A DNA stretch of 59,446 bases, taken from assembly GCA_022446985.1 (NCBI GenBank), contig JAKVBD010000028.1:1-59446 (forward strand). Reading direction: 5' to 3'. The number at the start of each line of letters is the position of its first letter. Position 1 is the first letter of the stretch. The notes below the pieces were generated by a model. The model worked only from the letters and a program-made list of their open reading frames with translations, made no database searches and had not been told where the DNA came from. The translations under genes and the position numbers were made by a program. The stretch comes from Lentisphaerales bacterium. GTDB taxonomy: Bacteria > Verrucomicrobiota > Lentisphaeria > Lentisphaerales > Lentisphaeraceae. Below, piece after piece: positions 1-59,446 of this stretch.

Positions 1-88
1 TATAACAAAATATCGATTTTTTGTAAAAAAAACGTCGTTAATTGTACTTTTGCGCATTTGGTTCATTTGTAACAGCTACAATACAAAG

Positions 89-111
89 GGGTAAAATTGT
101 AACTTTTACCC
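89..111. promoter_or_regulatory. Perfect hairpin/palindrome GGGTAAAA-TTGTAAC-TTTTACCC in the 5' region of the transporter gene, within a run of TTGTA(A/C) repeats
   Basis: Read directly: 8-bp inverted repeat with a 7-nt loop. The TTGTA motif recurs at about 21, 42, 67, 97 and 151. Confidence 0.3.
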
Positions 112-248
112 TTGGTAGGCAAATTTTTCTTATCTCTTTGCTTGAAAAAACTTGTACCTCCTTTTAAGTTTGCAGACTCGGTGAGATACTGGCTTCGTGC
201 CGGTTTAGTTTATATTAGAAAGCGTAATTATAGGGATTACATAACATC

Positions 249-1874
249 ATGAGTGAAGTAACTTGTAAGTCAGGTTTGACTGAAGCAGAGAAGTCGACGG
301 TCTTCTGGGCATCATTTCTGGCTCTTTTTGCATGTGCGGTAGGTTTTACATTCCGTGTCATGACAATGGGTAACTGGATAAATGAATTCGGAATTAGTGG
401 TCAGGAAGCTGGCGGAATTTTCGGTGCATCACTTTGGCCGATCGCCATCACGATGATCCTTTTCAGTTTGATCGTTGACAAAGTTGGTTACAAACCATCT
501 ATCTATATAGCTTTCGGACTACAGGCTGTATCCGTTATCTTGTGTGCTACTGCCGGTAATGCAGATGCTCTTTGGTGGGGTTCTTTCTGTGCTGGACTTG
601 GTCACGGTATCGTTGAAGCTGTAATTAACCCTGCATGTTCTTCTATGTATACAGAAGACAAATCTACAAAACTTAACGTTCTACACGCTGCTTGGCCTGC
701 TGGTATGGTAGTCGGTTCAATCTTTATCCTTCCTCTTGGTGTTGCTGATTCAGCTGCCGGAGTTGCCGTTGTTGAAGGTGCTTCTGGTCTAGCTTGGAGA
801 ACTCACTCTTGGTGGATGATGATCCCAGTAGTTATCTACGGTGTAATGTTCATCAAATCTAAATTCCCAATTGACGAACGTGTTCACGCAAAAGTTCCTT
901 ACCGCGATATGCTTAAAGAAGTTGGTTTCCTAGGTGCTTTTATTGCCGGTACTCTTCTATTTTACGAGATCTACAGAATTGCAACTAAAACTGAGCCTTC
1001 AAATCTTCTTTGGATGAGCCTTGGTTTTGGTGTTATTATTGGTGGTGCTTTTGGTGCTTTCACTAAAGGTTTCGGTAAGCCACTTTTCTTCTTCCTGTGT
1101 GTACTTATGGTTCCTCTAGCTACAACTGAGCTAGGTACTGACGCATGGATTAAGCAGCTAATGACTCCTCAGATGGGTGATTATGCTGGTTGGGCAATTG
1201 CTCTCTCTGCTTTCATCATGATGATCCTACGTTTCCAAGCAGGTGTTCTACTTCACAAATTCAACCCCCCAATCGTACTTTGCATCAGTTCCGTATTCTC
1301 TATGCTAGGTCTTCTTACTTTAGCTGGTGCGTCTGGTTTCATGGTTTTCGTTGCCTTCGTTCTATACGCGGTAGGTCAAACATTCTACTGGCCAACAGTT
1401 CTTGGTCTAGTTTCTGAGCAGTTTCCTAAAGGTGGTGCGCTAACTCTAAACACTGTTTCAGCTATCGGGCTACTATCTGTAGGTATCATTGGTACTCCAA
1501 TCATGGGTGCTTTCTACGACAGTAACCTTGCTAATCAGGTTAAAGAAATTTCTCCAGAGATCTATGAAGCATCTCAATCTGAGAAAACTTTCTTCTCTGC
1601 AACTTATACTGGTATTGACACAGCTAAGGCTCAGGAAGCCGCAACTGCTGCAGGTCTAGGTGAAAAGTTCAGTGGAGCTGTGGATAACGCAGGTCGTGGT
1701 GCTCTTAAGACTACAGCTCTTGCTTTCCCACTGGTGATGCTTATCTGTTTCGCACTAATTGCTTTCTACTACAAATCTAAGGGCGGTTACAAACCAATCG
1801 TTCTTGATGAAGAAGAAGGCGACAACAAGCATGGTGATCCAGAAGGTGAGCCTATCCCTGCTGTTGAACTATAA
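249..1874 (+). CDS. Polytopic membrane transporter, MFS-like
   Basis: 541-aa ORF with about 12 hydrophobic segments and a Gly-rich helical pattern. Strong hairpin terminator immediately downstream. Exact subfamily not recognisable by eye. Confidence 0.6.
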   Translation: MSEVTCKSGLTEAEKSTVFWASFLALFACAVGFTFRVMTMGNWINEFGISGQEAGGIFGASLWPIAITMILFSLIVDKVGYKPSIYIAFGLQAVSVILCATAGNADALWWGSFCAGLGHGIVEAVINPACSSMYTEDKSTKLNVLHAAWPAGMVVGSIFILPLGVADSAAGVAVVEGASGLAWRTHSWWMMIPVVIYGVMFIKSKFPIDERVHAKVPYRDMLKEVGFLGAFIAGTLLFYEIYRIATKTEPSNLLWMSLGFGVIIGGAFGAFTKGFGKPLFFFLCVLMVPLATTELGTDAWIKQLMTPQMGDYAGWAIALSAFIMMILRFQAGVLLHKFNPPIVLCISSVFSMLGLLTLAGASGFMVFVAFVLYAVGQTFYWPTVLGLVSEQFPKGGALTLNTVSAIGLLSVGIIGTPIMGAFYDSNLANQVKEISPEIYEASQSEKTFFSATYTGIDTAKAQEAATAAGLGEKFSGAVDNAGRGALKTTALAFPLVMLICFALIAFYYKSKGGYKPIVLDEEEGDNKHGDPEGEPIPAVEL

Positions 1875-1896
1875 GATCATCTAAATAGTTTTTGAA

Positions 1897-1925
1897 GAGG
1901 ATCGCTTCGGCGGTCCTTTTTTATT
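1897..1925. terminator. Rho-independent terminator (stem AGGATCGC/GCGGTCCT, TTCG loop, T-run). Probably bidirectional for the convergent genes
   Basis: GC stem with tetraloop followed by TTTTTTA. Sits between the + gene ending at 1874 and the - gene ending at 1960. Confidence 0.7.
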
Positions 1926-1959
1926 TTAGGGGCAGGGACTTAGAGCCGTTAGATACTTT

Positions 1960-3324
1960 TTAGTTTAGGAGGTTTTCGTTTATATAGACAGAGCCATATC
2001 TTTCAATTTGGATAGTATCACTCCAGTAGTCAGCGGTGAGTCCGGCTTTTTCTTTTAGGTGTTTTAAGAACAGTTGTGCACTTGGAAGTTCCTCCCATAC
2101 AGAAGGTAGGAATGTACCTCGTTTGTTCCCTTCTGTTAAAATTAGCCCATCGAATCCAGGTTTTAATTTAGTGAGTAAGTCTTGTTCGCTTTCAAACTGA
2201 ATTACTTGTGGTTGGCTAAGGATTGAAATGGATATAGAAATATCTTTAAGTTCGTTGGCTTTAAGTGTTGGGAAGCGTGGATCCCTGAATGCCGCAGCAT
2301 AAGTATTTTCAATGATGTCTTCCCGTAGTTTCCTATGAGCTTCCAAAGAGCCTATACAGCCTCTAAGTTGTCCATTTTTTGTCAGGGTAATAAAAGTCGC
2401 GGCCATCACATTAGGGACATCAATAGTTCCTGATTGATAAGGATGGTTACCTAATAGTTTTTCCTCAAGCGAGGTTCTGCCAAGCTTTAGCATAGCGATT
2501 TGATCTTCTCGGGAGAACACCAAATTCATATTAGGTTCTGTATCAATTAAAAATGAGGCGTAGCCGACAACTCGTTCTTTGTCGCCAGCAGTGTCTCCTG
2601 AATTTCTCAGATCGAGTAGCTTAGTTGTAAGCTTTTTCTGTTTGATAGTTTTTATGAGGCCTTTTATGGGAGTAAGTCCACAAGCGTTGTTATGAGTTAG
2701 GTTCTCGAGGTTTCCATTTAGGATGCTTTGAACGGTCTTTTGATCTTTAGTTTGAGCACCGTTGTAATCCATATAGTGACTTAAGTCAGTACTGCAGATA
2801 ATCAGGGTTTCATCGCCACCCCAGACTTTACTTAGTACAGCTGCGATTGTTTCATTTGAAGTTTCACCGATAACTATGGGTAGCAGGGTAAAGTCATTCA
2901 ATGTTGCTTGCAGAAAGGGAAGGTGAACTTCCAGACTGTGTTCTTGAAGGTGAGCATGATCCATGGTGACGACTTCTTTGATTTCAAGAGCTTGGTTAGC
3001 GAGCTCTGTATCTAAAGGGATTAAGCCAAGTGGTGTTTCATAATGGTCTGCAGTTGAAGTGGCTAAGCCCATAAAGCCCACGTAGTGAGAAGGTCCTATG
3101 AGGACGACCTTTTTGATTTGCTTCTGTCTTTTTCGCAAAGAGCGGTACGCCGAAGCAGCAATAGGGCCTGAGTATATATGTCCGGCATGGGGGGCTATTA
3201 TAGCTTTGCCAACATCCGGCTGATCTGTCGCATGGTCTAAAAGCTCATTTACATAGGTAAGAAGTCTGGTCGGGGAATTATAATAAAAAGTGCCAGCAAC
3301 GGCTGCTCTGCGGATATTCCCCAT
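1960..3324 (-). CDS. AmmeMemoRadiSam system fusion protein: Memo-like (protein B) N-terminal domain plus AMMECR1 (protein A) C-terminal domain
   Basis: N-terminus AGTFYY...APHAGHIYSGPIAA is typical of Memo1/AmmeMemoRadiSam protein B. C-terminal GQLRGCIGSLEA is the AMMECR1 signature. Divergent from the radical SAM partner gene. Confidence 0.75.
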   Translation of the reverse strand: MGNIRRAAVAGTFYYNSPTRLLTYVNELLDHATDQPDVGKAIIAPHAGHIYSGPIAASAYRSLRKRQKQIKKVVLIGPSHYVGFMGLATSTADHYETPLGLIPLDTELANQALEIKEVVTMDHAHLQEHSLEVHLPFLQATLNDFTLLPIVIGETSNETIAAVLSKVWGGDETLIICSTDLSHYMDYNGAQTKDQKTVQSILNGNLENLTHNNACGLTPIKGLIKTIKQKKLTTKLLDLRNSGDTAGDKERVVGYASFLIDTEPNMNLVFSREDQIAMLKLGRTSLEEKLLGNHPYQSGTIDVPNVMAATFITLTKNGQLRGCIGSLEAHRKLREDIIENTYAAAFRDPRFPTLKANELKDISISISILSQPQVIQFESEQDLLTKLKPGFDGLILTEGNKRGTFLPSVWEELPSAQLFLKHLKEKAGLTADYWSDTIQIERYGSVYINENLLN

Positions 3325-3406
3325 CTTTCGTAACCTTTCGTTTCTTTACCTTTAATACCGTTTATGGAATTTTGATAATAATAAAAGTAAAATTTATTAA
3401 GAGGTT

Positions 3407-4489
3407 TTGTGTATGAATTATGAGAGTTTTCCTACGGAATTTTGGCATTTGACAGAGAATGGTCGGATTCAGTGTGATGTTTGCCCGAGGGCCTGTCAGC
3501 TCAAAGAAGGACAGAGGGGATTGTGTTTTGTTAGGGCTTGTGAAGATCAGAAAATAGTTTTGAAGACTTATGGCCGCTCCAGTGGATTTTGTATAGATCC
3601 AGTAGAAAAGAAGCCTCTTTATCATTTTTATCCGGGCACATCGGTTTTGTCGTTTGGGACTGCTGGTTGTAACCTTTTTTGTAAGTTTTGCCAAAACTGG
3701 GATATTAGTAAGGCGAGAACGACTGACCGTTTGTTGGATCAGGCTATGCCGAATCAAATAGTTAAGGCTGCAAAAAAGCACAATTGTTATAGCGTTGCTT
3801 ATACTTATAATGACCCGGTGATTTTCCTGGAATATGCCGTAGATGTCGCGAAAGCATGCCGCGATGAGGGTATTAAAAATATAGCAGTATCTGCCGGTTA
3901 CATTTGTGAAGAGCCCCGTAAGTTATTTTATGAATATATGGATGCTGCGAATATTGATTTAAAAGCATTTACAGATGATTTCTATAAAAAGACATGTGGT
4001 GGTAACCTACAATCTGTCTTAGATACTCTGCTTTATTTGCGCAATGAAACCGATGTATGGTTTGAGATTACCAATCTGATTATTCCGGGAGGAAACGACT
4101 CTGCAGAAGAAATAGATGAGATGTCTCAATGGATTTCAAAGAATCTTGGAAATGATACTCCAATTCACTTTTCTGCATTTCACCCGGATTATAAAATGCT
4201 TGATAAAGGTCGAACTCCACTTTCGACAATTCAGGGTGCTTGTGAGATAGCTCGGAAGAATGGATTGAAATATATTTATGCGGGAAATGTTCACGACCCT
4301 GCAAATGATAGCACCTTTTGTTCAGAATGTGGAAAGCTACTGATTGGTCGTGACTGGTATGAGTTGAGTGATTGGAATTTACTGTCTGGCAAGTGTAACA
4401 GTTGTCATACTCAGTGTGCTGGCGTGTATGAAGATACGCCAGGAACTTGGGGGCGCCGTCGTCAGTCGGTGAATATTTCAGGAATCTAG
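3407..4489 (+). CDS. AmmeMemoRadiSam system radical SAM enzyme
   Basis: N-terminal Cys-rich motif CDVCPRAC...GLCFVR plus radical SAM cluster CNLFCKFC (CxxxCxxC). About 360 aa. Adjacent and divergent to the Memo/AMMECR1 gene. Confidence 0.8.
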   Translation: MCMNYESFPTEFWHLTENGRIQCDVCPRACQLKEGQRGLCFVRACEDQKIVLKTYGRSSGFCIDPVEKKPLYHFYPGTSVLSFGTAGCNLFCKFCQNWDISKARTTDRLLDQAMPNQIVKAAKKHNCYSVAYTYNDPVIFLEYAVDVAKACRDEGIKNIAVSAGYICEEPRKLFYEYMDAANIDLKAFTDDFYKKTCGGNLQSVLDTLLYLRNETDVWFEITNLIIPGGNDSAEEIDEMSQWISKNLGNDTPIHFSAFHPDYKMLDKGRTPLSTIQGACEIARKNGLKYIYAGNVHDPANDSTFCSECGKLLIGRDWYELSDWNLLSGKCNSCHTQCAGVYEDTPGTWGRRRQSVNISGI

Positions 4490-5476
4490 ATTGAAGTATT
4501 CATTTAGTAGCTTTTCTGATTTTTGTATTGCCGGGTAAAAGTACAGAAATGAAGGAGGCGTTTTTGAGTTTAAAACTTCTTTAAGAACTTCCTGATTTGA
4601 AGCTGCTTCATTGAATTCTGCAACATGTGGGCCATTGGCTTTGCCCATAAGCCCAAGCCAGCGTTTATCTGATTTCTCAATGTAAGAATTGAAATATGTG
4701 TATAGCTGCCATTCGGAGAAGCCTAATCTTATGTTGCTATGCAGGTACTCGACAATAAGGACTTTGTCTGTCTTTCTTTGTGAAAAGGATATGTTGCGAA
4801 AACCAGACTCTTGTTGAAAGTAAGCTTGGTGTTTACAGAGAAATTGTATCCATTTATTAACGATAGCATGCTGCCATGGAAGTCCGTTAACTTTTTCAAT
4901 ATGTCTTTTAAGTCTGCGTAGTGTTTTTTGGCTCCAAATAACGCAGGCATCTATGGCTGAAAGTTCAGGCTTGTTTTTAAGGTTGAGTAAATCCAGGGTC
5001 GAGTATGTCATGGCGTAGTGCCAATCGAGATAATTTTGTTGGACAGGAAGGGCTTCGTCGGTTTCCTGGTATTCTTTGCAAAGTATCGGTTTTGCGTGGC
5101 GTGAACGCATGTAGTAAATGGGCTGGCCATCTCTAAAAAATAGATCTTCTTTGACATCTCTTATGGCGATTGTATCGACATCTGTGAAAAGAAAGAGCTC
5201 GCTTAGATTATGGGAGTTTCTAAGTTGATCTACAGAAAGCTTAAGAAGTTGTTGGTAGATCCATTTATTGCTGCAAATTTGAGGTGATAAAAGTGTGGAT
5301 TCCGGAATGAAGATAACATTTTCAGAGTTTATTTTTTGTACTAGTTGTGAAATCTCAGGGGTCTCAGCACAGATATAGAAGGTTCTTTGAATCAGAGTGT
5401 TATATTTTCTGCTTGCTTCTACATGATACTTTAAGCTTTTGCCGTCGTTTGGGCCTATGAGTGCGACTTGATCCAT
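4478..5476 (-). CDS. Hypothetical protein, possibly a GT-A-like nucleotide-sugar transferase (DVD motif)
   Basis: 332-aa ORF translationally coupled (ATGA overlap) to the upstream methyltransferase gene. Contains FTDVDTIAIRD (DxD-like). No firm family assignment. Confidence 0.4.
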   Translation of the reverse strand: MDQVALIGPNDGKSLKYHVEASRKYNTLIQRTFYICAETPEISQLVQKINSENVIFIPESTLLSPQICSNKWIYQQLLKLSVDQLRNSHNLSELFLFTDVDTIAIRDVKEDLFFRDGQPIYYMRSRHAKPILCKEYQETDEALPVQQNYLDWHYAMTYSTLDLLNLKNKPELSAIDACVIWSQKTLRRLKRHIEKVNGLPWQHAIVNKWIQFLCKHQAYFQQESGFRNISFSQRKTDKVLIVEYLHSNIRLGFSEWQLYTYFNSYIEKSDKRWLGLMGKANGPHVAEFNEAASNQEVLKEVLNSKTPPSFLYFYPAIQKSEKLLNEYFNLDS

Positions 5477-6051
5477 TATTTTTTATACCTACCGGGTTTT
5501 ATAACCTCAAGTTCGAGATTGATGGATTTTATAACATTGTTAAAAGATTTAATAGCATGCTTTAAGTCTTCTTGATTGATTTCCCCGGCATTTCTTCTAA
5601 CGGCCCAGTGTTCATCCAGAGCGAATGTCGTCTTTGTAATTTCAAAGTCAACATTAAGGAAAACTCCCAGGAGCGAATTGGGAGCGTTATTCTCAATCCA
5701 TTGCTGATTTAGTTTTTGACTGAATAGACCAAAACTTTCAGGGGTGACGGGTCTGACGTGAGTCGGGTCGTATAAGAATGTGTCGTGCCGAGGATGGGGA
5801 ACTTCTATGAGGATTTTAGCACTATTTTCACATACACGGTACATCTCTGTGATGATATTTAAGTAGGTCTCAGTGTCTCGCCCCAAGTGTTCAAGGACGT
5901 GTTGCATAACTATTTCAGATACGGAGTTATCTTCCCAGGGCCAGGGGAAAGTTTCTAGATCCACTTGAAGCTCAGGTTCTCCAAATTTATCCACATTTAA
6001 ATAGCCATCGCGAAAGTCGCTGCCGCAGCCAAGGTTAAGTTTTAGTCCCAT
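5476..6051 (-). CDS. Class I SAM-dependent methyltransferase
   Basis: LNLGCGSDF...LNVD motif I and a HVLEHL post-II motif, typical of Methyltransf_11/23 proteins. 191 aa. Confidence 0.7.
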   Translation of the reverse strand: MGLKLNLGCGSDFRDGYLNVDKFGEPELQVDLETFPWPWEDNSVSEIVMQHVLEHLGRDTETYLNIITEMYRVCENSAKILIEVPHPRHDTFLYDPTHVRPVTPESFGLFSQKLNQQWIENNAPNSLLGVFLNVDFEITKTTFALDEHWAVRRNAGEINQEDLKHAIKSFNNVIKSINLELEVIKPGRYKK

Positions 6052-6311
6052 ATATACTCCGAATTTTTTTTAGAGACTCGAAAGTTTTGTACCAGTTTTT
6101 ATTACTTCTTGAAAGAGAGAAGACAGGCTATGAAAGTTTAAGTCATTCTAAATAGGTATTGTTTAATTCTAATTGCGGCACTCAGTGAGACGTATAGTTG
6201 GCATGAAAGTGATGCTATGCTAAATGTGCAAAACCTAAGAATGTTTAAATATCAGAGAGTTTTTATGTCTTCTTATTATCAAAGCTTTAATTTTTTATGC
6301 ACTAAGTTGAC

Positions 6312-6889
6312 GTGCAGGGTATAGGGCCACGCTTGCCTTTATTTGAGAAGTTCCTTAAAGATAAAAAGGTATTGCATGTTGGTTGTGCTGACTGGCCAAT
6401 TTTTAAGCCTGACAAAAATCTTCACATTGAGTTAGCTTTAAAAGGGGGAAGGTTCATGGACTGGATCTTGATGCAGAAGGTGTTGAGAATTTAAAAAAGT
6501 ATCTAGATGGCAAGTATTATACTTCATTTGAGCAGATCGATGAGAGTTATGATGTGGTCTTAGCTCCTGAAGTTATTGAGCACACTTTAAACCCCGGATT
6601 GTTTATGAAGAGCCTGCTAGAGATAGATTGTCGAGCTATCATTGTCACTGGCCCTGATGCGATAGGTCATATTCAGAAGAATGTGAAATTTGGCTTTAAG
6701 CAGGTAGAGGGCAAAGAGATGTTTTTGGAAAGTGTTCATCCTGATCACAATTGCTATTATTCTCCGATGACTTTGGCAAACACAGTTTTGAATTCAGTTG
6801 AAGAGTATGCGCAAGATGAATGGGATCTTCTTAATATATTTTTGACGGAAGGCAGTAGTATGGTTCGTTGTATTATTGGGAAAAAATGA
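6312..6889 (+). pseudogene. Second SAM-dependent methyltransferase, frameshifted at a G5 homopolymer (about 6444-6448)
   Basis: Frame 0 gives ...VLHVGCADWP...LALKGG. After the G-run, frame 2 continues with KVHGLDLDAEGVENLKKYLDG...VVLAPEVIEHTLNPGLFMKSL, which is the canonical MTase motif order. One extra G would restore a single ORF. Confidence 0.6.
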
Positions 6890-7731
6890 TGCTTGAAGCT
6901 GTCTTTGAAAATTTAGTGGATGATGCCTTTTGCAAAAAAGTTATGATAGTAGGAGTTTCAGATGAGTTATTGGCAGATGCAGTATTAGAGAAAAGGAGGA
7001 CTGAATTATTTCTAAAATCTGTTAAAGCTTTTCAAGAGGGGAATTTTAAGCGTTCTTTTAATATGGGTATGAGATTTTGAAAAAGAGAAGGATTATTGGA
7101 ATCCGGAATGGCGTGTGCAAGAACTTATTGGTGGAGGAGCAGATTTATAAGAAGCCGCCCGTACTACAGCCCAGTGAAAAGTTTAATTGATGTACCGGCT
7201 GACGGAGTGACTTTTGGTATGTTAAGCATGTTTGTTAAAGAACGTTTTACAGAGGAAGTATTGGACTGTATTTGTGAAATATTAAGTGCTTGCCCAAATG
7301 CTAATTTTATTTGCATAGGGTCTGAAGATATTTCGGCCAAGGTCTCATATATGGAGTCAAAAGGTTTTACAGATAGGCGCCGATGGCTGGGGCTGCAAAG
7401 AGAGCCATTTTGGGCATTAAAGTACTTTAATGAAATTCCCAGAGGAAGTTCACAGTCTATTCGTGAATGTATGAGCTGTGGTATTGCTGCTTTGGTAATG
7501 AATTATAGTGAAGATCATCATGAAAGTGTAAGGGCGGATATAGTAGGAGAAGATTATACTGTTATGGAAAACAATACTCAAGAATATGTTAGACGGGCAA
7601 TCGAATGGATCGAGAGCCCAGAAAGTCGACGGTCTACAGCAAAAGATCTCTTTGAGAGAGCAAAAAAGCACTATTCAGTCGAAAAGTTCGTTGAAGAAAT
7701 GACTACTTATATGGCTTCATTTTTAAACTGA
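6868..7731 (+). pseudogene. Glycosyltransferase (GT-B, GT4-like C-terminal domain) interrupted by an in-frame TGA at 7078-7080; N-terminal domain short or absent
   Basis: ORFs 6868-7080 and 7096-7731 share one frame and are separated only by TGA. The C-terminal part (ICIGSEDIS...RECMSCGIAALVMN...EWIESPE) matches the GT4 C-domain pattern. Total length (about 287 aa) is short for GT4. Confidence 0.45.
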
Positions 7732-9065
7732 ATGAGACCTGCTTTTTGAAGTAGGATTGTTAACAAGAAGATGAGCAGTGGTAGAAGTATAAGGTTTCTG
7801 TCTTGTGGTAAGCTGCCGGGTTTACCGATAGGGAGTCTGGCAGACAATGTTTCACCTTGTCCAGGAAATGGGGCTGATGCAAGAATTTTCCCTTTACCGC
7901 TTATGAATTGAGATATTCCTGAGCTGGAAACTTTGAATATAGGGACTCCGTACTCTACTGCTTTAGTAGGGCCAACTCTTTCATGAAGGTGGTGTTGGTT
8001 TTCACCCCAATGGATGGCATCCATTGTTGGTATAATTAAAGCTTGGGCTCCTTGCCTAACTAATTCATCTATAACGAAGGCATAACTTAGATCATAGCAA
8101 ATCGCCAGTCCCATTTTTCCCCATGGGGATTCCCATAGGTGCTGACTTTCTGCAGGAGATCCATCGTTGAAAAATTGAATCGGCACAGACTTGGCTTGAT
8201 TGAATTTCTCTTCACCGTTAGAATTAATCACAGTTGCTGAGTTGAAGTAGGTATCTTCCTTTTTATTAATGTATTTCTTTGAGCCACAAATGAGGTATTT
8301 CTTATTTTTTCGACACCAATCTTTAATTTCCTGAGGGACTTCGTCCAGGAAGGTGTATTCACTTAAAAGGAAAATGTCAGTTTCTGGGTGCTTTTTGTAA
8401 GTTTTTTGAAGCCCTTTTAGAACTTCATCTTTATCTGGGAATTCGAGCTGGATGCCAGAGATGATTGGGCCATTGGAATTGTGCACAGATGAAGGAGTAA
8501 AGAGCTGAGGAAGAATGAGAAGGATAGCCAAGAGAGGGAGTGTGACTTGTCTTTTTTTAGATTCCCAGGCTGCAACTGAAGTGTAAAAGAATAAATAGCT
8601 GAAGCCGTAAATGCCAAGTAAGCCAATTCCATAGAGTTGTGGGTTTTTGAAAGTGAAGAAGCCCGTATTGAGCCAAGTGAATTTCAATGGGTAAACTTCA
8701 CAATAGATGATTTCGATGAAGAAGTGGAGGGTGCAGATGGTCGTAATAGCAAAAGCGTTTTTTAGTTTTTTCTGAATGAAGTATCCTAAAATACAGAATA
8801 ATACAGTCCAGAATGTCAGGACTAGCCAGAGCCCTAAGCTACCTACTTGAAATATATTGTAGAAAAATCGCAAATGGACGGCACTTATGAGCAGTCCATT
8901 TAAAAGGCCGCCATAAAAAGGGTAGGCTTTGGTCATTTGCCATAGACCTATGTAGTAGCCTGGCAATAAGAAAATAAAGTAACTGTTGAAAGAAATGAGC
9001 CAATAGCAGCAGACACTGATCAAGGCAAACCCAAGAGTGGACTTTAAGGAAGGTTTACTTGTCAT
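7707..9065 (-). CDS. lnt: Apolipoprotein N-acyltransferase
   Basis: Multi-TM N-terminus plus a CN-hydrolase domain with the ICYDLSY motif (catalytic Cys) and later E/K positions. 452 aa. Confidence 0.75.
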   Translation of the reverse strand: MTSKPSLKSTLGFALISVCCYWLISFNSYFIFLLPGYYIGLWQMTKAYPFYGGLLNGLLISAVHLRFFYNIFQVGSLGLWLVLTFWTVLFCILGYFIQKKLKNAFAITTICTLHFFIEIIYCEVYPLKFTWLNTGFFTFKNPQLYGIGLLGIYGFSYLFFYTSVAAWESKKRQVTLPLLAILLILPQLFTPSSVHNSNGPIISGIQLEFPDKDEVLKGLQKTYKKHPETDIFLLSEYTFLDEVPQEIKDWCRKNKKYLICGSKKYINKKEDTYFNSATVINSNGEEKFNQAKSVPIQFFNDGSPAESQHLWESPWGKMGLAICYDLSYAFVIDELVRQGAQALIIPTMDAIHWGENQHHLHERVGPTKAVEYGVPIFKVSSSGISQFISGKGKILASAPFPGQGETLSARLPIGKPGSLPQDRNLILLPLLIFLLTILLQKAGLIQFKNEAI

Positions 9066-10011
9066 TTAAGAATCTTTCAGAAATGATTTTGAGGCGTATA
9101 TCAGAGCAATTATTGTTTTTTAATACTTCTAAAAATGACTTTTTAGTAATGTCTTTTTGGAGTATTAATTCGTCCAGTTCTTCGTCGGAAAGTCGGAAAG
9201 CGAGTGCTCTCGGCTTATCCGTAATATTTTTTAAGGTTTCTAGAGTTCTTGAGATGCTTTTATTCTGTTTTTTTTGTCTCAGAACTAAGAAGGAGACGAA
9301 GAAAAATAGAACTGCGTAAAACCAGTTAATGGGATTGCTCAGAATAGTTTGTTCTGCCATCCATTTGGCTTTGAAGGTTATTAGGTAGATTTGGCTGGCG
9401 AGCATGGTGAAAAGGATTGTCATCAAAAGATATGTTTCCCAGGCCGCTCGCATCATACTGCCGAATTTACGGCGAAATCCTGAAGTGCTGGTTTGGTAGG
9501 CGAACATTTCTTCATAAGTGTGAGCTTTAAGAGCAAAGCGGGCGACATGGCAAAGTTCGTGTGACATCAATTCATTTCTCGAGTAGATGAGCCATTTGTC
9601 TTTTTGTTTGAAACTGTTGCGGATAATGAAGAGAGAAAAGAAATCCGGATCGAATGAATAGGCGCAGCCGCCAAAGAGCATGCCGAAGTCTGGTGTTATG
9701 TAAAAGCCGGGTACCCAATCAATTTTGAAGTCGTATAGGTCTTCGGTGATTTTTCCCGCAGGAGCAAAAATCTTTGACGGTATTTTCTCTTTGGAAGGAA
9801 ATTTGATGTCTTCAACGACAAATTCATTCTTATCTTTTAAGTCAGATTCAAGTTGATTAAGATTTTTCTGAAAGATCTTGAGGCGGTCAACATAAATTTC
9901 GGGAGTTTCATGAGCTCCGATAATGAGTCCGCGTTTGTCGAAGTCAGTTAGAGTTTTAAGGTCACCTCCGGCAGCTTTCTTAAGTTCGTGTTCTTTACAG
10001 AAACCTGCCAT
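9055..10011 (-). CDS. Hypothetical membrane-associated protein with an HExxH (HELCH) zinc-metallopeptidase-like motif
   Basis: 318-aa ORF between dxs and lnt in the same operon. HELCHVARF motif followed by hydrophobic helices. No recognisable family. Confidence 0.45.
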   Translation of the reverse strand: MAGFCKEHELKKAAGGDLKTLTDFDKRGLIIGAHETPEIYVDRLKIFQKNLNQLESDLKDKNEFVVEDIKFPSKEKIPSKIFAPAGKITEDLYDFKIDWVPGFYITPDFGMLFGGCAYSFDPDFFSLFIIRNSFKQKDKWLIYSRNELMSHELCHVARFALKAHTYEEMFAYQTSTSGFRRKFGSMMRAAWETYLLMTILFTMLASQIYLITFKAKWMAEQTILSNPINWFYAVLFFFVSFLVLRQKKQNKSISRTLETLKNITDKPRALAFRLSDEELDELILQKDITKKSFLEVLKNNNCSDIRLKIISERFLNDK

Positions 10012-10020
10012 GCAGTACCT

Positions 10021-11888
10021 CTATTTTTTTAGTAACTCTTCGATATCCTGAGCAATTTGTTCTGGCTGTAGACGATACTTTTGACGAATGTCTGCAGTTT
10101 TGCCCCAAGGAACTATTTCACTTGGATAGCCTTTTGTCACGAGGCCCTGGTGTTTTTTATTGGTGAGAAGCTCACTACAGATGGAGCCCAATCCACCGTT
10201 AACCATATGGTCTTCCAGGGAAATGATAGGCATTTTTTCAGAGTCGGCAAGTAGCGCTTGCTCATCAAAAGGTGCCAGGAATCTGGCGTTGATGACTTTG
10301 GCTGAAATACCTTTTTCTTGTAGAATTTCAGCGGTTTCAAGCGCTTGTTTGCATTCGCGTCCACTGGCCCAGATTGCAAGATCTTGACCATCGCGAATAA
10401 TTTCGGATTTCCCCAGCTCCAGTTTAGCTCTTGGAACTTCAAAATCAGTAGAGTCTGTTTTCGGATAACGAATGACAGAAGCGACTTTGAAATCGAGAGC
10501 CAAATTCATCATCTGGCGTAATTCTGTTGCATCACGAGGTTGAAGGATGTGAAGGTTTGGGAGAGCTCTCCAGAAACCAATATCAACGATTCCGTGGTGA
10601 GTCGGACCGTCTTCGACAACACCGCCGCGATCCATACAGAAGATAACCGGAAGTTCTTGAAGACAGATGTCGTGGTAGACGCAGTCCATGGCACGCTGCA
10701 TGAAAGTTGCATAAATGCCGACAATTGGCTTAATGCCGCCAGCAGCTAAGCCTGCTGCAAAAATAGTGCCATGCTCTTCGGCGATACCAACATCGTAAAC
10801 TTTTTCCGGAAATTTCTCTTTAAACTTAAGCATGCCTGTACCAGAAAGCATACCAGCAGTGATACTGACTACTTTTTCGTCTTTAGCGGCAATATTACAA
10901 AGTTCATCTCCAAAAATATTTGAGAATGGCGGACCTGCTGGCTTGGTGACGCTCAGCGCATTTGAATCTTTAGAAGTAACTTCTTTCTTTTTGAAGCCGT
11001 GGCATTTTCCGGATCGTATTTGGCTCCCTCATAACCGTGTCCTTTTTCGGTCAGAAGGTGAAGGATAATCGGCTGCTTTAGTTCTTTGATCTTTTGCAGG
11101 ATGGAGACAAGCTCTTCAATATCATGGCCGTCAACTGGGCCAAAGTAGCGTAGCCCAAGTTCTTCAAAAATGATGCCTGGAGTCAAAAGTCCTTTTGCAG
11201 CTTCTTCAACACGACTAATGCCATTTTTTAGTGAGGATCCAATTCCTGGAATGCCTTTGACTAAACTCGCCATAGAGCTTTTGAAATTATTGTAGCGACC
11301 GTCTGAAATAATGCGATTCAAGTATTTAGACATACCTCCGACATTTGGAGAGATGGACATCTTGTTATCGTTTAAGATGTAGATGATGTCATCGGTCGTA
11401 TCTGCTGCGTTATTTAGGGCTTCAAGAGAAACTCCACAGCCTAGACCACCATCGCCGACTATGGCGACAACTTTATCACTTAATCCCAATTGATCTCGAG
11501 CACTGGCAAAGCCAAGAGCTGCAGAAAGAGCAGTACCTGCGTGGCCGGCACCAAAATGGTCATGTTCGCTTTCTTCTCTTTGTAGGAATCCAGAACAACC
11601 ATCTGTTTGTCTTAAGGTGTGAAGATATTCTTTTCTACCTGTCAGAATCTTATGAACATAGCCTTGGTGGCTTACGTCAAAAATAAATTTATCTTTTGGA
11701 GAATTGAAAACTTTATGTAGGGCAACAGTTAGTTCAACTACACCAAGGTTTGAGCCTAGGTGCCCACCATGTTTGCTGGTGATTTCGATGAGTTCTGCAC
11801 GTATTTCGTCGCATAACTGACGTAGTTTATCAAAGCTCAGTGCTTTGATGTCTGCAGGGGTGTTGACTTTAGGTAGAACAGGTTCCAT
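10021..11888 (-). CDS. dxs: 1-deoxy-D-xylulose-5-phosphate synthase, split by an apparent 1-nt frameshift near 11001
   Basis: The N-terminal ORF (to 10953) has the Dxs TPP-binding region GGHLGSNLGVVELTVALH...GDGGLGCG. The third frame continues HGFKKK...PAGPPFSNIFGDELC...ITAGMLSGTG into ORF 10021-10851 (GIAEEHG...DRGGVVEDGPTHHG). An extra C in minus-strand GCCAC (GG to GGG on plus) restores about 640 aa. The likely start is the internal MEPVLPK at about 11888. Confidence 0.8.
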
Positions 11889-11898
11889 TGAGATATGT

Positions 11899-12798
11899 TT
11901 ACTTTTTGAAGTCCTGGTAGTAGCTCCACCACTTTTCTCGAAGTTCTTTGCCTCGTTCCAAGTAGGATTCAAGTCGCTCCCAGTCGTCATTTATGATTAC
12001 CTGTTTAATAGTTTCAATTTCCTCAACCGTTTGGTCGATCGTTTTTAATATAGCCTTTTTATTTGTCTTTGTAATATCGCGCCACATTTTTGGGCTACTG
12101 GCGGCGATTCTTGAAGTATCTCTAAATGCTCCAGCACAAGCCAATTTAGTAAGATCGTACTTTTTTTCATCAAGTGCAAGTAAAGTCGTGACTGCCGCAG
12201 TGATGTGTAGAGTGTGACTTGTTGCGGCAACAGCTTCGTCATGTTCTATTGCATCAACTTCGTAAGGAATAGAACCAATTTCACGCCACAGTTCCCTGAC
12301 GATGTTTATGGCAGCCGGATCATCGGTGCTGTAACTGCAGATGAAAGTAACTGTCTTGTCGTAAAGTTCTGAGCAGGCGTGGTCGAGGCCGCTTTTTTCA
12401 TTGCCGGCCATCGGATGGCTGCCAATGAAATGTATGCCAAGTTCATTGAAGACCGGGCGGACTTCGTCAACGATAATGGATTTTACACTGCTGACATCGG
12501 TAACGATAGAACCTTTTTTGAACTTTGAAGCATGCTCTTCAACAAAATCTATGAGTGGTTCAACTGGTAAAGATAGAATGCTGAGGTCGGCGTCGGCAAC
12601 TGCAGTAGAAACGTCTGTCGAGCCGAAATCGATATGGCCTTGAGCGATAGCATCATCGATAGCATCTTGCTTTCTGGCCCAGGCAGTGATGTGAACTTCG
12701 TCATTATTGGCTTTAAGGGCTTTGGCGATAGAACCGCCCATTTGACCAAGTCCAACAAGGCAAACTTTTTCAGGCATTTTAAGGTGTTCAGGCATCAT
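11899..12798 (-). CDS. tyrA: Prephenate/arogenate dehydrogenase
   Basis: N-terminal NAD-binding VCLVGLGQMGGS and GSHPMAGNEKSG motif. 299 aa. Confidence 0.7.
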   Translation of the reverse strand: MMPEHLKMPEKVCLVGLGQMGGSIAKALKANNDEVHITAWARKQDAIDDAIAQGHIDFGSTDVSTAVADADLSILSLPVEPLIDFVEEHASKFKKGSIVTDVSSVKSIIVDEVRPVFNELGIHFIGSHPMAGNEKSGLDHACSELYDKTVTFICSYSTDDPAAINIVRELWREIGSIPYEVDAIEHDEAVAATSHTLHITAAVTTLLALDEKKYDLTKLACAGAFRDTSRIAASSPKMWRDITKTNKKAILKTIDQTVEEIETIKQVIINDDWERLESYLERGKELREKWWSYYQDFKK

Positions 12799-12942
12799 TT
12801 ATATATAAAATCCTATCTGTTCCAGTTAAAGCGCCATGAATATAGAGGGGGATTAACCTTTTTAAAGATGAAAAAACAGGTTTTGGGAGGACTTGCAGGA
12901 GTTGATGGTTCTTCTTAAAATTTACCTGTGTAAACAGTTAAC

Positions 12943-13170
12943 ATGAGGAAGGTTCAAATGATGGTTAAGCTATTCTCGATTTTCATTCTTGCAGGAGTCT
13001 TTCTGTTAACAGGCTGTAAGGAAGCTAAAGAAGGTGCAGATGCTGTCTCTGGCAAAGTTACAGGGCAGCAGGATATGGAAATTATGAAGAAGACTGAAAA
13101 GAACTTGCAAATGTTGCAGGATAAAACAAATAAGCAGCAACAAGATGCTTTAAAACAGTTGGAGAAGTAA
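12943..13170 (+). CDS. Small lipoprotein (lipobox LLTGC), Gln/Lys-rich
   Basis: Signal peptide and a Cys lipobox read from the translation. 75 aa. Confidence 0.45.
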   Translation: MRKVQMMVKLFSIFILAGVFLLTGCKEAKEGADAVSGKVTGQQDMEIMKKTEKNLQMLQDKTNKQQQDALKQLEK

Positions 13171-13266
13171 GCTTTTATTGTCTTACAGTTTGTTCTTGTG
13201 CTAAACACTGTTACACTATTCTGATATAAGTTAAGTATGATTCGATTGAATTAAACTGAGTTTGAG

Positions 13267-13953
13267 ATGACAGAGAATAACAGTGAATCAGTAGAGCAGC
13301 GTCCAGTTGCAGGAATGCGTTCCCTCGCTTTGGGGGCGTTTTGTGCCTTTGGCGTTTTTGCTATTGCCATAGCAGTTGGAATGACTTCTGTAATGGCTGG
13401 TAAGCGAATTTTAATTGAGTCCGGAGTCAGAACTCCTCTGGAAATCAGTTATAATAAAATTACTGAAGAAACTTACAGTGAAGCAATGAGGAAGATGAAT
13501 GCTTTTGGGGAACAGGCATCGTCTCAGAGTAAGCTGGAATTCTCTCTTTCTGCAGATGAATTGAACAGCCTCATTATCTACAATGAGGAGTTTAAGGCTC
13601 TTAAAGGAGTTGCTAAGTTTAAGATTGATGAAGATGAGATAAGTGCAGTTACATCATTTCCTCTAAAGTATGTTGCCGGACTGAAAGGTGAAGGTGATGG
13701 TCTTTTTCTAAATGGTGAAACGCGTTATCAGGTTTTTGTTAAGAAAGATGAACTTAGAGTTTTCCTTGAAGGGTTTTATCAACAGGGAGAACGCATGGAG
13801 GTGGATGCAATTCACGTTCTGCAGCAAATTAACCTTTTGGAACACTGGGCCAAGTACGAGTCTCTTAAAGATAAGTTGGCACTTGTTCAGGAAGTAGTTT
13901 GTAAAGAAGGGAAGTTGATTTTTAGAAACTGGAAAACTCCAGAAAAAAGTTAA
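13267..13953 (+). CDS. Hypothetical membrane-anchored protein
   Basis: 228-aa ORF with one N-terminal TM helix. No recognisable domain. Confidence 0.45.
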   Translation: MTENNSESVEQRPVAGMRSLALGAFCAFGVFAIAIAVGMTSVMAGKRILIESGVRTPLEISYNKITEETYSEAMRKMNAFGEQASSQSKLEFSLSADELNSLIIYNEEFKALKGVAKFKIDEDEISAVTSFPLKYVAGLKGEGDGLFLNGETRYQVFVKKDELRVFLEGFYQQGERMEVDAIHVLQQINLLEHWAKYESLKDKLALVQEVVCKEGKLIFRNWKTPEKS

Positions 13954-14006
13954 CCGATCTTTTATATCTCATTCTCAGCTTAGGTAATAATACTGGAAGT
14001 TGAGAC

Positions 14007-15761
14007 ATGGAAAATTATGATACCCAGTTTGATCTGGATTTTGACCGCGGCAGTACGTGGCTTCTTTCTGAAGTCGACGATCAGGAGTTCGTGACCTATT
14101 CCCGAGCTCACAACCTAAGTCGATCTATCATACGCAGTTTAATTATACGTGGTATTCCTCTTGAAGAGGTTGATAGTTATTTGCGCTCCCCACTAGATGC
14201 CCTCACTGATCCCTTTCGTTTGCCGGATATGGCAAAAGCCGTTACACGTGTTTGGCAGGCCGTGGAAAGGGGAGAGAAAATTTTCGTCCATGGCGATTAC
14301 GATACCGATGGAGTAACCTCTGCAGTTTTAATTGATTGGATTCTCAGTTCATTCAATGCAGATGTAGAAGTGTTTGTTTCAAATAGATTGGAAGATGGCT
14401 ATGGGCCAACTGAGTCTACAGTTTCGAAAATTGCGGCTTTGGGAGCCAAAATTATTATCAGTACCGATTGTGGTATTACTTCCTTTAATGCCTGTAATAA
14501 GGCTAAGGAACTTGGAATTGATTTTATAATAACTGATCACCATAATCCCGGTAGTAGTCTCCCTGATGCTTTTGCTATAGTTAATCCACGTTTGAAAAAA
14601 GAGTTGTTGGATATTCATGGTCTGGCAGGGGTGGGAGTCGCTTTTAAATTTTGTCATGCCTTTGTTAAAGAGTCGTTGAAGAGAACAGGTTGTGCTCCGG
14701 ATGTTGATTTGCGAGTGGGCTTGGATTTAGTTGCCATGGGGACGGTTGCAGATGTATCTCCGATGGTAGGAGAGAATCGCTCTTTGGTAAAAAACGGTTT
14801 GAAACTTCTTTCAATGCAAGGTCGTCCTGGACTATTGGCTCTCAGTGAGATTGCTTACATGGAAGGTCGGGTGACGACTAGTGATATTTCCAGGCGATTA
14901 GCTCCAAAAATAAATGCCGCAGGTCGTGTCGGTGATCCTATGGTGTCTGTACAGCTTTTAAAGGCTAAGGATTCCATCTCATCCTCAAAATTAGCTTATT
15001 CACTGGAAAGGTTTAATCGCAAGCGCCGTCAAGCTGAACGCCTGGCGTATAAAGAAGCTTTAGAGTGTGCCCGCGAAGAATTGGGGCGGAATTCTCTTGG
15101 TGGACTTTTTATTGTTGGTGATGGTTGGCACCCAGGAGTCATTGGGCTTTTGGCGACTAAAGTGAGTAAACACTATAATCGGCCCACTATCGTACTTTGT
15201 AGAGATCAGCAAAGTAATGAGCTGCTAGGTTCCGGTAGAAGTTGCGATCAGTTGAATATTTTAGATGTGCTAAATGAATGTGATCACCTCTTGAGTAACT
15301 TTGGAGGCCATCCTATGGCTGTTGGAGTGAGCTTGCCGAGTGAAAACCTGTCGGAATTTAAAGAGCATTTTGTCGAGGCTTTTAATGATGTGGAATTTCA
15401 AGTTCAGCCTACAAGCGAAAAAATGTATGCCGACGACGAAATGATGTTTTGTGAGCTGGATGACAACTTCTTGGATCAGATTGAGATGCTTGAGCCATTT
15501 GGGACAGGGAATAATGAGCCGGTTTTCTTTTTTAGGAAGTCGAGTGTACTGGAGGTCTATCCACTTGGTGAAAGGCATTCGCGAGGAATTTTAGAGGATG
15601 ACAGTGGCATAAGAGTGCCATTTGTTTGTTATTCTATTTCAGAACAACAGTTTCCAAAGGGAAATGTGTCAATTTTGGCAAGCCCGAGGCGTGTTGTTTT
15701 AAAAGGGTGTATCGAAATACAATTGTTTATAGTGGATGTTAAGAGCTATGAGAACCCTTGA
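14007..15761 (+). CDS. recJ: Single-stranded-DNA-specific exonuclease RecJ
   Basis: DHH motifs (VHGDYDTDGVTS, ...DHH...) and a DHHA1 region. 584 aa. Confidence 0.8.
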   Translation: MENYDTQFDLDFDRGSTWLLSEVDDQEFVTYSRAHNLSRSIIRSLIIRGIPLEEVDSYLRSPLDALTDPFRLPDMAKAVTRVWQAVERGEKIFVHGDYDTDGVTSAVLIDWILSSFNADVEVFVSNRLEDGYGPTESTVSKIAALGAKIIISTDCGITSFNACNKAKELGIDFIITDHHNPGSSLPDAFAIVNPRLKKELLDIHGLAGVGVAFKFCHAFVKESLKRTGCAPDVDLRVGLDLVAMGTVADVSPMVGENRSLVKNGLKLLSMQGRPGLLALSEIAYMEGRVTTSDISRRLAPKINAAGRVGDPMVSVQLLKAKDSISSSKLAYSLERFNRKRRQAERLAYKEALECAREELGRNSLGGLFIVGDGWHPGVIGLLATKVSKHYNRPTIVLCRDQQSNELLGSGRSCDQLNILDVLNECDHLLSNFGGHPMAVGVSLPSENLSEFKEHFVEAFNDVEFQVQPTSEKMYADDEMMFCELDDNFLDQIEMLEPFGTGNNEPVFFFRKSSVLEVYPLGERHSRGILEDDSGIRVPFVCYSISEQQFPKGNVSILASPRRVVLKGCIEIQLFIVDVKSYENP

Positions 15762-16461
15762 AGAACTGCAGCGAGTCATTAATTACTCGTTTAAAAATTT
15801 AACTCGTTTGCGCGAAGCCTTAACGCATAGGTCTTATGCTTTTGAAAAAAAAGAAGATATTCAGGATAATCAGCGTCTTGAGTTTTTTGGCGACGCAGTC
15901 TTAGAAATGGTTGCCTCAGAGTACCTTTTTGAACGCTACGATCAGTCTGCTGAAGGTGAATTGACTAAGATGCGTTCGGCCATGACACGTGGCGAAGCGC
16001 TATTTGATTTAGCCCAATCCTTTCATTTAGATGAGTACATGTTTCTTGGTAGAGGTGAACGACAATTACAGGGGAAGAATCAGGAGACGAGGGTCATTGA
16101 TGCCTTTGAGGCTTTGTTGGCAGCGATGTATTTGGATGGCGGAATAGGGCCAGTTAAGGAATTTTATTTATCTTTAGCCAAAAAATGCTGGAGTAGCCCT
16201 TATGAGCTTATGCTGAATCAGAATCCGAAAGGTAATCTTCAGGAGCTCACTCAAAAGTATTACAGTGCAAGGCCTGAGTATAGTCTGTTAAGTGTGAATG
16301 GGCAGGAGCATGACCCTGAATTTGAAGTAGAGGTGAAGCTATCAGGCGACCAAATTGGTAAGGGGATTGCAGGTAGTCGCCGCAAGGCTGAAGAAGAAGC
16401 CGCGAGAAAAGGAATCGAGTATTTGGTCGCAAAAAGAAATGACCTCGGAAAAATTTCATAA
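15736..16461 (+). CDS. rnc: Ribonuclease III
   Basis: ALTHRSY and ERLEFFGDAVLE catalytic signature. C-terminal dsRBD with basic residues (GSRRKAEEEAA). Overlaps the recJ 3' end. Confidence 0.85.
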   Translation: MLRAMRTLEELQRVINYSFKNLTRLREALTHRSYAFEKKEDIQDNQRLEFFGDAVLEMVASEYLFERYDQSAEGELTKMRSAMTRGEALFDLAQSFHLDEYMFLGRGERQLQGKNQETRVIDAFEALLAAMYLDGGIGPVKEFYLSLAKKCWSSPYELMLNQNPKGNLQELTQKYYSARPEYSLLSVNGQEHDPEFEVEVKLSGDQIGKGIAGSRRKAEEEAARKGIEYLVAKRNDLGKIS

Positions 16462-16553
16462 AGCTGTTTGTAAAACAAAACATGACGTGTAGTTTTACGG
16501 CTCGATTTTAAAGAAGACTGATTTTTTAAGTTAAGTTATACTGGATTAATAGA

Positions 16554-16979
16554 ATGAAAACATACTTGCCGAATGCTGCAGAGATTGAAAAGAAGTGGAT
16601 TCTTTTCGATGCAGAAAAAGAAGTTCTTGGTAAGCTAGCTGTTAAAATTGCCAATGCTTTGAGAGGCAAGGATCAGCCGACTTACACACCGCATCTTGAT
16701 ACTGGTGCCAATGTCATTATCATTAATGCTGAGAAGGTTCAGCTTACTGGTAGAAAGAACTAAGAAAAAGAATATATCAAACACACTGGTTTCATGGGTG
16801 GACGCAAAGTCATGACTGCAAAAGAAGTCAGAGAGAAGAAGCCTGAGTTCATTATCGAAAGTGCCGTTAAAGGTATGCTTCCAAAGGGACGTCTAAGTCG
16901 CCAGATTTATTCAAATCTGCACGTATACGCTGGTCCTGAGCATCCTCATGCCGCTCAAAAACCAGAATTAGCTAACTAA
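16554..16979 (+). CDS. rplM: 50S ribosomal protein L13, interrupted by an in-frame TAA at 16761-16763
   Basis: ORFs 16554-16763 and 16794-16979 are in the same frame. Together they align with L13 without a gap ([14 protein letters not shown]...[26 protein letters not shown]...AVKGMLPKG). The stop replaces a single residue. Confidence 0.85.
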
Positions 16980-16991
16980 GGATAATTTCGA

Positions 16992-17387
16992 ATGGCTGAT
17001 AAAAAAGGAATTTGGGGTACTGGACGTCGTAAGACTGCAACAGCTCGTGTAAAGCTCGTTAAAGGTTCAGGCCAAATCAAAATTAATGGTAAGGCTCTTG
17101 AAGAGTACTTTCCAGTAAGTTCTATGCAATCTTTAGTAAACCAGCCTCTACAGGTAACTGGTTTAGAAGGCCAGCTTGACCTTAACATCAACGTTAGAGG
17201 CGGCGGTCTTTCAGGACAGTCTGGTGCTGTTCGTCATGGTATTTCACGTGCTCTTTGTGAGTATGACGCAGATCTTCGTGCAGTTCTTAAGCAGAGCGGC
17301 ATGTTGACTCGTGATGCGAGGAAAAAAGAAAGAAACAAGCCGGGTCAGCCGGGGGCACGCAAACGTTTCCAGTTCTCAAAACGTTAA
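16992..17387 (+). CDS. rpsI: 30S ribosomal protein S9
   Basis: GTGRRKTATARV...GGGLSGQSGAVRHGISRAL...ARKRFQFSKR is a canonical S9. Confidence 0.9.
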   Translation: MADKKGIWGTGRRKTATARVKLVKGSGQIKINGKALEEYFPVSSMQSLVNQPLQVTGLEGQLDLNINVRGGGLSGQSGAVRHGISRALCEYDADLRAVLKQSGMLTRDARKKERNKPGQPGARKRFQFSKR

Positions 17388-17410
17388 TCTGGAAATTACG
17401 CAATTTAAAA

Positions 17411-17440
17411 GACCTCCGCAAAATGCGGGGGTTTTTTTGT
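17411..17440 (+). terminator. Rho-independent terminator after rpsI
   Basis: Stem CCTCCGC/GCGGGGG with AAAAT loop followed by TTTTTTT. Confidence 0.7.
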
Positions 17441-17527
17441 TTAAGTCCATGGGACTTAATCTACTACCAGTCAAAAATGAATTTAGACTTAAACTGCAAA
17501 GCGCAGTAATAACAATGAGAAGAAAAA

Positions 17528-18547
17528 ATGATTAAAGCTGCAATAATTGGTGCAAGTGGTTACAGCGGTGAAGAGCTGCTGCGCATTTTACTAAAACATC
17601 CAGAGGTTGAGGTTATCTGTATTACCTCAAGGCAATATGCCGGTCAGCCTATCGGTGATGTTTTCCCAAGGTTTGCAGAATCATCGTTGAAGTTTTCTTC
17701 GCCTTCTATTGAAGAGATCGTTGCGACATCTGAAGTTGCTTTTCTGGCCTTGCCTCATGGTGTTGCAGCAGAATTCGCGGTACCACTGGTTGGAGCAGGT
17801 TTAAAAGTTATTGATATCAGTGCTGATTATCGTCTAAAGTCAGAAGCTAAGTATCTTGAATACTATAAAGCTGAGCATCCAGCTCCGGCTCTTATGCAGG
17901 CATCTGTTTATGGCTCACCAGAGCGTAAGCGTGAAGATATTGCTAAAGCGAATTTAGTAGCCTGTCCAGGGTGCTACCCGACAAGTATTGTCCTGCCACT
18001 TTATCCGCTTCTTAAAGATGGTTTGATTTCTACCGAGAAGATTATTGCTTCCAGTATGAGTGGAGTATCTGGCGCTGGCCGTAAAGTTGCAGTTGATTTT
18101 ATTTTCCCAGAATGTAACGAAAGCGTTCGTCCTTATGGAGTTGTTGGTCACCGTCATACGCCTGAGATAGAGCAGGAGTTAGCACTTTCTGCTGATGTAG
18201 ATGAAGTGACGATTAATTTTATTCCTCACTTAATTCCGGTCAACCACGGTATTCACAGTACAATTATTGCTGGTTTGAAAGATGGCGTAACTGCTGATCA
18301 GATTCAGGAATGCTGGCAGAAGTATTACGCTGATGAGCCATTCGTTCGTGTTCTTCCTCAGGGTAAATTGGCAGACACAAAACACGTTACTTATACAAAT
18401 ATCTGTGAAATCGCTTTTGCTTGTGATCCACACACTGGAAATATTATTTTAAGCAGTGCTATCGACAATCTGACTAAAGGAGCATCCGGTCAGGCGGTAC
18501 AGTGCATGAACATTATGTTTGGTCTAGCTGAAGATAGCGGCCTTTAA
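17528..18547 (+). CDS. argC: N-acetyl-gamma-glutamyl-phosphate reductase
   Basis: IIGASGYSGEEL N-terminus and the catalytic Cys in LVACPGCYPTS. Confidence 0.85.
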   Translation: MIKAAIIGASGYSGEELLRILLKHPEVEVICITSRQYAGQPIGDVFPRFAESSLKFSSPSIEEIVATSEVAFLALPHGVAAEFAVPLVGAGLKVIDISADYRLKSEAKYLEYYKAEHPAPALMQASVYGSPERKREDIAKANLVACPGCYPTSIVLPLYPLLKDGLISTEKIIASSMSGVSGAGRKVAVDFIFPECNESVRPYGVVGHRHTPEIEQELALSADVDEVTINFIPHLIPVNHGIHSTIIAGLKDGVTADQIQECWQKYYADEPFVRVLPQGKLADTKHVTYTNICEIAFACDPHTGNIILSSAIDNLTKGASGQAVQCMNIMFGLAEDSGL

Positions 18548-18556
18548 GGATATGAA

Positions 18557-19432
18557 ATGATTGAAGTTATTGAAAAAGCAGCAGTTCTAGTTGAGGCTTT
18601 GCCTTACATTCAGGATTTTCGCCGCGCTATAGTTGTTGTCAAATTTGGCGGCAGTGCTATGGAAGATCCAGAGCTGATTGAATCGGTGATTCGCGATGTC
18701 GTCCTTATGGAGTGCATTGGTATGCGTCCAGTGATTGTTCATGGTGGCGGTAAAGCCATTTCTGCCCGTCTGGAAAAGCTGGGCATTCCTGTAAAGAAGA
18801 CTGGTGGCATGCGCCATACATGTGATGCAACTATCAATGTTGTCGATGATGTACTGCACAATGAGATCAACCAGAATCTGTTAGATCTTATGGGTAAGCT
18901 AAAAGGAAAAGGTCAGCGAGTTTCAGGTAAAGATATTCTTAAAGCTAAAAAGATGTTGGTAAAAGATCCTGAAACTGGAGAAGATGTCGATGTCGGGTTT
19001 GTCGGTAGTGTAAGCGATGTTGATACGACTCACATCCTTGAAGTTATTCAAAACGGCGAAGTGCCAATTATTGCTCCGTTAGCTAAAGATGAAGCCGGAA
19101 ATACTTATAATATAAATGCAGACATAGCAGCAGCTAAAGTAGCCGAAGCTTTAAAAGCCAGAAAGCTGGTTTATTTGAGTGATGTACCGGGTCTATTAAT
19201 GGACCCAAAAGATGAGTCAACACTGATTCACTCTATTAAAGTCAGTGAAGTGGAAGAATATATTACCAACGGCACAATCGCAGGTGGTATGCTTCCAAAA
19301 GTTCTTAGTGCAGTTGAGGCCTTGAAGGCCGGTACCAGGAAAGTTCACATGATTGATGGCAGGATGAGCCACTCGGTCTTGTTGGAATTATTCACCGATC
19401 AAGGTGTTGGTACTGAGATAATTAATAACTGA
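18557..19432 (+). CDS. argB: Acetylglutamate kinase
   Basis: VVKFGGSAM amino-acid kinase motif. 291 aa. Sits between argC and argD. Confidence 0.85.
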   Translation: MIEVIEKAAVLVEALPYIQDFRRAIVVVKFGGSAMEDPELIESVIRDVVLMECIGMRPVIVHGGGKAISARLEKLGIPVKKTGGMRHTCDATINVVDDVLHNEINQNLLDLMGKLKGKGQRVSGKDILKAKKMLVKDPETGEDVDVGFVGSVSDVDTTHILEVIQNGEVPIIAPLAKDEAGNTYNINADIAAAKVAEALKARKLVYLSDVPGLLMDPKDESTLIHSIKVSEVEEYITNGTIAGGMLPKVLSAVEALKAGTRKVHMIDGRMSHSVLLELFTDQGVGTEIINN

Positions 19433-19436
19433 GAAT

Positions 19437-20621
19437 GTGAAAATGGATATACGTGAAAAGTACAGTAAATACATTTTAGGGACTTACGCCCCGGCAGTTT
19501 TTTTTGAGAAAGGCGAAGGCTCTTATCTATGGGATGATAATGGCAAAAAATACCTCGACTTTGCTTCAGGTATAAGTGTTTGTAATATTGGTCACTCTCA
19601 TCCTAAAGTTGCAAAAGCTATTGCGGATCAAGCGCAAAAACTATTGCATGTTTCCAATTTATATATGACTGAAAATGCGCCTCTTCTGGCAGAAAAGATT
19701 TCTAAAGCCGGTTTCAATGGCAAAGTTTTCTTTTGTAACAGTGGTGCAGAAGCCAATGAAGGTCTGATTAAGTTTGCCCGCAAATGGGGTAGCGATAAAA
19801 GCCGCCATGAAATTATTTGCATGAACGACTCTTTTCATGGGCGTACTTTAGCAGCGCTTGCTGCCACTGGACGTGCAAAATACCGCGAAGGCTTTGGACC
19901 GGATCTTGAGGGCTTTGTTCACGTTGATTACGGTGATCTTGAGGCTGTGAGAAATGCTATCTCAGATAAAACGGCAGCAGTTATGCTTGAGCCGGTTCTT
20001 GGCGAAGGTGGTGTTCGTCCAGCCGCTGTTGAATTTATTCAGGGTGTTCGTCAGCTTTGTGATGAGGCTGGAATTTTAATGATGTGTGATGAAGTTCAAA
20101 CAGGTATTGGCCGTACTGGGAAAATGTTTGCACATCAGCATTTTGGTATTGAACCGGATGCAATGAGTTTGGCAAAAGCTCTTGGTAATGGCATGCCAAT
20201 TGGTGCTTTAATGCTTCAGTGTAAGCACGAAGGAATTCTTGTTCCGGGAACTCATGCTACGACATTTGGCGGAACACCTCTAGCTTGTGCGGCAGGTTTA
20301 GCCGTTTTTGAGGCTTATGATGAAGAGAATGTTCTTGAGAACTGCCAGAAGCAAGGTCAAAAAGCTTTTGAATTCTTAAAAGCTCTTGGTGAGAAATATG
20401 ACTTCGTTAGTGAAGTGCGTGGCCTGGGCTTGATGATTGGTATAGATGTTGAAATACCAACAGGTGATGTTCTCAAGAAAGCTTTTGATAAAGGCTTGAT
20501 ATTATTAACTGCCGGTGAGAAAACGATTCGTTTACTGCCGACTTTAAATCTTTCAGATACAGAGCTTCAGGAAGGCCTGGAAATAATTGAAAAAACTTTT
20601 GAGGAGTTGAACAATGTCTAA
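19437..20621 (+). CDS. argD: Acetylornithine aminotransferase (class III PLP)
   Basis: Class III aminotransferase motifs (DEVQTGIGRTG, ...SLAKALGNG) in arg-operon context. Confidence 0.8.
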   Translation: MKMDIREKYSKYILGTYAPAVFFEKGEGSYLWDDNGKKYLDFASGISVCNIGHSHPKVAKAIADQAQKLLHVSNLYMTENAPLLAEKISKAGFNGKVFFCNSGAEANEGLIKFARKWGSDKSRHEIICMNDSFHGRTLAALAATGRAKYREGFGPDLEGFVHVDYGDLEAVRNAISDKTAAVMLEPVLGEGGVRPAAVEFIQGVRQLCDEAGILMMCDEVQTGIGRTGKMFAHQHFGIEPDAMSLAKALGNGMPIGALMLQCKHEGILVPGTHATTFGGTPLACAAGLAVFEAYDEENVLENCQKQGQKAFEFLKALGEKYDFVSEVRGLGLMIGIDVEIPTGDVLKKAFDKGLILLTAGEKTIRLLPTLNLSDTELQEGLEIIEKTFEELNNV

Positions 20622-21513
20622 AGACTTCATGTGTTTATTGGATGTGACTAAAGATGAACTTCGCGAAACTTTAAATTTGGCTCACGAATATCGCGAAGAC
20701 CGTACTTTAAATTCGAACCATCTAAATGGTAAAACGATTGGTCTGATTTTTCAGCAAAACTCAACAAGAACGAGAGTTTCATTCGAGACTGGAGTTTGCC
20801 AACTGGGTGGCAACCCGATGTATATGGACCAAAATGGCTTGCAGGTTGGTCGTGGTGAAAGTTTTGAAGATACAGCAAAAGTTCTTAGCCGTTATATCGA
20901 AGGTATTGTAATCCGCGGCCATAAACATGAGGATATTAAAGCCTTTGCAGATGCGTGCACTATTCCAGTTATCAATGCTTTAACAGATACATTTCATCCT
21001 TGCCAGCTCTTAGCTGATATGCAGTTGATCGATAACCTCAAAGGCCGTCTCGAAGGTGTTAAGGTTGCGTTCATGGGCGATTGTGCTAGTAATATGGCTC
21101 TTTCATGGATTTATGCCGCTCATTTAACTGGTATGGAGTTGCGCCTTGGTGGTCCTGAAGATTTCATGCCTTCCAAAGAATTCTTAGAGAGTATTGGTAA
21201 TCCGGATAGTATTAAAATTTGTCCAGATGCCGCAAAAGCTGCTGAAGGCGCAGATTTTATTTACACTGATGTATGGATCAGCATGGGCTTTGAGGAAGAA
21301 GCGAAACAGAGAGCTAAGGTATTTACTCCTTATCAAGTTAATCAAGCTCTTCTCGATGTTGCTCAGGATGATGTCAAGGTTATGCATTGCCTTCCAGCTT
21401 ACAGAGAGAAGGAAATCACTGCTGACGTTCTTGAAGGTAAGCACTCTGTTGTCTGGGATCAGGCAGAAAACAGACTTCATGCTCAGAAAGCTATAATGAC
21501 TCTAAAGTTTTAA
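20614..21513 (+). CDS. argF: Ornithine carbamoyltransferase
   Basis: STRTRVSFE carbamoyl-phosphate-binding motif and HCLPA. 299 aa. Confidence 0.85.
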   Translation: MSKDFMCLLDVTKDELRETLNLAHEYREDRTLNSNHLNGKTIGLIFQQNSTRTRVSFETGVCQLGGNPMYMDQNGLQVGRGESFEDTAKVLSRYIEGIVIRGHKHEDIKAFADACTIPVINALTDTFHPCQLLADMQLIDNLKGRLEGVKVAFMGDCASNMALSWIYAAHLTGMELRLGGPEDFMPSKEFLESIGNPDSIKICPDAAKAAEGADFIYTDVWISMGFEEEAKQRAKVFTPYQVNQALLDVAQDDVKVMHCLPAYREKEITADVLEGKHSVVWDQAENRLHAQKAIMTLKF

Positions 21514-21548
21514 GTAGCAATTCAGTACAGATTTTAGTAGACTGTCCA

Positions 21549-21585
21549 GATTATTTTGAACAGTCTTTTTTATTTACAGGAATGC
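21549..21585 (+). terminator. Probable terminator after argF
   Basis: Imperfect stem GACTGT.../...ACAGTC followed by TTTTTTATTT. Confidence 0.45.
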
Positions 21586-21589
21586 TTAA

Positions 21590-22966
21590 ATGCCCCTAAA
21601 GAAAATACTTTGTATCGGAGCAGGTTACGTTGGTGGACCAACTATGGCAGTTATTGCTGCAAATTGCCCCGATTATGATGTTACCGTTGTTGATATAAAC
21701 AAAGCTCGTATTGCTGCATGGAATTCGAAAAGCTTACCAGTCTATGAGCCTGGCCTTCAAGAAATAGTCGAGAAACAGCGTGGCGAAAACCTGCATTTTT
21801 CTACCGATGTTGTCAGGGGTATAGAAGAATCAGATATTATTTTTGTTTGCGTCAATACGCCGACTAAAACTTTTGGTTTAGGCGCCGGGAAGGCTGCCGA
21901 TTTACAGTATTGTGAAAAGACGGCTCGCATGATTAAAGAGCATGCAACCAAGGACATGATTGTCGTTGAGAAAAGTACAGTGCCTGTCCGGACATCAAAA
22001 ATCATCAATGAAATACTGAGCCATGGAGACTCTCCGCATAAATTTGAAGTTATTTCAAATCCAGAGTTTTTGGCAGAAGGTACTGCAATTAAAGACCTCC
22101 AGAACCCTGATAGAATTTTAATTGGCGGGCGACCTTGTGCATCAGGCGAAGCTGCAGTTGCAGAAGTGTCGGCAATATACGAAAGCTGGGTGGCTAAAGA
22201 AAATATAATCACTACTGACGCTTGGTCGTCCGAATTATCGAAATTAACTGCCAACGCATTTTTGGCTCAAAGGGTGAGCTCGATAAATAGCATTGCTGCA
22301 GTTTGCGAGTCAACCGGGGCAGATGTAATTAAGATCTCCGAAGCAATTGGTGCCGATCCTCGAATTGGAGCAAAGTTTTTGAAAGCAGGACCAGGTTTTG
22401 GAGGCTCATGCTTTAAGAAGGATATCTTGAACCTAGTTTATCTTTGTGAAACTTTTGGCTTACCAGAGGTCGCTGAGTATTGGGGGCAGGTAATCAAGAT
22501 GAATGACTATACGCAAAATAGAGCAGTTAGCCGCATTTTGAAGTCCATGTTCAATACTGTAGCTGGCAAAAGGATTGCTGTTCTGGGTTTTGCTTTTAAG
22601 GCAGATACAGGTGATACAAGAGAGAGCCCGGCTATTCAGATTGTTGAATCATTAGCTGAAGAAAGAGCTGAGATTGTGATCTCTGATCCACAGGCTTTAG
22701 AAAATGCTCAGCAGGATTTGAAAGAAATTGAAAATGTATCTTTTACTGATGACCCTTATGAAGCCGTATTAGGAGCTCATGCCATTGTTATTGTCACTGA
22801 TTGGCAGGAGTATAAGGAACTTGATTATGGTAAAATTTATTCCTCAATGGAAAAACCGGCTCAGTTATTTGATTTGCGTAATATTTTGTCTTCTGATGAA
22901 CTGTATGAGATAGGTTTTAATGTTCATTTAGTTGGAAAGAAATCCAAAGTTCATAAAGGTTCATAA
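21590..22966 (+). CDS. ugd: UDP-glucose 6-dehydrogenase (long, eukaryote-like form)
   Basis: N-terminal GAGYVGGPT Rossmann, catalytic region GFGGSCFKKD, C-terminal GFAFKADTGDTRESPA. Confidence 0.8.
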   Translation: MPLKKILCIGAGYVGGPTMAVIAANCPDYDVTVVDINKARIAAWNSKSLPVYEPGLQEIVEKQRGENLHFSTDVVRGIEESDIIFVCVNTPTKTFGLGAGKAADLQYCEKTARMIKEHATKDMIVVEKSTVPVRTSKIINEILSHGDSPHKFEVISNPEFLAEGTAIKDLQNPDRILIGGRPCASGEAAVAEVSAIYESWVAKENIITTDAWSSELSKLTANAFLAQRVSSINSIAAVCESTGADVIKISEAIGADPRIGAKFLKAGPGFGGSCFKKDILNLVYLCETFGLPEVAEYWGQVIKMNDYTQNRAVSRILKSMFNTVAGKRIAVLGFAFKADTGDTRESPAIQIVESLAEERAEIVISDPQALENAQQDLKEIENVSFTDDPYEAVLGAHAIVIVTDWQEYKELDYGKIYSSMEKPAQLFDLRNILSSDELYEIGFNVHLVGKKSKVHKGS

Positions 22967-24240
22967 TGAATTTAGAAAACCTTAAGATTGCCGTAATTGG
23001 TTTGGGGTATGTCGGTTTGCCACTGGCAGTCGAGTTCGGTAAAAAATATCCAACCATTGGTTTCGATGTAAAAGAAGATCGAATTTCAGAGCTCAAAAAT
23101 GGCAAAGATAATACCTTAGAAGTTTCAGATGAAGAATTAGCTTTTGCTAAATCTTTAAAGTTTACAACATCATCTTCTGAATTAGCAGACAGCAATTTTT
23201 ATGTAGTCACTGTTCCAACACCGATTGATGCCAATAAACGACCTGAGCTAACTCCCTTGGAAAAGGCAAGTAAAGCTGTTGGATCTTTACTGAAGAAAGG
23301 TGACATAGTTGTTTATGAATCCACAGTTTACCCCGGAGTTACCGAAGAAGTATGTTTACCAATTCTTGAAGAGAAGTCAGGACTTAAATTTAATGAAGAC
23401 TTCTATTTAGGGTATTCTCCTGAAAGGATTAATCCAGGTGATAAAAAGCACCAACTTGTCGATATTCTCAAAGTAACATCGGGCTCAACACCTGAAATGG
23501 CTCGATTTATCGATGCAGTTTACGGAAGTATCATCAAAGCGGGAACCTATAAAGCAGAATCGATTAAAGTTGCAGAAGCTGCAAAGGTTATTGAAAATAC
23601 TCAACGCGATCTGAATATTGCTTTGATAAATGAACTTTCGCTCATTTTTGATAAGGTAGGAATCGATACAGAACATGTACTTAAGGCTGCCGGGACTAAG
23701 TGGAATTTTCTGAATTTCAGACCAGGCCTGGTTGGAGGCCACTGTATTGGAGTGGACCCTTACTACTTAACTCACAAAGCCCAGGAACTTGGGTATACCC
23801 CAGAAGTTATTCTTGCAGGGCGCCGTATAAATGACAATATGGGGACTCACGTTGCCGCTAATCTTGTAAAGCTTTTGAGTAAGCGTGGATTGAATCCGGG
23901 AAAGGCAAAGATTTTGGTTATGGGATTAACATTCAAAGAGAATTGCCCGGACCTGCGGAATACTAAAGTGATGGATATTGTCTCAGAATTGGTTGACTAT
24001 GGTGCTACATTAGATGTTTATGATCCATGGGTTGATCAAGAAGAGGCTATTGCAGCCTACGGACTTGAGGTTTCTTCTGAAATACCATCAGAAAACTATG
24101 ATGCAGTTCTAGTTTGTGTGGCTCATAGTGCATTTAAAGAAATGTCGGTAAGTGACATTCGTCAGAAATGTAAGCCGGATGCTGTTATTTATGACTTAAA
24201 GTATGTTTACCCGGAAGCGGAAGTCGACGCTCGTCTTTAA
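22966..24240 (+). CDS. Nucleotide-sugar dehydrogenase of the UDP-N-acetylhexosamine dehydrogenase type (WbpA/TviB/Cap5O-like)
   Basis: VIGLGYVGLPLAVEFGKK N-terminus. GGHCIGVDPYY catalytic Cys. Translationally coupled to ugd. Confidence 0.7.
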   Translation: MNLENLKIAVIGLGYVGLPLAVEFGKKYPTIGFDVKEDRISELKNGKDNTLEVSDEELAFAKSLKFTTSSSELADSNFYVVTVPTPIDANKRPELTPLEKASKAVGSLLKKGDIVVYESTVYPGVTEEVCLPILEEKSGLKFNEDFYLGYSPERINPGDKKHQLVDILKVTSGSTPEMARFIDAVYGSIIKAGTYKAESIKVAEAAKVIENTQRDLNIALINELSLIFDKVGIDTEHVLKAAGTKWNFLNFRPGLVGGHCIGVDPYYLTHKAQELGYTPEVILAGRRINDNMGTHVAANLVKLLSKRGLNPGKAKILVMGLTFKENCPDLRNTKVMDIVSELVDYGATLDVYDPWVDQEEAIAAYGLEVSSEIPSENYDAVLVCVAHSAFKEMSVSDIRQKCKPDAVIYDLKYVYPEAEVDARL

Positions 24241-24409
24241 GGATTCCTTTTGGCCCTTCTCAAATCGATAAAATCGCTCTAATTCCACTGTAATTTTTCT
24301 TATAAAGTGTTACTGGTTAGGGCTCATTATGTATTTTAATGAGCCGCAGCTTCAGGTTATGACTAAAGTGCTGCAACAGAAAGATTAGAGATTTTATATT
24401 TAAGATTGG

Positions 24410-25324
24410 TTGATTATGGATGATCATAGAATGACTCACCTCAAAGAACTTGAGGCAGAGAGTATACATATAATTAGAGAAGTTGCTGCGGAGTTTAACA
24501 ACCCGGTGATGCTTTACTCTGTGGGTAAAGATTCAGCAGTTATGCTTCACTTAGCCATGAAGGCTTTTTATCCTGGCAAACCGCCATTTCCACTCATGCA
24601 CGTAGACACGAAGTGGAAATTTAAAGAGATGATTGAGTTTAGAGACAATCATGTTGCTAACCTTGGTCTAGACTTGCTTGTTTATAGTAATCCAGAAGGT
24701 ATTGCTAAAAACATCAACCCATTTGACCACGGCAGTCAGGTTCACACAGACGTTATGAAGACTCAAGGTCTTAAGCAGGCTTTGGATAAATATGGCTTTG
24801 ACGCTGCATTTGGTGGTGCACGTCGTGATGAAGAGAAATCTCGCGCTAAAGAGCGTGTTTACTCATTCCGTGATAAAAATCACCGTTGGGATCCTAAAAA
24901 CCAGCGTCCAGAACTTTGGAATATTTACAATGGTAAAGTGAATAAAGGCGAAAGTATTCGCGTATTCCCTCTATCTAACTGGACTGAGCTCGATATCTGG
25001 CAATACATATATCTTGAGGATATTCCAATTGTACCACTTTACTTTGCTGCAAAGCGTCCGGTTGTGAACCGTGACGGTGTTGACATCATGGTTGATGATG
25101 ACCGTATGAAAATCGAAGAAGGCGAAGTTATCGAAGAGAAAATGGTTCGTTTCAGAACTCTTGGCTGTTACCCGCTAACGGGTGCTGTTGAGTCTACAGC
25201 GGCTACTCTTCCTGAGATTATTCAAGAAATGCTTCTTACCAAGACATCTGAGAGACAGGGTCGTGTTATTGACCAGGATCAGGCCGGTTCTATGGAGAAG
25301 AAAAAGAGAGAGGGGTATTTCTAA
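24410..25324 (+). CDS. cysD: Sulfate adenylyltransferase subunit 2
   Basis: PAPS-reductase-like fold with the [15 protein letters not shown] motif. 304 aa. Confidence 0.85.
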
Positions 25325-26745
25325 TGTCACACCAGTCAGAACTTATTGAAAAAGACATTTTAGGCTACCTTAAAGAGCACGAGAACAAAGAGCTTCTTCG
25401 TTTTCTTACTTGTGGTAGTGTTGACGACGGTAAATCGACTCTTATCGGTCGTCTTTTGCACGACTCAAAATTGATCTATGAAGATCAGTTGAGCTCAATC
25501 AAGAAAGACTCTAAGCGTTACAATACGACAGACGAAGAGTTTGACCTGGCCCTGCTTGTAGGTGGTCTTGAAGACGAACGTCAGCAAGGAATTACTATTG
25601 ACGTAGCTTACCGTTACTTCTCAACTTCTAAGAGAAAGTTTATCATCGCGGATACTCCGGGACACGAGCAGTATACGAGAAATATGGCAACTGGTGCTTC
25701 TAACTGTCAGTTAGCGATTATTCTTCTTGATGCCCGTAAAGGGGTATTGCCACAGACTAAGCGTCACAGTTTTATTGCCCACCTGCTAGGGATCAAGCAC
25801 ATCGTTGTTGCTATTAATAAAATGGACCTTGTTGACTTTAGTGAAGAAGTCTTTAATGAGACATGTGCAGCTTACACTGAGTTAGCGAAAACTATCGGCA
25901 TCAAAGAAATGCACTTCCTACCGCTATCAGCTCTTAAAGGTGATAACGTTGTAGATCGCAGCTCAAGAACAGACTGGTATGAAGGCCCAACTCTTATGGA
26001 ACTTCTAAATACTGTTGAGTTAACTCACGACCGTAATTATGAAAACTTCCGTCTTCCTATTCAGTGCGTTGTTCGTCCAAACCTCGATTTCCGTGGTTTC
26101 TGTGGAACAATTGCCGGCGGTGAAGTGAAAGTTGGCGATGACATCGTAACTCTTCCTTCCGGTAAGGAAAGTAAAGTTAAGAGCATAGTTACATATGACG
26201 GTGAGCTTGAAGGAGCATGCGCAGGTATGGCTGTAACTTTGACTCTTGAAGACGAAATCGACAGTAGCCGTGGTGACCTTATTGTTAAGAAGGGTGATGA
26301 AGCTAAATCAACTGATTCTTTAGCGGCTCACATCGTTTGGATGCATGAAGAGAAGTTTGAAACTGGTCGTCTGTACGATTTTAAATTTGCTTCAAATAGC
26401 GCAAGTGGTCAATTAGTCAATGTTGACTACAAATACGACATAAATACTCTTGAAAAAATTGAAACAGATCACTTTGAGTTGAATGAAATCGGTCTTTGTC
26501 AGATTGACTTGACAGACAAAGTTTCCATTGACCCTTACTCACTTGTTGGTGGTACAGGCTCATTTATCGTTATTGACCGTATGTCAAATGTCACTATCGG
26601 TGCAGGTATCGTTTCTAAAGCTTTGGATTCAACAGCAACTGAAGGTGCAGGTAAATACTCTGCCTTTGAGATCGAGTTGAATGGCTTAGTTAGAAAGCAT
26701 TTTCCTGAATGGGAGTGTAAAGATATCTCAGAGATCTTAAAGTAA
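25324..26745 (+). CDS. cysN: Sulfate adenylyltransferase subunit 1 (GTPase), no fused APS-kinase domain
   Basis: G1 GSVDDGKSTLIGRLL, G3 DTPGHEQY, NKMDL. 473 aa. Confidence 0.85.
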   Translation: MSHQSELIEKDILGYLKEHENKELLRFLTCGSVDDGKSTLIGRLLHDSKLIYEDQLSSIKKDSKRYNTTDEEFDLALLVGGLEDERQQGITIDVAYRYFSTSKRKFIIADTPGHEQYTRNMATGASNCQLAIILLDARKGVLPQTKRHSFIAHLLGIKHIVVAINKMDLVDFSEEVFNETCAAYTELAKTIGIKEMHFLPLSALKGDNVVDRSSRTDWYEGPTLMELLNTVELTHDRNYENFRLPIQCVVRPNLDFRGFCGTIAGGEVKVGDDIVTLPSGKESKVKSIVTYDGELEGACAGMAVTLTLEDEIDSSRGDLIVKKGDEAKSTDSLAAHIVWMHEEKFETGRLYDFKFASNSASGQLVNVDYKYDINTLEKIETDHFELNEIGLCQIDLTDKVSIDPYSLVGGTGSFIVIDRMSNVTIGAGIVSKALDSTATEGAGKYSAFEIELNGLVRKHFPEWECKDISEILK

Positions 26746-26760
26746 AGATCTTCTCATTCT

Positions 26761-26800
26761 TTCTGTAGGTCGCAGCGATTTTTTCGTTGCGGCCTTTTTT
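26761..26800 (+). terminator. Probable terminator after cysN
   Basis: Imperfect GC stem (GTCGCAGCG/CGTTGCGGC) followed by CTTTTTTG. Confidence 0.4.
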
Positions 26801-26914
26801 GTATGAAATTACGAATGTCATAAATTAATACTGGTTTTAGCTCCGAAATTCGTGTAAATTATCTATAGGGTTTATCGAATTTGATTCCTGTCCATGGAAT
26901 TTTAAGGAGGAAGT

Positions 26915-28303
26915 ATGAAAGATCTTGTCGCCGCAAAGTTGAGCAAGGATCCACGCATTGCTCAAGCCAAAAGCCTTATTCAGGCAGCTCTCCAGGCTGC
27001 CAAAAAAGAAATTACCGAAGTGACTCCACCTCAGGGAGAACGTCAGCTTTATTTTATAGATTTAACTTCCCGTTGCAGTGAAGCTCGTGGAGGGAACATT
27101 TACTATCCTTATCTGGGCTCAGGCATTGGTAATGGTTCTCTTGTAGAATTGGAAGACGGCAGTGTGAAATACGACTTTATTACAGGTATTGGGGTTCATT
27201 ACTTTGGACATTCAAATGAAGATATTGTCATGTCGTCCATCGATGCTGCCATTCAGGATACAGTCATGCAGGGGCACTTACAGCAAAATGCCGATCAGAT
27301 GCATTTGATGGAGTCATTTCTCGATCTGGCTCGCAAAAATGGTGCTCAATTAGATCATTGTTTTCTTACATCAACTGGTGCGACCGCTAATGAAAATGCT
27401 ATGAAGATTATTTTTCAGAAAAATTTCCCTGCAAATAGAATGCTGGCATTTCGAAAATGCTTTGCTGGAAGAACTATGGCCTTAGCGCAAATGACTGATA
27501 AGGCTCTGTACAGAGATGGATTACCGCAGTCACTTAATGTTGATTATCTACCGTTCTATAATGAAAATGATCATGAAGGAAGCATTAGAAGAGCTTTGAA
27601 AATTTTGCGAAAACATATCGAAAGGTTTCCAGGTCTTCATGCTGGGATGTGTATGGAGCTTGTGCAAGGTGAGGGCGGTTATTTCCCCGGTAATACTGAG
27701 TTCTTTAAAGCCATCATTGAAGTTCTAAAAGAAAATAACATTGCAGTATGGTTTGATGAGGTTCAAACATTTGGTCGGACAACAGAACCATTTGCTTTCC
27801 AGCATTTTGGTTTAGATGATTTGGTCGACGTTGTAACAGTGGGCAAAATGAGTCAGGTCTGTTCAACAATTTATCGAGATCATTTTAAACCAAGACCAGG
27901 GCTGGTTAGCCAAACCTTTACTTCAAGTACTGCTGCCATTCGAGCCGCTCAAGTCGTGCTTGATAATTTAAAGTGTAAGGGGCTATGTGGCGGTGATGGC
28001 AAGATTATGAAGATGCATAGCAGTTTTGTGACAAATCTTAAGAATCTTGCTACAGTTTTTCCTGGACAGTTCACAGGCCCTTACGGATTAGGAGCAATGG
28101 TTGCCTTTACGGTGTTTGATGGCGACCTTGAGAAGACCAAGAGCTCTGCAAATAAACTTTTTGAAAATGGAGTGATTTCGTTTATTGCCGGCAAGAATCC
28201 TACTCGAATCCGTTTCCTAATGCCGGTTATGGCGGTTGAAGAGAATGACATTGATGAAGTATGCAAAATTATTTCCAGGACTATGACTGAATGTAAAGGA
28301 TGA
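26915..28303 (+). CDS. Class III PLP-dependent aminotransferase, divergent; likely the transaminase of the downstream astA-astD pathway
   Basis: FDEVQTFGRTTEPFAFQHFG and VTVGKMSQV (PLP-Lys region). RBS AAGGAGG 7 nt upstream. Not closely ArgD/AstC-like by eye. Confidence 0.6.
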   Translation: MKDLVAAKLSKDPRIAQAKSLIQAALQAAKKEITEVTPPQGERQLYFIDLTSRCSEARGGNIYYPYLGSGIGNGSLVELEDGSVKYDFITGIGVHYFGHSNEDIVMSSIDAAIQDTVMQGHLQQNADQMHLMESFLDLARKNGAQLDHCFLTSTGATANENAMKIIFQKNFPANRMLAFRKCFAGRTMALAQMTDKALYRDGLPQSLNVDYLPFYNENDHEGSIRRALKILRKHIERFPGLHAGMCMELVQGEGGYFPGNTEFFKAIIEVLKENNIAVWFDEVQTFGRTTEPFAFQHFGLDDLVDVVTVGKMSQVCSTIYRDHFKPRPGLVSQTFTSSTAAIRAAQVVLDNLKCKGLCGGDGKIMKMHSSFVTNLKNLATVFPGQFTGPYGLGAMVAFTVFDGDLEKTKSSANKLFENGVISFIAGKNPTRIRFLMPVMAVEENDIDEVCKIISRTMTECKG

Positions 28304-29385
28304 GAAATATGTTTGTGTTGCGACCAGTCAAAGAAGACGATCTTGAAGGAGTTTATCAATTGGCCCTTAAGACCGGTGGTGGCCTAACGACCCTGCCGCC
28401 AGATAAAGAAAAGCTTCATGAAAAAATCCGCGAGTCAGTCAAAAACTTCCATTTTCTCCCAAGTAAGCCCAGTGGTGAAACTTATTTCTTTGTATTAGAG
28501 GATACTGAATCAAAAAATATCCTTGGTACTTCCGCAGTCTATTCAAAAGTTGGTGGTTTTCAGCCTTTCTGGACATACGAAATCAAGAGAGTCCAAAAAA
28601 TATCGAAGCTCCTGAATGTAAATAAAGAGGTGAAGTACCTGCAGGTTAAGATGGAGCATAATGGGCCAAGTGAAGTTGGGACTTTATTCCTTGATCCTGA
28701 TTTTCGGCATGGATCAAACGGACGCTTGCTTTCTTTGAGTAGATTTCTCTTTGTCGCAGAGTACCGCCAACTTTTTGAGGGAAGTATCGTGGCAGAACTC
28801 AGGGGGCGGATTGATCCTCAAGGAGAATCAGTTTTTTGGGATTGTCTAGGAGCGCACTTCTTTGATGTGCCTTTTGAAAAAGCTGATCTTATGGTGAATG
28901 AAGATAAGTCTTTTATTGACGAACTTATGCCCAAGCATCCCATTTATATTTCTTTATTGCCTAAGGAAGCACAAGTTGTGATTGGTATGGTTCATGATGA
29001 CTCAAGGCCAGCAATGCGATTATTAGAGCAGGAAGGTTTCAAGCAGATTGATGAAGTAGATATCTTTGAGGCCGGACCCATTGTAGAGGCACAATTAGAT
29101 GATATACGAACTATCAATGAAAGTATTCGGACAGCGTGTGCTAAAGGAAAGCCCGAATCGGTAGAGCAAAGTGGCTGGGGGCAAATAGAAAATTCTAATG
29201 ACACCCTGCGTTATTACTTGGTGGCAAATGTGAAATCTGCTCAGGATTTTCGAGTGACGGTCTCAGAAGTAGCTCTTGATCAAAGTGGTAGCCTGTCTTT
29301 ACCTAAAGATACGGTAGAAGCCCTACAGTTATCACCTGGAGATCCAGTGCGTTATGTTGCTGTTAGAGGAGAGAGAAAGCTATGA
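28300..29385 (+). CDS. astA: Arginine/ornithine N-succinyltransferase
   Basis: The N-terminus MFVLRPVKEDDLEGVYQLALKTGGGLTTLP closely parallels E. coli AstA ([30 protein letters not shown]). LFLDPDFR and ELMPKHPIY are also conserved. Confidence 0.8.
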   Translation: MRNMFVLRPVKEDDLEGVYQLALKTGGGLTTLPPDKEKLHEKIRESVKNFHFLPSKPSGETYFFVLEDTESKNILGTSAVYSKVGGFQPFWTYEIKRVQKISKLLNVNKEVKYLQVKMEHNGPSEVGTLFLDPDFRHGSNGRLLSLSRFLFVAEYRQLFEGSIVAELRGRIDPQGESVFWDCLGAHFFDVPFEKADLMVNEDKSFIDELMPKHPIYISLLPKEAQVVIGMVHDDSRPAMRLLEQEGFKQIDEVDIFEAGPIVEAQLDDIRTINESIRTACAKGKPESVEQSGWGQIENSNDTLRYYLVANVKSAQDFRVTVSEVALDQSGSLSLPKDTVEALQLSPGDPVRYVAVRGERKL

Positions 29386-30833
29386 AAAGTCTATATGTAA
29401 ATGGCGAGTGGTTTGATGGTCATGGAGAAAAATTCTCTTCGGTAAACCCTGCGGATGGATCTGAGCTTTGGCATGGCAGTTTTGCTGATTTACATCAGGT
29501 GGAGTGCGCCATCACAATTGCTAAAGAAACTTTTTTAAGTTGGTCTAAAACAAGTTTTGAAGAACGGCTAGGTATTTTAGAGAAATACCGATCATTGCTA
29601 GAAAGAGACAAAGAGTCTTATGCGAAGTTAATTTCTGATGAAACGGGAAAGCCGGTTTGGGAGAGCTTGACCGAAGTCGGAGCTATGGTGGGGAAGTTAA
29701 ACCATTGTATAAACTCCTACAAAGAGCGTTGCTCTTGTAAGTCAGTAGAAATTGCCGGGGCACAATCAACTCTGAGATTTAAGGCGATTGGGGTCATGGT
29801 TGTTTTTGGACCGTTTAATCTTCCTGGTCATTTGCCGAATGGACATATTTTACCAGCGTTACTGGCGGGTAATACGATCGTATTTAAACCATCTGAGCAG
29901 ACCCCAGTCTCAGGAATTAAATTGGTTCAACTTTTGGAGGAAGCCGGTTTGCCTGCCGGTGTTATGAATTTAGTACAAGGAAGTGACGAAGTTGGCAAAG
30001 CGCTTTGCTCAAGTGAAAATATAAATGGTGTATTATTTACCGGAAGTTATAAAGTTGGTAAATTGATTCATCAAAGTTTAGCCGGTCGTCCAGAAATTAT
30101 ATTAGCTTTGGAAATGGGTGGTAATAATCCACTTATTGTCTGGGATGCCCAAGACACTCGTGCAGCAGCTTATCTGACTATTCAGTCTGCCTTTATTACT
30201 TCTGGCCAGCGCTGTGTTTGTGCCCGTAGATTGATTATTCCTGATAATGAATATGGCGAGCTTTTTTTACAAGAGCTAGTTGCTATGACGAAAAACATAG
30301 TAGTGTCTTCTCCCCAAAGTGATCCCGAACCATTTATCGGTCCTGTTATTTCAATAACATCAGCGAATGCAGTAATGGAAGCTCAACGCTCATTGCTGTC
30401 CCAAGGTGCGAAGCTTTACTTAGAATGCACGCAAGATGAAGCTTATGTGACCCCCGGTATCCTCGATGTGACCGGCATGAAGTTAGTGGATGAAGAAATA
30501 TTTGGTCCATTGCTTCAGGTCATCCGGGTTACTGGTTTTGATGATGCTATTTCGCAGAGTAATAACACAAAGTTTGGTTTATCCGCTGGATTAGTTAGTG
30601 ATCATGAAAAACTTTACGAACAGTTCATAAGTACTTCAAAAGCAGGGATTGTTAATTGGAATCGACAAATAACCGGAGCTGTTTCTTTTAATCCATTTGG
30701 AGGTAGTGGGTACAGCGGGAATTTCAGGCCAAGTGCTTATTTTGCGGCAGACTATTGTGCTTATCCTGTAGCATCAATCGAAAAAGAAAAGGTTGAGATC
30801 CCGCAGACAACTCCACCAGGTTTAGGTTTGTAG
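29382..30833 (+). CDS. astD: Succinylglutamate-semialdehyde dehydrogenase (aldehyde dehydrogenase family)
   Basis: N-terminus LYVNGEWFDGHG...VNPADGSELW parallels AstD. ALDH catalytic Cys in ITSGQRCVCARR and Glu in ALEMGGNNP. Confidence 0.75.
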   Translation: MKSLYVNGEWFDGHGEKFSSVNPADGSELWHGSFADLHQVECAITIAKETFLSWSKTSFEERLGILEKYRSLLERDKESYAKLISDETGKPVWESLTEVGAMVGKLNHCINSYKERCSCKSVEIAGAQSTLRFKAIGVMVVFGPFNLPGHLPNGHILPALLAGNTIVFKPSEQTPVSGIKLVQLLEEAGLPAGVMNLVQGSDEVGKALCSSENINGVLFTGSYKVGKLIHQSLAGRPEIILALEMGGNNPLIVWDAQDTRAAAYLTIQSAFITSGQRCVCARRLIIPDNEYGELFLQELVAMTKNIVVSSPQSDPEPFIGPVISITSANAVMEAQRSLLSQGAKLYLECTQDEAYVTPGILDVTGMKLVDEEIFGPLLQVIRVTGFDDAISQSNNTKFGLSAGLVSDHEKLYEQFISTSKAGIVNWNRQITGAVSFNPFGGSGYSGNFRPSAYFAADYCAYPVASIEKEKVEIPQTTPPGLGL

Positions 30834-30842
30834 GAGATTGAG

Positions 30843-31637
30843 ATGAGCTTAGAGAACTTATTTGAAAAACTTTGGCAGCAGTATTCTGAAACTAATCTTC
30901 AGGCATTGCAGATTCATACCTTATTTAAGGAGAGAGGCGAAGAGGTAGTAAATGACCATATAGCTTTTAGAACTTTTGGATTGCCAAAAATTAATATAGA
31001 AGCTTTGGCAAAATTTTTTAAGGCTTATGGCTATGAAGAAAAAGGTCAGTACGAGTTTAAAGCTAAAAAACTCAGAGCCAAACATTATGAAAAAGAGGGG
31101 TGCCCCAGAGTTTTTATCAGTGAATTGAAAGTTGAAGAGTTTTCCGACAGTCTTCAAAAAACACTATCTAAACTAATTGAGCAAGTAGGTCAGAGTGCTT
31201 TGAATGATGAGAGTTTATTATATTCTGGAATTGTATGGAATAGCATTTCCTGGCCAACTTATGAAAAACTAAAGAAGGAAAGTGAATATGCTTCCTGGTT
31301 GGCAGTTTTCGGTTATGTCGCTAATCATTTTACGGTTTCTGTAAACGAACTTAAGACCTTTGCTGGAATTTCAGAAGTTAATGAGTTTTTAAAAGATAAT
31401 GGCTTTTCTTTGAACGTAAGTGGTGGAGAAATCAAAGGGACTAAAGAAGAATGCTTGCTTCAATCCTCGACGCTTGCTTCAGAAATACGAACTCCATTAA
31501 AAGAAAGCGAATACGTATTACCAGGATGTTATTACGAGTTCGCAGAAAGGGTTGATTTACCGAATGGCCAGCTTTTCAATGGTTTTATTGCTAAGTCCGC
31601 AGATAAAATCTTTGAAAGTACAAATTTTCAAGATTAA
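30843..31637 (+). CDS. Hypothetical protein, possibly DUF1338 (YdcJ/HglS-like) family
   Basis: Contains DHIAFRTF, which resembles the conserved DUF1338 segment. 264 aa is shorter than HglS/YdcJ. Translationally linked to astD. Assignment is tentative. Confidence 0.4.
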   Translation: MSLENLFEKLWQQYSETNLQALQIHTLFKERGEEVVNDHIAFRTFGLPKINIEALAKFFKAYGYEEKGQYEFKAKKLRAKHYEKEGCPRVFISELKVEEFSDSLQKTLSKLIEQVGQSALNDESLLYSGIVWNSISWPTYEKLKKESEYASWLAVFGYVANHFTVSVNELKTFAGISEVNEFLKDNGFSLNVSGGEIKGTKEECLLQSSTLASEIRTPLKESEYVLPGCYYEFAERVDLPNGQLFNGFIAKSADKIFESTNFQD

Positions 31638-31747
31638 AAAAATGACAATTTTGCTTGAAGTGATGACAGGAGTTATCTTAAAAGCAGTTATGTTTTATAC
31701 TAAGAGAGAAAGTTCATAATATGCTTGTGTAATGACGAGGTAGCTTA

Positions 31748-33238
31748 ATGGCTAAAGTAAAATTTAAGACCCAGACTAATTTAGATGTAGAAGGTTCCAG
31801 CAGGAGTTCAGGTAGACGATCAGGTAGAACGACTGGTAGGAATTCAGGACGTGTTAGCAGCCTTAATCAAGAAGCTGCTTCTGCTAAAAAGAAAAGCGGT
31901 GGAGTACTGGCCTTTTTGGTATTTATGATTTTGGCAGGTGGTGGTGGCGCTGCGGCATTTTTCTACCTGGATAAGCAAAAAGAAGTAACTTCATACATAA
32001 TTACCAAGCAAGAAGCCGACCTCGTTCGCCAAGTCAATAAGCGCTTGGAGCTTCCAGCACAATCTCTCAGTCAATTGAATTTCATTCTTGGTGATTTAGA
32101 AAATTTTGAAAGAAAATTCACAATTGCTCAGATTGCGACTGTGAATGGTAAAGAAGTTCGGTTTGTTAGCCCGCATATTGAAGAGATGAGCAAAGTTAAA
32201 CTGGATGTAATTGAAGGTATTGCTTCTGCAAAAAGAGATAAATATCGCGTTGTTGACTACGATAATATTCAACAAACGCTTGAGAAAGCGCGTATAGAGA
32301 AAGAACGTCTAGCTCTTGAAGAGCGCCAAAAGCAAGAAGAAGCAGAACGTATTGCAGCTCAGAAAAGAGCCAAAGAAGAAGCTGCCGCGGCAATTGTAGC
32401 TAAAGGTGAAGCTTTAGATGAAGGTAAGATGGATGTTCGTTGGGAAGTTCTTGACTCTCTCATGTTTGACCGCTCAATGTTCCGTCCACTTGAAGGAAAG
32501 TTTTCATTTAACTTTGTGTCTTCTATTGAGCTGGTAGACCCTTGGGTTAAATTCCCTCTAGATGCGCAAAAAGAATGGGGCAATGGCATATCTAAGATTT
32601 ATGCTTCAGCTCGAAATACTTTTGGTATCATTTCAAATTCAGGTACTGACTATCGCGGATTTAAAATGTTCTATGAGAAGCGCGAAGGAACAATCATGAA
32701 CATTTCAAAACAGCAATTCAGAATTCGTGTTGTTGATAATGTCGAAGGTATGGAAATTCCTCGATCTTTAGAGCGCGATATCATCGATATGCCGATGCAC
32801 GAGTTTTATAATCTACTGAAGCAGGCAGTTCTTCCTGAGAACCTTGCTAAAAGTAAAAATGCTTCTAAAAACTGGGAAGCACTCAAGAAACTTCACCCTG
32901 GAATTTCAGAAGATCAGGTTCTTGAATTTGGTTATGCCTGTATCATGTATATGCTCAAAGAATTTCCTTCTTCTAGAAAGTCTATCGAAAGGGTGCAAGA
33001 GATTTCAACAGACCTTTTACTTGAAGAGATAAATTTTGTATCACCTAAACACAACCGTCGTGAAATGGATATGGGTATTCAAACGGCTCAAAGCCTTTAT
33101 GATGAAGGTAAACGTCAGGATACACTGTTAATACTTGAGAGAATGCGCGTTCGCTTTGAAGGGACTAAAGAATGGAGCGAGTACAAAGATCAGTTCGTGG
33201 CTCTTAAAGAAAGCGCCAATCAGATTAAGAAGCGCTAA
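31748..33238 (+). CDS. Hypothetical protein with an Arg/Ser/Gly-rich N-terminal tail, one TM helix and a coiled-coil region
   Basis: N-terminus SSRSSGRRSGRTTGRNSGRVSS, then a hydrophobic helix, then a KERLALEERQKQEEAERIAAQKRAKEE coiled coil. 496 aa. Confidence 0.5.
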   Translation: MAKVKFKTQTNLDVEGSSRSSGRRSGRTTGRNSGRVSSLNQEAASAKKKSGGVLAFLVFMILAGGGGAAAFFYLDKQKEVTSYIITKQEADLVRQVNKRLELPAQSLSQLNFILGDLENFERKFTIAQIATVNGKEVRFVSPHIEEMSKVKLDVIEGIASAKRDKYRVVDYDNIQQTLEKARIEKERLALEERQKQEEAERIAAQKRAKEEAAAAIVAKGEALDEGKMDVRWEVLDSLMFDRSMFRPLEGKFSFNFVSSIELVDPWVKFPLDAQKEWGNGISKIYASARNTFGIISNSGTDYRGFKMFYEKREGTIMNISKQQFRIRVVDNVEGMEIPRSLERDIIDMPMHEFYNLLKQAVLPENLAKSKNASKNWEALKKLHPGISEDQVLEFGYACIMYMLKEFPSSRKSIERVQEISTDLLLEEINFVSPKHNRREMDMGIQTAQSLYDEGKRQDTLLILERMRVRFEGTKEWSEYKDQFVALKESANQIKKR

Positions 33239-33261
33239 TTACTTAGTAAATATTTTTGAAA

Positions 33262-33290
33262 TAGCCGGCTCTAAAGCCGGCTATTTTATT
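33262..33290. terminator. Bidirectional hairpin terminator between convergent genes
   Basis: Perfect stem TAGCCGGCT/AGCCGGCTA with CTAA loop, followed by TTTTATT. Confidence 0.7.
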
Positions 33291-33302
33291 GTTATAGCGA
33301 TA

Positions 33303-33815
33303 TTATTTCTTGCCATTACGGCTTTTCTCAACTTCTTCAGAAGAGTCACCGCCGACGTGCTCAAGTAAGACATCGAACTTCATTTCCATGTCTTTGACCA
33401 GGGCCTTTAACCCACCGATATGATCACTGTTTGAATTTCCGACTTTGAAGATGGATTCCATCCAGGATCTCATGAGCTCTAACTGTTCGTTGAGAATCTT
33501 CGAGAAGAAGTCAGGTACAGTATTGATGATCTTGATCTGATCTGGAATTATATCTAGATCCCCAGCCGGTTTAGGAGCTGCTGCTACCGGAGCCATTTTT
33601 GTTTGTAGAGACTCAGCAAGAGCCTTCAACTGTTCCAGAGATTCGGAGTTGAGAGATAAAACCGCAGGTTCATTACTTTTTTGTGGTTGCATATTCGCCG
33701 CCAGTTCAGGTAATGCCTTCATTCCACCAGAGATGGAATCCCGAATCTGCTCTAAGCCTTCAGTGAACTGTCCCATTTGAACCAGGATTTGGGCCATTGG
33801 GTCAGACTCATCCAT
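33303..33815 (-). CDS. Small acidic hypothetical protein, last gene of the flotillin/AAA+ operon; true start may be an internal Met
   Basis: 170-aa ORF overlapping the 3' end of the giant gene by 64 nt. Helical, Glu/Leu-rich, no recognisable domain. Confidence 0.45.
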   Translation of the reverse strand: MDESDPMAQILVQMGQFTEGLEQIRDSISGGMKALPELAANMQPQKSNEPAVLSLNSESLEQLKALAESLQTKMAPVAAAPKPAGDLDIIPDQIKIINTVPDFFSKILNEQLELMRSWMESIFKVGNSNSDHIGGLKALVKDMEMKFDVLLEHVGGDSSEEVEKSRNGKK

Positions 33816-36800
33816 ACCTTGAAAAGTTGATTCTTTTCGAAAGTCTTGCGAATAGAAGCTAAACGAGCATTGTCTTCTTCAGTGCTATTGCCAAATAGCT
33901 CTTTAAAACGCAGCATATTAAATTCAGCTCCGGAAGTCAGAGTCTGAGATTCATTTTCGTAGTGAGACATGATGAGAGTTTCAAGCTCATTGTCATTCAT
34001 CACTGGTAGAATCTTTTCAACAATCTTATTCATGTTGCGATAAGACCCCTGCATCTTAAATGGCGGTTCGGTTCTATATTCATCTGCCATAGCAGCAGAA
34101 CGAATGTACTCAGCATTGACTTTGCTTATGACATCGCGGACAACCAGCATCTTTTTCATGACGCCATTTATCTCATTCATGTCTTCCACAGAATAATTGC
34201 CTTCAAACTCGAGGCCTTCACGACTGTCAGTCTCTGCCATTTTGATAAATGTATAAATGTCCTTCTGACTTTTGGCATTCAGCTTATTTAATACTGAATT
34301 TGAGGTCAGTGAGTTTTCTATATAACTCATATTAAAGACATTTGCAGTGTCTCCTATAATGTCACCAAGATTGTAGGTGTCAGCTCGGTTTGCTAACATA
34401 TCCGGAATCTGGAACTTGTCGCCACTTTCGTTATAAGGGTTACCAGCCATACAAACAACGACTTTACGGCCACGCAGATCGTAAGTCTTTGGTTGGCCTT
34501 TGTAGACACCTTCGATTTTTCTCTGGCCATCACAAAGAGAAATAAATTTCTGTAAAAGCTCTGGGTTTGAGTGCTGGATATCGTCCAGATATATCATGAC
34601 GTTATCGCCCATTTCAAAAGCCAGGTTCAGCTTTTTCATTTCTTCGCGAGCTGCAGCATTCGGCGCTTCAGAAGGGTCTAATGAAGTTACATGGTGGCCA
34701 ATAGCCGGAGCATTGATCTTCATGAAGATCAGTCCAAGACGATTGGAGATGTACTCCATGAGTGTTGTTTTACCGTATCCTGGAGGAGATATTAACAGTA
34801 ACATACCCATAAGGTCGGTACGCTTATTTTCTCCGGCAACACCGATCTGCTTTGCCAGGTTGTCACCTATGAGTTGGAGGTAGACTTCGTCGATTAATTT
34901 ATTTCGAACAAAGCTGCTGAGAATTCGTGGCTGGAACTCATTTAGTCGGAGCTCTTTACGATATTCTTCAGTAAGCTCTTTTTTGAGGTCCTGATATCTT
35001 AGATAGAGTGGAACGTCTCTTTCATCGAATTTACTTAAGCGCTCGATAAACTCATTGAAGTTCAGGCTGTAGTTTGCTTTCTCAATCAATTTATGAGAAC
35101 CGGTCATTTTCTCAATTGTAGCATTGACCGAAACTTCAATGATGTTGCGCTCATGAAGAGAGTCGGTGATAACTAAAGCTGCGGCTTCATCGATGTATTC
35201 ATCTAGTGCCGGTTTCTCAATAGTGTCGAGATAAGCAGCTAACCAATTGCGTACCAGTTCAAAACAACCTGTAATGTCAGAATCCAGCTTGTGAATAGCT
35301 TCTTTAAATTTTTGAGCATGAGCTTTACCGCGCAGGAAGTTGTCGAAACCATGACAGATCTCTGCGGCCTCTTTACTGATGACAAAATCGCGTCCACGAC
35401 AAAGTTCCTCGAAAAGATATTCTGCGGCATTCAATGCCGGGAAATCTGCAAATAGAGGTTCTTGCTCTGTGAATTTCTCGATGCCTTGTTCAATTTGTTT
35501 GATGAATGTCTCTTCCTTCTTTTGAGAAGGGAAGACTTCACGCATGTCACCAAAACTGCCAAGTTTAATCTTAAGATTCTCTTTCACTGCTTCATCAGCA
35601 AACTTAACCCAGTAAATAGAGGCTAAAGCACGAGCCTGACTGCTGAAACGCAGAAGACCAATTGACGCGCTGATACTAATGAGCTGCCTGAGAATTTTAG
35701 CTGCATCAAAGTCATGGATACCTTTGACGTAATTCTCTTTATAACGCGGCCCCATGAAAACTTGTACGGCTTTGTGAAGTTCTTCTTCAGAGAGTGCATC
35801 CAGTTCAGTAAGATCCTTTTCCAACTCTCCATTGCGAGCAGCACGGTACATTTTATAAGCGAGGTACTCGCCGCGATACACTTGTGCATTTTCGGAAGCC
35901 GTTTCCATTGACCACAAGTCTTTAGTGGATAAAAACTCAGGATGTTCAATTCTTTCAAAGAACTTAGTGCCAGTTAAGTGGAAGAATTGATCGTCATCTT
36001 TTTGAATGATTGTCAGGTCAAGATTCTGCTGGTTGAAAGAGAACTTATGCTTACCAAGTTTAATCGTGTTGTCATCACCATAAAGATCATTTTTGTCTTT
36101 GAGCTGGCGAACAGTATCTTCACGAATTGTTTTTATGCGGCCTTCGATATCATCGGCCTTAACAGAGTCGCCAAGTTCTTTCAAGTTTGCAACGATGTCG
36201 CGAACTTTGTCGATCATTAAATCAGCAGCGAAGTAAGAGTTGATCTCATTGACTTCTTTGAAAGTTTGAACGCGGTTTTTGACACCACTTAATATACGCT
36301 CAGCAGCGCTCATTAAGGAGGTCGTTCTCTTATTCAGAGCTTCCTGAAGAGAAACTTTCTTAGATTCAAAAGCATTGTAGGCTTCATCGCGCTTTTCAGT
36401 GATTTGAACTATAAAATCATCAAATTCACTGAAGCGTCCTTCAAGCTCTTCTAACTGGATCATGACCTTAGTGAGGTATTCATCGCAGTTTGCTGGAGTT
36501 TCACATACATCGAGGTAATTAATGACACTCTGATTCAAGAGCTTCATCTGAGCATTGAACTCAGCAACGCCCTCGACACTCATCAGGTCTTTGATCTTGT
36601 TTTTTAGACCGGCTTTAATCTGATTCAGTTTAGAGAAAATAGTAGAAATGCTATCGATGATGCGAGTCGTCTGAGTTGCATCCGCGATCTTTAGATTACT
36701 GACTATTTCAATGAGCATTTCCAGCTCGGAAGAAGTCTCGACTATGCCTTTTTCAATTTTCTCACCTTCAATGGCAATAGTCAATTCATCTATTGCTTTG

Positions 36801-38617
36801 GCCAGGTCATCGACAAGTTTCTTGAAAGGATCAAGAGCTTCATCGAGAAGTAGGAATTCAACACACTTTTGAGACAGCTTGTCGACTTGCTCTTTGACTT
36901 GAGCCTCGAGCTCTTCCAAAAATGGAATGTTGATGTAACGGACTTCTTTAAGGGAAATGATTTCACCTCTTAAGCCGCGCAATTCAGCCAGGTTTTTAAC
37001 AAAACTGTTTATCTCATCGAATTTAGCATAGGTTACGCCTTTAAGAGCTTTTTCAGCTTTCTCTTTAATCTCTTTCGATTGAGAGTCGGCAGTTTTCTTG
37101 AGAGTTCTGACTTTTTCATATTCATCAATAGCCGAACTACTGGTTTGTTTGATTTGAACCAGAGGTTCCGTAAGATTACCGGCTTCTTCTTTATTTAACC
37201 AGAAGTAAGTGTCGATGACATCCGTAGCTTTTTTGACGATGTCTATGTAAAGTCCGGCATATGAGTCTTCTTTGTTGAGAAGAGTTAAGACTTCATAACA
37301 CTCTGCCATGCAACGGACGATATCTATGTTGCCGATTTTGTATAAGAAATGGTCGGCATGAGCGTTATCAACGTTGACGTAATCTGAATGACAATAAGGT
37401 GTTTTCCAAAGCTGAATAGCGTGATGTTTCTGCGGTTCTCCATCTGATTTAAAGAACACCATATCGCCGTTATTGAACAGTGAGTAACCGTGACAAACGG
37501 TGGGTGTTTCAACAGATTGGTTAATCAGATTATATGAAAGCAGTACGTAAATTGTGTCCTGGCGATTAAAAAATGTATATAAGAAATCTTCGCCATTTGG
37601 AGAGATTGTTCGACGCTCAAAAACCATGTCATTGATGTCAGTGTCGAAACGCTTGTACTCACCAGTTTGCAGGTAGTAACCTTTAGAGAAAATAATGCCG
37701 TGGTCATCTGGAAGAAGTATACAACAATCTTCAATGTCATCTATGCGTGTGGCCGTTTGCATTTTCTCGTTGAAAACGATGTAGCGGTACTGTTGTTCCT
37801 GATAAGGACGAATCTTAAGTAGAATCAGGCTGCCAAGAGCGGCATAGTGAATTTCTGCATCGTCAAGAGTCTGGTCTTTGTGCTCGACTTCTTCTTCATA
37901 GATACCGCTGCCATCGGCTGTGTTGTCTTCAACTTTTATAGTTAAATCACCACCAATAGTTTCTACAAAAAATCTTTCATCTATAGATATGTGGCCGTGC
38001 TTGCCATCGCGGTGCATGTCGCGAGTAGTGCGTGTCCATTCAAATTCGTGTTGCGCCGGGTAAGTGTATTCGTGAACACTACGGTCATCAATATATGTTA
38101 ATGTGTCGTCATTAATTTGCCATTTAAAGACTTTGAGATCTGTAATGCTTTCGCCAATCTGGAAAACAAAGTACAGGTTGTGGCCTTTAATAGTGAACTT
38201 AACAAAACGGGCTTTTTTATAGTATTTGAAAAAGTCATTAAAGTTGGCGATGAAGTTGTTATCTTCGATAAGTGAAAGATCATCGCGAACAAAAGTCCCG
38301 TCTTGATAATGATAGACAGCAAATATATCGGCTAGACTGATCTCTGATTTGAGTCCCATGACAACATTGTAGCCAAAGAGGAACTTGTCGCCGATAACAG
38401 CGATGTCCTGCGCTATGCAGTTATTGTCTGTGCTGATTCGCTCATTGCTGATGAGAGTTGTTTCAACTGAACCAAATATGTCTTTACGAAAGCCATTCAG
38501 CTTTTCGAGTCGTGTGCGCAGCTCGTCGCCTTGATTCTCAAGACGTTTACGAATGATCTCGTAAGTACCTCCTTCGAGTTCTACGCCAGCTGCATCTTTA
38601 TTGTCGTCTTCTGACAT
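33752..38617 (-). CDS. Giant (1621 aa) protein: about 450-aa beta-rich N-terminal domain, about 800-aa alpha-helical/coiled-coil middle, and a C-terminal MoxR/dynein-related (AAA_5-type) AAA+ ATPase module
   Basis: GGAGG RBS. Single P-loop LLLISPPGYGKTTLMEY at about residue 1270. Walker B VMIYLDDIQH. Sensor-1 VVVCMAGNPY with MLANRAD, typical of MoxR/midasin/McrB-type AAA+. No other nucleotide-binding motif seen in the 1250 upstream residues. Confidence 0.7.
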   Translation of the reverse strand: MSEDDNKDAAGVELEGGTYEIIRKRLENQGDELRTRLEKLNGFRKDIFGSVETTLISNERISTDNNCIAQDIAVIGDKFLFGYNVVMGLKSEISLADIFAVYHYQDGTFVRDDLSLIEDNNFIANFNDFFKYYKKARFVKFTIKGHNLYFVFQIGESITDLKVFKWQINDDTLTYIDDRSVHEYTYPAQHEFEWTRTTRDMHRDGKHGHISIDERFFVETIGGDLTIKVEDNTADGSGIYEEEVEHKDQTLDDAEIHYAALGSLILLKIRPYQEQQYRYIVFNEKMQTATRIDDIEDCCILLPDDHGIIFSKGYYLQTGEYKRFDTDINDMVFERRTISPNGEDFLYTFFNRQDTIYVLLSYNLINQSVETPTVCHGYSLFNNGDMVFFKSDGEPQKHHAIQLWKTPYCHSDYVNVDNAHADHFLYKIGNIDIVRCMAECYEVLTLLNKEDSYAGLYIDIVKKATDVIDTYFWLNKEEAGNLTEPLVQIKQTSSSAIDEYEKVRTLKKTADSQSKEIKEKAEKALKGVTYAKFDEINSFVKNLAELRGLRGEIISLKEVRYINIPFLEELEAQVKEQVDKLSQKCVEFLLLDEALDPFKKLVDDLAKAIDELTIAIEGEKIEKGIVETSSELEMLIEIVSNLKIADATQTTRIIDSISTIFSKLNQIKAGLKNKIKDLMSVEGVAEFNAQMKLLNQSVINYLDVCETPANCDEYLTKVMIQLEELEGRFSEFDDFIVQITEKRDEAYNAFESKKVSLQEALNKRTTSLMSAAERILSGVKNRVQTFKEVNEINSYFAADLMIDKVRDIVANLKELGDSVKADDIEGRIKTIREDTVRQLKDKNDLYGDDNTIKLGKHKFSFNQQNLDLTIIQKDDDQFFHLTGTKFFERIEHPEFLSTKDLWSMETASENAQVYRGEYLAYKMYRAARNGELEKDLTELDALSEEELHKAVQVFMGPRYKENYVKGIHDFDAAKILRQLISISASIGLLRFSSQARALASIYWVKFADEAVKENLKIKLGSFGDMREVFPSQKKEETFIKQIEQGIEKFTEQEPLFADFPALNAAEYLFEELCRGRDFVISKEAAEICHGFDNFLRGKAHAQKFKEAIHKLDSDITGCFELVRNWLAAYLDTIEKPALDEYIDEAAALVITDSLHERNIIEVSVNATIEKMTGSHKLIEKANYSLNFNEFIERLSKFDERDVPLYLRYQDLKKELTEEYRKELRLNEFQPRILSSFVRNKLIDEVYLQLIGDNLAKQIGVAGENKRTDLMGMLLLISPPGYGKTTLMEYISNRLGLIFMKINAPAIGHHVTSLDPSEAPNAAAREEMKKLNLAFEMGDNVMIYLDDIQHSNPELLQKFISLCDGQRKIEGVYKGQPKTYDLRGRKVVVCMAGNPYNESGDKFQIPDMLANRADTYNLGDIIGDTANVFNMSYIENSLTSNSVLNKLNAKSQKDIYTFIKMAETDSREGLEFEGNYSVEDMNEINGVMKKMLVVRDVISKVNAEYIRSAAMADEYRTEPPFKMQGSYRNMNKIVEKILPVMNDNELETLIMSHYENESQTLTSGAEFNMLRFKELFGNSTEEDNARLASIRKTFEKNQLFKVWMSLTQWPKSWFKWDSSLKA

Positions 38618-38652
38618 GGTGTTGCACCTCCTAAAATTAAGTCACTTGTGAT

Positions 38653-38708
38653 CCAGGGGCAGTCGCCCCTGGCGTTACATGAACAGGATTTCTCCCTCAA
38701 AATCCTGT
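38653..38708 (-). promoter_or_regulatory. Two strong hairpins in the flotillin to giant-gene intergenic region (intra-operon attenuator or processing site)
   Basis: CCAGGGGC-AGTC-GCCCCTGG (8-bp GC-rich stem) and ACAGGATT-N10-AATCCTGT (8-bp stem), lying between the stop at 38715 and the start at 38617. Confidence 0.4.
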
Positions 38709-38714
38709 CGTGAC

Positions 38715-40913
38715 TTATTTGCCGGTTAGGAGTTCATCGACAGTTTTATTACCCAGTCCAAGGCTCTTCACTGTACCCATGAGTGACTCAACGATGTTTT
38801 TGTCTTCACCTTGAACATTGCTCGCCAGTTTATTCAGAAGTACAGCAGTAGTCAGGTTCTTAAGATCTTCAGAGCTGACACCGAACTTGTCGATGAAACC
38901 TTGAAGTTTCTCTTTGAAGTTACCGCTGCCATCGAAGAAAGTGTTTTTGACATCTGTAAGGACATCAGAGCTTTCAACCATGCCGTCAATTGTCTTGCCA
39001 CGAGTGATAGAGTTAAGCATCTTATCGAAGAACATAGACTCACCACCGACGATATCGATGTTGGCAGACTTAAGACCTTCTTTAAGAACTTCAGCTTGTG
39101 CCGTAGCAATTTCAGCTTGAATTTGAATACCGGCAAGTTCAACTTCTTTGTCTTTGTTAAGGCGCAGCTTGAACTCTTCGTGTTCTTTACCGACACCATC
39201 AAGTTTCTTCATAGCTTCAGCTTTGTCTTCGATACCCTGTGCCTCAGCGTGGAACTTCTTAGCCATAACGTCAGCTTCAGCCGTACCTTCTTTCTGAACA
39301 GCAGCAGCCATGGCAGTTTTTACGTTGGCTTCAGCAAGGCCGGTAGCAGCTTCTTCTGCAGATACACCTTCAGCAAGTACTTTCTTGGCACTTGAATCTT
39401 TCTGTGCAGCTACTTCGCGAGCTTCGGCATCTGTTACTGTTTTCTCAGCAAGTAGAACAGCCGCTTGCTTCTCAGCTTCAGCTTTCTTAGTCTCTACCGC
39501 AAGGTATTCGTCAGCTTTTAGCTCAGCTGCTTGTTTCTCAGCTTCCGCTTTACGAGTTTCAACGATGAGGTACTCTTCAGCCTTAAGTTCGGCTGCTTTC
39601 TTTTCAGCTTCTGCTTTACCAGCTTCATTCAGCATAAGTTCCTGAGCTTTGATTTCAGCAGCATCTTTGGATGCTTCTGCAGCGCGAACCTGACGGATTA
39701 AAAGATCTTGAGCATCTCTTTCAGCATTTGTCATAGCAACCTGCTTCTCACGATCGGCAGTTGCGAACTCTTTAGTATCTTTGATTTTCTCTTCTTCTTC
39801 GACAACGTTTCTTTCAACGTGAACACGTTCGCGGATAACTTCCTGAATATTCTTACGCTCTACTTCGACAGCTTTTTCTTTCTCGATGTCTGCTAGAGTT
39901 ACAACTCTTTCACGTTCTGTGATCTCTAACTGACGGTCTTTTTCAACACGCTCAGTTTCGATAGCATCTGTACGCTGTTTGTTTTTCTCTGCAACGATGA
40001 TCTGACGCTGCATATTTTCTTCAGCGATGGAAACCTGCTCCTGAGTAGAAATGCGAGCATTTTCTTCTTTAAGTTTTTCTTCCTGACGAATGACTTCAGC
40101 TTCAGCATGAGTTCTTGCTTCGATAGAGGCAATTTCTTTCTTTTGATTCTCTTCAGCTTCAGCCAGTTCTTTTTCCATGTCGAGAATTTTTTCACGAGCA
40201 TCAACATTTTGACGAGTGATTTGCTTCTCTTCCTCTCTCTCTTGTTCGTTAATGCGAACTTTCTTTTCACGAGTGATCAGAGCGATTTTCTCTAGACCCT
40301 GGACGTCAAGAATGTTGTCAGGGTTCAGAAGTTCTTTTGGTGTTTGCTCAAGGTCGTCAATAGCAGCATCTTCAAGACTGTAACCATTTAGATCTGTACC
40401 GATAACATCGATGATGTCATCTTTAAATTTTTGACGTTTAGTATAGAGGTCTTCGAAATCGAACTGTTTACCAACAGTTTTTAAGGCCTCTGAGAATTTC
40501 GCATCAAAAAGTTCAATCAGTGAATCCTGGTCGGACGCTCTGGCAACACCAATCATCTGTGCAACGCTTAGTACATCTTCAGCAGTTTTGTTAACACGAA
40601 CGAAGAATGCTACTTTGATGTCGGCACGCATATTGTCCTGACAAATAAGTCCGTTTTGTGCTTTTCGGTCAATCTCTACTCTTTTAACTGAGATGTCCAT
40701 GATTTCCATTCTGTGGATAATTGGAATAACGACTAAACCTTTATCAAATGCAACTTTTGCGCCGCCATATCCTGTTCTAATCAAGGCTCTACCTTGTGGT
40801 ACCTTTCTATAACATTTAACAGCTGCAATTAAGCCGGCAAAAAGAAATGCGCCTAAACCAACTAGTATGATGAGTGCTTCTGTACTTACGAATGCAATTG
40901 TGAATGAATTCAT
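38715..40913 (-). CDS. Flotillin-like SPFH/Band-7 protein (YqiK/FloT-like) with a long repetitive coiled-coil C-terminus
   Basis: N-terminal TM helix plus SPFH domain (RTGYGGAKVAFDKGLVVIPIIHRMEIMDISVKRVEI...). Then about 350 aa of E/A/K-rich coiled coil with 21-aa repeats KAEAEKQAAELKA(D/E)EYL(A/I)VET(K/R). AAGGAGGG RBS. Confidence 0.8.
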   Translation of the reverse strand: MNSFTIAFVSTEALIILVGLGAFLFAGLIAAVKCYRKVPQGRALIRTGYGGAKVAFDKGLVVIPIIHRMEIMDISVKRVEIDRKAQNGLICQDNMRADIKVAFFVRVNKTAEDVLSVAQMIGVARASDQDSLIELFDAKFSEALKTVGKQFDFEDLYTKRQKFKDDIIDVIGTDLNGYSLEDAAIDDLEQTPKELLNPDNILDVQGLEKIALITREKKVRINEQEREEEKQITRQNVDAREKILDMEKELAEAEENQKKEIASIEARTHAEAEVIRQEEKLKEENARISTQEQVSIAEENMQRQIIVAEKNKQRTDAIETERVEKDRQLEITERERVVTLADIEKEKAVEVERKNIQEVIRERVHVERNVVEEEEKIKDTKEFATADREKQVAMTNAERDAQDLLIRQVRAAEASKDAAEIKAQELMLNEAGKAEAEKKAAELKAEEYLIVETRKAEAEKQAAELKADEYLAVETKKAEAEKQAAVLLAEKTVTDAEAREVAAQKDSSAKKVLAEGVSAEEAATGLAEANVKTAMAAAVQKEGTAEADVMAKKFHAEAQGIEDKAEAMKKLDGVGKEHEEFKLRLNKDKEVELAGIQIQAEIATAQAEVLKEGLKSANIDIVGGESMFFDKMLNSITRGKTIDGMVESSDVLTDVKNTFFDGSGNFKEKLQGFIDKFGVSSEDLKNLTTAVLLNKLASNVQGEDKNIVESLMGTVKSLGLGNKTVDELLTGK
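39460..39650. repeat. About three imperfect 63-bp tandem repeats inside the flotillin coding region (encoding 21-aa coiled-coil repeats)
   Basis: DNA units such as GCTGCTTGTTTCTCAGCTTCCGCTTTACGAGTTTCAACGATGAGGTACTCTTCAGCCTTAAGTTCG recur at about 70-75% identity. Confidence 0.6.
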
Positions 40914-40926
40914 TCAACCCTCCTTT

Positions 40927-41571
40927 TTAATTAAAAATTTCGTCTTCTACTTCAGAAATGATATATCTGTTAGCGCTGTGATCTTTTGATAGGACAACAG
41001 CTTTTTTGCCCTTTGAGATTGTTTGACCAGCTTCACATTTGACCATCAGGTTAACGATAGTTGGCCCTTCTTTAATTGAAGCTTGTCCACTGTTTTCAGT
41101 AACATCAGTAACAGTTGTACAGACATTACCGATTGAGTGAGTTTGACTTTCTTTGTCTTCGATGAGTTTGGAAAAAAAGCACTTTAAGGGATTCGTAAGT
41201 AATTTACTTGCTGGCAGACTTATAAAAAAGACTACAGCAAAAATGATCCAACCGACAATTGCATAATTACCCGGGTTGAATATCATGTTGGCAATTAGGC
41301 CTAATCCCCAGTTGATGGCAATTATTGAAAAGATAATAAATGTTACAGGAACTTTTCCGACATTTAAAAAGAGATAAAACGTCTGAAAAAAGCTACCGCC
41401 ATCAAGGCTAATGTCGAGGTCTGTATCAACATCTACGTCAGTATCAAAATCTAAGTCAGTACCAACACCAGATAAAAGTGAGAGAATTGTAATGATTGAT
41501 GATATTATCATCAAGACAGTCCACGGGACTAAATATATTTCTTTCGAAAGTTCAAAAATTTCATTAATCAT
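40927..41571 (-). CDS. NfeD/YqiJ-like membrane protein (flotillin partner): TM helices, acidic DLDFDTDVDVDTDLD loop, C-terminal soluble beta domain
   Basis: 214 aa, immediately upstream of and co-directional with the flotillin gene, as in yqiJ-yqiK and nfeD-SPFH pairs. Topology read from hydrophobicity. Confidence 0.6.
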   Translation of the reverse strand: MINEIFELSKEIYLVPWTVLMIISSIITILSLLSGVGTDLDFDTDVDVDTDLDISLDGGSFFQTFYLFLNVGKVPVTFIIFSIIAINWGLGLIANMIFNPGNYAIVGWIIFAVVFFISLPASKLLTNPLKCFFSKLIEDKESQTHSIGNVCTTVTDVTENSGQASIKEGPTIVNLMVKCEAGQTISKGKKAVVLSKDHSANRYIISEVEDEIFN

Positions 41572-41902
41572 AAAAATTTACCTTTGTTCATACATCGAAT
41601 TACAGCAGTTCGCCTTACGTGTATTGCCCCTTTGTTCGTAAGTTTCTAGTAATTAATGAATAATAAAAATATCATTCTTTTTTGTAAGTGTTTTTGTATA
41701 AAGTGGAGTTGGTGAATAGCACCAAGGTCTTATTACATTAACAGGATAAAACGTACTTTTAAACCCTTTGATTTCAATGGGGAAAGCCCGGAAAAAGGCA
41801 TCTGGTAAGGAAAAAAATGGCTTGTGGTGTAAAAAACCAAGTTATGACATTAAAACGGTAAATTTCCCTTCCGATAATCTCTTTAGTGGAAGGGAAGTAT
41901 AA

Positions 41903-44900
41903 TTAGGAAAGTTGAGCGTCGCGAACTGCTTTATTTTCAGCTTTTCTTTTAGCAAAGCCCTGGCCAAAGACACGCCAGTTTTCCGGATGACGAATGCCTT
42001 CCAATACTTCAAATAACACTGGTAAAATAAGCAGTGTCATGAGAGTACTTACAGTAAGGCCTGCAATAAAGGCTGTCGCGAATGGGCTCCATGCAATACT
42101 AAAATCCGGAATACCAATAGCCATTGGCAATAGGCCTGCAATGGTTGTTACAGATGTCATAAGTATAGGACGCATTCTTTGATGACCAGCTAAAAGCAAA
42201 GCTTGTTTTAAAGGAAGGCCATCTGCTAAACGCTTATTCATAAAGTTGATCAGGACAATAGCATCGTTAATAACTAAGCCAGTCAAACCGACTACAGCCA
42301 TGAAGCCATTCATTGTAAAGTACGACCTTTCGGGACGAATAGACCCTTCCGGCAACATTTCGGCGCCTATACCAAGTATTGCCATAGTAAGAATAACACC
42401 GGTGAAGCTGAAGAATACATTGGACATAATCAGGACAGGTTGTGTGTAGCTCTGAAATTGACTGGCGAGGATGCCATAAATTACGACCAGTGCCAGTAAG
42501 AAGGCAACTGCCATACTGCGGTAACTCTTCATGGTACTTTCAGATTCACCGCCAAAGGAAACAACAACACCTGAATAGTTCTGTTTGTTTTCTTCCCACC
42601 ATTTGCCGACGACATTTGAAATGTTTAAGGCACCGATTTTGGCATCTTCTGTCAGGTTCCCCGTGACAGTCACAATTCTTTGGAAGTCCCAGCGAATTAA
42701 TGATGCAGGTACACTTTTGATACTCATCTCGCCAACATCATTATAGAGCAGTCTCTTACCATCAGCTTGGTTAATTAGTGGAACATTTAAAATGTCAGAG
42801 GGATCTTGGATTTGTTTTCGAGATAATCTGACTTTCAGAGGAATTTCATCATCCAATCTGCGATAATCAGCGATGTAGGCTCCATCGAGACTATCTGCGA
42901 TGAAGCTTTGGACATCGATTTCACGCAGGTCATGATTGGCCAGCTTTCGGCGATTTGTATCAAAAGAGATGATCGTATTTCGAAGATTCCTGTCGTGTTT
43001 TAAATCAATGATACCTTCTAGCGCTTTACCGGTTTGAGCCTCTGAATTTATGTAGACCATCAAGTCGTCAACAACTTTCATTATGTCGTTGTCATCTAAT
43101 CCAGAGACGCGAACATTAAGAGGAAGACCGGTTGGCGGACCATCCTTAGCTGCAGCAATATCCAGCGACACACCATTTTTTTCATATAAATTTTCAAGTT
43201 CTTCTCTGACTTGTTGGATGAACTTTTTTGGATTATCAAAGTCACGATTTTCCTTCAAAGGCAGCTGTGCCTGAATGTAACCATATTGACTGCCCATAAC
43301 AGGTTTATAATCTGCACTGACAGCCATTCCTGCCTGTGAACTGGTATTGAGAATTTGACTTGTTCCTTTTGCTGCCAGATACTGACTCATTTCTCTAACA
43401 AGTTTATCTGTTTCCTTAAGTGGAGTACCAGCTGGCATATTGACAGTTATTTGAATAAGTGAGGTGTTATCCGGGAAAAAAACCATTTTGAGAACGGGCT
43501 TCATACCTATAAAAGGCATAGCCAGGATGAATGCAGCCAGAACAAATAGAATAATGGTGGTACCTACAGAGCTTATAGGATGGGCCAGAGTCCAGCTTAA
43601 GGCAGCATGATAAAGCCTTGAAAATTTTCCCATGAAGCCTGCTTGGTTGAGGTAGTCATCGAGCTTATCACCATTGCGTTCATGCTGAGACTTTTGTTTA
43701 CCAAGAAGCTTCTCTAAATCAATGACGTGCAAAGGTAGTAAGAACAAACACTCAATAAGGCTGATACAAAGCGCAACGGTTACTGCGATAGGGATGAGAG
43801 CAAAGAAATCGCCTACTGTTCCGGTCATCAAGAGAAGAGGTAGAAATGCCGCCATTGTAGTTAACGATGCGCTGACAACCGGCCAGAAAACTTCACTGGT
43901 TCCATCAATAACTGCCTGATATATGTTTTTGCCGGACTCGCGGTGACGTTTTATATTTTCGATAACAACGATAGCATCATCAACAACTATTCCACTTACT
44001 AACACAAAGCCAAGTAGGGTTAATTCGTTGATTGACTGGCCAGCTAAATAAAAGACCAGTAGACTGCCGAGAAAACTAAATACAATGCCTGAAACTGTAA
44101 GGACTGCTTCGCGACATGTTAACATTATAAATGTCGACAGGATGAGAAGAGCTATAGCTTGTGTAAATGTTGAATTGGAAAGAGGAATGATAATAGCCGC
44201 AGTTACTGCAATAATTAAGCCGATGAACGTTGTTTTGCGACTTGCATTTGCAAGGAAAACAAACAGCAAGGTCATGACAAAGACTGCTGACAGCAGCAAG
44301 CTGCTTGATAAGACTCCTAGTCCGTCTTTTATATTATTAGTGCTGTCCATTGTGTAAACAGCAGTAACTCCTGCATCATCATTTGTTCTTAAGAAGTTAT
44401 CAGTCTCTGAAATAACCAGATTCTTAATTTTTAAGGCGTTTCCGGTGCTTAGTTTGAGAATTTTGCAGCCGACCATATCCAGACCGTTAACGGTATTTAT
44501 GATGCCGCCTGGAAGGTTTTCGACGCCAGAATCACTGTGATCTATAAGGTCCTCGAGGTAAATAATGTTGCCGTTACCATCCTTTCGTATAGGTACGTCA
44601 AGAATATCTTGTTTACTGCGGAAACGACTGTCTATGCGGATCAGTCGCTCGCCATTTGAAGTATCCAGAGTCCCTGATGGAGGAGCTTGACCGGCTGCGC
44701 GCATAGCATGGGAGACGTCAGTAATTGTCAGACGGTTCTTTTCAAGTTTCTCCACGTCGAGAGAAACAGCATACTGTTCAGCAGAGTCACCCAGTAAAAG
44801 AACTTTTTTGATTTGATCTATTTGTTCTAGTCTGAGCCTAAGGTCCTTTGCCAGTAACATTAAAGTTCTTTTAGGAACTGGTTTGTTGATATCTTTGGCC

Positions 44901-45349
44901 ACGAGATTGACTTGCATTACAGGTAGCCATTCATCTACATCTGCTTCAGAGAAAAATGGCGACAATGGATCACCATTTTGAACAGGAAGTCTGTTTTGTA
45001 TGCCCATCACCCTAAATCGCAATTCATTATAGAGTGCCTGATAATCTGTGTCATCGACAAACTTGACATTGATCATTGAGAGGTCAGGCCTTGAAGTGGA
45101 TTTTACATAATCCAGGTGCTTCATGCCTCGCAGACTGTCCTCTATTTCGGTAGTAACCAGTCTCTCTACTTCATCTGATGTTGCTCCTGGAAAACTGGTC
45201 CTGATTTGTACTTCACCAAAAGCAAAGTTGGGGAATTGTTCCACGGGCAGGTTTGGGACAGCTACAAAGGCACTGAAAATAATCAGTCCAACAAAGATGA
45301 CGTTCAGCAGGACTCCCTGGCCAAGACTGAATTTGATAAGTGGTTTCAT
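41903..45349 (-). CDS. RND efflux transporter permease (AcrB/CzcA superfamily)
   Basis: 1148 aa with 12 TM helices and two large periplasmic loops. Follows the MFP gene with a 1-nt gap. Confidence 0.85.
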   Translation of the reverse strand: MKPLIKFSLGQGVLLNVIFVGLIIFSAFVAVPNLPVEQFPNFAFGEVQIRTSFPGATSDEVERLVTTEIEDSLRGMKHLDYVKSTSRPDLSMINVKFVDDTDYQALYNELRFRVMGIQNRLPVQNGDPLSPFFSEADVDEWLPVMQVNLVAKDINKPVPKRTLMLLAKDLRLRLEQIDQIKKVLLLGDSAEQYAVSLDVEKLEKNRLTITDVSHAMRAAGQAPPSGTLDTSNGERLIRIDSRFRSKQDILDVPIRKDGNGNIIYLEDLIDHSDSGVENLPGGIINTVNGLDMVGCKILKLSTGNALKIKNLVISETDNFLRTNDDAGVTAVYTMDSTNNIKDGLGVLSSSLLLSAVFVMTLLFVFLANASRKTTFIGLIIAVTAAIIIPLSNSTFTQAIALLILSTFIMLTCREAVLTVSGIVFSFLGSLLVFYLAGQSINELTLLGFVLVSGIVVDDAIVVIENIKRHRESGKNIYQAVIDGTSEVFWPVVSASLTTMAAFLPLLLMTGTVGDFFALIPIAVTVALCISLIECLFLLPLHVIDLEKLLGKQKSQHERNGDKLDDYLNQAGFMGKFSRLYHAALSWTLAHPISSVGTTIILFVLAAFILAMPFIGMKPVLKMVFFPDNTSLIQITVNMPAGTPLKETDKLVREMSQYLAAKGTSQILNTSSQAGMAVSADYKPVMGSQYGYIQAQLPLKENRDFDNPKKFIQQVREELENLYEKNGVSLDIAAAKDGPPTGLPLNVRVSGLDDNDIMKVVDDLMVYINSEAQTGKALEGIIDLKHDRNLRNTIISFDTNRRKLANHDLREIDVQSFIADSLDGAYIADYRRLDDEIPLKVRLSRKQIQDPSDILNVPLINQADGKRLLYNDVGEMSIKSVPASLIRWDFQRIVTVTGNLTEDAKIGALNISNVVGKWWEENKQNYSGVVVSFGGESESTMKSYRSMAVAFLLALVVIYGILASQFQSYTQPVLIMSNVFFSFTGVILTMAILGIGAEMLPEGSIRPERSYFTMNGFMAVVGLTGLVINDAIVLINFMNKRLADGLPLKQALLLAGHQRMRPILMTSVTTIAGLLPMAIGIPDFSIAWSPFATAFIAGLTVSTLMTLLILPVLFEVLEGIRHPENWRVFGQGFAKRKAENKAVRDAQLS

Positions 45350-45350
45350 A

Positions 45351-46415
45351 TTAATTCTTTTCCGGCAGTATTAACTCTGCATCTTTTGGTAAGCTTGAAA
45401 GATTTATTATCACTGAATCGGAGTTTCTACGCAGAGGAATAAGAGCAACACTGTTACCATTGCTTAATTTGACGTAGTCTTGCTCCAATTTTGTGAAAAT
45501 ATATTTGGCTGGAATTTTTACTGCGGGATTCGGGTAGGGAATGGGTAACTTTAGATCAAGGGCCTGGCCACCGGTAGCCTGCTTGAATTCAGACCCCGGA
45601 ATTCTCATCTCAACTAATCTCTTGCGCGACACTGGGTCAAAATTTAAATCGATATGGTGTATCTTAGCTTTTATCTTTTTACCATTCAGTTTTAGCCTCA
45701 AATCTGGTTCATTAGTTTGTAATGCGAGAATCTCATTTTCACTCAAGCGGAAATAAACAGATAAAGTTCGAACATCAACTAATTGAATAATCTTTTCTCC
45801 TGGCGAAATCAGACTGCCTGCTTCTACATATTTCTTATTCACGGTCCAGCCTCTAGAACCAAAGATTTGGTGACGGGCTAAATCTTCTTCGGCTTTTGCG
45901 ACTGCAACTTTTCTTTCGTTAATAGCTTGCTTTTGGACTATCATGGAGGTTTCTATGTCGCTTACTTTCAGACAAGCTCGGTCGTGCTCAAACTCAGCCA
46001 TATCAAAACTTGCTTGAGTTGCTTTGCCTGTTTTTGAAAGTTTACCCAGTCGATTTTTTTCAAGTAAGCGGTACTTGACTTCGCGCTCTGCAATTGCTTT
46101 TTCAGATAATTGCTTCTTTAAGATTTGCTGCTCACTTTGCAAAGCAGCTTCTTCTTTCTTTAGAGCTATTTCGGCGAGAATACTGTCTTGCTTAACGAGT
46201 AGTATTTGCTGCCCTGAAGAGTTTAAAGTTTCACCTTCTTTGACGTGAAAGGATTCAACTCTAGCCAAAAATTCAGCTTCAATATCAAGATGAGCACTGG
46301 GTTCAGTAAAGCCAGTAATTGATCTCATGAGCACAGCTGGATGTTCGCTAACCTTAAAGCTTTCAGCGTTCGCAGTAAGTAGAACGGAGAATAGAATAAT
46401 ACAGGTAATTTTCAC
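45351..46415 (-). CDS. RND efflux periplasmic adaptor (membrane fusion protein, HlyD family)
   Basis: Signal/anchor N-terminus, coiled-coil hairpin region, and a beta-barrel C-terminus. 4-nt overlap with tetR. Confidence 0.75.
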
Positions 46416-47053
46416 TTGAGATACTCCTCTAAACGCTGAGGTTCCTTCATAATTAATTGACAGTAAACCCGCGCCATACGGGTCGCTTGATCTTTGAGCA
46501 TATCTTCAGTTTGCCACTGCATTTGCCATATGAGGCCATCTACAGTAGCAACTATGAATTCAGCAACATCTTCTGGTTTGTCGATATGTCTAAAATGTCC
46601 GGACTCAAGTCCCATTTGGTAATCTCTCAGGGCCATACCGCGCCACATTGTTAATTTCTCTTTAAATTCAATGCGCGCGGCTTCGCGTAATTGCGGGTGA
46701 GTGTTTGAGATAACCGAGAGCTCTTGAAAGAGTTTTTTCTCGTCTGTATTGGTCACTAGCAGTTTGGTGAGAATAGTTTCGACAATTGTATAAACAAATT
46801 TTACAGAATTATCCAAGCTTGGGTTGTTCAGAACGTTACTTTCAAGCCCGGCATCTACGGTGGAACAGAAGTAGCTGCAAGCTTTCAGAAGGAGCTCTTC
46901 TTTTGAAGAGAAGTATTCATATACTGTACCTTTGCCGATGCCCGCTTCTTTAGCGATGTCAGCAATTCTTACTGCAGCAAAACCTTTACTCTTGAACTGA
47001 TTGATTGCCGCTTCTAATATTAAAATGTCTTTAGTTTTATCCAAATAAATCAC
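46412..47053 (-). CDS. TetR-family transcriptional regulator of the efflux operon
   Basis: N-terminal [33 protein letters not shown] is the TetR signature. 213 aa. Confidence 0.85.
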
Positions 47054-47064
47054 CTGTAAATTAT

Positions 47065-47080
47065 CCGACTGACCAGTCGG
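47065..47080. promoter_or_regulatory. Palindromic candidate TetR operator CCGACTG-AC-CAGTCGG, 12 nt upstream of the tetR start codon
   Basis: 7-bp perfect inverted repeat with a 2-nt spacer, read directly. Its position fits an autoregulatory operator for the tetR-MFP-RND operon. Confidence 0.5.
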
Positions 47081-47264
47081 TCAGTTTTTGTAACATAGGG
47101 TATTTCCACCGCGATTTAATAGTATTTTTGGAAAAAATATGAAACTTTTTTAGGAAGTGAAGTTTTTAAGCGTGGGATTTAAGGATGCGGGTTATTCAAT
47201 AGGTGTGAAAGCTGGTGTATTTATTCATCGGTTCTCATGACCACACAACACAATGCACAGAAAA

Positions 47265-47296
47265 CCACTCTTCACTAGAGTGGCTTTCTTTTTCAT
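47265..47296. terminator. Hairpin terminator downstream of the Dabb gene (A-run before, T-run after: bidirectional)
   Basis: Stem CCACTCT/AGAGTGG with TCACT loop, flanked by AAAA and TTTCTTTTTC. Confidence 0.5.
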
Positions 47297-47333
47297 CTGG
47301 AATCTCGAGTCCCCGCTCAACTATTTCGTTTGT

Positions 47334-47705
47334 TTAGAGTTCCTGAAAATCGTAAACTACAACTTTGGCAAGGGCAGGCTTCAAGATATTTGTGACTGCT
47401 TCAACATGCTTAGGGTGATCAAGGTAAACCTTTAATTCGTCGTTATTTTTGAAGGTGATGATAAATGAAATGTCAAAAGAATTGTCAGCGACGGGCTCGA
47501 TACTTTCCAGTTTAGTTCCAACTGAAATATTTTGAACCTGTTCAATGGCTTTAAGGTTTTTTACAGCTTCGATAAATTTCTCTTGTGAAGCGCCGTTTTT
47601 GAGCCAACACATGACTATGTGTTGTACTTGAGGAGTAGAGTTTTCTGAAGTTGTACATGAGTTCATAAATAATAGCATCATTAAAATTGTTATCATTCTA
47701 AACAT
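47334..47705 (-). CDS. Dabb-family (stress-responsive dimeric alpha+beta barrel) lipoprotein
   Basis: Lipobox LFMNSC. HIVMCWLK...KVYLDHPKHVEAV matches the Dabb domain. 123 aa. Confidence 0.6.
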   Translation of the reverse strand: MFRMITILMMLLFMNSCTTSENSTPQVQHIVMCWLKNGASQEKFIEAVKNLKAIEQVQNISVGTKLESIEPVADNSFDISFIITFKNNDELKVYLDHPKHVEAVTNILKPALAKVVVYDFQEL

Positions 47706-47938
47706 AAGGGATCTCCTTGTTTGTTTAATCTTAAAAGGAAAGAGACCTGCATTTTAAAGAAGTTTATTGTTCAAAGCTGCGCAAAAATATGATGAAAGCG
47801 TCTTTTTGCGTTTTTTGAAGAAAATTGTAAAAAATGCGCAATTTGCCTACTTGTTGCGTATTTTAAGTATAAAAAGGATTGCTTCGACTGGGTTATGTAA
47901 TCGACAAGAGAAACAGATGTTTAGATTGAGGATAGTAG

Positions 47939-50900
47939 ATGGTCAGAAAATTTTATGCTTTGAGTTTGGTCGGAATGCTGGGCTTGTTCAGTTTTGCTGC
48001 TGAAAAAATCAAAGTGACTGAATGGGCAAAAGACAAACGCATTGCAGGGCCCGTGGGTATCGATGTTGATGCAAATGGACGTGTCTTTGTCACGAGAACA
48101 ACTCGTAGGAAACAATCCAGTTTGGACCTTAGGCACCGTAAGGTCGATGTCAAAAAAGATCTATCACTACAAACCATTGAAGAAAGAAGAGAGTTTTACA
48201 AAGAGACTTTTACCAAAGAAGCCAATCTAAAGTGGATTCCTGATCGAAATAAAGATGGCTCGCATGATTGGCGCGACCTGACTGTTCAAGAAGATGATGC
48301 CTATGTAATTGTTGATAAAGATGGCGATGGCAAAGGAGAATCTTACCAAAAAATAGATTCTTACCACACAGAAGTCACAGGTATTGCTGGTGATATTTTA
48401 GCGCTTGGTAACAGGGTATTTGTTGCCGCCGAGCCGTCGATTTACATGTACACCGATATTGACGGTGACGACAAGTATGAAACAAGCGAAGAGGTAGTGA
48501 CTGGTTTCTCAGTACATGTCGGTCAGGGTGGTCACAATATGAGCGGTCTGGCTCTTGGACCTGATGGACGCATTTACTGGGCTGTTGCCGATAAAGGTTT
48601 TTCAGTGGTGACCAAAGAAGGCAAGAAATATCATCGTCCAAACAGCGGTGGGGTTTTTCGCTGTGAGCTCGATGGATCAGATGTCGAGTTGTTTGCTACT
48701 GGAGTGCGAAATGCACAGGAGCTGGCATTCGATAAATATGGCAATTTGTTCTCGATGGATAACGATGGTGACTACAAAGGTGAGATGGAAAGATCGCTTT
48801 ACATTACAGAAGGAAGTGAGCACGGCTGGCGTTTAAATTGGCAATGGATGAAGATGCAGGACTTCATGAAAATCAGTGGCCTGACTTACTACAATCCATG
48901 GATGGCCGAAAAGCTTTATCTACCGGATCATGAGACGCACGCTTCCTATATGACTCCGACTATTGGCAACTTTGGCCCCGGGCCTTGTGGTTTTACTGCA
49001 AATCCGGGCACGGCTCTTAGTGAATCTTTTGAAGATTGCTTCTTCATGACCAATAACAAAGCAGAAATTCGCGTTTTTAAGTTTTTGCAAAATGGTGCCT
49101 CGTTTAAGTTTGAAGAACAAGATAAAATGAGCGGTGGTAGTAATAATACCGGCCTGGCGATTGGCGCCGATGGAGCTCTATATACCTCGGCCTGGCATGG
49201 GGCTAATGGTGCAGTTTTCAGATTTGATGTTGAAAAGAATAAGCACAAACTCAGAAAAGAAACTGCGAAAATACTAGCAGCCAGCTTTTCTAAAGAAAGT
49301 TCATCAAGTCTAATCAATTTACTTGGTCATGTAGATCAACGAGTCAGAACAAAAGCTCAGTTCGAATTAGTGGCTCGTGAAAAAGAAGGAGCTTCAGTTT
49401 TTTCAAAAGCTCTAAGTTCTTCAGATCAACTAACTAAACTTCATGCACTTTGGGGAATAGGCCAACTGGCAAGAAAAGACAGCTCTTACAGTCAGCTCTT
49501 AGCTAAGGCATTTGCCGATAAAGATGTTGAGGTGTTGGGGCTTGTTGCAAAATTGGCAGGTGAGTTAAAAGCAGAGAGGTTTAGTAAAGAATTATTGGCC
49601 GGCTTAAACCATGAAAATGTTCGTGTACAATTCTTCTCAGCTATTGCTTTAGGCAATTGTAAAATCAAAGAAAGTGCTGATGCGCTTATCACTTTTGCGG
49701 CCGAGAAGTCATCTGACCCTTACTTACACCACGCTGCGATCATGGGCTTTTCAGGAGCAATGACTCCAACTCAATTGGCGGCGCTTTCAACACATGCAAA
49801 TCGTGAAGTTCGTCTTGCGGCTATCGTAGCTTTGAGGAAATTAGAGTCTCCGGCGGTTAAAGCTTTCTTGAATGATTCAGATGAATTGGTACTTCTTGAA
49901 GCAGCTCGAGCGATTCATGATGATGCCTCAATTCCAGCTGCGATGCAAAATCTTTACTCATTATTGAATCGTCCAGAGTTAAAGAATGAAGCACTTATGC
50001 GTCGTGCGATAAATGCGGCATTTCGAACTGGCAGTCAGGATAGCTTACAGTTTTTAACTCAATATGTGAAAAGCGGTAAAGCTTCTGAAAATCTACGCCG
50101 TACTGCTTTAGCTTCTATCCTTTGGTGGGCTAAGCCTCCTGTACTTTGTGCAGTTGAAGGGCGCTACCGTAAGTTGGCGGAAAGAAATGTAGAGCCTGTT
50201 TTTGCTGCAGTAAATCAGCTTAAAGAGACAATAGCTCAAGACAGGGCTCTTACTGAAGTACTTTTAAATGGCGTAGATATTCATGGTCATGCTCAGTGGT
50301 TGAAAGGCATGGAGTTTAATTTTGTTAAGCAATCTTTATCTGTACAGGATAAACTTCTTGTGGCTATGGGTAAAATAAATAGCCCAGAACTGAAAAAGTA
50401 TGTTCAGCTCGGTTTAAATTCGAAGGACAGTATGGTGCGCTACACGGCTCAGGGCCTTGCTCAAAAAGCAGGGATAGATGTCTTTGATATCGTCGTTTCT
50501 ATTCTCGATGATCCGAAAGGAAATGGCCATGGAAAAGCTCTTGAGCAGCTTATGGATATGAAATCTCCTAAAGCAAAAGCAAAATTCGATGAATTGTTGG
50601 CTCAGTTTAAAGCAGGTAAGATTCCGGCAAAATGGAGTTTAGACATGCAAATCGCAGCTAAAGCTAAAGGGCATGATTCAGAAGTAACAACTGCCATGTT
50701 AGCCAACGGTGGCGATGCGATCATCGGTAAAAAGATTGTTATGGAGCACCCAGCATCGCAGTGTATACGTTGTCACAAAATTGGTAAATCCGGTAGTGAT
50801 CTGGGGCCGGACTTATCTAAGATCGGCTCTAAGTCCGCAGAGTATCTGGTGGATGCCTTACTCAAGCCTAACAAAGATATCGCTCCGGGTTACGGAAATG

Positions 50901-51145
50901 TCTTTATAAAAACTAAGGCTGGTAAAGATATCGCGGGAGTTCTTTTAGAGAAAGGCAAGAAGGAATGGAGTATTAAAGCTGCCAATGGCAGCAAGCAGTC
51001 AATTAAGGTTAATGACATTGCCAGTCATCAGTTGACATCCGTCATGCCACCTATGGGTATGATATTAAAACCAAAAGAAATTCGAGATACTGTTCAATAT
51101 CTCAAGTCTCTTGTGTTAACTAAGAAACGCAAAAAGAAAAAGTAA
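47939..51145 (+). CDS. PVC-type secreted 'membrane-bound dehydrogenase domain + HEAT repeats + C-terminal cytochrome c (CxxCH)' protein, ending in a KKRKKKK tail
   Basis: Signal peptide. N-terminal sugar-dehydrogenase-like beta-propeller segments (GPDGRIYWAVADKG, GVRNAQELAFDKYGNLFSMDNDGD). Multiple HEAT-like repeats. Haem motif CIRCH near the C-terminus. This architecture matches the Pirellula/Verrucomicrobium-type proteins (TIGR02604/TIGR02603-like). Confidence 0.75.
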   Translation: MVRKFYALSLVGMLGLFSFAAEKIKVTEWAKDKRIAGPVGIDVDANGRVFVTRTTRRKQSSLDLRHRKVDVKKDLSLQTIEERREFYKETFTKEANLKWIPDRNKDGSHDWRDLTVQEDDAYVIVDKDGDGKGESYQKIDSYHTEVTGIAGDILALGNRVFVAAEPSIYMYTDIDGDDKYETSEEVVTGFSVHVGQGGHNMSGLALGPDGRIYWAVADKGFSVVTKEGKKYHRPNSGGVFRCELDGSDVELFATGVRNAQELAFDKYGNLFSMDNDGDYKGEMERSLYITEGSEHGWRLNWQWMKMQDFMKISGLTYYNPWMAEKLYLPDHETHASYMTPTIGNFGPGPCGFTANPGTALSESFEDCFFMTNNKAEIRVFKFLQNGASFKFEEQDKMSGGSNNTGLAIGADGALYTSAWHGANGAVFRFDVEKNKHKLRKETAKILAASFSKESSSSLINLLGHVDQRVRTKAQFELVAREKEGASVFSKALSSSDQLTKLHALWGIGQLARKDSSYSQLLAKAFADKDVEVLGLVAKLAGELKAERFSKELLAGLNHENVRVQFFSAIALGNCKIKESADALITFAAEKSSDPYLHHAAIMGFSGAMTPTQLAALSTHANREVRLAAIVALRKLESPAVKAFLNDSDELVLLEAARAIHDDASIPAAMQNLYSLLNRPELKNEALMRRAINAAFRTGSQDSLQFLTQYVKSGKASENLRRTALASILWWAKPPVLCAVEGRYRKLAERNVEPVFAAVNQLKETIAQDRALTEVLLNGVDIHGHAQWLKGMEFNFVKQSLSVQDKLLVAMGKINSPELKKYVQLGLNSKDSMVRYTAQGLAQKAGIDVFDIVVSILDDPKGNGHGKALEQLMDMKSPKAKAKFDELLAQFKAGKIPAKWSLDMQIAAKAKGHDSEVTTAMLANGGDAIIGKKIVMEHPASQCIRCHKIGKSGSDLGPDLSKIGSKSAEYLVDALLKPNKDIAPGYGNVFIKTKAGKDIAGVLLEKGKKEWSIKAANGSKQSIKVNDIASHQLTSVMPPMGMILKPKEIRDTVQYLKSLVLTKKRKKKK

Positions 51146-51242
51146 TCCTGGGAATAAATTTTGCCGAGCTATAGCTCAGCGATCCACAGTCCTAAGATCA
51201 CCGGCAGCTCGCCGGCATACATTAAAAACATAGGAGCCACTT

Positions 51243-53123
51243 TTGAAATATTTAATCGTACTTTTCTTGCTTATCCTGAGTATACAAGCCGCTGATCGTC
51301 CAAACATCGTTTGGGTTGTCAGTGAAGATAACTCAGCCAGTTGGCTAAAGCTTTACAATGAATATGGCGTTAAAATGCCGACCATCGAAAAGCTGGCAGA
51401 AAATGGCCTGGTGTTTAACAATGCTTTCTCTTGTGGTCCGGTTTGTTCAGTGGCAAGAAGTACAATTATTTCCGGATGTTATGGGCCCAGAGTGGGGACC
51501 CAGTATCACCGTCGTCAGCAGCATGCTCTTATGCCACAGGGACTAAAATTGTTCCCTTATTACCTGCGTGAAGCTGGTTACTATACTTCCAATAACTCCA
51601 AGGAAGATTACAATTTTAATCCAAAAGAAAAACAGGGTGTATGGGACGAGTCTTCTGGCAGAGCTTCATACAAAAAACGCAAAGATAGTCAGCCATTTTT
51701 TCACGTTCAGAACTTTGGTACAACTCACGAGAGTTCTCTTCATTTTAAAGATATGAAGAAAGAAACCTCTGAGGATCCTGCAGCTATGAAGGTTGCAGAC
51801 TATCATCCAAATACCGAGACTTTCCGTTACACTTATGCTTACTACAGAGATCAGCATAGAAAAGTAGATCAGCAGATTGGTGATTTCCTCAAAAATCTCG
51901 AAGAGGATGGCCTAATGGATGATACTTTCATCTTTTATTATGGTGATCACGGTGGTGTTCTTCCTCGTGGTAAAGGTTATGCCTACAATAATGGTCTACA
52001 GGTGCCGATGGTGGTTCACGTTCCTAAGAACTGGCAGCATTTAGTTCCGGCTAAACGCGGTACTCGAGTGGATGGTTTTGTACAGTTTATTGATCTTGGC
52101 CCGACAGTTTTAAATTTAGCAGGTATAGAGATTCCAAACGGTTTTGATGGAAAACCTTTCCTTGGTAAGGATGTAAAACTCGAAGAATTAAACAGTCGCG
52201 ACAAGAGTTTTGGTTATGCTGATCGCTTTGATGAAAAGTACGACTTTGTACGTACAGTTCGCAAAGGAAAATATCACTACATGCGCAACTATCAGCGCTT
52301 TAATTTCGACGGTCTATACAATGGTTACAGATACATTCAGTTGGCCTACAAAGAATGGTGGAAGCTTTACAAAGAAGGCAAACTTAATGAGGCTCAAAGT
52401 CAGTTTTTTGAAGTGCGCCCCAATGAGTTACTTTTTGATGTCGAAAAAGATCCAAGTGAAGTGAAAAATCTGGCTGATGATCCGGCATATGCTTCTATCG
52501 TTCAGGAAATGCGTGGCCTATTGCAAAAGCAGGTGAAGTCCCAACCTGATTTAAGTTTTATTCCTGAGCCAGTAATGATAAACGAAGGTATTGACAACTT
52601 CGTAGCTTACGGTCAAAAGAATAAACAGAAGATTCAAAAGTTAGCCCAGATTGCTGATTTGAGTTTAAGAGCTTTCCCTGAAGCTAAAAGTGATATAAAA
52701 CAAGCTTTGAATTCAGATGTAGCTTTAGAAAGATATTGGGGACTGATTGTTTGTAGTAACTTTGGTTCTCAAGCTCAGCCTTTCTTTGTTAGGGCTAAAC
52801 AGCTTGCTGAAAGCGATAAAGATCTTTTGGTTAGAACTCGTGCAGCCGAATTCCTTGGACTTAATGGTGCAGATGATCCTGTTCCAGTTCTTATGGATGT
52901 CCTGGCAAAGACAGATGATGTTAATGTTCAAGGTCTGGTTTTGAACACTGTTGTATTATTGCAAGATGGCAAGTCATCTCACAAATTCGATTTGAAACCT
53001 TTACTTGAGTCCGGTAAATGGAAGAATCATAAACAATTTGATCCAACTGCTCGTCGTCTTTTTTATCTCACTGGAGATGAGCAATTTGCCAAGAAGACTA
53101 AAAAGAGAAAAAAGAAAAAGTAA
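51243..53123 (+). CDS. Secreted sulfatase-family protein with a non-canonical active-site core CSVAR (Pro replaced by Val), a C-terminal helical extension and a KKTKKRKKKK tail
   Basis: Signal peptide. RPNIVWVVSEDNS plus PVCSVARSTIISG, which aligns to the sulfatase signature PVCSPSRAALLTG. 626 aa. Confidence 0.75.
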   Translation: MKYLIVLFLLILSIQAADRPNIVWVVSEDNSASWLKLYNEYGVKMPTIEKLAENGLVFNNAFSCGPVCSVARSTIISGCYGPRVGTQYHRRQQHALMPQGLKLFPYYLREAGYYTSNNSKEDYNFNPKEKQGVWDESSGRASYKKRKDSQPFFHVQNFGTTHESSLHFKDMKKETSEDPAAMKVADYHPNTETFRYTYAYYRDQHRKVDQQIGDFLKNLEEDGLMDDTFIFYYGDHGGVLPRGKGYAYNNGLQVPMVVHVPKNWQHLVPAKRGTRVDGFVQFIDLGPTVLNLAGIEIPNGFDGKPFLGKDVKLEELNSRDKSFGYADRFDEKYDFVRTVRKGKYHYMRNYQRFNFDGLYNGYRYIQLAYKEWWKLYKEGKLNEAQSQFFEVRPNELLFDVEKDPSEVKNLADDPAYASIVQEMRGLLQKQVKSQPDLSFIPEPVMINEGIDNFVAYGQKNKQKIQKLAQIADLSLRAFPEAKSDIKQALNSDVALERYWGLIVCSNFGSQAQPFFVRAKQLAESDKDLLVRTRAAEFLGLNGADDPVPVLMDVLAKTDDVNVQGLVLNTVVLLQDGKSSHKFDLKPLLESGKWKNHKQFDPTARRLFYLTGDEQFAKKTKKRKKKK

Positions 53124-53131
53124 TTTAAGCA

Positions 53132-53286
53132 GGGAGCTCCGCAGGACTCTGCGGACTTAACGCATCATTACTAAATTCCGGCATCGGAGTGCCGAGGTAC
53201 CAGAAGTTTATGGGAATATTAGTTTCTATGGAGCACCGGCGTCCTCGCCGGTTTTAGATTTTTTACCACCGAGACGGTGGAGCTCC
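53132..53286. other. 155-nt GC-rich multi-hairpin element: closing helix GGGAGCT/AGCTCCC encloses four perfect 5-7 bp hairpins. Candidate ncRNA, REP-like element or composite bidirectional terminator
   Basis: Read directly. Hairpins are TCCGCAG-GACT-CTGCGGA, CGGCA-TCGGAG-TGCCG, ACCGGCG-TCCTC-CGCCGGT (followed by TTTTAGATTTTTT) and CCACCG-AGA-CGGTGG. The long-range pair spans 53132-38 and 53280-86. Confidence 0.45.
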
Positions 53287-53310
53287 CAACGTTATCCCAA
53301 TGAAGGTGAT

Positions 53311-54813
53311 TTACTTTTTCTTTTTATTTTTCTTTACCTCTTCGAGATGTTCTGGCTTGAGGTATTTCGTACCAGCATAAAAAGGATAATCCTGCCAAGG
53401 GTCAAGGCCATCAACTCTTGGGTCGCCGGTTTCTTTTTGGCGATTCTCAAGGAGTTTAATTAACTCATCTTTTTTACCGGAGTATTCAGGATCTCCAGCA
53501 AGATTGTTCAATTGCGCGGGATCTTTGCGAATATTGTAAAGCTCCTCTGCTGGAAGTTTCCCAAAGGATAAATTAAAGAATTTAGAGCTTTGGTTTTTAA
53601 GAAGAACTGATTTACTTGGGCCTTTATCAATATCTCCGGCTACTCCCTGGTGGCTGGCTTTAAAGTCCACAGGACCCATTGGCCAACGGTCTGGTGTGTA
53701 ATTGCGGATGTAAACAAAATCATCAGTGTGAATGACACGACGGCCATACGTTTTACCATCTTCTCTGGCCCAAACGTGTCGCTCCAAACCTGAAACAGTG
53801 AATGATCGTTCAGAATCAACTCGACCTTCTTTGTCGGATTTAAAAATATTCACGACGCTTTTACCTGTCATATCTTTTGGAATGGATAAGCCAGCTACTT
53901 CTAAAAAAGTAGGTGCAAAGTCCTCATGATTAATGAAGTCAGAAACTTTACGGCCACCTTTGATTTTGTCACCCCACATCATTGCCAATGGCATGTGAAC
54001 ACCATAATTATAGGCTGTTGCTTTTGCTCGAGGGAAGGGCATGCCATTATCGGAAGTTAAAACGATCAGAGTATTGTTCAACATTTTTTTCTTTTCGAGA
54101 AAATTGATCATCTGAACCAGGTGATTATCCTGCCATTGAATTTCAAAGTAATAATCAGCAATATCATTACGAACTTCTTCACAATCAGGCAAGAAAGAAG
54201 GCACGGTCACTGTTGCAGGATCGATTTTATGTTCTTTACCAATTCCATATTTATAAGACCTGTGTGGCTCAGAAGCTCCAAACCAGAAGAAGAATGGTTT
54301 ATTTGGATCTTTTTCATTTACAAATTTTTCAAAAGAAGCAGCATAGTTGACCGGCTTGATGCCCTTTGGGACTGTCATTTTTACATTGACTTGTTTGCCA
54401 TAAATGTTCTGCCAGCAGTAATCGAAACTCTGGTTCGCAGGGCTATAGCCTTTGCCGGTTATACCTATTTCGTAGCCTGCATCTTGTAATAGTTTGGTAA
54501 AGATAGGGAATTTCTTTTTCAGCTTTCCGAAAAGAAGGCCGCCTTCTTCCAGCCTCCAGAAACTTTGACCGGTTAAAATGCTGGCTCTCGATGGTGCACA
54601 GGAAGGGCAATTGGTGAATCCATTTTCAAAATAGATACCGTTTTCAGCAACACGATCAAACCCCGGAGTTTTGACGACTTTATCACCAGCAAAAGAGGTG
54701 TGTTTCCAACTTTGATCATCGGTGATACAAAATAAAATATTTGGGCGATCATCAGCTTTGAGACCACAAATTAAAAGTAAAAGAAAAAACAACACATACT
54801 TCATGCAAAACAT
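53311..54813 (-). CDS. Secreted sulfatase with canonical CAPSR formylglycine motif, ending in a KKNKKKK tail
   Basis: Signal peptide. RPNILFCITDDQSW. Signature NCPSCAPSRASILTGQ. 500 aa. Confidence 0.85.
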   Translation of the reverse strand: MFCMKYVLFFLLLLICGLKADDRPNILFCITDDQSWKHTSFAGDKVVKTPGFDRVAENGIYFENGFTNCPSCAPSRASILTGQSFWRLEEGGLLFGKLKKKFPIFTKLLQDAGYEIGITGKGYSPANQSFDYCWQNIYGKQVNVKMTVPKGIKPVNYAASFEKFVNEKDPNKPFFFWFGASEPHRSYKYGIGKEHKIDPATVTVPSFLPDCEEVRNDIADYYFEIQWQDNHLVQMINFLEKKKMLNNTLIVLTSDNGMPFPRAKATAYNYGVHMPLAMMWGDKIKGGRKVSDFINHEDFAPTFLEVAGLSIPKDMTGKSVVNIFKSDKEGRVDSERSFTVSGLERHVWAREDGKTYGRRVIHTDDFVYIRNYTPDRWPMGPVDFKASHQGVAGDIDKGPSKSVLLKNQSSKFFNLSFGKLPAEELYNIRKDPAQLNNLAGDPEYSGKKDELIKLLENRQKETGDPRVDGLDPWQDYPFYAGTKYLKPEHLEEVKKNKKKK

Positions 54814-55758
54814 CCTTTATTGAATTATTTAACATGAATAATAACCCCAAAGATGATGAAAAGTGACTCAGTTTAGTGAAAAAAGATTAAAAAAAAATTA
54901 GTTTTGCAGACTTTTAGTGCTGACGATAACATGACCATCAAAATAAGCCCTTGTTCTGTAGGGGCCTCCACCTTTGAAACCATGTCTGGGAGTGGGGGAC
55001 ATATTACCGTTCCACGTTGAGGAATTCCCTGTCAGTATGACATCGTTTTCAATAATGCTATTTTCTTCAGAAGGCTCTTCAATAGCAGTAACAGACATCG
55101 GTGCTCTGGCTGGATCACCATTATATTCTGGGTAGCCGAAATAACGGTCTCCATCTGAATTATTTCCAGTTGCTCTGAATTGCACAGTTTGTCGGGCAGT
55201 GGATCCAGAAATAGAAGAACCATAAAACTGCGCTTTACTGCAGTATCGGTTCCAATCGACTTAGTTCAAAAAGAGAACCTGAACTTTTTCCCTGACAGGT
55301 TTGGGAATTCCAATAAACTCATGACCAACAAAGAGTTCAATGCTTTACTCTCAAAGCTCTTAACCCATAAAGATGTTTACAAGCTCTTTGACTCAAGCGA
55401 ACTTGCTGTCTCGGGAAAAACTTTTGTTACCCGCAACTGTGAGGAGCTGTTTTTACCAGAAAGCTACAGTCCAATTCGAGAAACATCGACAAATAACAAT
55501 CTGTCTATTAGTTCTAAATCATACGATTCTTTTTCAGAAAAGTTATTTTATGCGCATAGCTGATTTTTTACAGTCAACTCCTTGATGGACTTTCCGGTTT
55601 TCGCTTCCTTTTTTCCTTTTTTTGATTTTAGAATCAAGATTGCTATTTTTTGATGGCTTACTTGATAGCAATACGGCTCAAACTGACCGTTTTTAGGCAC
55701 GAGGTTATAAGGCGCTTTTTGAAAAGAACCTTGCTCAATCTTGAATTTTATGCTTGTA

Positions 55759-57114
55759 TCAGTCTATCACCCAGGGTATAAGTGATTTTTGCCATATATC
55801 GAGTAATTTCAGTTCAGCCATTTTCCATTTTGAAACTCTTAATTTTAGAGACCTTGCTCCTCCGACAATTTTTCCTGCCAGATCAAAGAGTTTTCTTCTA
55901 ATGGTATTTGGATAGGTATTGTACGGAAAGCAGGCAATATTTCTTTTGAAAATCTGAAACAGATTAAAGGCTATGATTGAAAGAGTATACCAGAATGCAT
56001 TGGCGCAATAATCGAGACAAGGCATCTTCTCATCGGAGAATTCTTTAGCTGCTCTATGAGTAAGCTCATCTAATCCACGAGAATGATCGTAGTTTATGAC
56101 GTCTTGATCAGAGTATTGTTCTTTGCCAAGATTTGTTAAAATTATCCGTGAGTCCAATCCCAAAAGAGCTTCGCCATCTTCCTTAGTTGCGCGTAGAAAT
56201 AAGGCTCGGTATTTCATATCGGCATCCCAGTCCGCCCGGCGTTCTTCGAATCGGTAGTAATGCCAACAGCTGTCATTGTTTGCATAGATACCATCAAAGT
56301 CATGGAGAGCTTTTTCTTCGAGATGTTTATGATCTGAGTAACGTTTTCCAGCACAAACAAAATGGATTGATAGATCTTCACATACTTTAAATATTTTTTG
56401 GTCGTAATAGCCACTGTCCATGCGAACAATGATGGGAATATCTTCTCCAAGAGCTTCGCGGATAAGGGGAACAGCCTCTTTGAGCATTGAGATGGCAACA
56501 TCATCATGATTTGTTGAGTAATCACCTCTTTGAAAAACGGTATCTACATAAAGCCCTTCCCAAATTAAATTGATTGGATGATAGCCTTTCTTTTTCTTGT
56601 AAGTGGGTTTTACTCCACCACGACATTTGGCATCGTCATTAACGTAAACACAGGAATCAAGAAAAAGGATCACTTGTGAAGGCTTAGAAGCTTTAAGCGC
56701 ACTTAGAAAAATCCGGCGAATAAGCGGTCGAAGTAAGTTAATTTCGTAGGGTGTCACTTTATCAAGAAGTCTTTGGAGCTGAGCCGTATTGAGAGTTTCT
56801 TTACAACCGTGGAGCTTTTGCCAGGCTTCATTATCTTTCAACTTATCGAAACCGTTGAGATGTTGAAATGTGCCATCGGCAAAGAAAAGTAATAACTGAA
56901 AAAAGGCATCACTCAGTGGGATACCTTTACTTGATTTGCGTAAGTGAGAAAGGATATATTCAAGTTCATCTGCCAATCTGCTGCCATGAAGAAAATTTAC
57001 ATACGGAGCTAAACCGGCACGAGAACTTAAACATTCATTCGTGGTATCTAGACTTTTGATTTTTCTACGACAATCTTTACGAGAAGTTCTGGGCTTTTTC
57101 TTTTTCTTTGGCAA
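55759..57114 (-). mobile_element. DDE transposase gene, IS1380-family-like (451 aa). Element boundaries not resolved
   Basis: Basic N-terminus MPKKKKKPRTSRK. Conserved-looking SSRAGLAPYVNFL segment and a DDE-type core (..VRMDSGYY.., ..LDSRII..). 12-bp inverted repeats TTAACTCAAATC/GATTTGAGTTAA at 57162 and 57217, upstream of the gene. Family call is by memory of the IS1380 architecture only. Confidence 0.55.
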
Positions 57115-57376
57115 TTTAAACCTCGGGGGTTTTTGTTTAAGTTTATTCTGATTGAAACAACTTAACTCAAATCCCGAATTTCATCTATTAGGTGAAGCAT
57201 TTTAGCTCAAATCGTAGTTCTTAGATTTGAGTTAAAATCTGTTTAATCGTTGTTCTTCTACATATGAAAAATATAAATATTATCAATTGCATCAGCGACT
57301 CTTATAAAAGAGCAATTAGTGATGTTAGATCCCTTCAATAATCTCGATTCAATCACAGGAAAACGAGGATTATAAA

Positions 57377-59039
57377 TGAAATATAGAATATTTTTTGCGC
57401 GATATTTCTGCTTCTGGCAGACACTTTATTAAAAGCTGAAGAGAAGGCTCCAAACTTTATCATTTTTTATATGGATGACGTCGGCTGGGCCCAGACATCG
57501 GTCAAAATGATGGACTCTGAACCTCTGTCCGTTAGTAACTTTTATGAGACCCCAAATCTGGAAAAACTAGCCGCCAGAGGCATGAAATTTTCAAATGCCT
57601 ACGCTCCGACTCCAACATGTACCGGCTCCAGAGTCAGTATTCAATTCGGCAAAACTTCCGCCCGAATGCAGTACCGTTTTGTTCACGATGTTCTGTCTTA
57701 TAAGCAGCGTCCCAATGGATATAAAGACGAAGTTTCAATTGCCGGCATGCTTAAAGCGACTAATAAAAATTACATAACGGCTCACTTCGGCAAGGGAATC
57801 AGTGTCGAACAACTTAAGGATGTCGGTTACGATATTACCGATGAATACGAAGAGATCGCTGCAAATGGCAATTTTCATGGTGAATACATCGACATTCAAA
57901 GCAAAGAACCTCTGCCAGAAAATGATCCCAAGCGCATATATTCTTTAACTAAGGAGTCCCTCAAGTTTTTGGATGAGTATGCCGGAAAACAGCCTTTTTA
58001 CATGATGATCTCTCACTATGCTGTTCACGGACCTCAAGCAGCATCTCCGCACATTCTCAAAAAATGGCAGAAGAAGTACGATGCCTTGAGTAAACCTTCT
58101 GACAAAAATGAACTTAGACAATTTGAGCGCCTGCGAACGCCAATGTTTGCTTCCATGATAGATGAATCAGATGCTCACCTTGGAAAGCTTATGGAGATGC
58201 TTAAGGAGAAAGGTGAATTAGAAAATACTTACATCATATACACGTCAGATAATGGTGCGGAGTGGACGCCAATGAATACTCAAAAACAACGCTATAATGG
58301 TCCATTAACACAAGGTAAATACTTTCCTTTTGAAGGCGGCTTACGGATTCCATTTGTAGTCGCCGGCCCTGGGATTCCTGCCGGGATACAATGTGATACA
58401 CCGATTGTTCAATGGGACTTATTACCGACTTTTCACGATCTTGCTGAAAGTAAACAGGCTCTTCCTGCCGGTGTAGATGGCGGTAGTTTAAGAGCTGTTT
58501 TTACACAAGGAAATGCTGCTCCGGCAATAAAGCGTCAGGCCCCTGGACTTGTCTTTCACTTTCCCAGTTATTATCAGCCACCAATCAGCTCCATTCGTAT
58601 AGGTGACTTCAAACTTATGCATAATCTAAATACAGGTGAGATGCGACTGTATAATGTTAAAACGGATTACCGCGAGAAGAATAACCTTATAAATGAAATG
58701 CCTGAAAAAGCTGCTGCTATGGCTAAGACTCTTGGAGATTATGTTAAGAGTGTCAATGGCGGTGAAGTGGAAGATGTCTATCAAGCAGCTATTGACCTGT
58801 TTAATGAATTTGATAGAAGAGCAAAAGAAAGTTATGAGAAAAAACTGGCGTCAGCAAAATCAGAAGCAGAAAAACAACAATTAAAGGAAGCATACGAGAA
58901 AAAATTGCGCTCAAATATGGTGAAGCGCGAAATGATCAAAGATCAAAGAAAGTCAGGTAATTGGCACGGTAGCGCTGCCAAAAAAACGATGACTCGCCTG
59001 GGCATCAAAAAAGACGGCACATTTCTCAAGAAAAAATAA
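57377..59039 (+). CDS. Sulfatase-family protein with non-canonical core CTGSR (Pro replaced by Gly). Signal peptide frameshifted relative to the body at a T6 run (57391-57396)
   Basis: ATG at 57377 gives MKYRIFF, then runs out of frame. Frame 0 reads ...AIFLLLADTLLKAEEKAPNFIIFYMDDVGWAQ into ORF 57471-59039. One extra T yields a perfect signal peptide. Body motif PTPTCTGSRVSIQFG aligns to the sulfatase signature. Confidence 0.7.
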
Positions 59040-59188
59040 TAATTAAAATGCTTCTTCAGGAATCTCTGTAAGATCATTTTTGATATCAGTTGATGCGGTT
59101 TCTTCTTCAATCTGTAAATAATAACTACCAAATATGTAGCTATATAAAATCTCTAATAGAAAGAAAAACCAATAATTTGAAATTGTCA

Positions 59189-59212
59189 CGCAGAGGCGCA
59201 GAGGCGCAGAGA
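59189..59212. repeat. Tandem octamer GCAGAGGC, about 2.75 copies
   Basis: Read directly: CACGCAGAGGCGCAGAGGCGCAGAGATTC. Confidence 0.5.
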
Positions 59213-59406
59213 TTCATCTTATATAAACCATTTAATTAAATATTTGAGGCTATGTAAATAAAGAAATCATCAGCATTCATTTTTGTAATCCCCCGCGCCT
59301 TTGACATCCTTAAAAGAACTTGAGTGGCACAAGTCTCCTAAATTACCTTGAGTGTGAACTCGGTAATATGTTTAAATAACCAAAAATAAACAAAGGAGAC
59401 TGTGCT

Positions 59407-59446
59407 ATGAAAACATATGTTGGAATCGATCTACATTCAACTAATT
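59407..59446 (+). mobile_element. 5' end of an IS110-family-like transposase gene (MKTYVGIDLHSTN...), truncated by the window edge
   Basis: The N-terminal Y-V-G-I-D-L-H-S motif is characteristic of IS110/IS1111 transposase N-termini. Only 13 codons are visible. Confidence 0.4.

Follow-up and report, generated by a model that had tools for sequence, protein, structure and literature searches.

A cluster of minus-strand genes in the window (the whole 59,446-nucleotide stretch of a Lentisphaerales MAG analysed here) places a flotillin and a small membrane protein beside a giant AAA+ protein, and we asked whether these form a functional unit and what the ATPase might do there. The original prediction was of a closely packed four-gene operon with good ribosome-binding sites in a PVC-type host. 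The host is indeed a PVC bacterium, the predicted open reading frames are all present on the minus strand, and the operon is real; however, it has only three genes, all co-oriented and tightly spaced, the supposed fourth being a frameshift fragment. The genes, in operon order, and the elements around them are as follows:

40927..41571, minus strand: YqiJ-family membrane protein, 214 aa (Pfam YqiJ_N; PGAP name 'YqiJ family protein')
38715..40913, minus strand: long flotillin/SPFH protein, 732 aa (Pfam Band_7; PGAP name 'flotillin family protein')
33303..38617, minus strand: giant ATPase
41572..41902, minus strand: intergenic region of 331 nt, from an RND efflux gene to the yqiJ-like gene
38618..38714, minus strand: 97-nt spacer between the flotillin and giant ATPase genes, holding the AGGAGG ribosome-binding site of the latter
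33257..33288, no strand assigned: GC-rich 14-bp hairpin between the operon end and a convergent gene

The gaps are 13 nt (yqiJ-like to flotillin) and 97 nt (flotillin to giant ATPase), and an AGGAGG Shine-Dalgarno sequence lies 5' of both the flotillin and the giant ATPase genes. The operon probably has its own promoter within 41572..41902, where a sigma-70-like match (41688-41660) agrees with nine of 12 consensus positions, a level of match that is no commoner here than in shuffled sequence. Two 8-bp hairpins (caggattt…aaatcctg and ccaggggc…gcccctgg) can be read directly in the 97-nt spacer, and the hairpin at 33257..33288 is probably a bidirectional terminator. There is no GC anomaly at the locus, the neighbours are housekeeping genes, and the region is syntenic with a related locus (L081) and with the P0002 contig; the chromosomal context is stable.

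The proposed fourth component, a small acidic helical protein (33303-33815), was rejected as a separate gene because homologues read through the junction and a T-run in the window lacks one base. It is instead the C-terminal tail of the giant ATPase:

33822..33825, minus strand: frameshift site, where the T-run has one base fewer than that of the nearest relative (DNA alignment)
33303..33824, minus strand: C-terminal tail of the giant ATPase, about 173 aa, net acidic, 72% identical to residues 1599-1776 of P0128

At the T-run the window reads AATCAACT-TTTCAAGGTATGGAT and L081 reads AATCAATTGTTTAAAGGCATGGAT; as assembled, the ATPase frame ends at a stop at 33752 after 22 out-of-frame residues. 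The nearest relative, P0128 (1777 aa, same 90% cluster, syntenic locus L081), reads straight through, and homologues are continuous across the junction ('...KNQLF(K/Q)G(V/M)DESDPMAQ...'), being contiguous in P0002, P0005 and P0111. Repair of the frameshift gives a protein of 1771 aa. The tail carries a conserved amphipathic helix (IPDQIKIINTVPDFF…LMRSWMESI) and is a lineage-variable extension, with 33 of 60 homologues stopping 23-56 aa past this point. The 1-nt frameshift is either an assembly error or an event that removes a dispensable tail.

The assignment of the first gene to a YqiJ-like membrane protein holds, with a match to Pfam PF21001 YqiJ_N over residues 19-121 (25.2 bits, cut-off 23) and three hydrophobic segments (residues 11-40, 65-98 and 97-127). 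The protein also has a loop of acidic D-x-D repeats and a soluble C-terminal domain, for which there was neither a Pfam NfeD match (E <= 0.01) nor a PDB sequence match. The second gene encodes the 732-aa flotillin with a repeat-containing coiled coil that had been anticipated: Pfam PF01145 Band_7 matches residues 37-218 (53.8 bits, cut-off 23.6, E = 3.1e-14), preceded by a single N-terminal hydrophobic segment (residues 2-35), a membrane anchor, and followed by a Glu/Ala/Lys-rich coiled-coil region of roughly 400 aa. Each of these genes contains a short tandem repeat:

41419..41467, minus strand: 18-nt tandem repeat, 2.7 copies, in the yqiJ-like gene, encoding the acidic 'DxDxDx' loop (…DLDFDTDVDVDTDLDISLD…)
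39458..39627, minus strand: 66-nt (22-aa) tandem repeat, 2.6 copies, in the flotillin coiled coil (AEAEKKAAELKAEEYLIVETRK / AEAEKQAAELKADEYLAVETKK…)

The C-terminal roughly 130 aa of the flotillin are kept within its own subfamily, and the C-terminal 'Flot' domain PF15975 gave no match at E <= 0.01. A flotillin profile gives a weak hit (E = 0.0017) to the QmcA cage protein 8z5g, in its coiled-coil wall. In 59 of 62 related loci the gene preceding the giant ATPase gene is about 50% identical to this flotillin along its whole length. The flotillin represents a distinct and highly conserved subfamily, one member of which (L012) has no Pfam Band_7 match at all.

The giant ATPase had been thought to contain an AAA module as its only recognisable part, which proved incorrect. 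Pfam DUF3686 (PF12458) matches residues 32-472 (E = 4.4e-186) and DUF7902 (PF25472) matches residues 593-676 (E = 8.6e-26); DUF3686, DUF7902 and AAA in one polypeptide is the family layout (members of about 1600-1900 aa), and the protein is 55-83% identical to DUF3686 family members over 98-99% of its length. Together with an AlphaFold2 model, these matches suggest the following organisation:

33821..38617, minus strand: conserved core, residues 1-1599, 55-57% identity across phyla over 98% of length
37403..38458, minus strand: predicted beta-propeller, residues 54-405, about seven blades, within DUF3686 (AlphaFold2 and Pfam)
36083..37348, minus strand: predicted long-helix/coiled-coil region, residues 424-845, including DUF7902 (model and Pfam)
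35165..36062, minus strand: predicted small beta domain (852-889) and all-helical domain (893-1151), before the ATPase (AlphaFold2)
33818..34825, minus strand: AAA+ module, about residues 1265-1600 (motifs, beta-hairpin before sensor 1)

In the model a helix at residues 18-48 precedes the propeller, which has about 27 strands (mean pLDDT 82) and whose Foldseek matches (IFT-A, the clathrin terminal domain and prolyl oligopeptidase) are all propellers; the long-helix region has predicted helices of 48-58 residues, and the small beta and helical domains (residues 852-1151) have no family match. The ATPase motifs quoted in the original prediction are present, with Walker A PPGYGKTT at residues 1278-1285 (34763-34786, minus strand), Walker B IYLDDIQH at 1342-1349 (34571-34594, minus strand) and sensor-1 MAGNPY at 1390-1395 (34433-34450, minus strand), together with a candidate arginine finger ANRAD (34379-34393, minus strand), and they are invariant across family members. 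Walker B is DD rather than DE in all of them, such that ATP turnover may be slow or switch-like rather than motor-like. The predicted AAA_5/MoxR-type classification stands in part: Pfam AAA_5 falls below its curated threshold (19.0 against 22 bits) while generic Pfam AAA passes (29.8 against 21.2 bits, E = 9.5e-07), and structure comparison places the module closest to the solved MoxR ATPases CbbQ and NorQ, so that by predicted fold it is MoxR/midasin/dynein-like. A hydrophobicity check found no transmembrane segment in the giant, cytosolic ATPase, and Pfam found no Peptidase_M41 or other protease domain.

To ask whether the giant ATPase is characteristically a flotillin neighbour, we used 62 loci of homologues that span at least seven phyla and include 3.2 kb or more of sequence upstream. 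In 59 of them a flotillin gene lies directly upstream on the same strand, so that homologues are not mostly found apart from flotillin, and a YqiJ-like gene precedes the flotillin in 56 of the 59; in L010, L020 and L048 there is no flotillin within 7.6-10 kb upstream of the ATPase. The order is held in three deep-branching members (28-31% identity), and also in Pseudomonas pQBR103 and in Deinococcus. Because this adjacency persists so widely, the deep branches included, the proposal that the flotillin/YqiJ pair and the giant ATPase form a functional unit is supported at the level of sequence. The distance matrices of flotillin and ATPase correlate with r = 0.75, as expected of any two genes sharing a species tree. 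Carriers include Bacteroidota, Verrucomicrobiota, Planctomycetota, Desulfobacterota, Clostridia, Omnitrophota, Kiritimatiellota, Acidobacteriota, Pseudomonadota, Actinomycetota and Deinococcota; matches occur in only 13 of 72,556 plasmid records, the module is present on a few megaplasmids, and phages gave no match. The module is a widespread, vertically stable set of three genes.

Other genes recur beside it. Genes for a CesT-like chaperone (CesT_Tir_1, 4e-54) and a PspA/IM30 protein (PspA_IM30, 4e-41) lie upstream in 21 loci, about one third of those related, mostly in Bacteroidota and also on a Pseudomonas megaplasmid, and an HTH+Peptidase_S24 gene (a LexA/CI-type repressor) is present in 19 loci, divergently encoded in Bacteroidota. 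On pQBR103 the module is joined to a yjfI-pspA-...-glutathionylspermidine-synthase operon, in L083 a TelA gene follows the ATPase, and in L082 a PspA gene lies 6 kb away. Searches of the window ORFs (59 kb) with profiles from the related loci found no PspA, CesT or HTH-S24 gene (E <= 1).

The arrangement is not new, contrary to the original prediction. Ravi et al. (mSystems 2024, PMC11237479; preprint 2020) catalogue precisely this operon, both with the CesT-PspA pair and lacking it, as CesT/Tir - PspA - YqiJ/YuaF - Band-7/flotillin - beta-propeller+coiled-coil+AAA+ ATPase, and report that the abbreviated form without PspA is widely distributed; theirs is a comparative genomic study only, and they also read the operon as linked to membrane stress. 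The operon in the window has the same three proteins, order and domain architectures, and Bacteroidota loci match their Dokdonia example gene for gene. Unlike their full form, the window has neither the CesT-PspA dyad nor the HTH-protease regulator; since CesT-PspA is missing it corresponds to the abbreviated operon. We found no experimental study of the operon's function in the literature, nor is the giant ATPase a member of a well-characterised family; it has Pfam and PGAP names, and no experimentally established function was found in the literature.

The module shares features with several better known systems. As in E. coli yqiJ-yqiK and B. subtilis yuaF-floT, the gene just before the flotillin is of the YqiJ/YuaF type with three transmembrane segments, and the flotillin has an N-terminal anchor, SPFH domain and coiled coil. 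The yqiK and floT flotillins are about 510-550 aa, whereas the flotillin here is longer at 732 aa and tied to a giant ATPase, which neither of those operons is known to contain. HflK/C-FtsH and prohibitin/m-AAA likewise pair an SPFH scaffold with an AAA+ protein at the membrane, a pairing made here by operon, but the present ATPase has neither a transmembrane segment nor a protease domain, and its AAA+ module belongs to the MoxR/dynein type, not to the classical one of FtsH. MoxR ATPases usually act with a VWA partner. Compared with that family (CbbQ, NorQ, RavA; midasin, dynein), the module is only about 12-14% identical, is sub-threshold for AAA_5, has a DD Walker B and follows some 1250 residues of propeller, coiled coil and helical domains in the same polypeptide; the conserved neighbour families (YqiJ, flotillin, PspA, CesT and HTH-S24 only) include no VWA/MIDAS partner. 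Vps4/ESCRT-III and PspF/PspA are cases of AAA+ proteins acting on ESCRT-III-superfamily polymers, and the AAA+ gene here is similarly linked to PspA/IM30 in 21 related loci and on pQBR103.

With moderate confidence, we take the module to be a membrane-maintenance/envelope-stress or remodelling machine in which the ATPase acts on the flotillin scaffold. A role in membrane stress is suggested by the CesT, PspA and HTH-S24 neighbours, pQBR103, the TelA gene of L083, the PspA gene of L082 and the reading of Ravi et al. The anchored flotillin and its YqiJ-like partner would form a dome or microdomain of SPFH type at the cytoplasmic side of the membrane, as the dome-shaped flotillin 44-mer (PMC13000311) and the HflK/C and QmcA cages suggest by analogy. 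Either the propeller, the coiled coil or the C-terminal tail would let the soluble ATPase bind this scaffold, a physical contact that only gene linkage suggests, and the ATPase may form a MoxR-type ring that spends ATP on remodelling the scaffold itself or the proteins it retains. In the longer operons, remodelled proteins would include PspA/ESCRT-III-like polymers; in B. subtilis an SPFH protein is reported to connect PspA with the membrane (PMC8581546). Counted against this mechanism are the DD Walker B, the lack of a VWA partner among the conserved neighbours, the lack of PspA, CesT and HTH-S24 in the window, and the three loci without an upstream flotillin (L010, L020, L048).

A more specific and tentative proposal, which we consider less likely than not, is that the DUF3686 ATPase is a dedicated ATP-driven motor for assembly or disassembly of bacterial flotillin cages and, via them, of PspA/ESCRT-III-like polymers. 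If so, it would recycle an SPFH scaffold in the manner of Vps4 or NSF. No energy-dependent regulator of flotillin microdomains is known to have been reported, and the ATPase could then be the first.

Other explanations account for parts of these data. The ATPase could help a different membrane complex to mature, as a MoxR-style chaperone (cofactor insertion or client assembly), with flotillin and YqiJ only a client-concentrating platform and neither flotillin nor PspA being remodelled. CbbQ and NorQ, its nearest solved structures, are maturation/activation chaperones, and SPFH scaffolds do hold client enzymes, as in the HflK/C complex with FtsH (PMC13220708); but no client or VWA/MIDAS adaptor gene recurs among the conserved neighbours and AAA_5 is sub-threshold, and we consider this explanation rather unlikely. 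An anti-phage or abortive infection system, in which propeller and coiled coil sense infection and act via the membrane scaffold, is less likely still. It would fit the patchy distribution (identity between phyla about 50%), a pattern suggestive of horizontal transfer, the CI/LexA-type repressor adjoining the module in Bacteroidota, the variable small genes (one DMP19-like) inserted between flotillin and ATPase in some loci, and the presence on a few megaplasmids. However, the only PADLOC-DB v2 match is a noise-level one to mad8 in the P-loop region (13.6 bits, E = 0.009), no nuclease, protease, NADase or pore-forming effector domain was found with Pfam, the very high sequence conservation is atypical of fast-evolving defence genes, and the module is absent from phages and sits in a stable context syntenic with housekeeping genes.

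We give very little credence to the remaining two explanations. The less credible is the PVC-specific endomembrane or coat-like system, with a protocoatomer-like protein of propeller and helical repeats. IFT-A, clathrin heavy chain and Nup chains are among the top Foldseek matches to residues 1-1200, and the host is a Lentisphaerales bacterium, but the TM-scores on the query are 0.08-0.13, the matches involve only the propeller, and the helical part is predicted to be long coiled-coil helices rather than an alpha-solenoid. The proposed link to PVC endomembranes is contradicted by the occurrence of the same module in many non-PVC phyla, most carriers not being PVC. Scarcely better is the suggestion, from the Pfam description 'ATPase involved in DNA repair' and the PGAP name 'DNA repair ATPase', that this is a repair enzyme with an incidental flotillin neighbour. 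There are weak sub-threshold matches to RuvB, but these are confined to the Walker A region and score 17-22 bits where the cut-offs are 27 to 299, Pfam and profile searches found no DNA-binding or nuclease domain, and we found no paper using the family identifiers. The flotillin adjacency in 59 of 62 loci and deep branches, in a context of membrane protein genes, also argues against it. The PGAP name is probably a misnomer, and probably derives from the resemblance of the coiled coil to SMC/RecN-type proteins.

The operon and its immediate surroundings in the window comprise the following features.

41903-45349, minus strand: AcrB-type RND efflux pump gene, directly upstream of the operon
40927-41571, minus strand: YqiJ-like ORF, 214 aa (Pfam YqiJ_N, 25.2 bits against a cut-off of 23)
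41419-41467: 18-nt tandem repeat in the YqiJ-like gene, coding for an acidic D-x-D-x loop (DLDFDTDVDVDTDLDISLD) between TM1 and TM2
38715-40913, minus strand: flotillin ORF, 732 aa (Pfam Band_7/SPFH, 53.8 bits)
38618-38714: flotillin-ATPase spacer of 97 nt with two 8-bp hairpins (caggattt/aaatcctg; ccaggggc/gcccctgg)
33752-38617, minus strand: giant ATPase ORF as assembled, 1621 aa (Pfam DUF3686, DUF7902 and AAA)
33303-33815, minus strand: tail ORF, 170 aa (ORF call)
33257-33288: 14-bp hairpin between the end of the operon and the convergent gene
31748-33238, plus strand: convergent ORF, 496 aa, without a Pfam match

The YqiJ-like and flotillin genes are 13 nt apart and the flotillin and giant genes 97 nt apart, with an AGGAGG ribosome-binding site ahead of each of the latter two; the hairpins in the longer spacer have no T-tract downstream and might tune the scaffold:ATPase ratio. 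The RND pump gene probably belongs to a separate transcription unit, as it lies 331 nt from the YqiJ-like gene, and no GC anomaly was found in the window. In the giant protein Pfam recognizes DUF3686, described as 'ATPase involved in DNA repair' (residues 32-472, E = 4.4e-186), DUF7902 (residues 593-676, E = 8.6e-26) and AAA (residues 1273-1393, 29.8 bits), with AAA_5 below threshold (19.0 bits against a cut-off of 22). In NCBIfam none of the four ORFs finds a family, RuvB being matched at noise level only, and the 170-aa ORF matches nothing in Pfam, NCBIfam or PADLOC. PDB sequence searches with the giant protein, flotillin and YqiJ-like protein gave no match, and the flotillin profile found only QmcA, weakly. 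Hydrophobic segments of transmembrane character number three in the YqiJ-like protein, one in the flotillin and none in the giant protein. The acidic loop of the YqiJ-like protein is possibly a cation-binding loop; a similar one is visible in its homologue at locus L002.

The original prediction counted four genes; its domain calls are broadly right and three of the genes are real, but the fourth is the frameshifted tail of the giant ATPase. The nearest relative of the giant protein, P0128 (1777 aa, in the same 90% cluster), is encoded at a locus (L081) syntenic with the window, with RND pump, YqiJ, flotillin and giant genes. A convergent gene of similar size to that in the window is found in the same position at L081 (495 aa) and on the contig of P0002 (444 aa), these being the two closest relatives, and is followed in both by the same HGLS and aldehyde dehydrogenase genes. 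Upstream of the L081 pump gene lie genes for a TetR regulator and a 354-aa protein. Close homologues extend about 150 aa beyond 1621 aa, and the segment '...KNQLF(K/N)GVDESDPMAQ...', uninterrupted in these, is divided over two ORFs in the window: its first part closes the 1621-aa ORF and the remainder opens the 170-aa ORF, which is 72% identical to the P0128 tail. DNA alignment with L081 shows the window to be one base shorter in a T-run at 33822-33825 (minus strand), and repair of the frame yields a protein of 1771 aa; the deposited annotation has the 1621-aa protein (MCH2206368.1) and no protein record for the tail ORF. The missing base reflects either an error of assembly or a genuine mutation; if genuine, the truncated product keeps the entire conserved core. 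The tail is an extension that varies by lineage, since 33 of 60 homologues, mostly from Bacteroidota, end naturally 23-56 residues past this point. The frame could also be brought back by a -1 slip on U-UUC, but we judge programmed frameshifting unlikely, as the frame of the nearest relative is intact and has no slippery run; transcriptional slippage is disfavored, four T's being too few.

An AlphaFold2 model of residues 1-1200 of the giant protein (61 aligned sequences, mean pLDDT 82) predicts the following organization.

Residues 18-48: helix
Residues 54-405: beta-propeller of roughly seven blades and about 27 strands
Between residues 424 and 845: long helices of 48-58 residues each
Residues 852-889: small beta unit
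Residues 893-1151: all-helical domain

Foldseek searches against the PDB gave propeller matches only (IFT-A, clathrin terminal domain, prolyl oligopeptidase and WD40 proteins), and because the TM-scores are low we read these as 'beta-propeller' and nothing further. Alignment of 15 sequences drawn from several phyla shows no variation in Walker A (PPGYGKTT), Walker B (LDDIQH), the Asn of sensor 1, NRAD as a candidate arginine finger, or a pair of C-terminal arginines. The giant ATPase is a soluble protein of MoxR-like fold with its catalytic motifs intact. The second acidic residue of Walker B (window 34571-34594) is Asp, not Glu, in all 15 aligned members, whereas most AAA+ ATPases have the catalytic Glu at this position, and the DD motif suggests that ATP turnover may be slow or switch-like. 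The protein is among the best conserved large proteins met in this analysis: members from different phyla share about 55% identity over 1600 residues. Some homologues have additional Pfam repeat-domain matches, either ankyrin (P0025, P0033 and P0114) or TPR (P0038 and P0105).

Scanning one genome per GTDB species identified at least 567 confirmed relatives of the giant ATPase, and the best 80 loci, which were analyzed, come from Planctomycetota, Bacteroidota, Verrucomicrobiota, Desulfobacterota, Clostridia, Omnitrophota and Kiritimatiellota. At 62 of these 80 loci the ATPase gene is preceded by at least 3.2 kb of sequence, and in 59 of the 62 a same-strand flotillin gene lies directly upstream, its product about 50% identical to that of the window over its full length, and in 56 of the 59 a YqiJ-like gene sits just ahead of the flotillin (median gap 18 nt). 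The predicted coupling of flotillin and giant ATPase is therefore real and strong, and this survey does not support incidental adjacency. The order is also kept in three of the most distant full-length members (29-31% identity), where genes of about 214-245 aa and about 650-680 aa precede the giant gene; the middle gene of one of these (L082) aligns end to end with the window's flotillin at 28% identity. A propeller-domain search of 1.84 billion representative proteins found 746 representatives, and the top 150 listed, obvious fragments excluded, are almost all 1600-1900 aa long. Pairwise distances of flotillin and ATPase correlate (r = 0.75; Mantel p <= 0.001), a result consistent with co-inheritance that a common species history would by itself also give. 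Their lengths correlate weakly (r = 0.29), and we dropped the inference of matching coiled coils for this reason. At L010, L020 and L048 the giant ATPase is present, and the 7.6-10 kb upstream of it contains no flotillin gene.

Only three further families recur among clustered neighboring ORFs of the best 80 of the at least 567 loci, almost all in Bacteroidota: a PspA/IM30 protein (21 loci), a CesT_Tir_1/YbjN-like chaperone (17 loci) and a divergent HTH_3+Peptidase_S24 repressor (19 loci; for example L008 3974-4771). Profiles of all three find no match within the 59-kb window. In the Bacteroidota layout the genes run CesT, PspA, YqiJ, flotillin and ATPase, at times with variable small genes ahead of the ATPase, and the repressor gene precedes them on the other strand; the divergent placement of this self-cleaving LexA/CI-type repressor hints at induction through repressor cleavage. 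This layout, recovered independently here, is that of the Dokdonia donghaensis row in the supplement of Ravi et al. ('The phage shock protein (PSP) envelope stress response: discovery of novel partners and evolutionary history', mSystems 2024, PMC11237479; bioRxiv 2020), who describe a CesT/Tir-PspA operon with three further proteins; the row gives cHTH+Protease (opposite strand), CesT_Tir, YqiJ-YuaF, Band-7+coiled-coil+flotillin and Betapropeller+Coiled-coil+AAA-ATPase. The arrangement, originally thought to be undescribed, has therefore already been catalogued, and the window locus is an ordinary member of a computationally catalogued, experimentally uncharacterized operon type. Our literature searches found no paper naming DUF3686, PF12458, IPR020958 or DUF7902, none joining 'DNA repair ATPase' with flotillin, and no experimental work on the giant ATPase; the flotillin-associated rhodopsins (bioRxiv 10.1101/2025.04.29.651185) are unrelated to the operon.

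The triad is also carried by a Deinococcus replicon and by the Pseudomonas fluorescens SBW25 megaplasmid pQBR103 (L085, NC_009444.1 84437-97641), where it follows a full yjfI (CesT-like)/PspA/rhomboid/DUF2491/DUF350/DUF1190/glutathionylspermidine-synthase-like operon and offers a tractable system for experiments. Only 13 of 72,556 plasmid records, most of them megaplasmids or of chromosome size, carry the triad, and none of 50,697 phage records does. Among the distant members, L083 has a TelA (toxic anion resistance) gene (13001-14221) directly after the ATPase, and L082 a PspA_IM30 gene (18780-19532) 6 kb downstream.

The operon structure, the deep co-conservation of the three genes and their recurrent joining to PspA-type membrane-stress genes incline us, on balance, towards a role in membrane maintenance or remodeling. 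The membrane-anchored flotillin and YqiJ-like protein would form a membrane-attached SPFH dome or microdomain, on which the ATPase could dock through its propeller, coiled coil or tail; assembled as a ring, it would spend ATP on remodeling the scaffold or the cargo held there, which may include PspA polymers where PspA is encoded alongside. Precedents are a flotillin 44-mer dome (PMC13000311), HflK/C with FtsH (PMC13220708), the QmcA 26-chain entry 8z5g, and, experimentally, a Bacillus subtilis SPFH protein linking PspA to the membrane (PMC8581546).

Action of the ATPase as a MoxR-style maturation chaperone for some client is a credible but rather unlikely alternative. We are more doubtful that this is an anti-phage module, since there is no PADLOC match and no effector domain, conservation is very high, and synteny is stable. 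Genuine DNA repair seems very improbable, and the name 'DNA repair ATPase' given in the annotation probably misleads. A coat-like system specific to PVC bacteria is the hardest to credit, as the helical part of the giant protein is coiled coil and the taxonomic spread contradicts it; the loci span many phyla, so the PVC link originally proposed does not hold.

The module bears on the assembly and turnover of flotillin scaffolds and their tie to membrane-repair proteins such as PspA, and through it flotillin gains a genetically obligate ATPase partner. Because it also occurs in experimentally amenable organisms (isolates of Flavobacterium and Hymenobacter, Proteus mirabilis, Vibrio campbellii and P. 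fluorescens with pQBR103), the drive behind flotillin dynamics is directly testable, and the whole module is a good, tractable handle on what drives these scaffolds, while the window instance itself will not surprise a specialist.

Many Bacteroidota and Verrucomicrobiota loci have flotillin-ATPase gaps of 350-2400 nt containing unrelated small genes, as in these two examples.

L012 8618-9704: small-gene insert between flotillin and ATPase
L070 7868-9768: small-gene insert between flotillin and ATPase

The inserts are heterogeneous (DMP19-like, DUF3997 and DUF3592-like) and form no recurrent cluster, which rules out a conserved small gene here; the gap seems to tolerate or attract insertions. 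In Aquimarina, short ORFs at L042 1771-2235 (minus strand) and L080 3587-4054 (minus strand) cluster with the giant ATPase family; these are on the strand opposite the main operon, several kb upstream of it, and may be either fragments or a second related gene.
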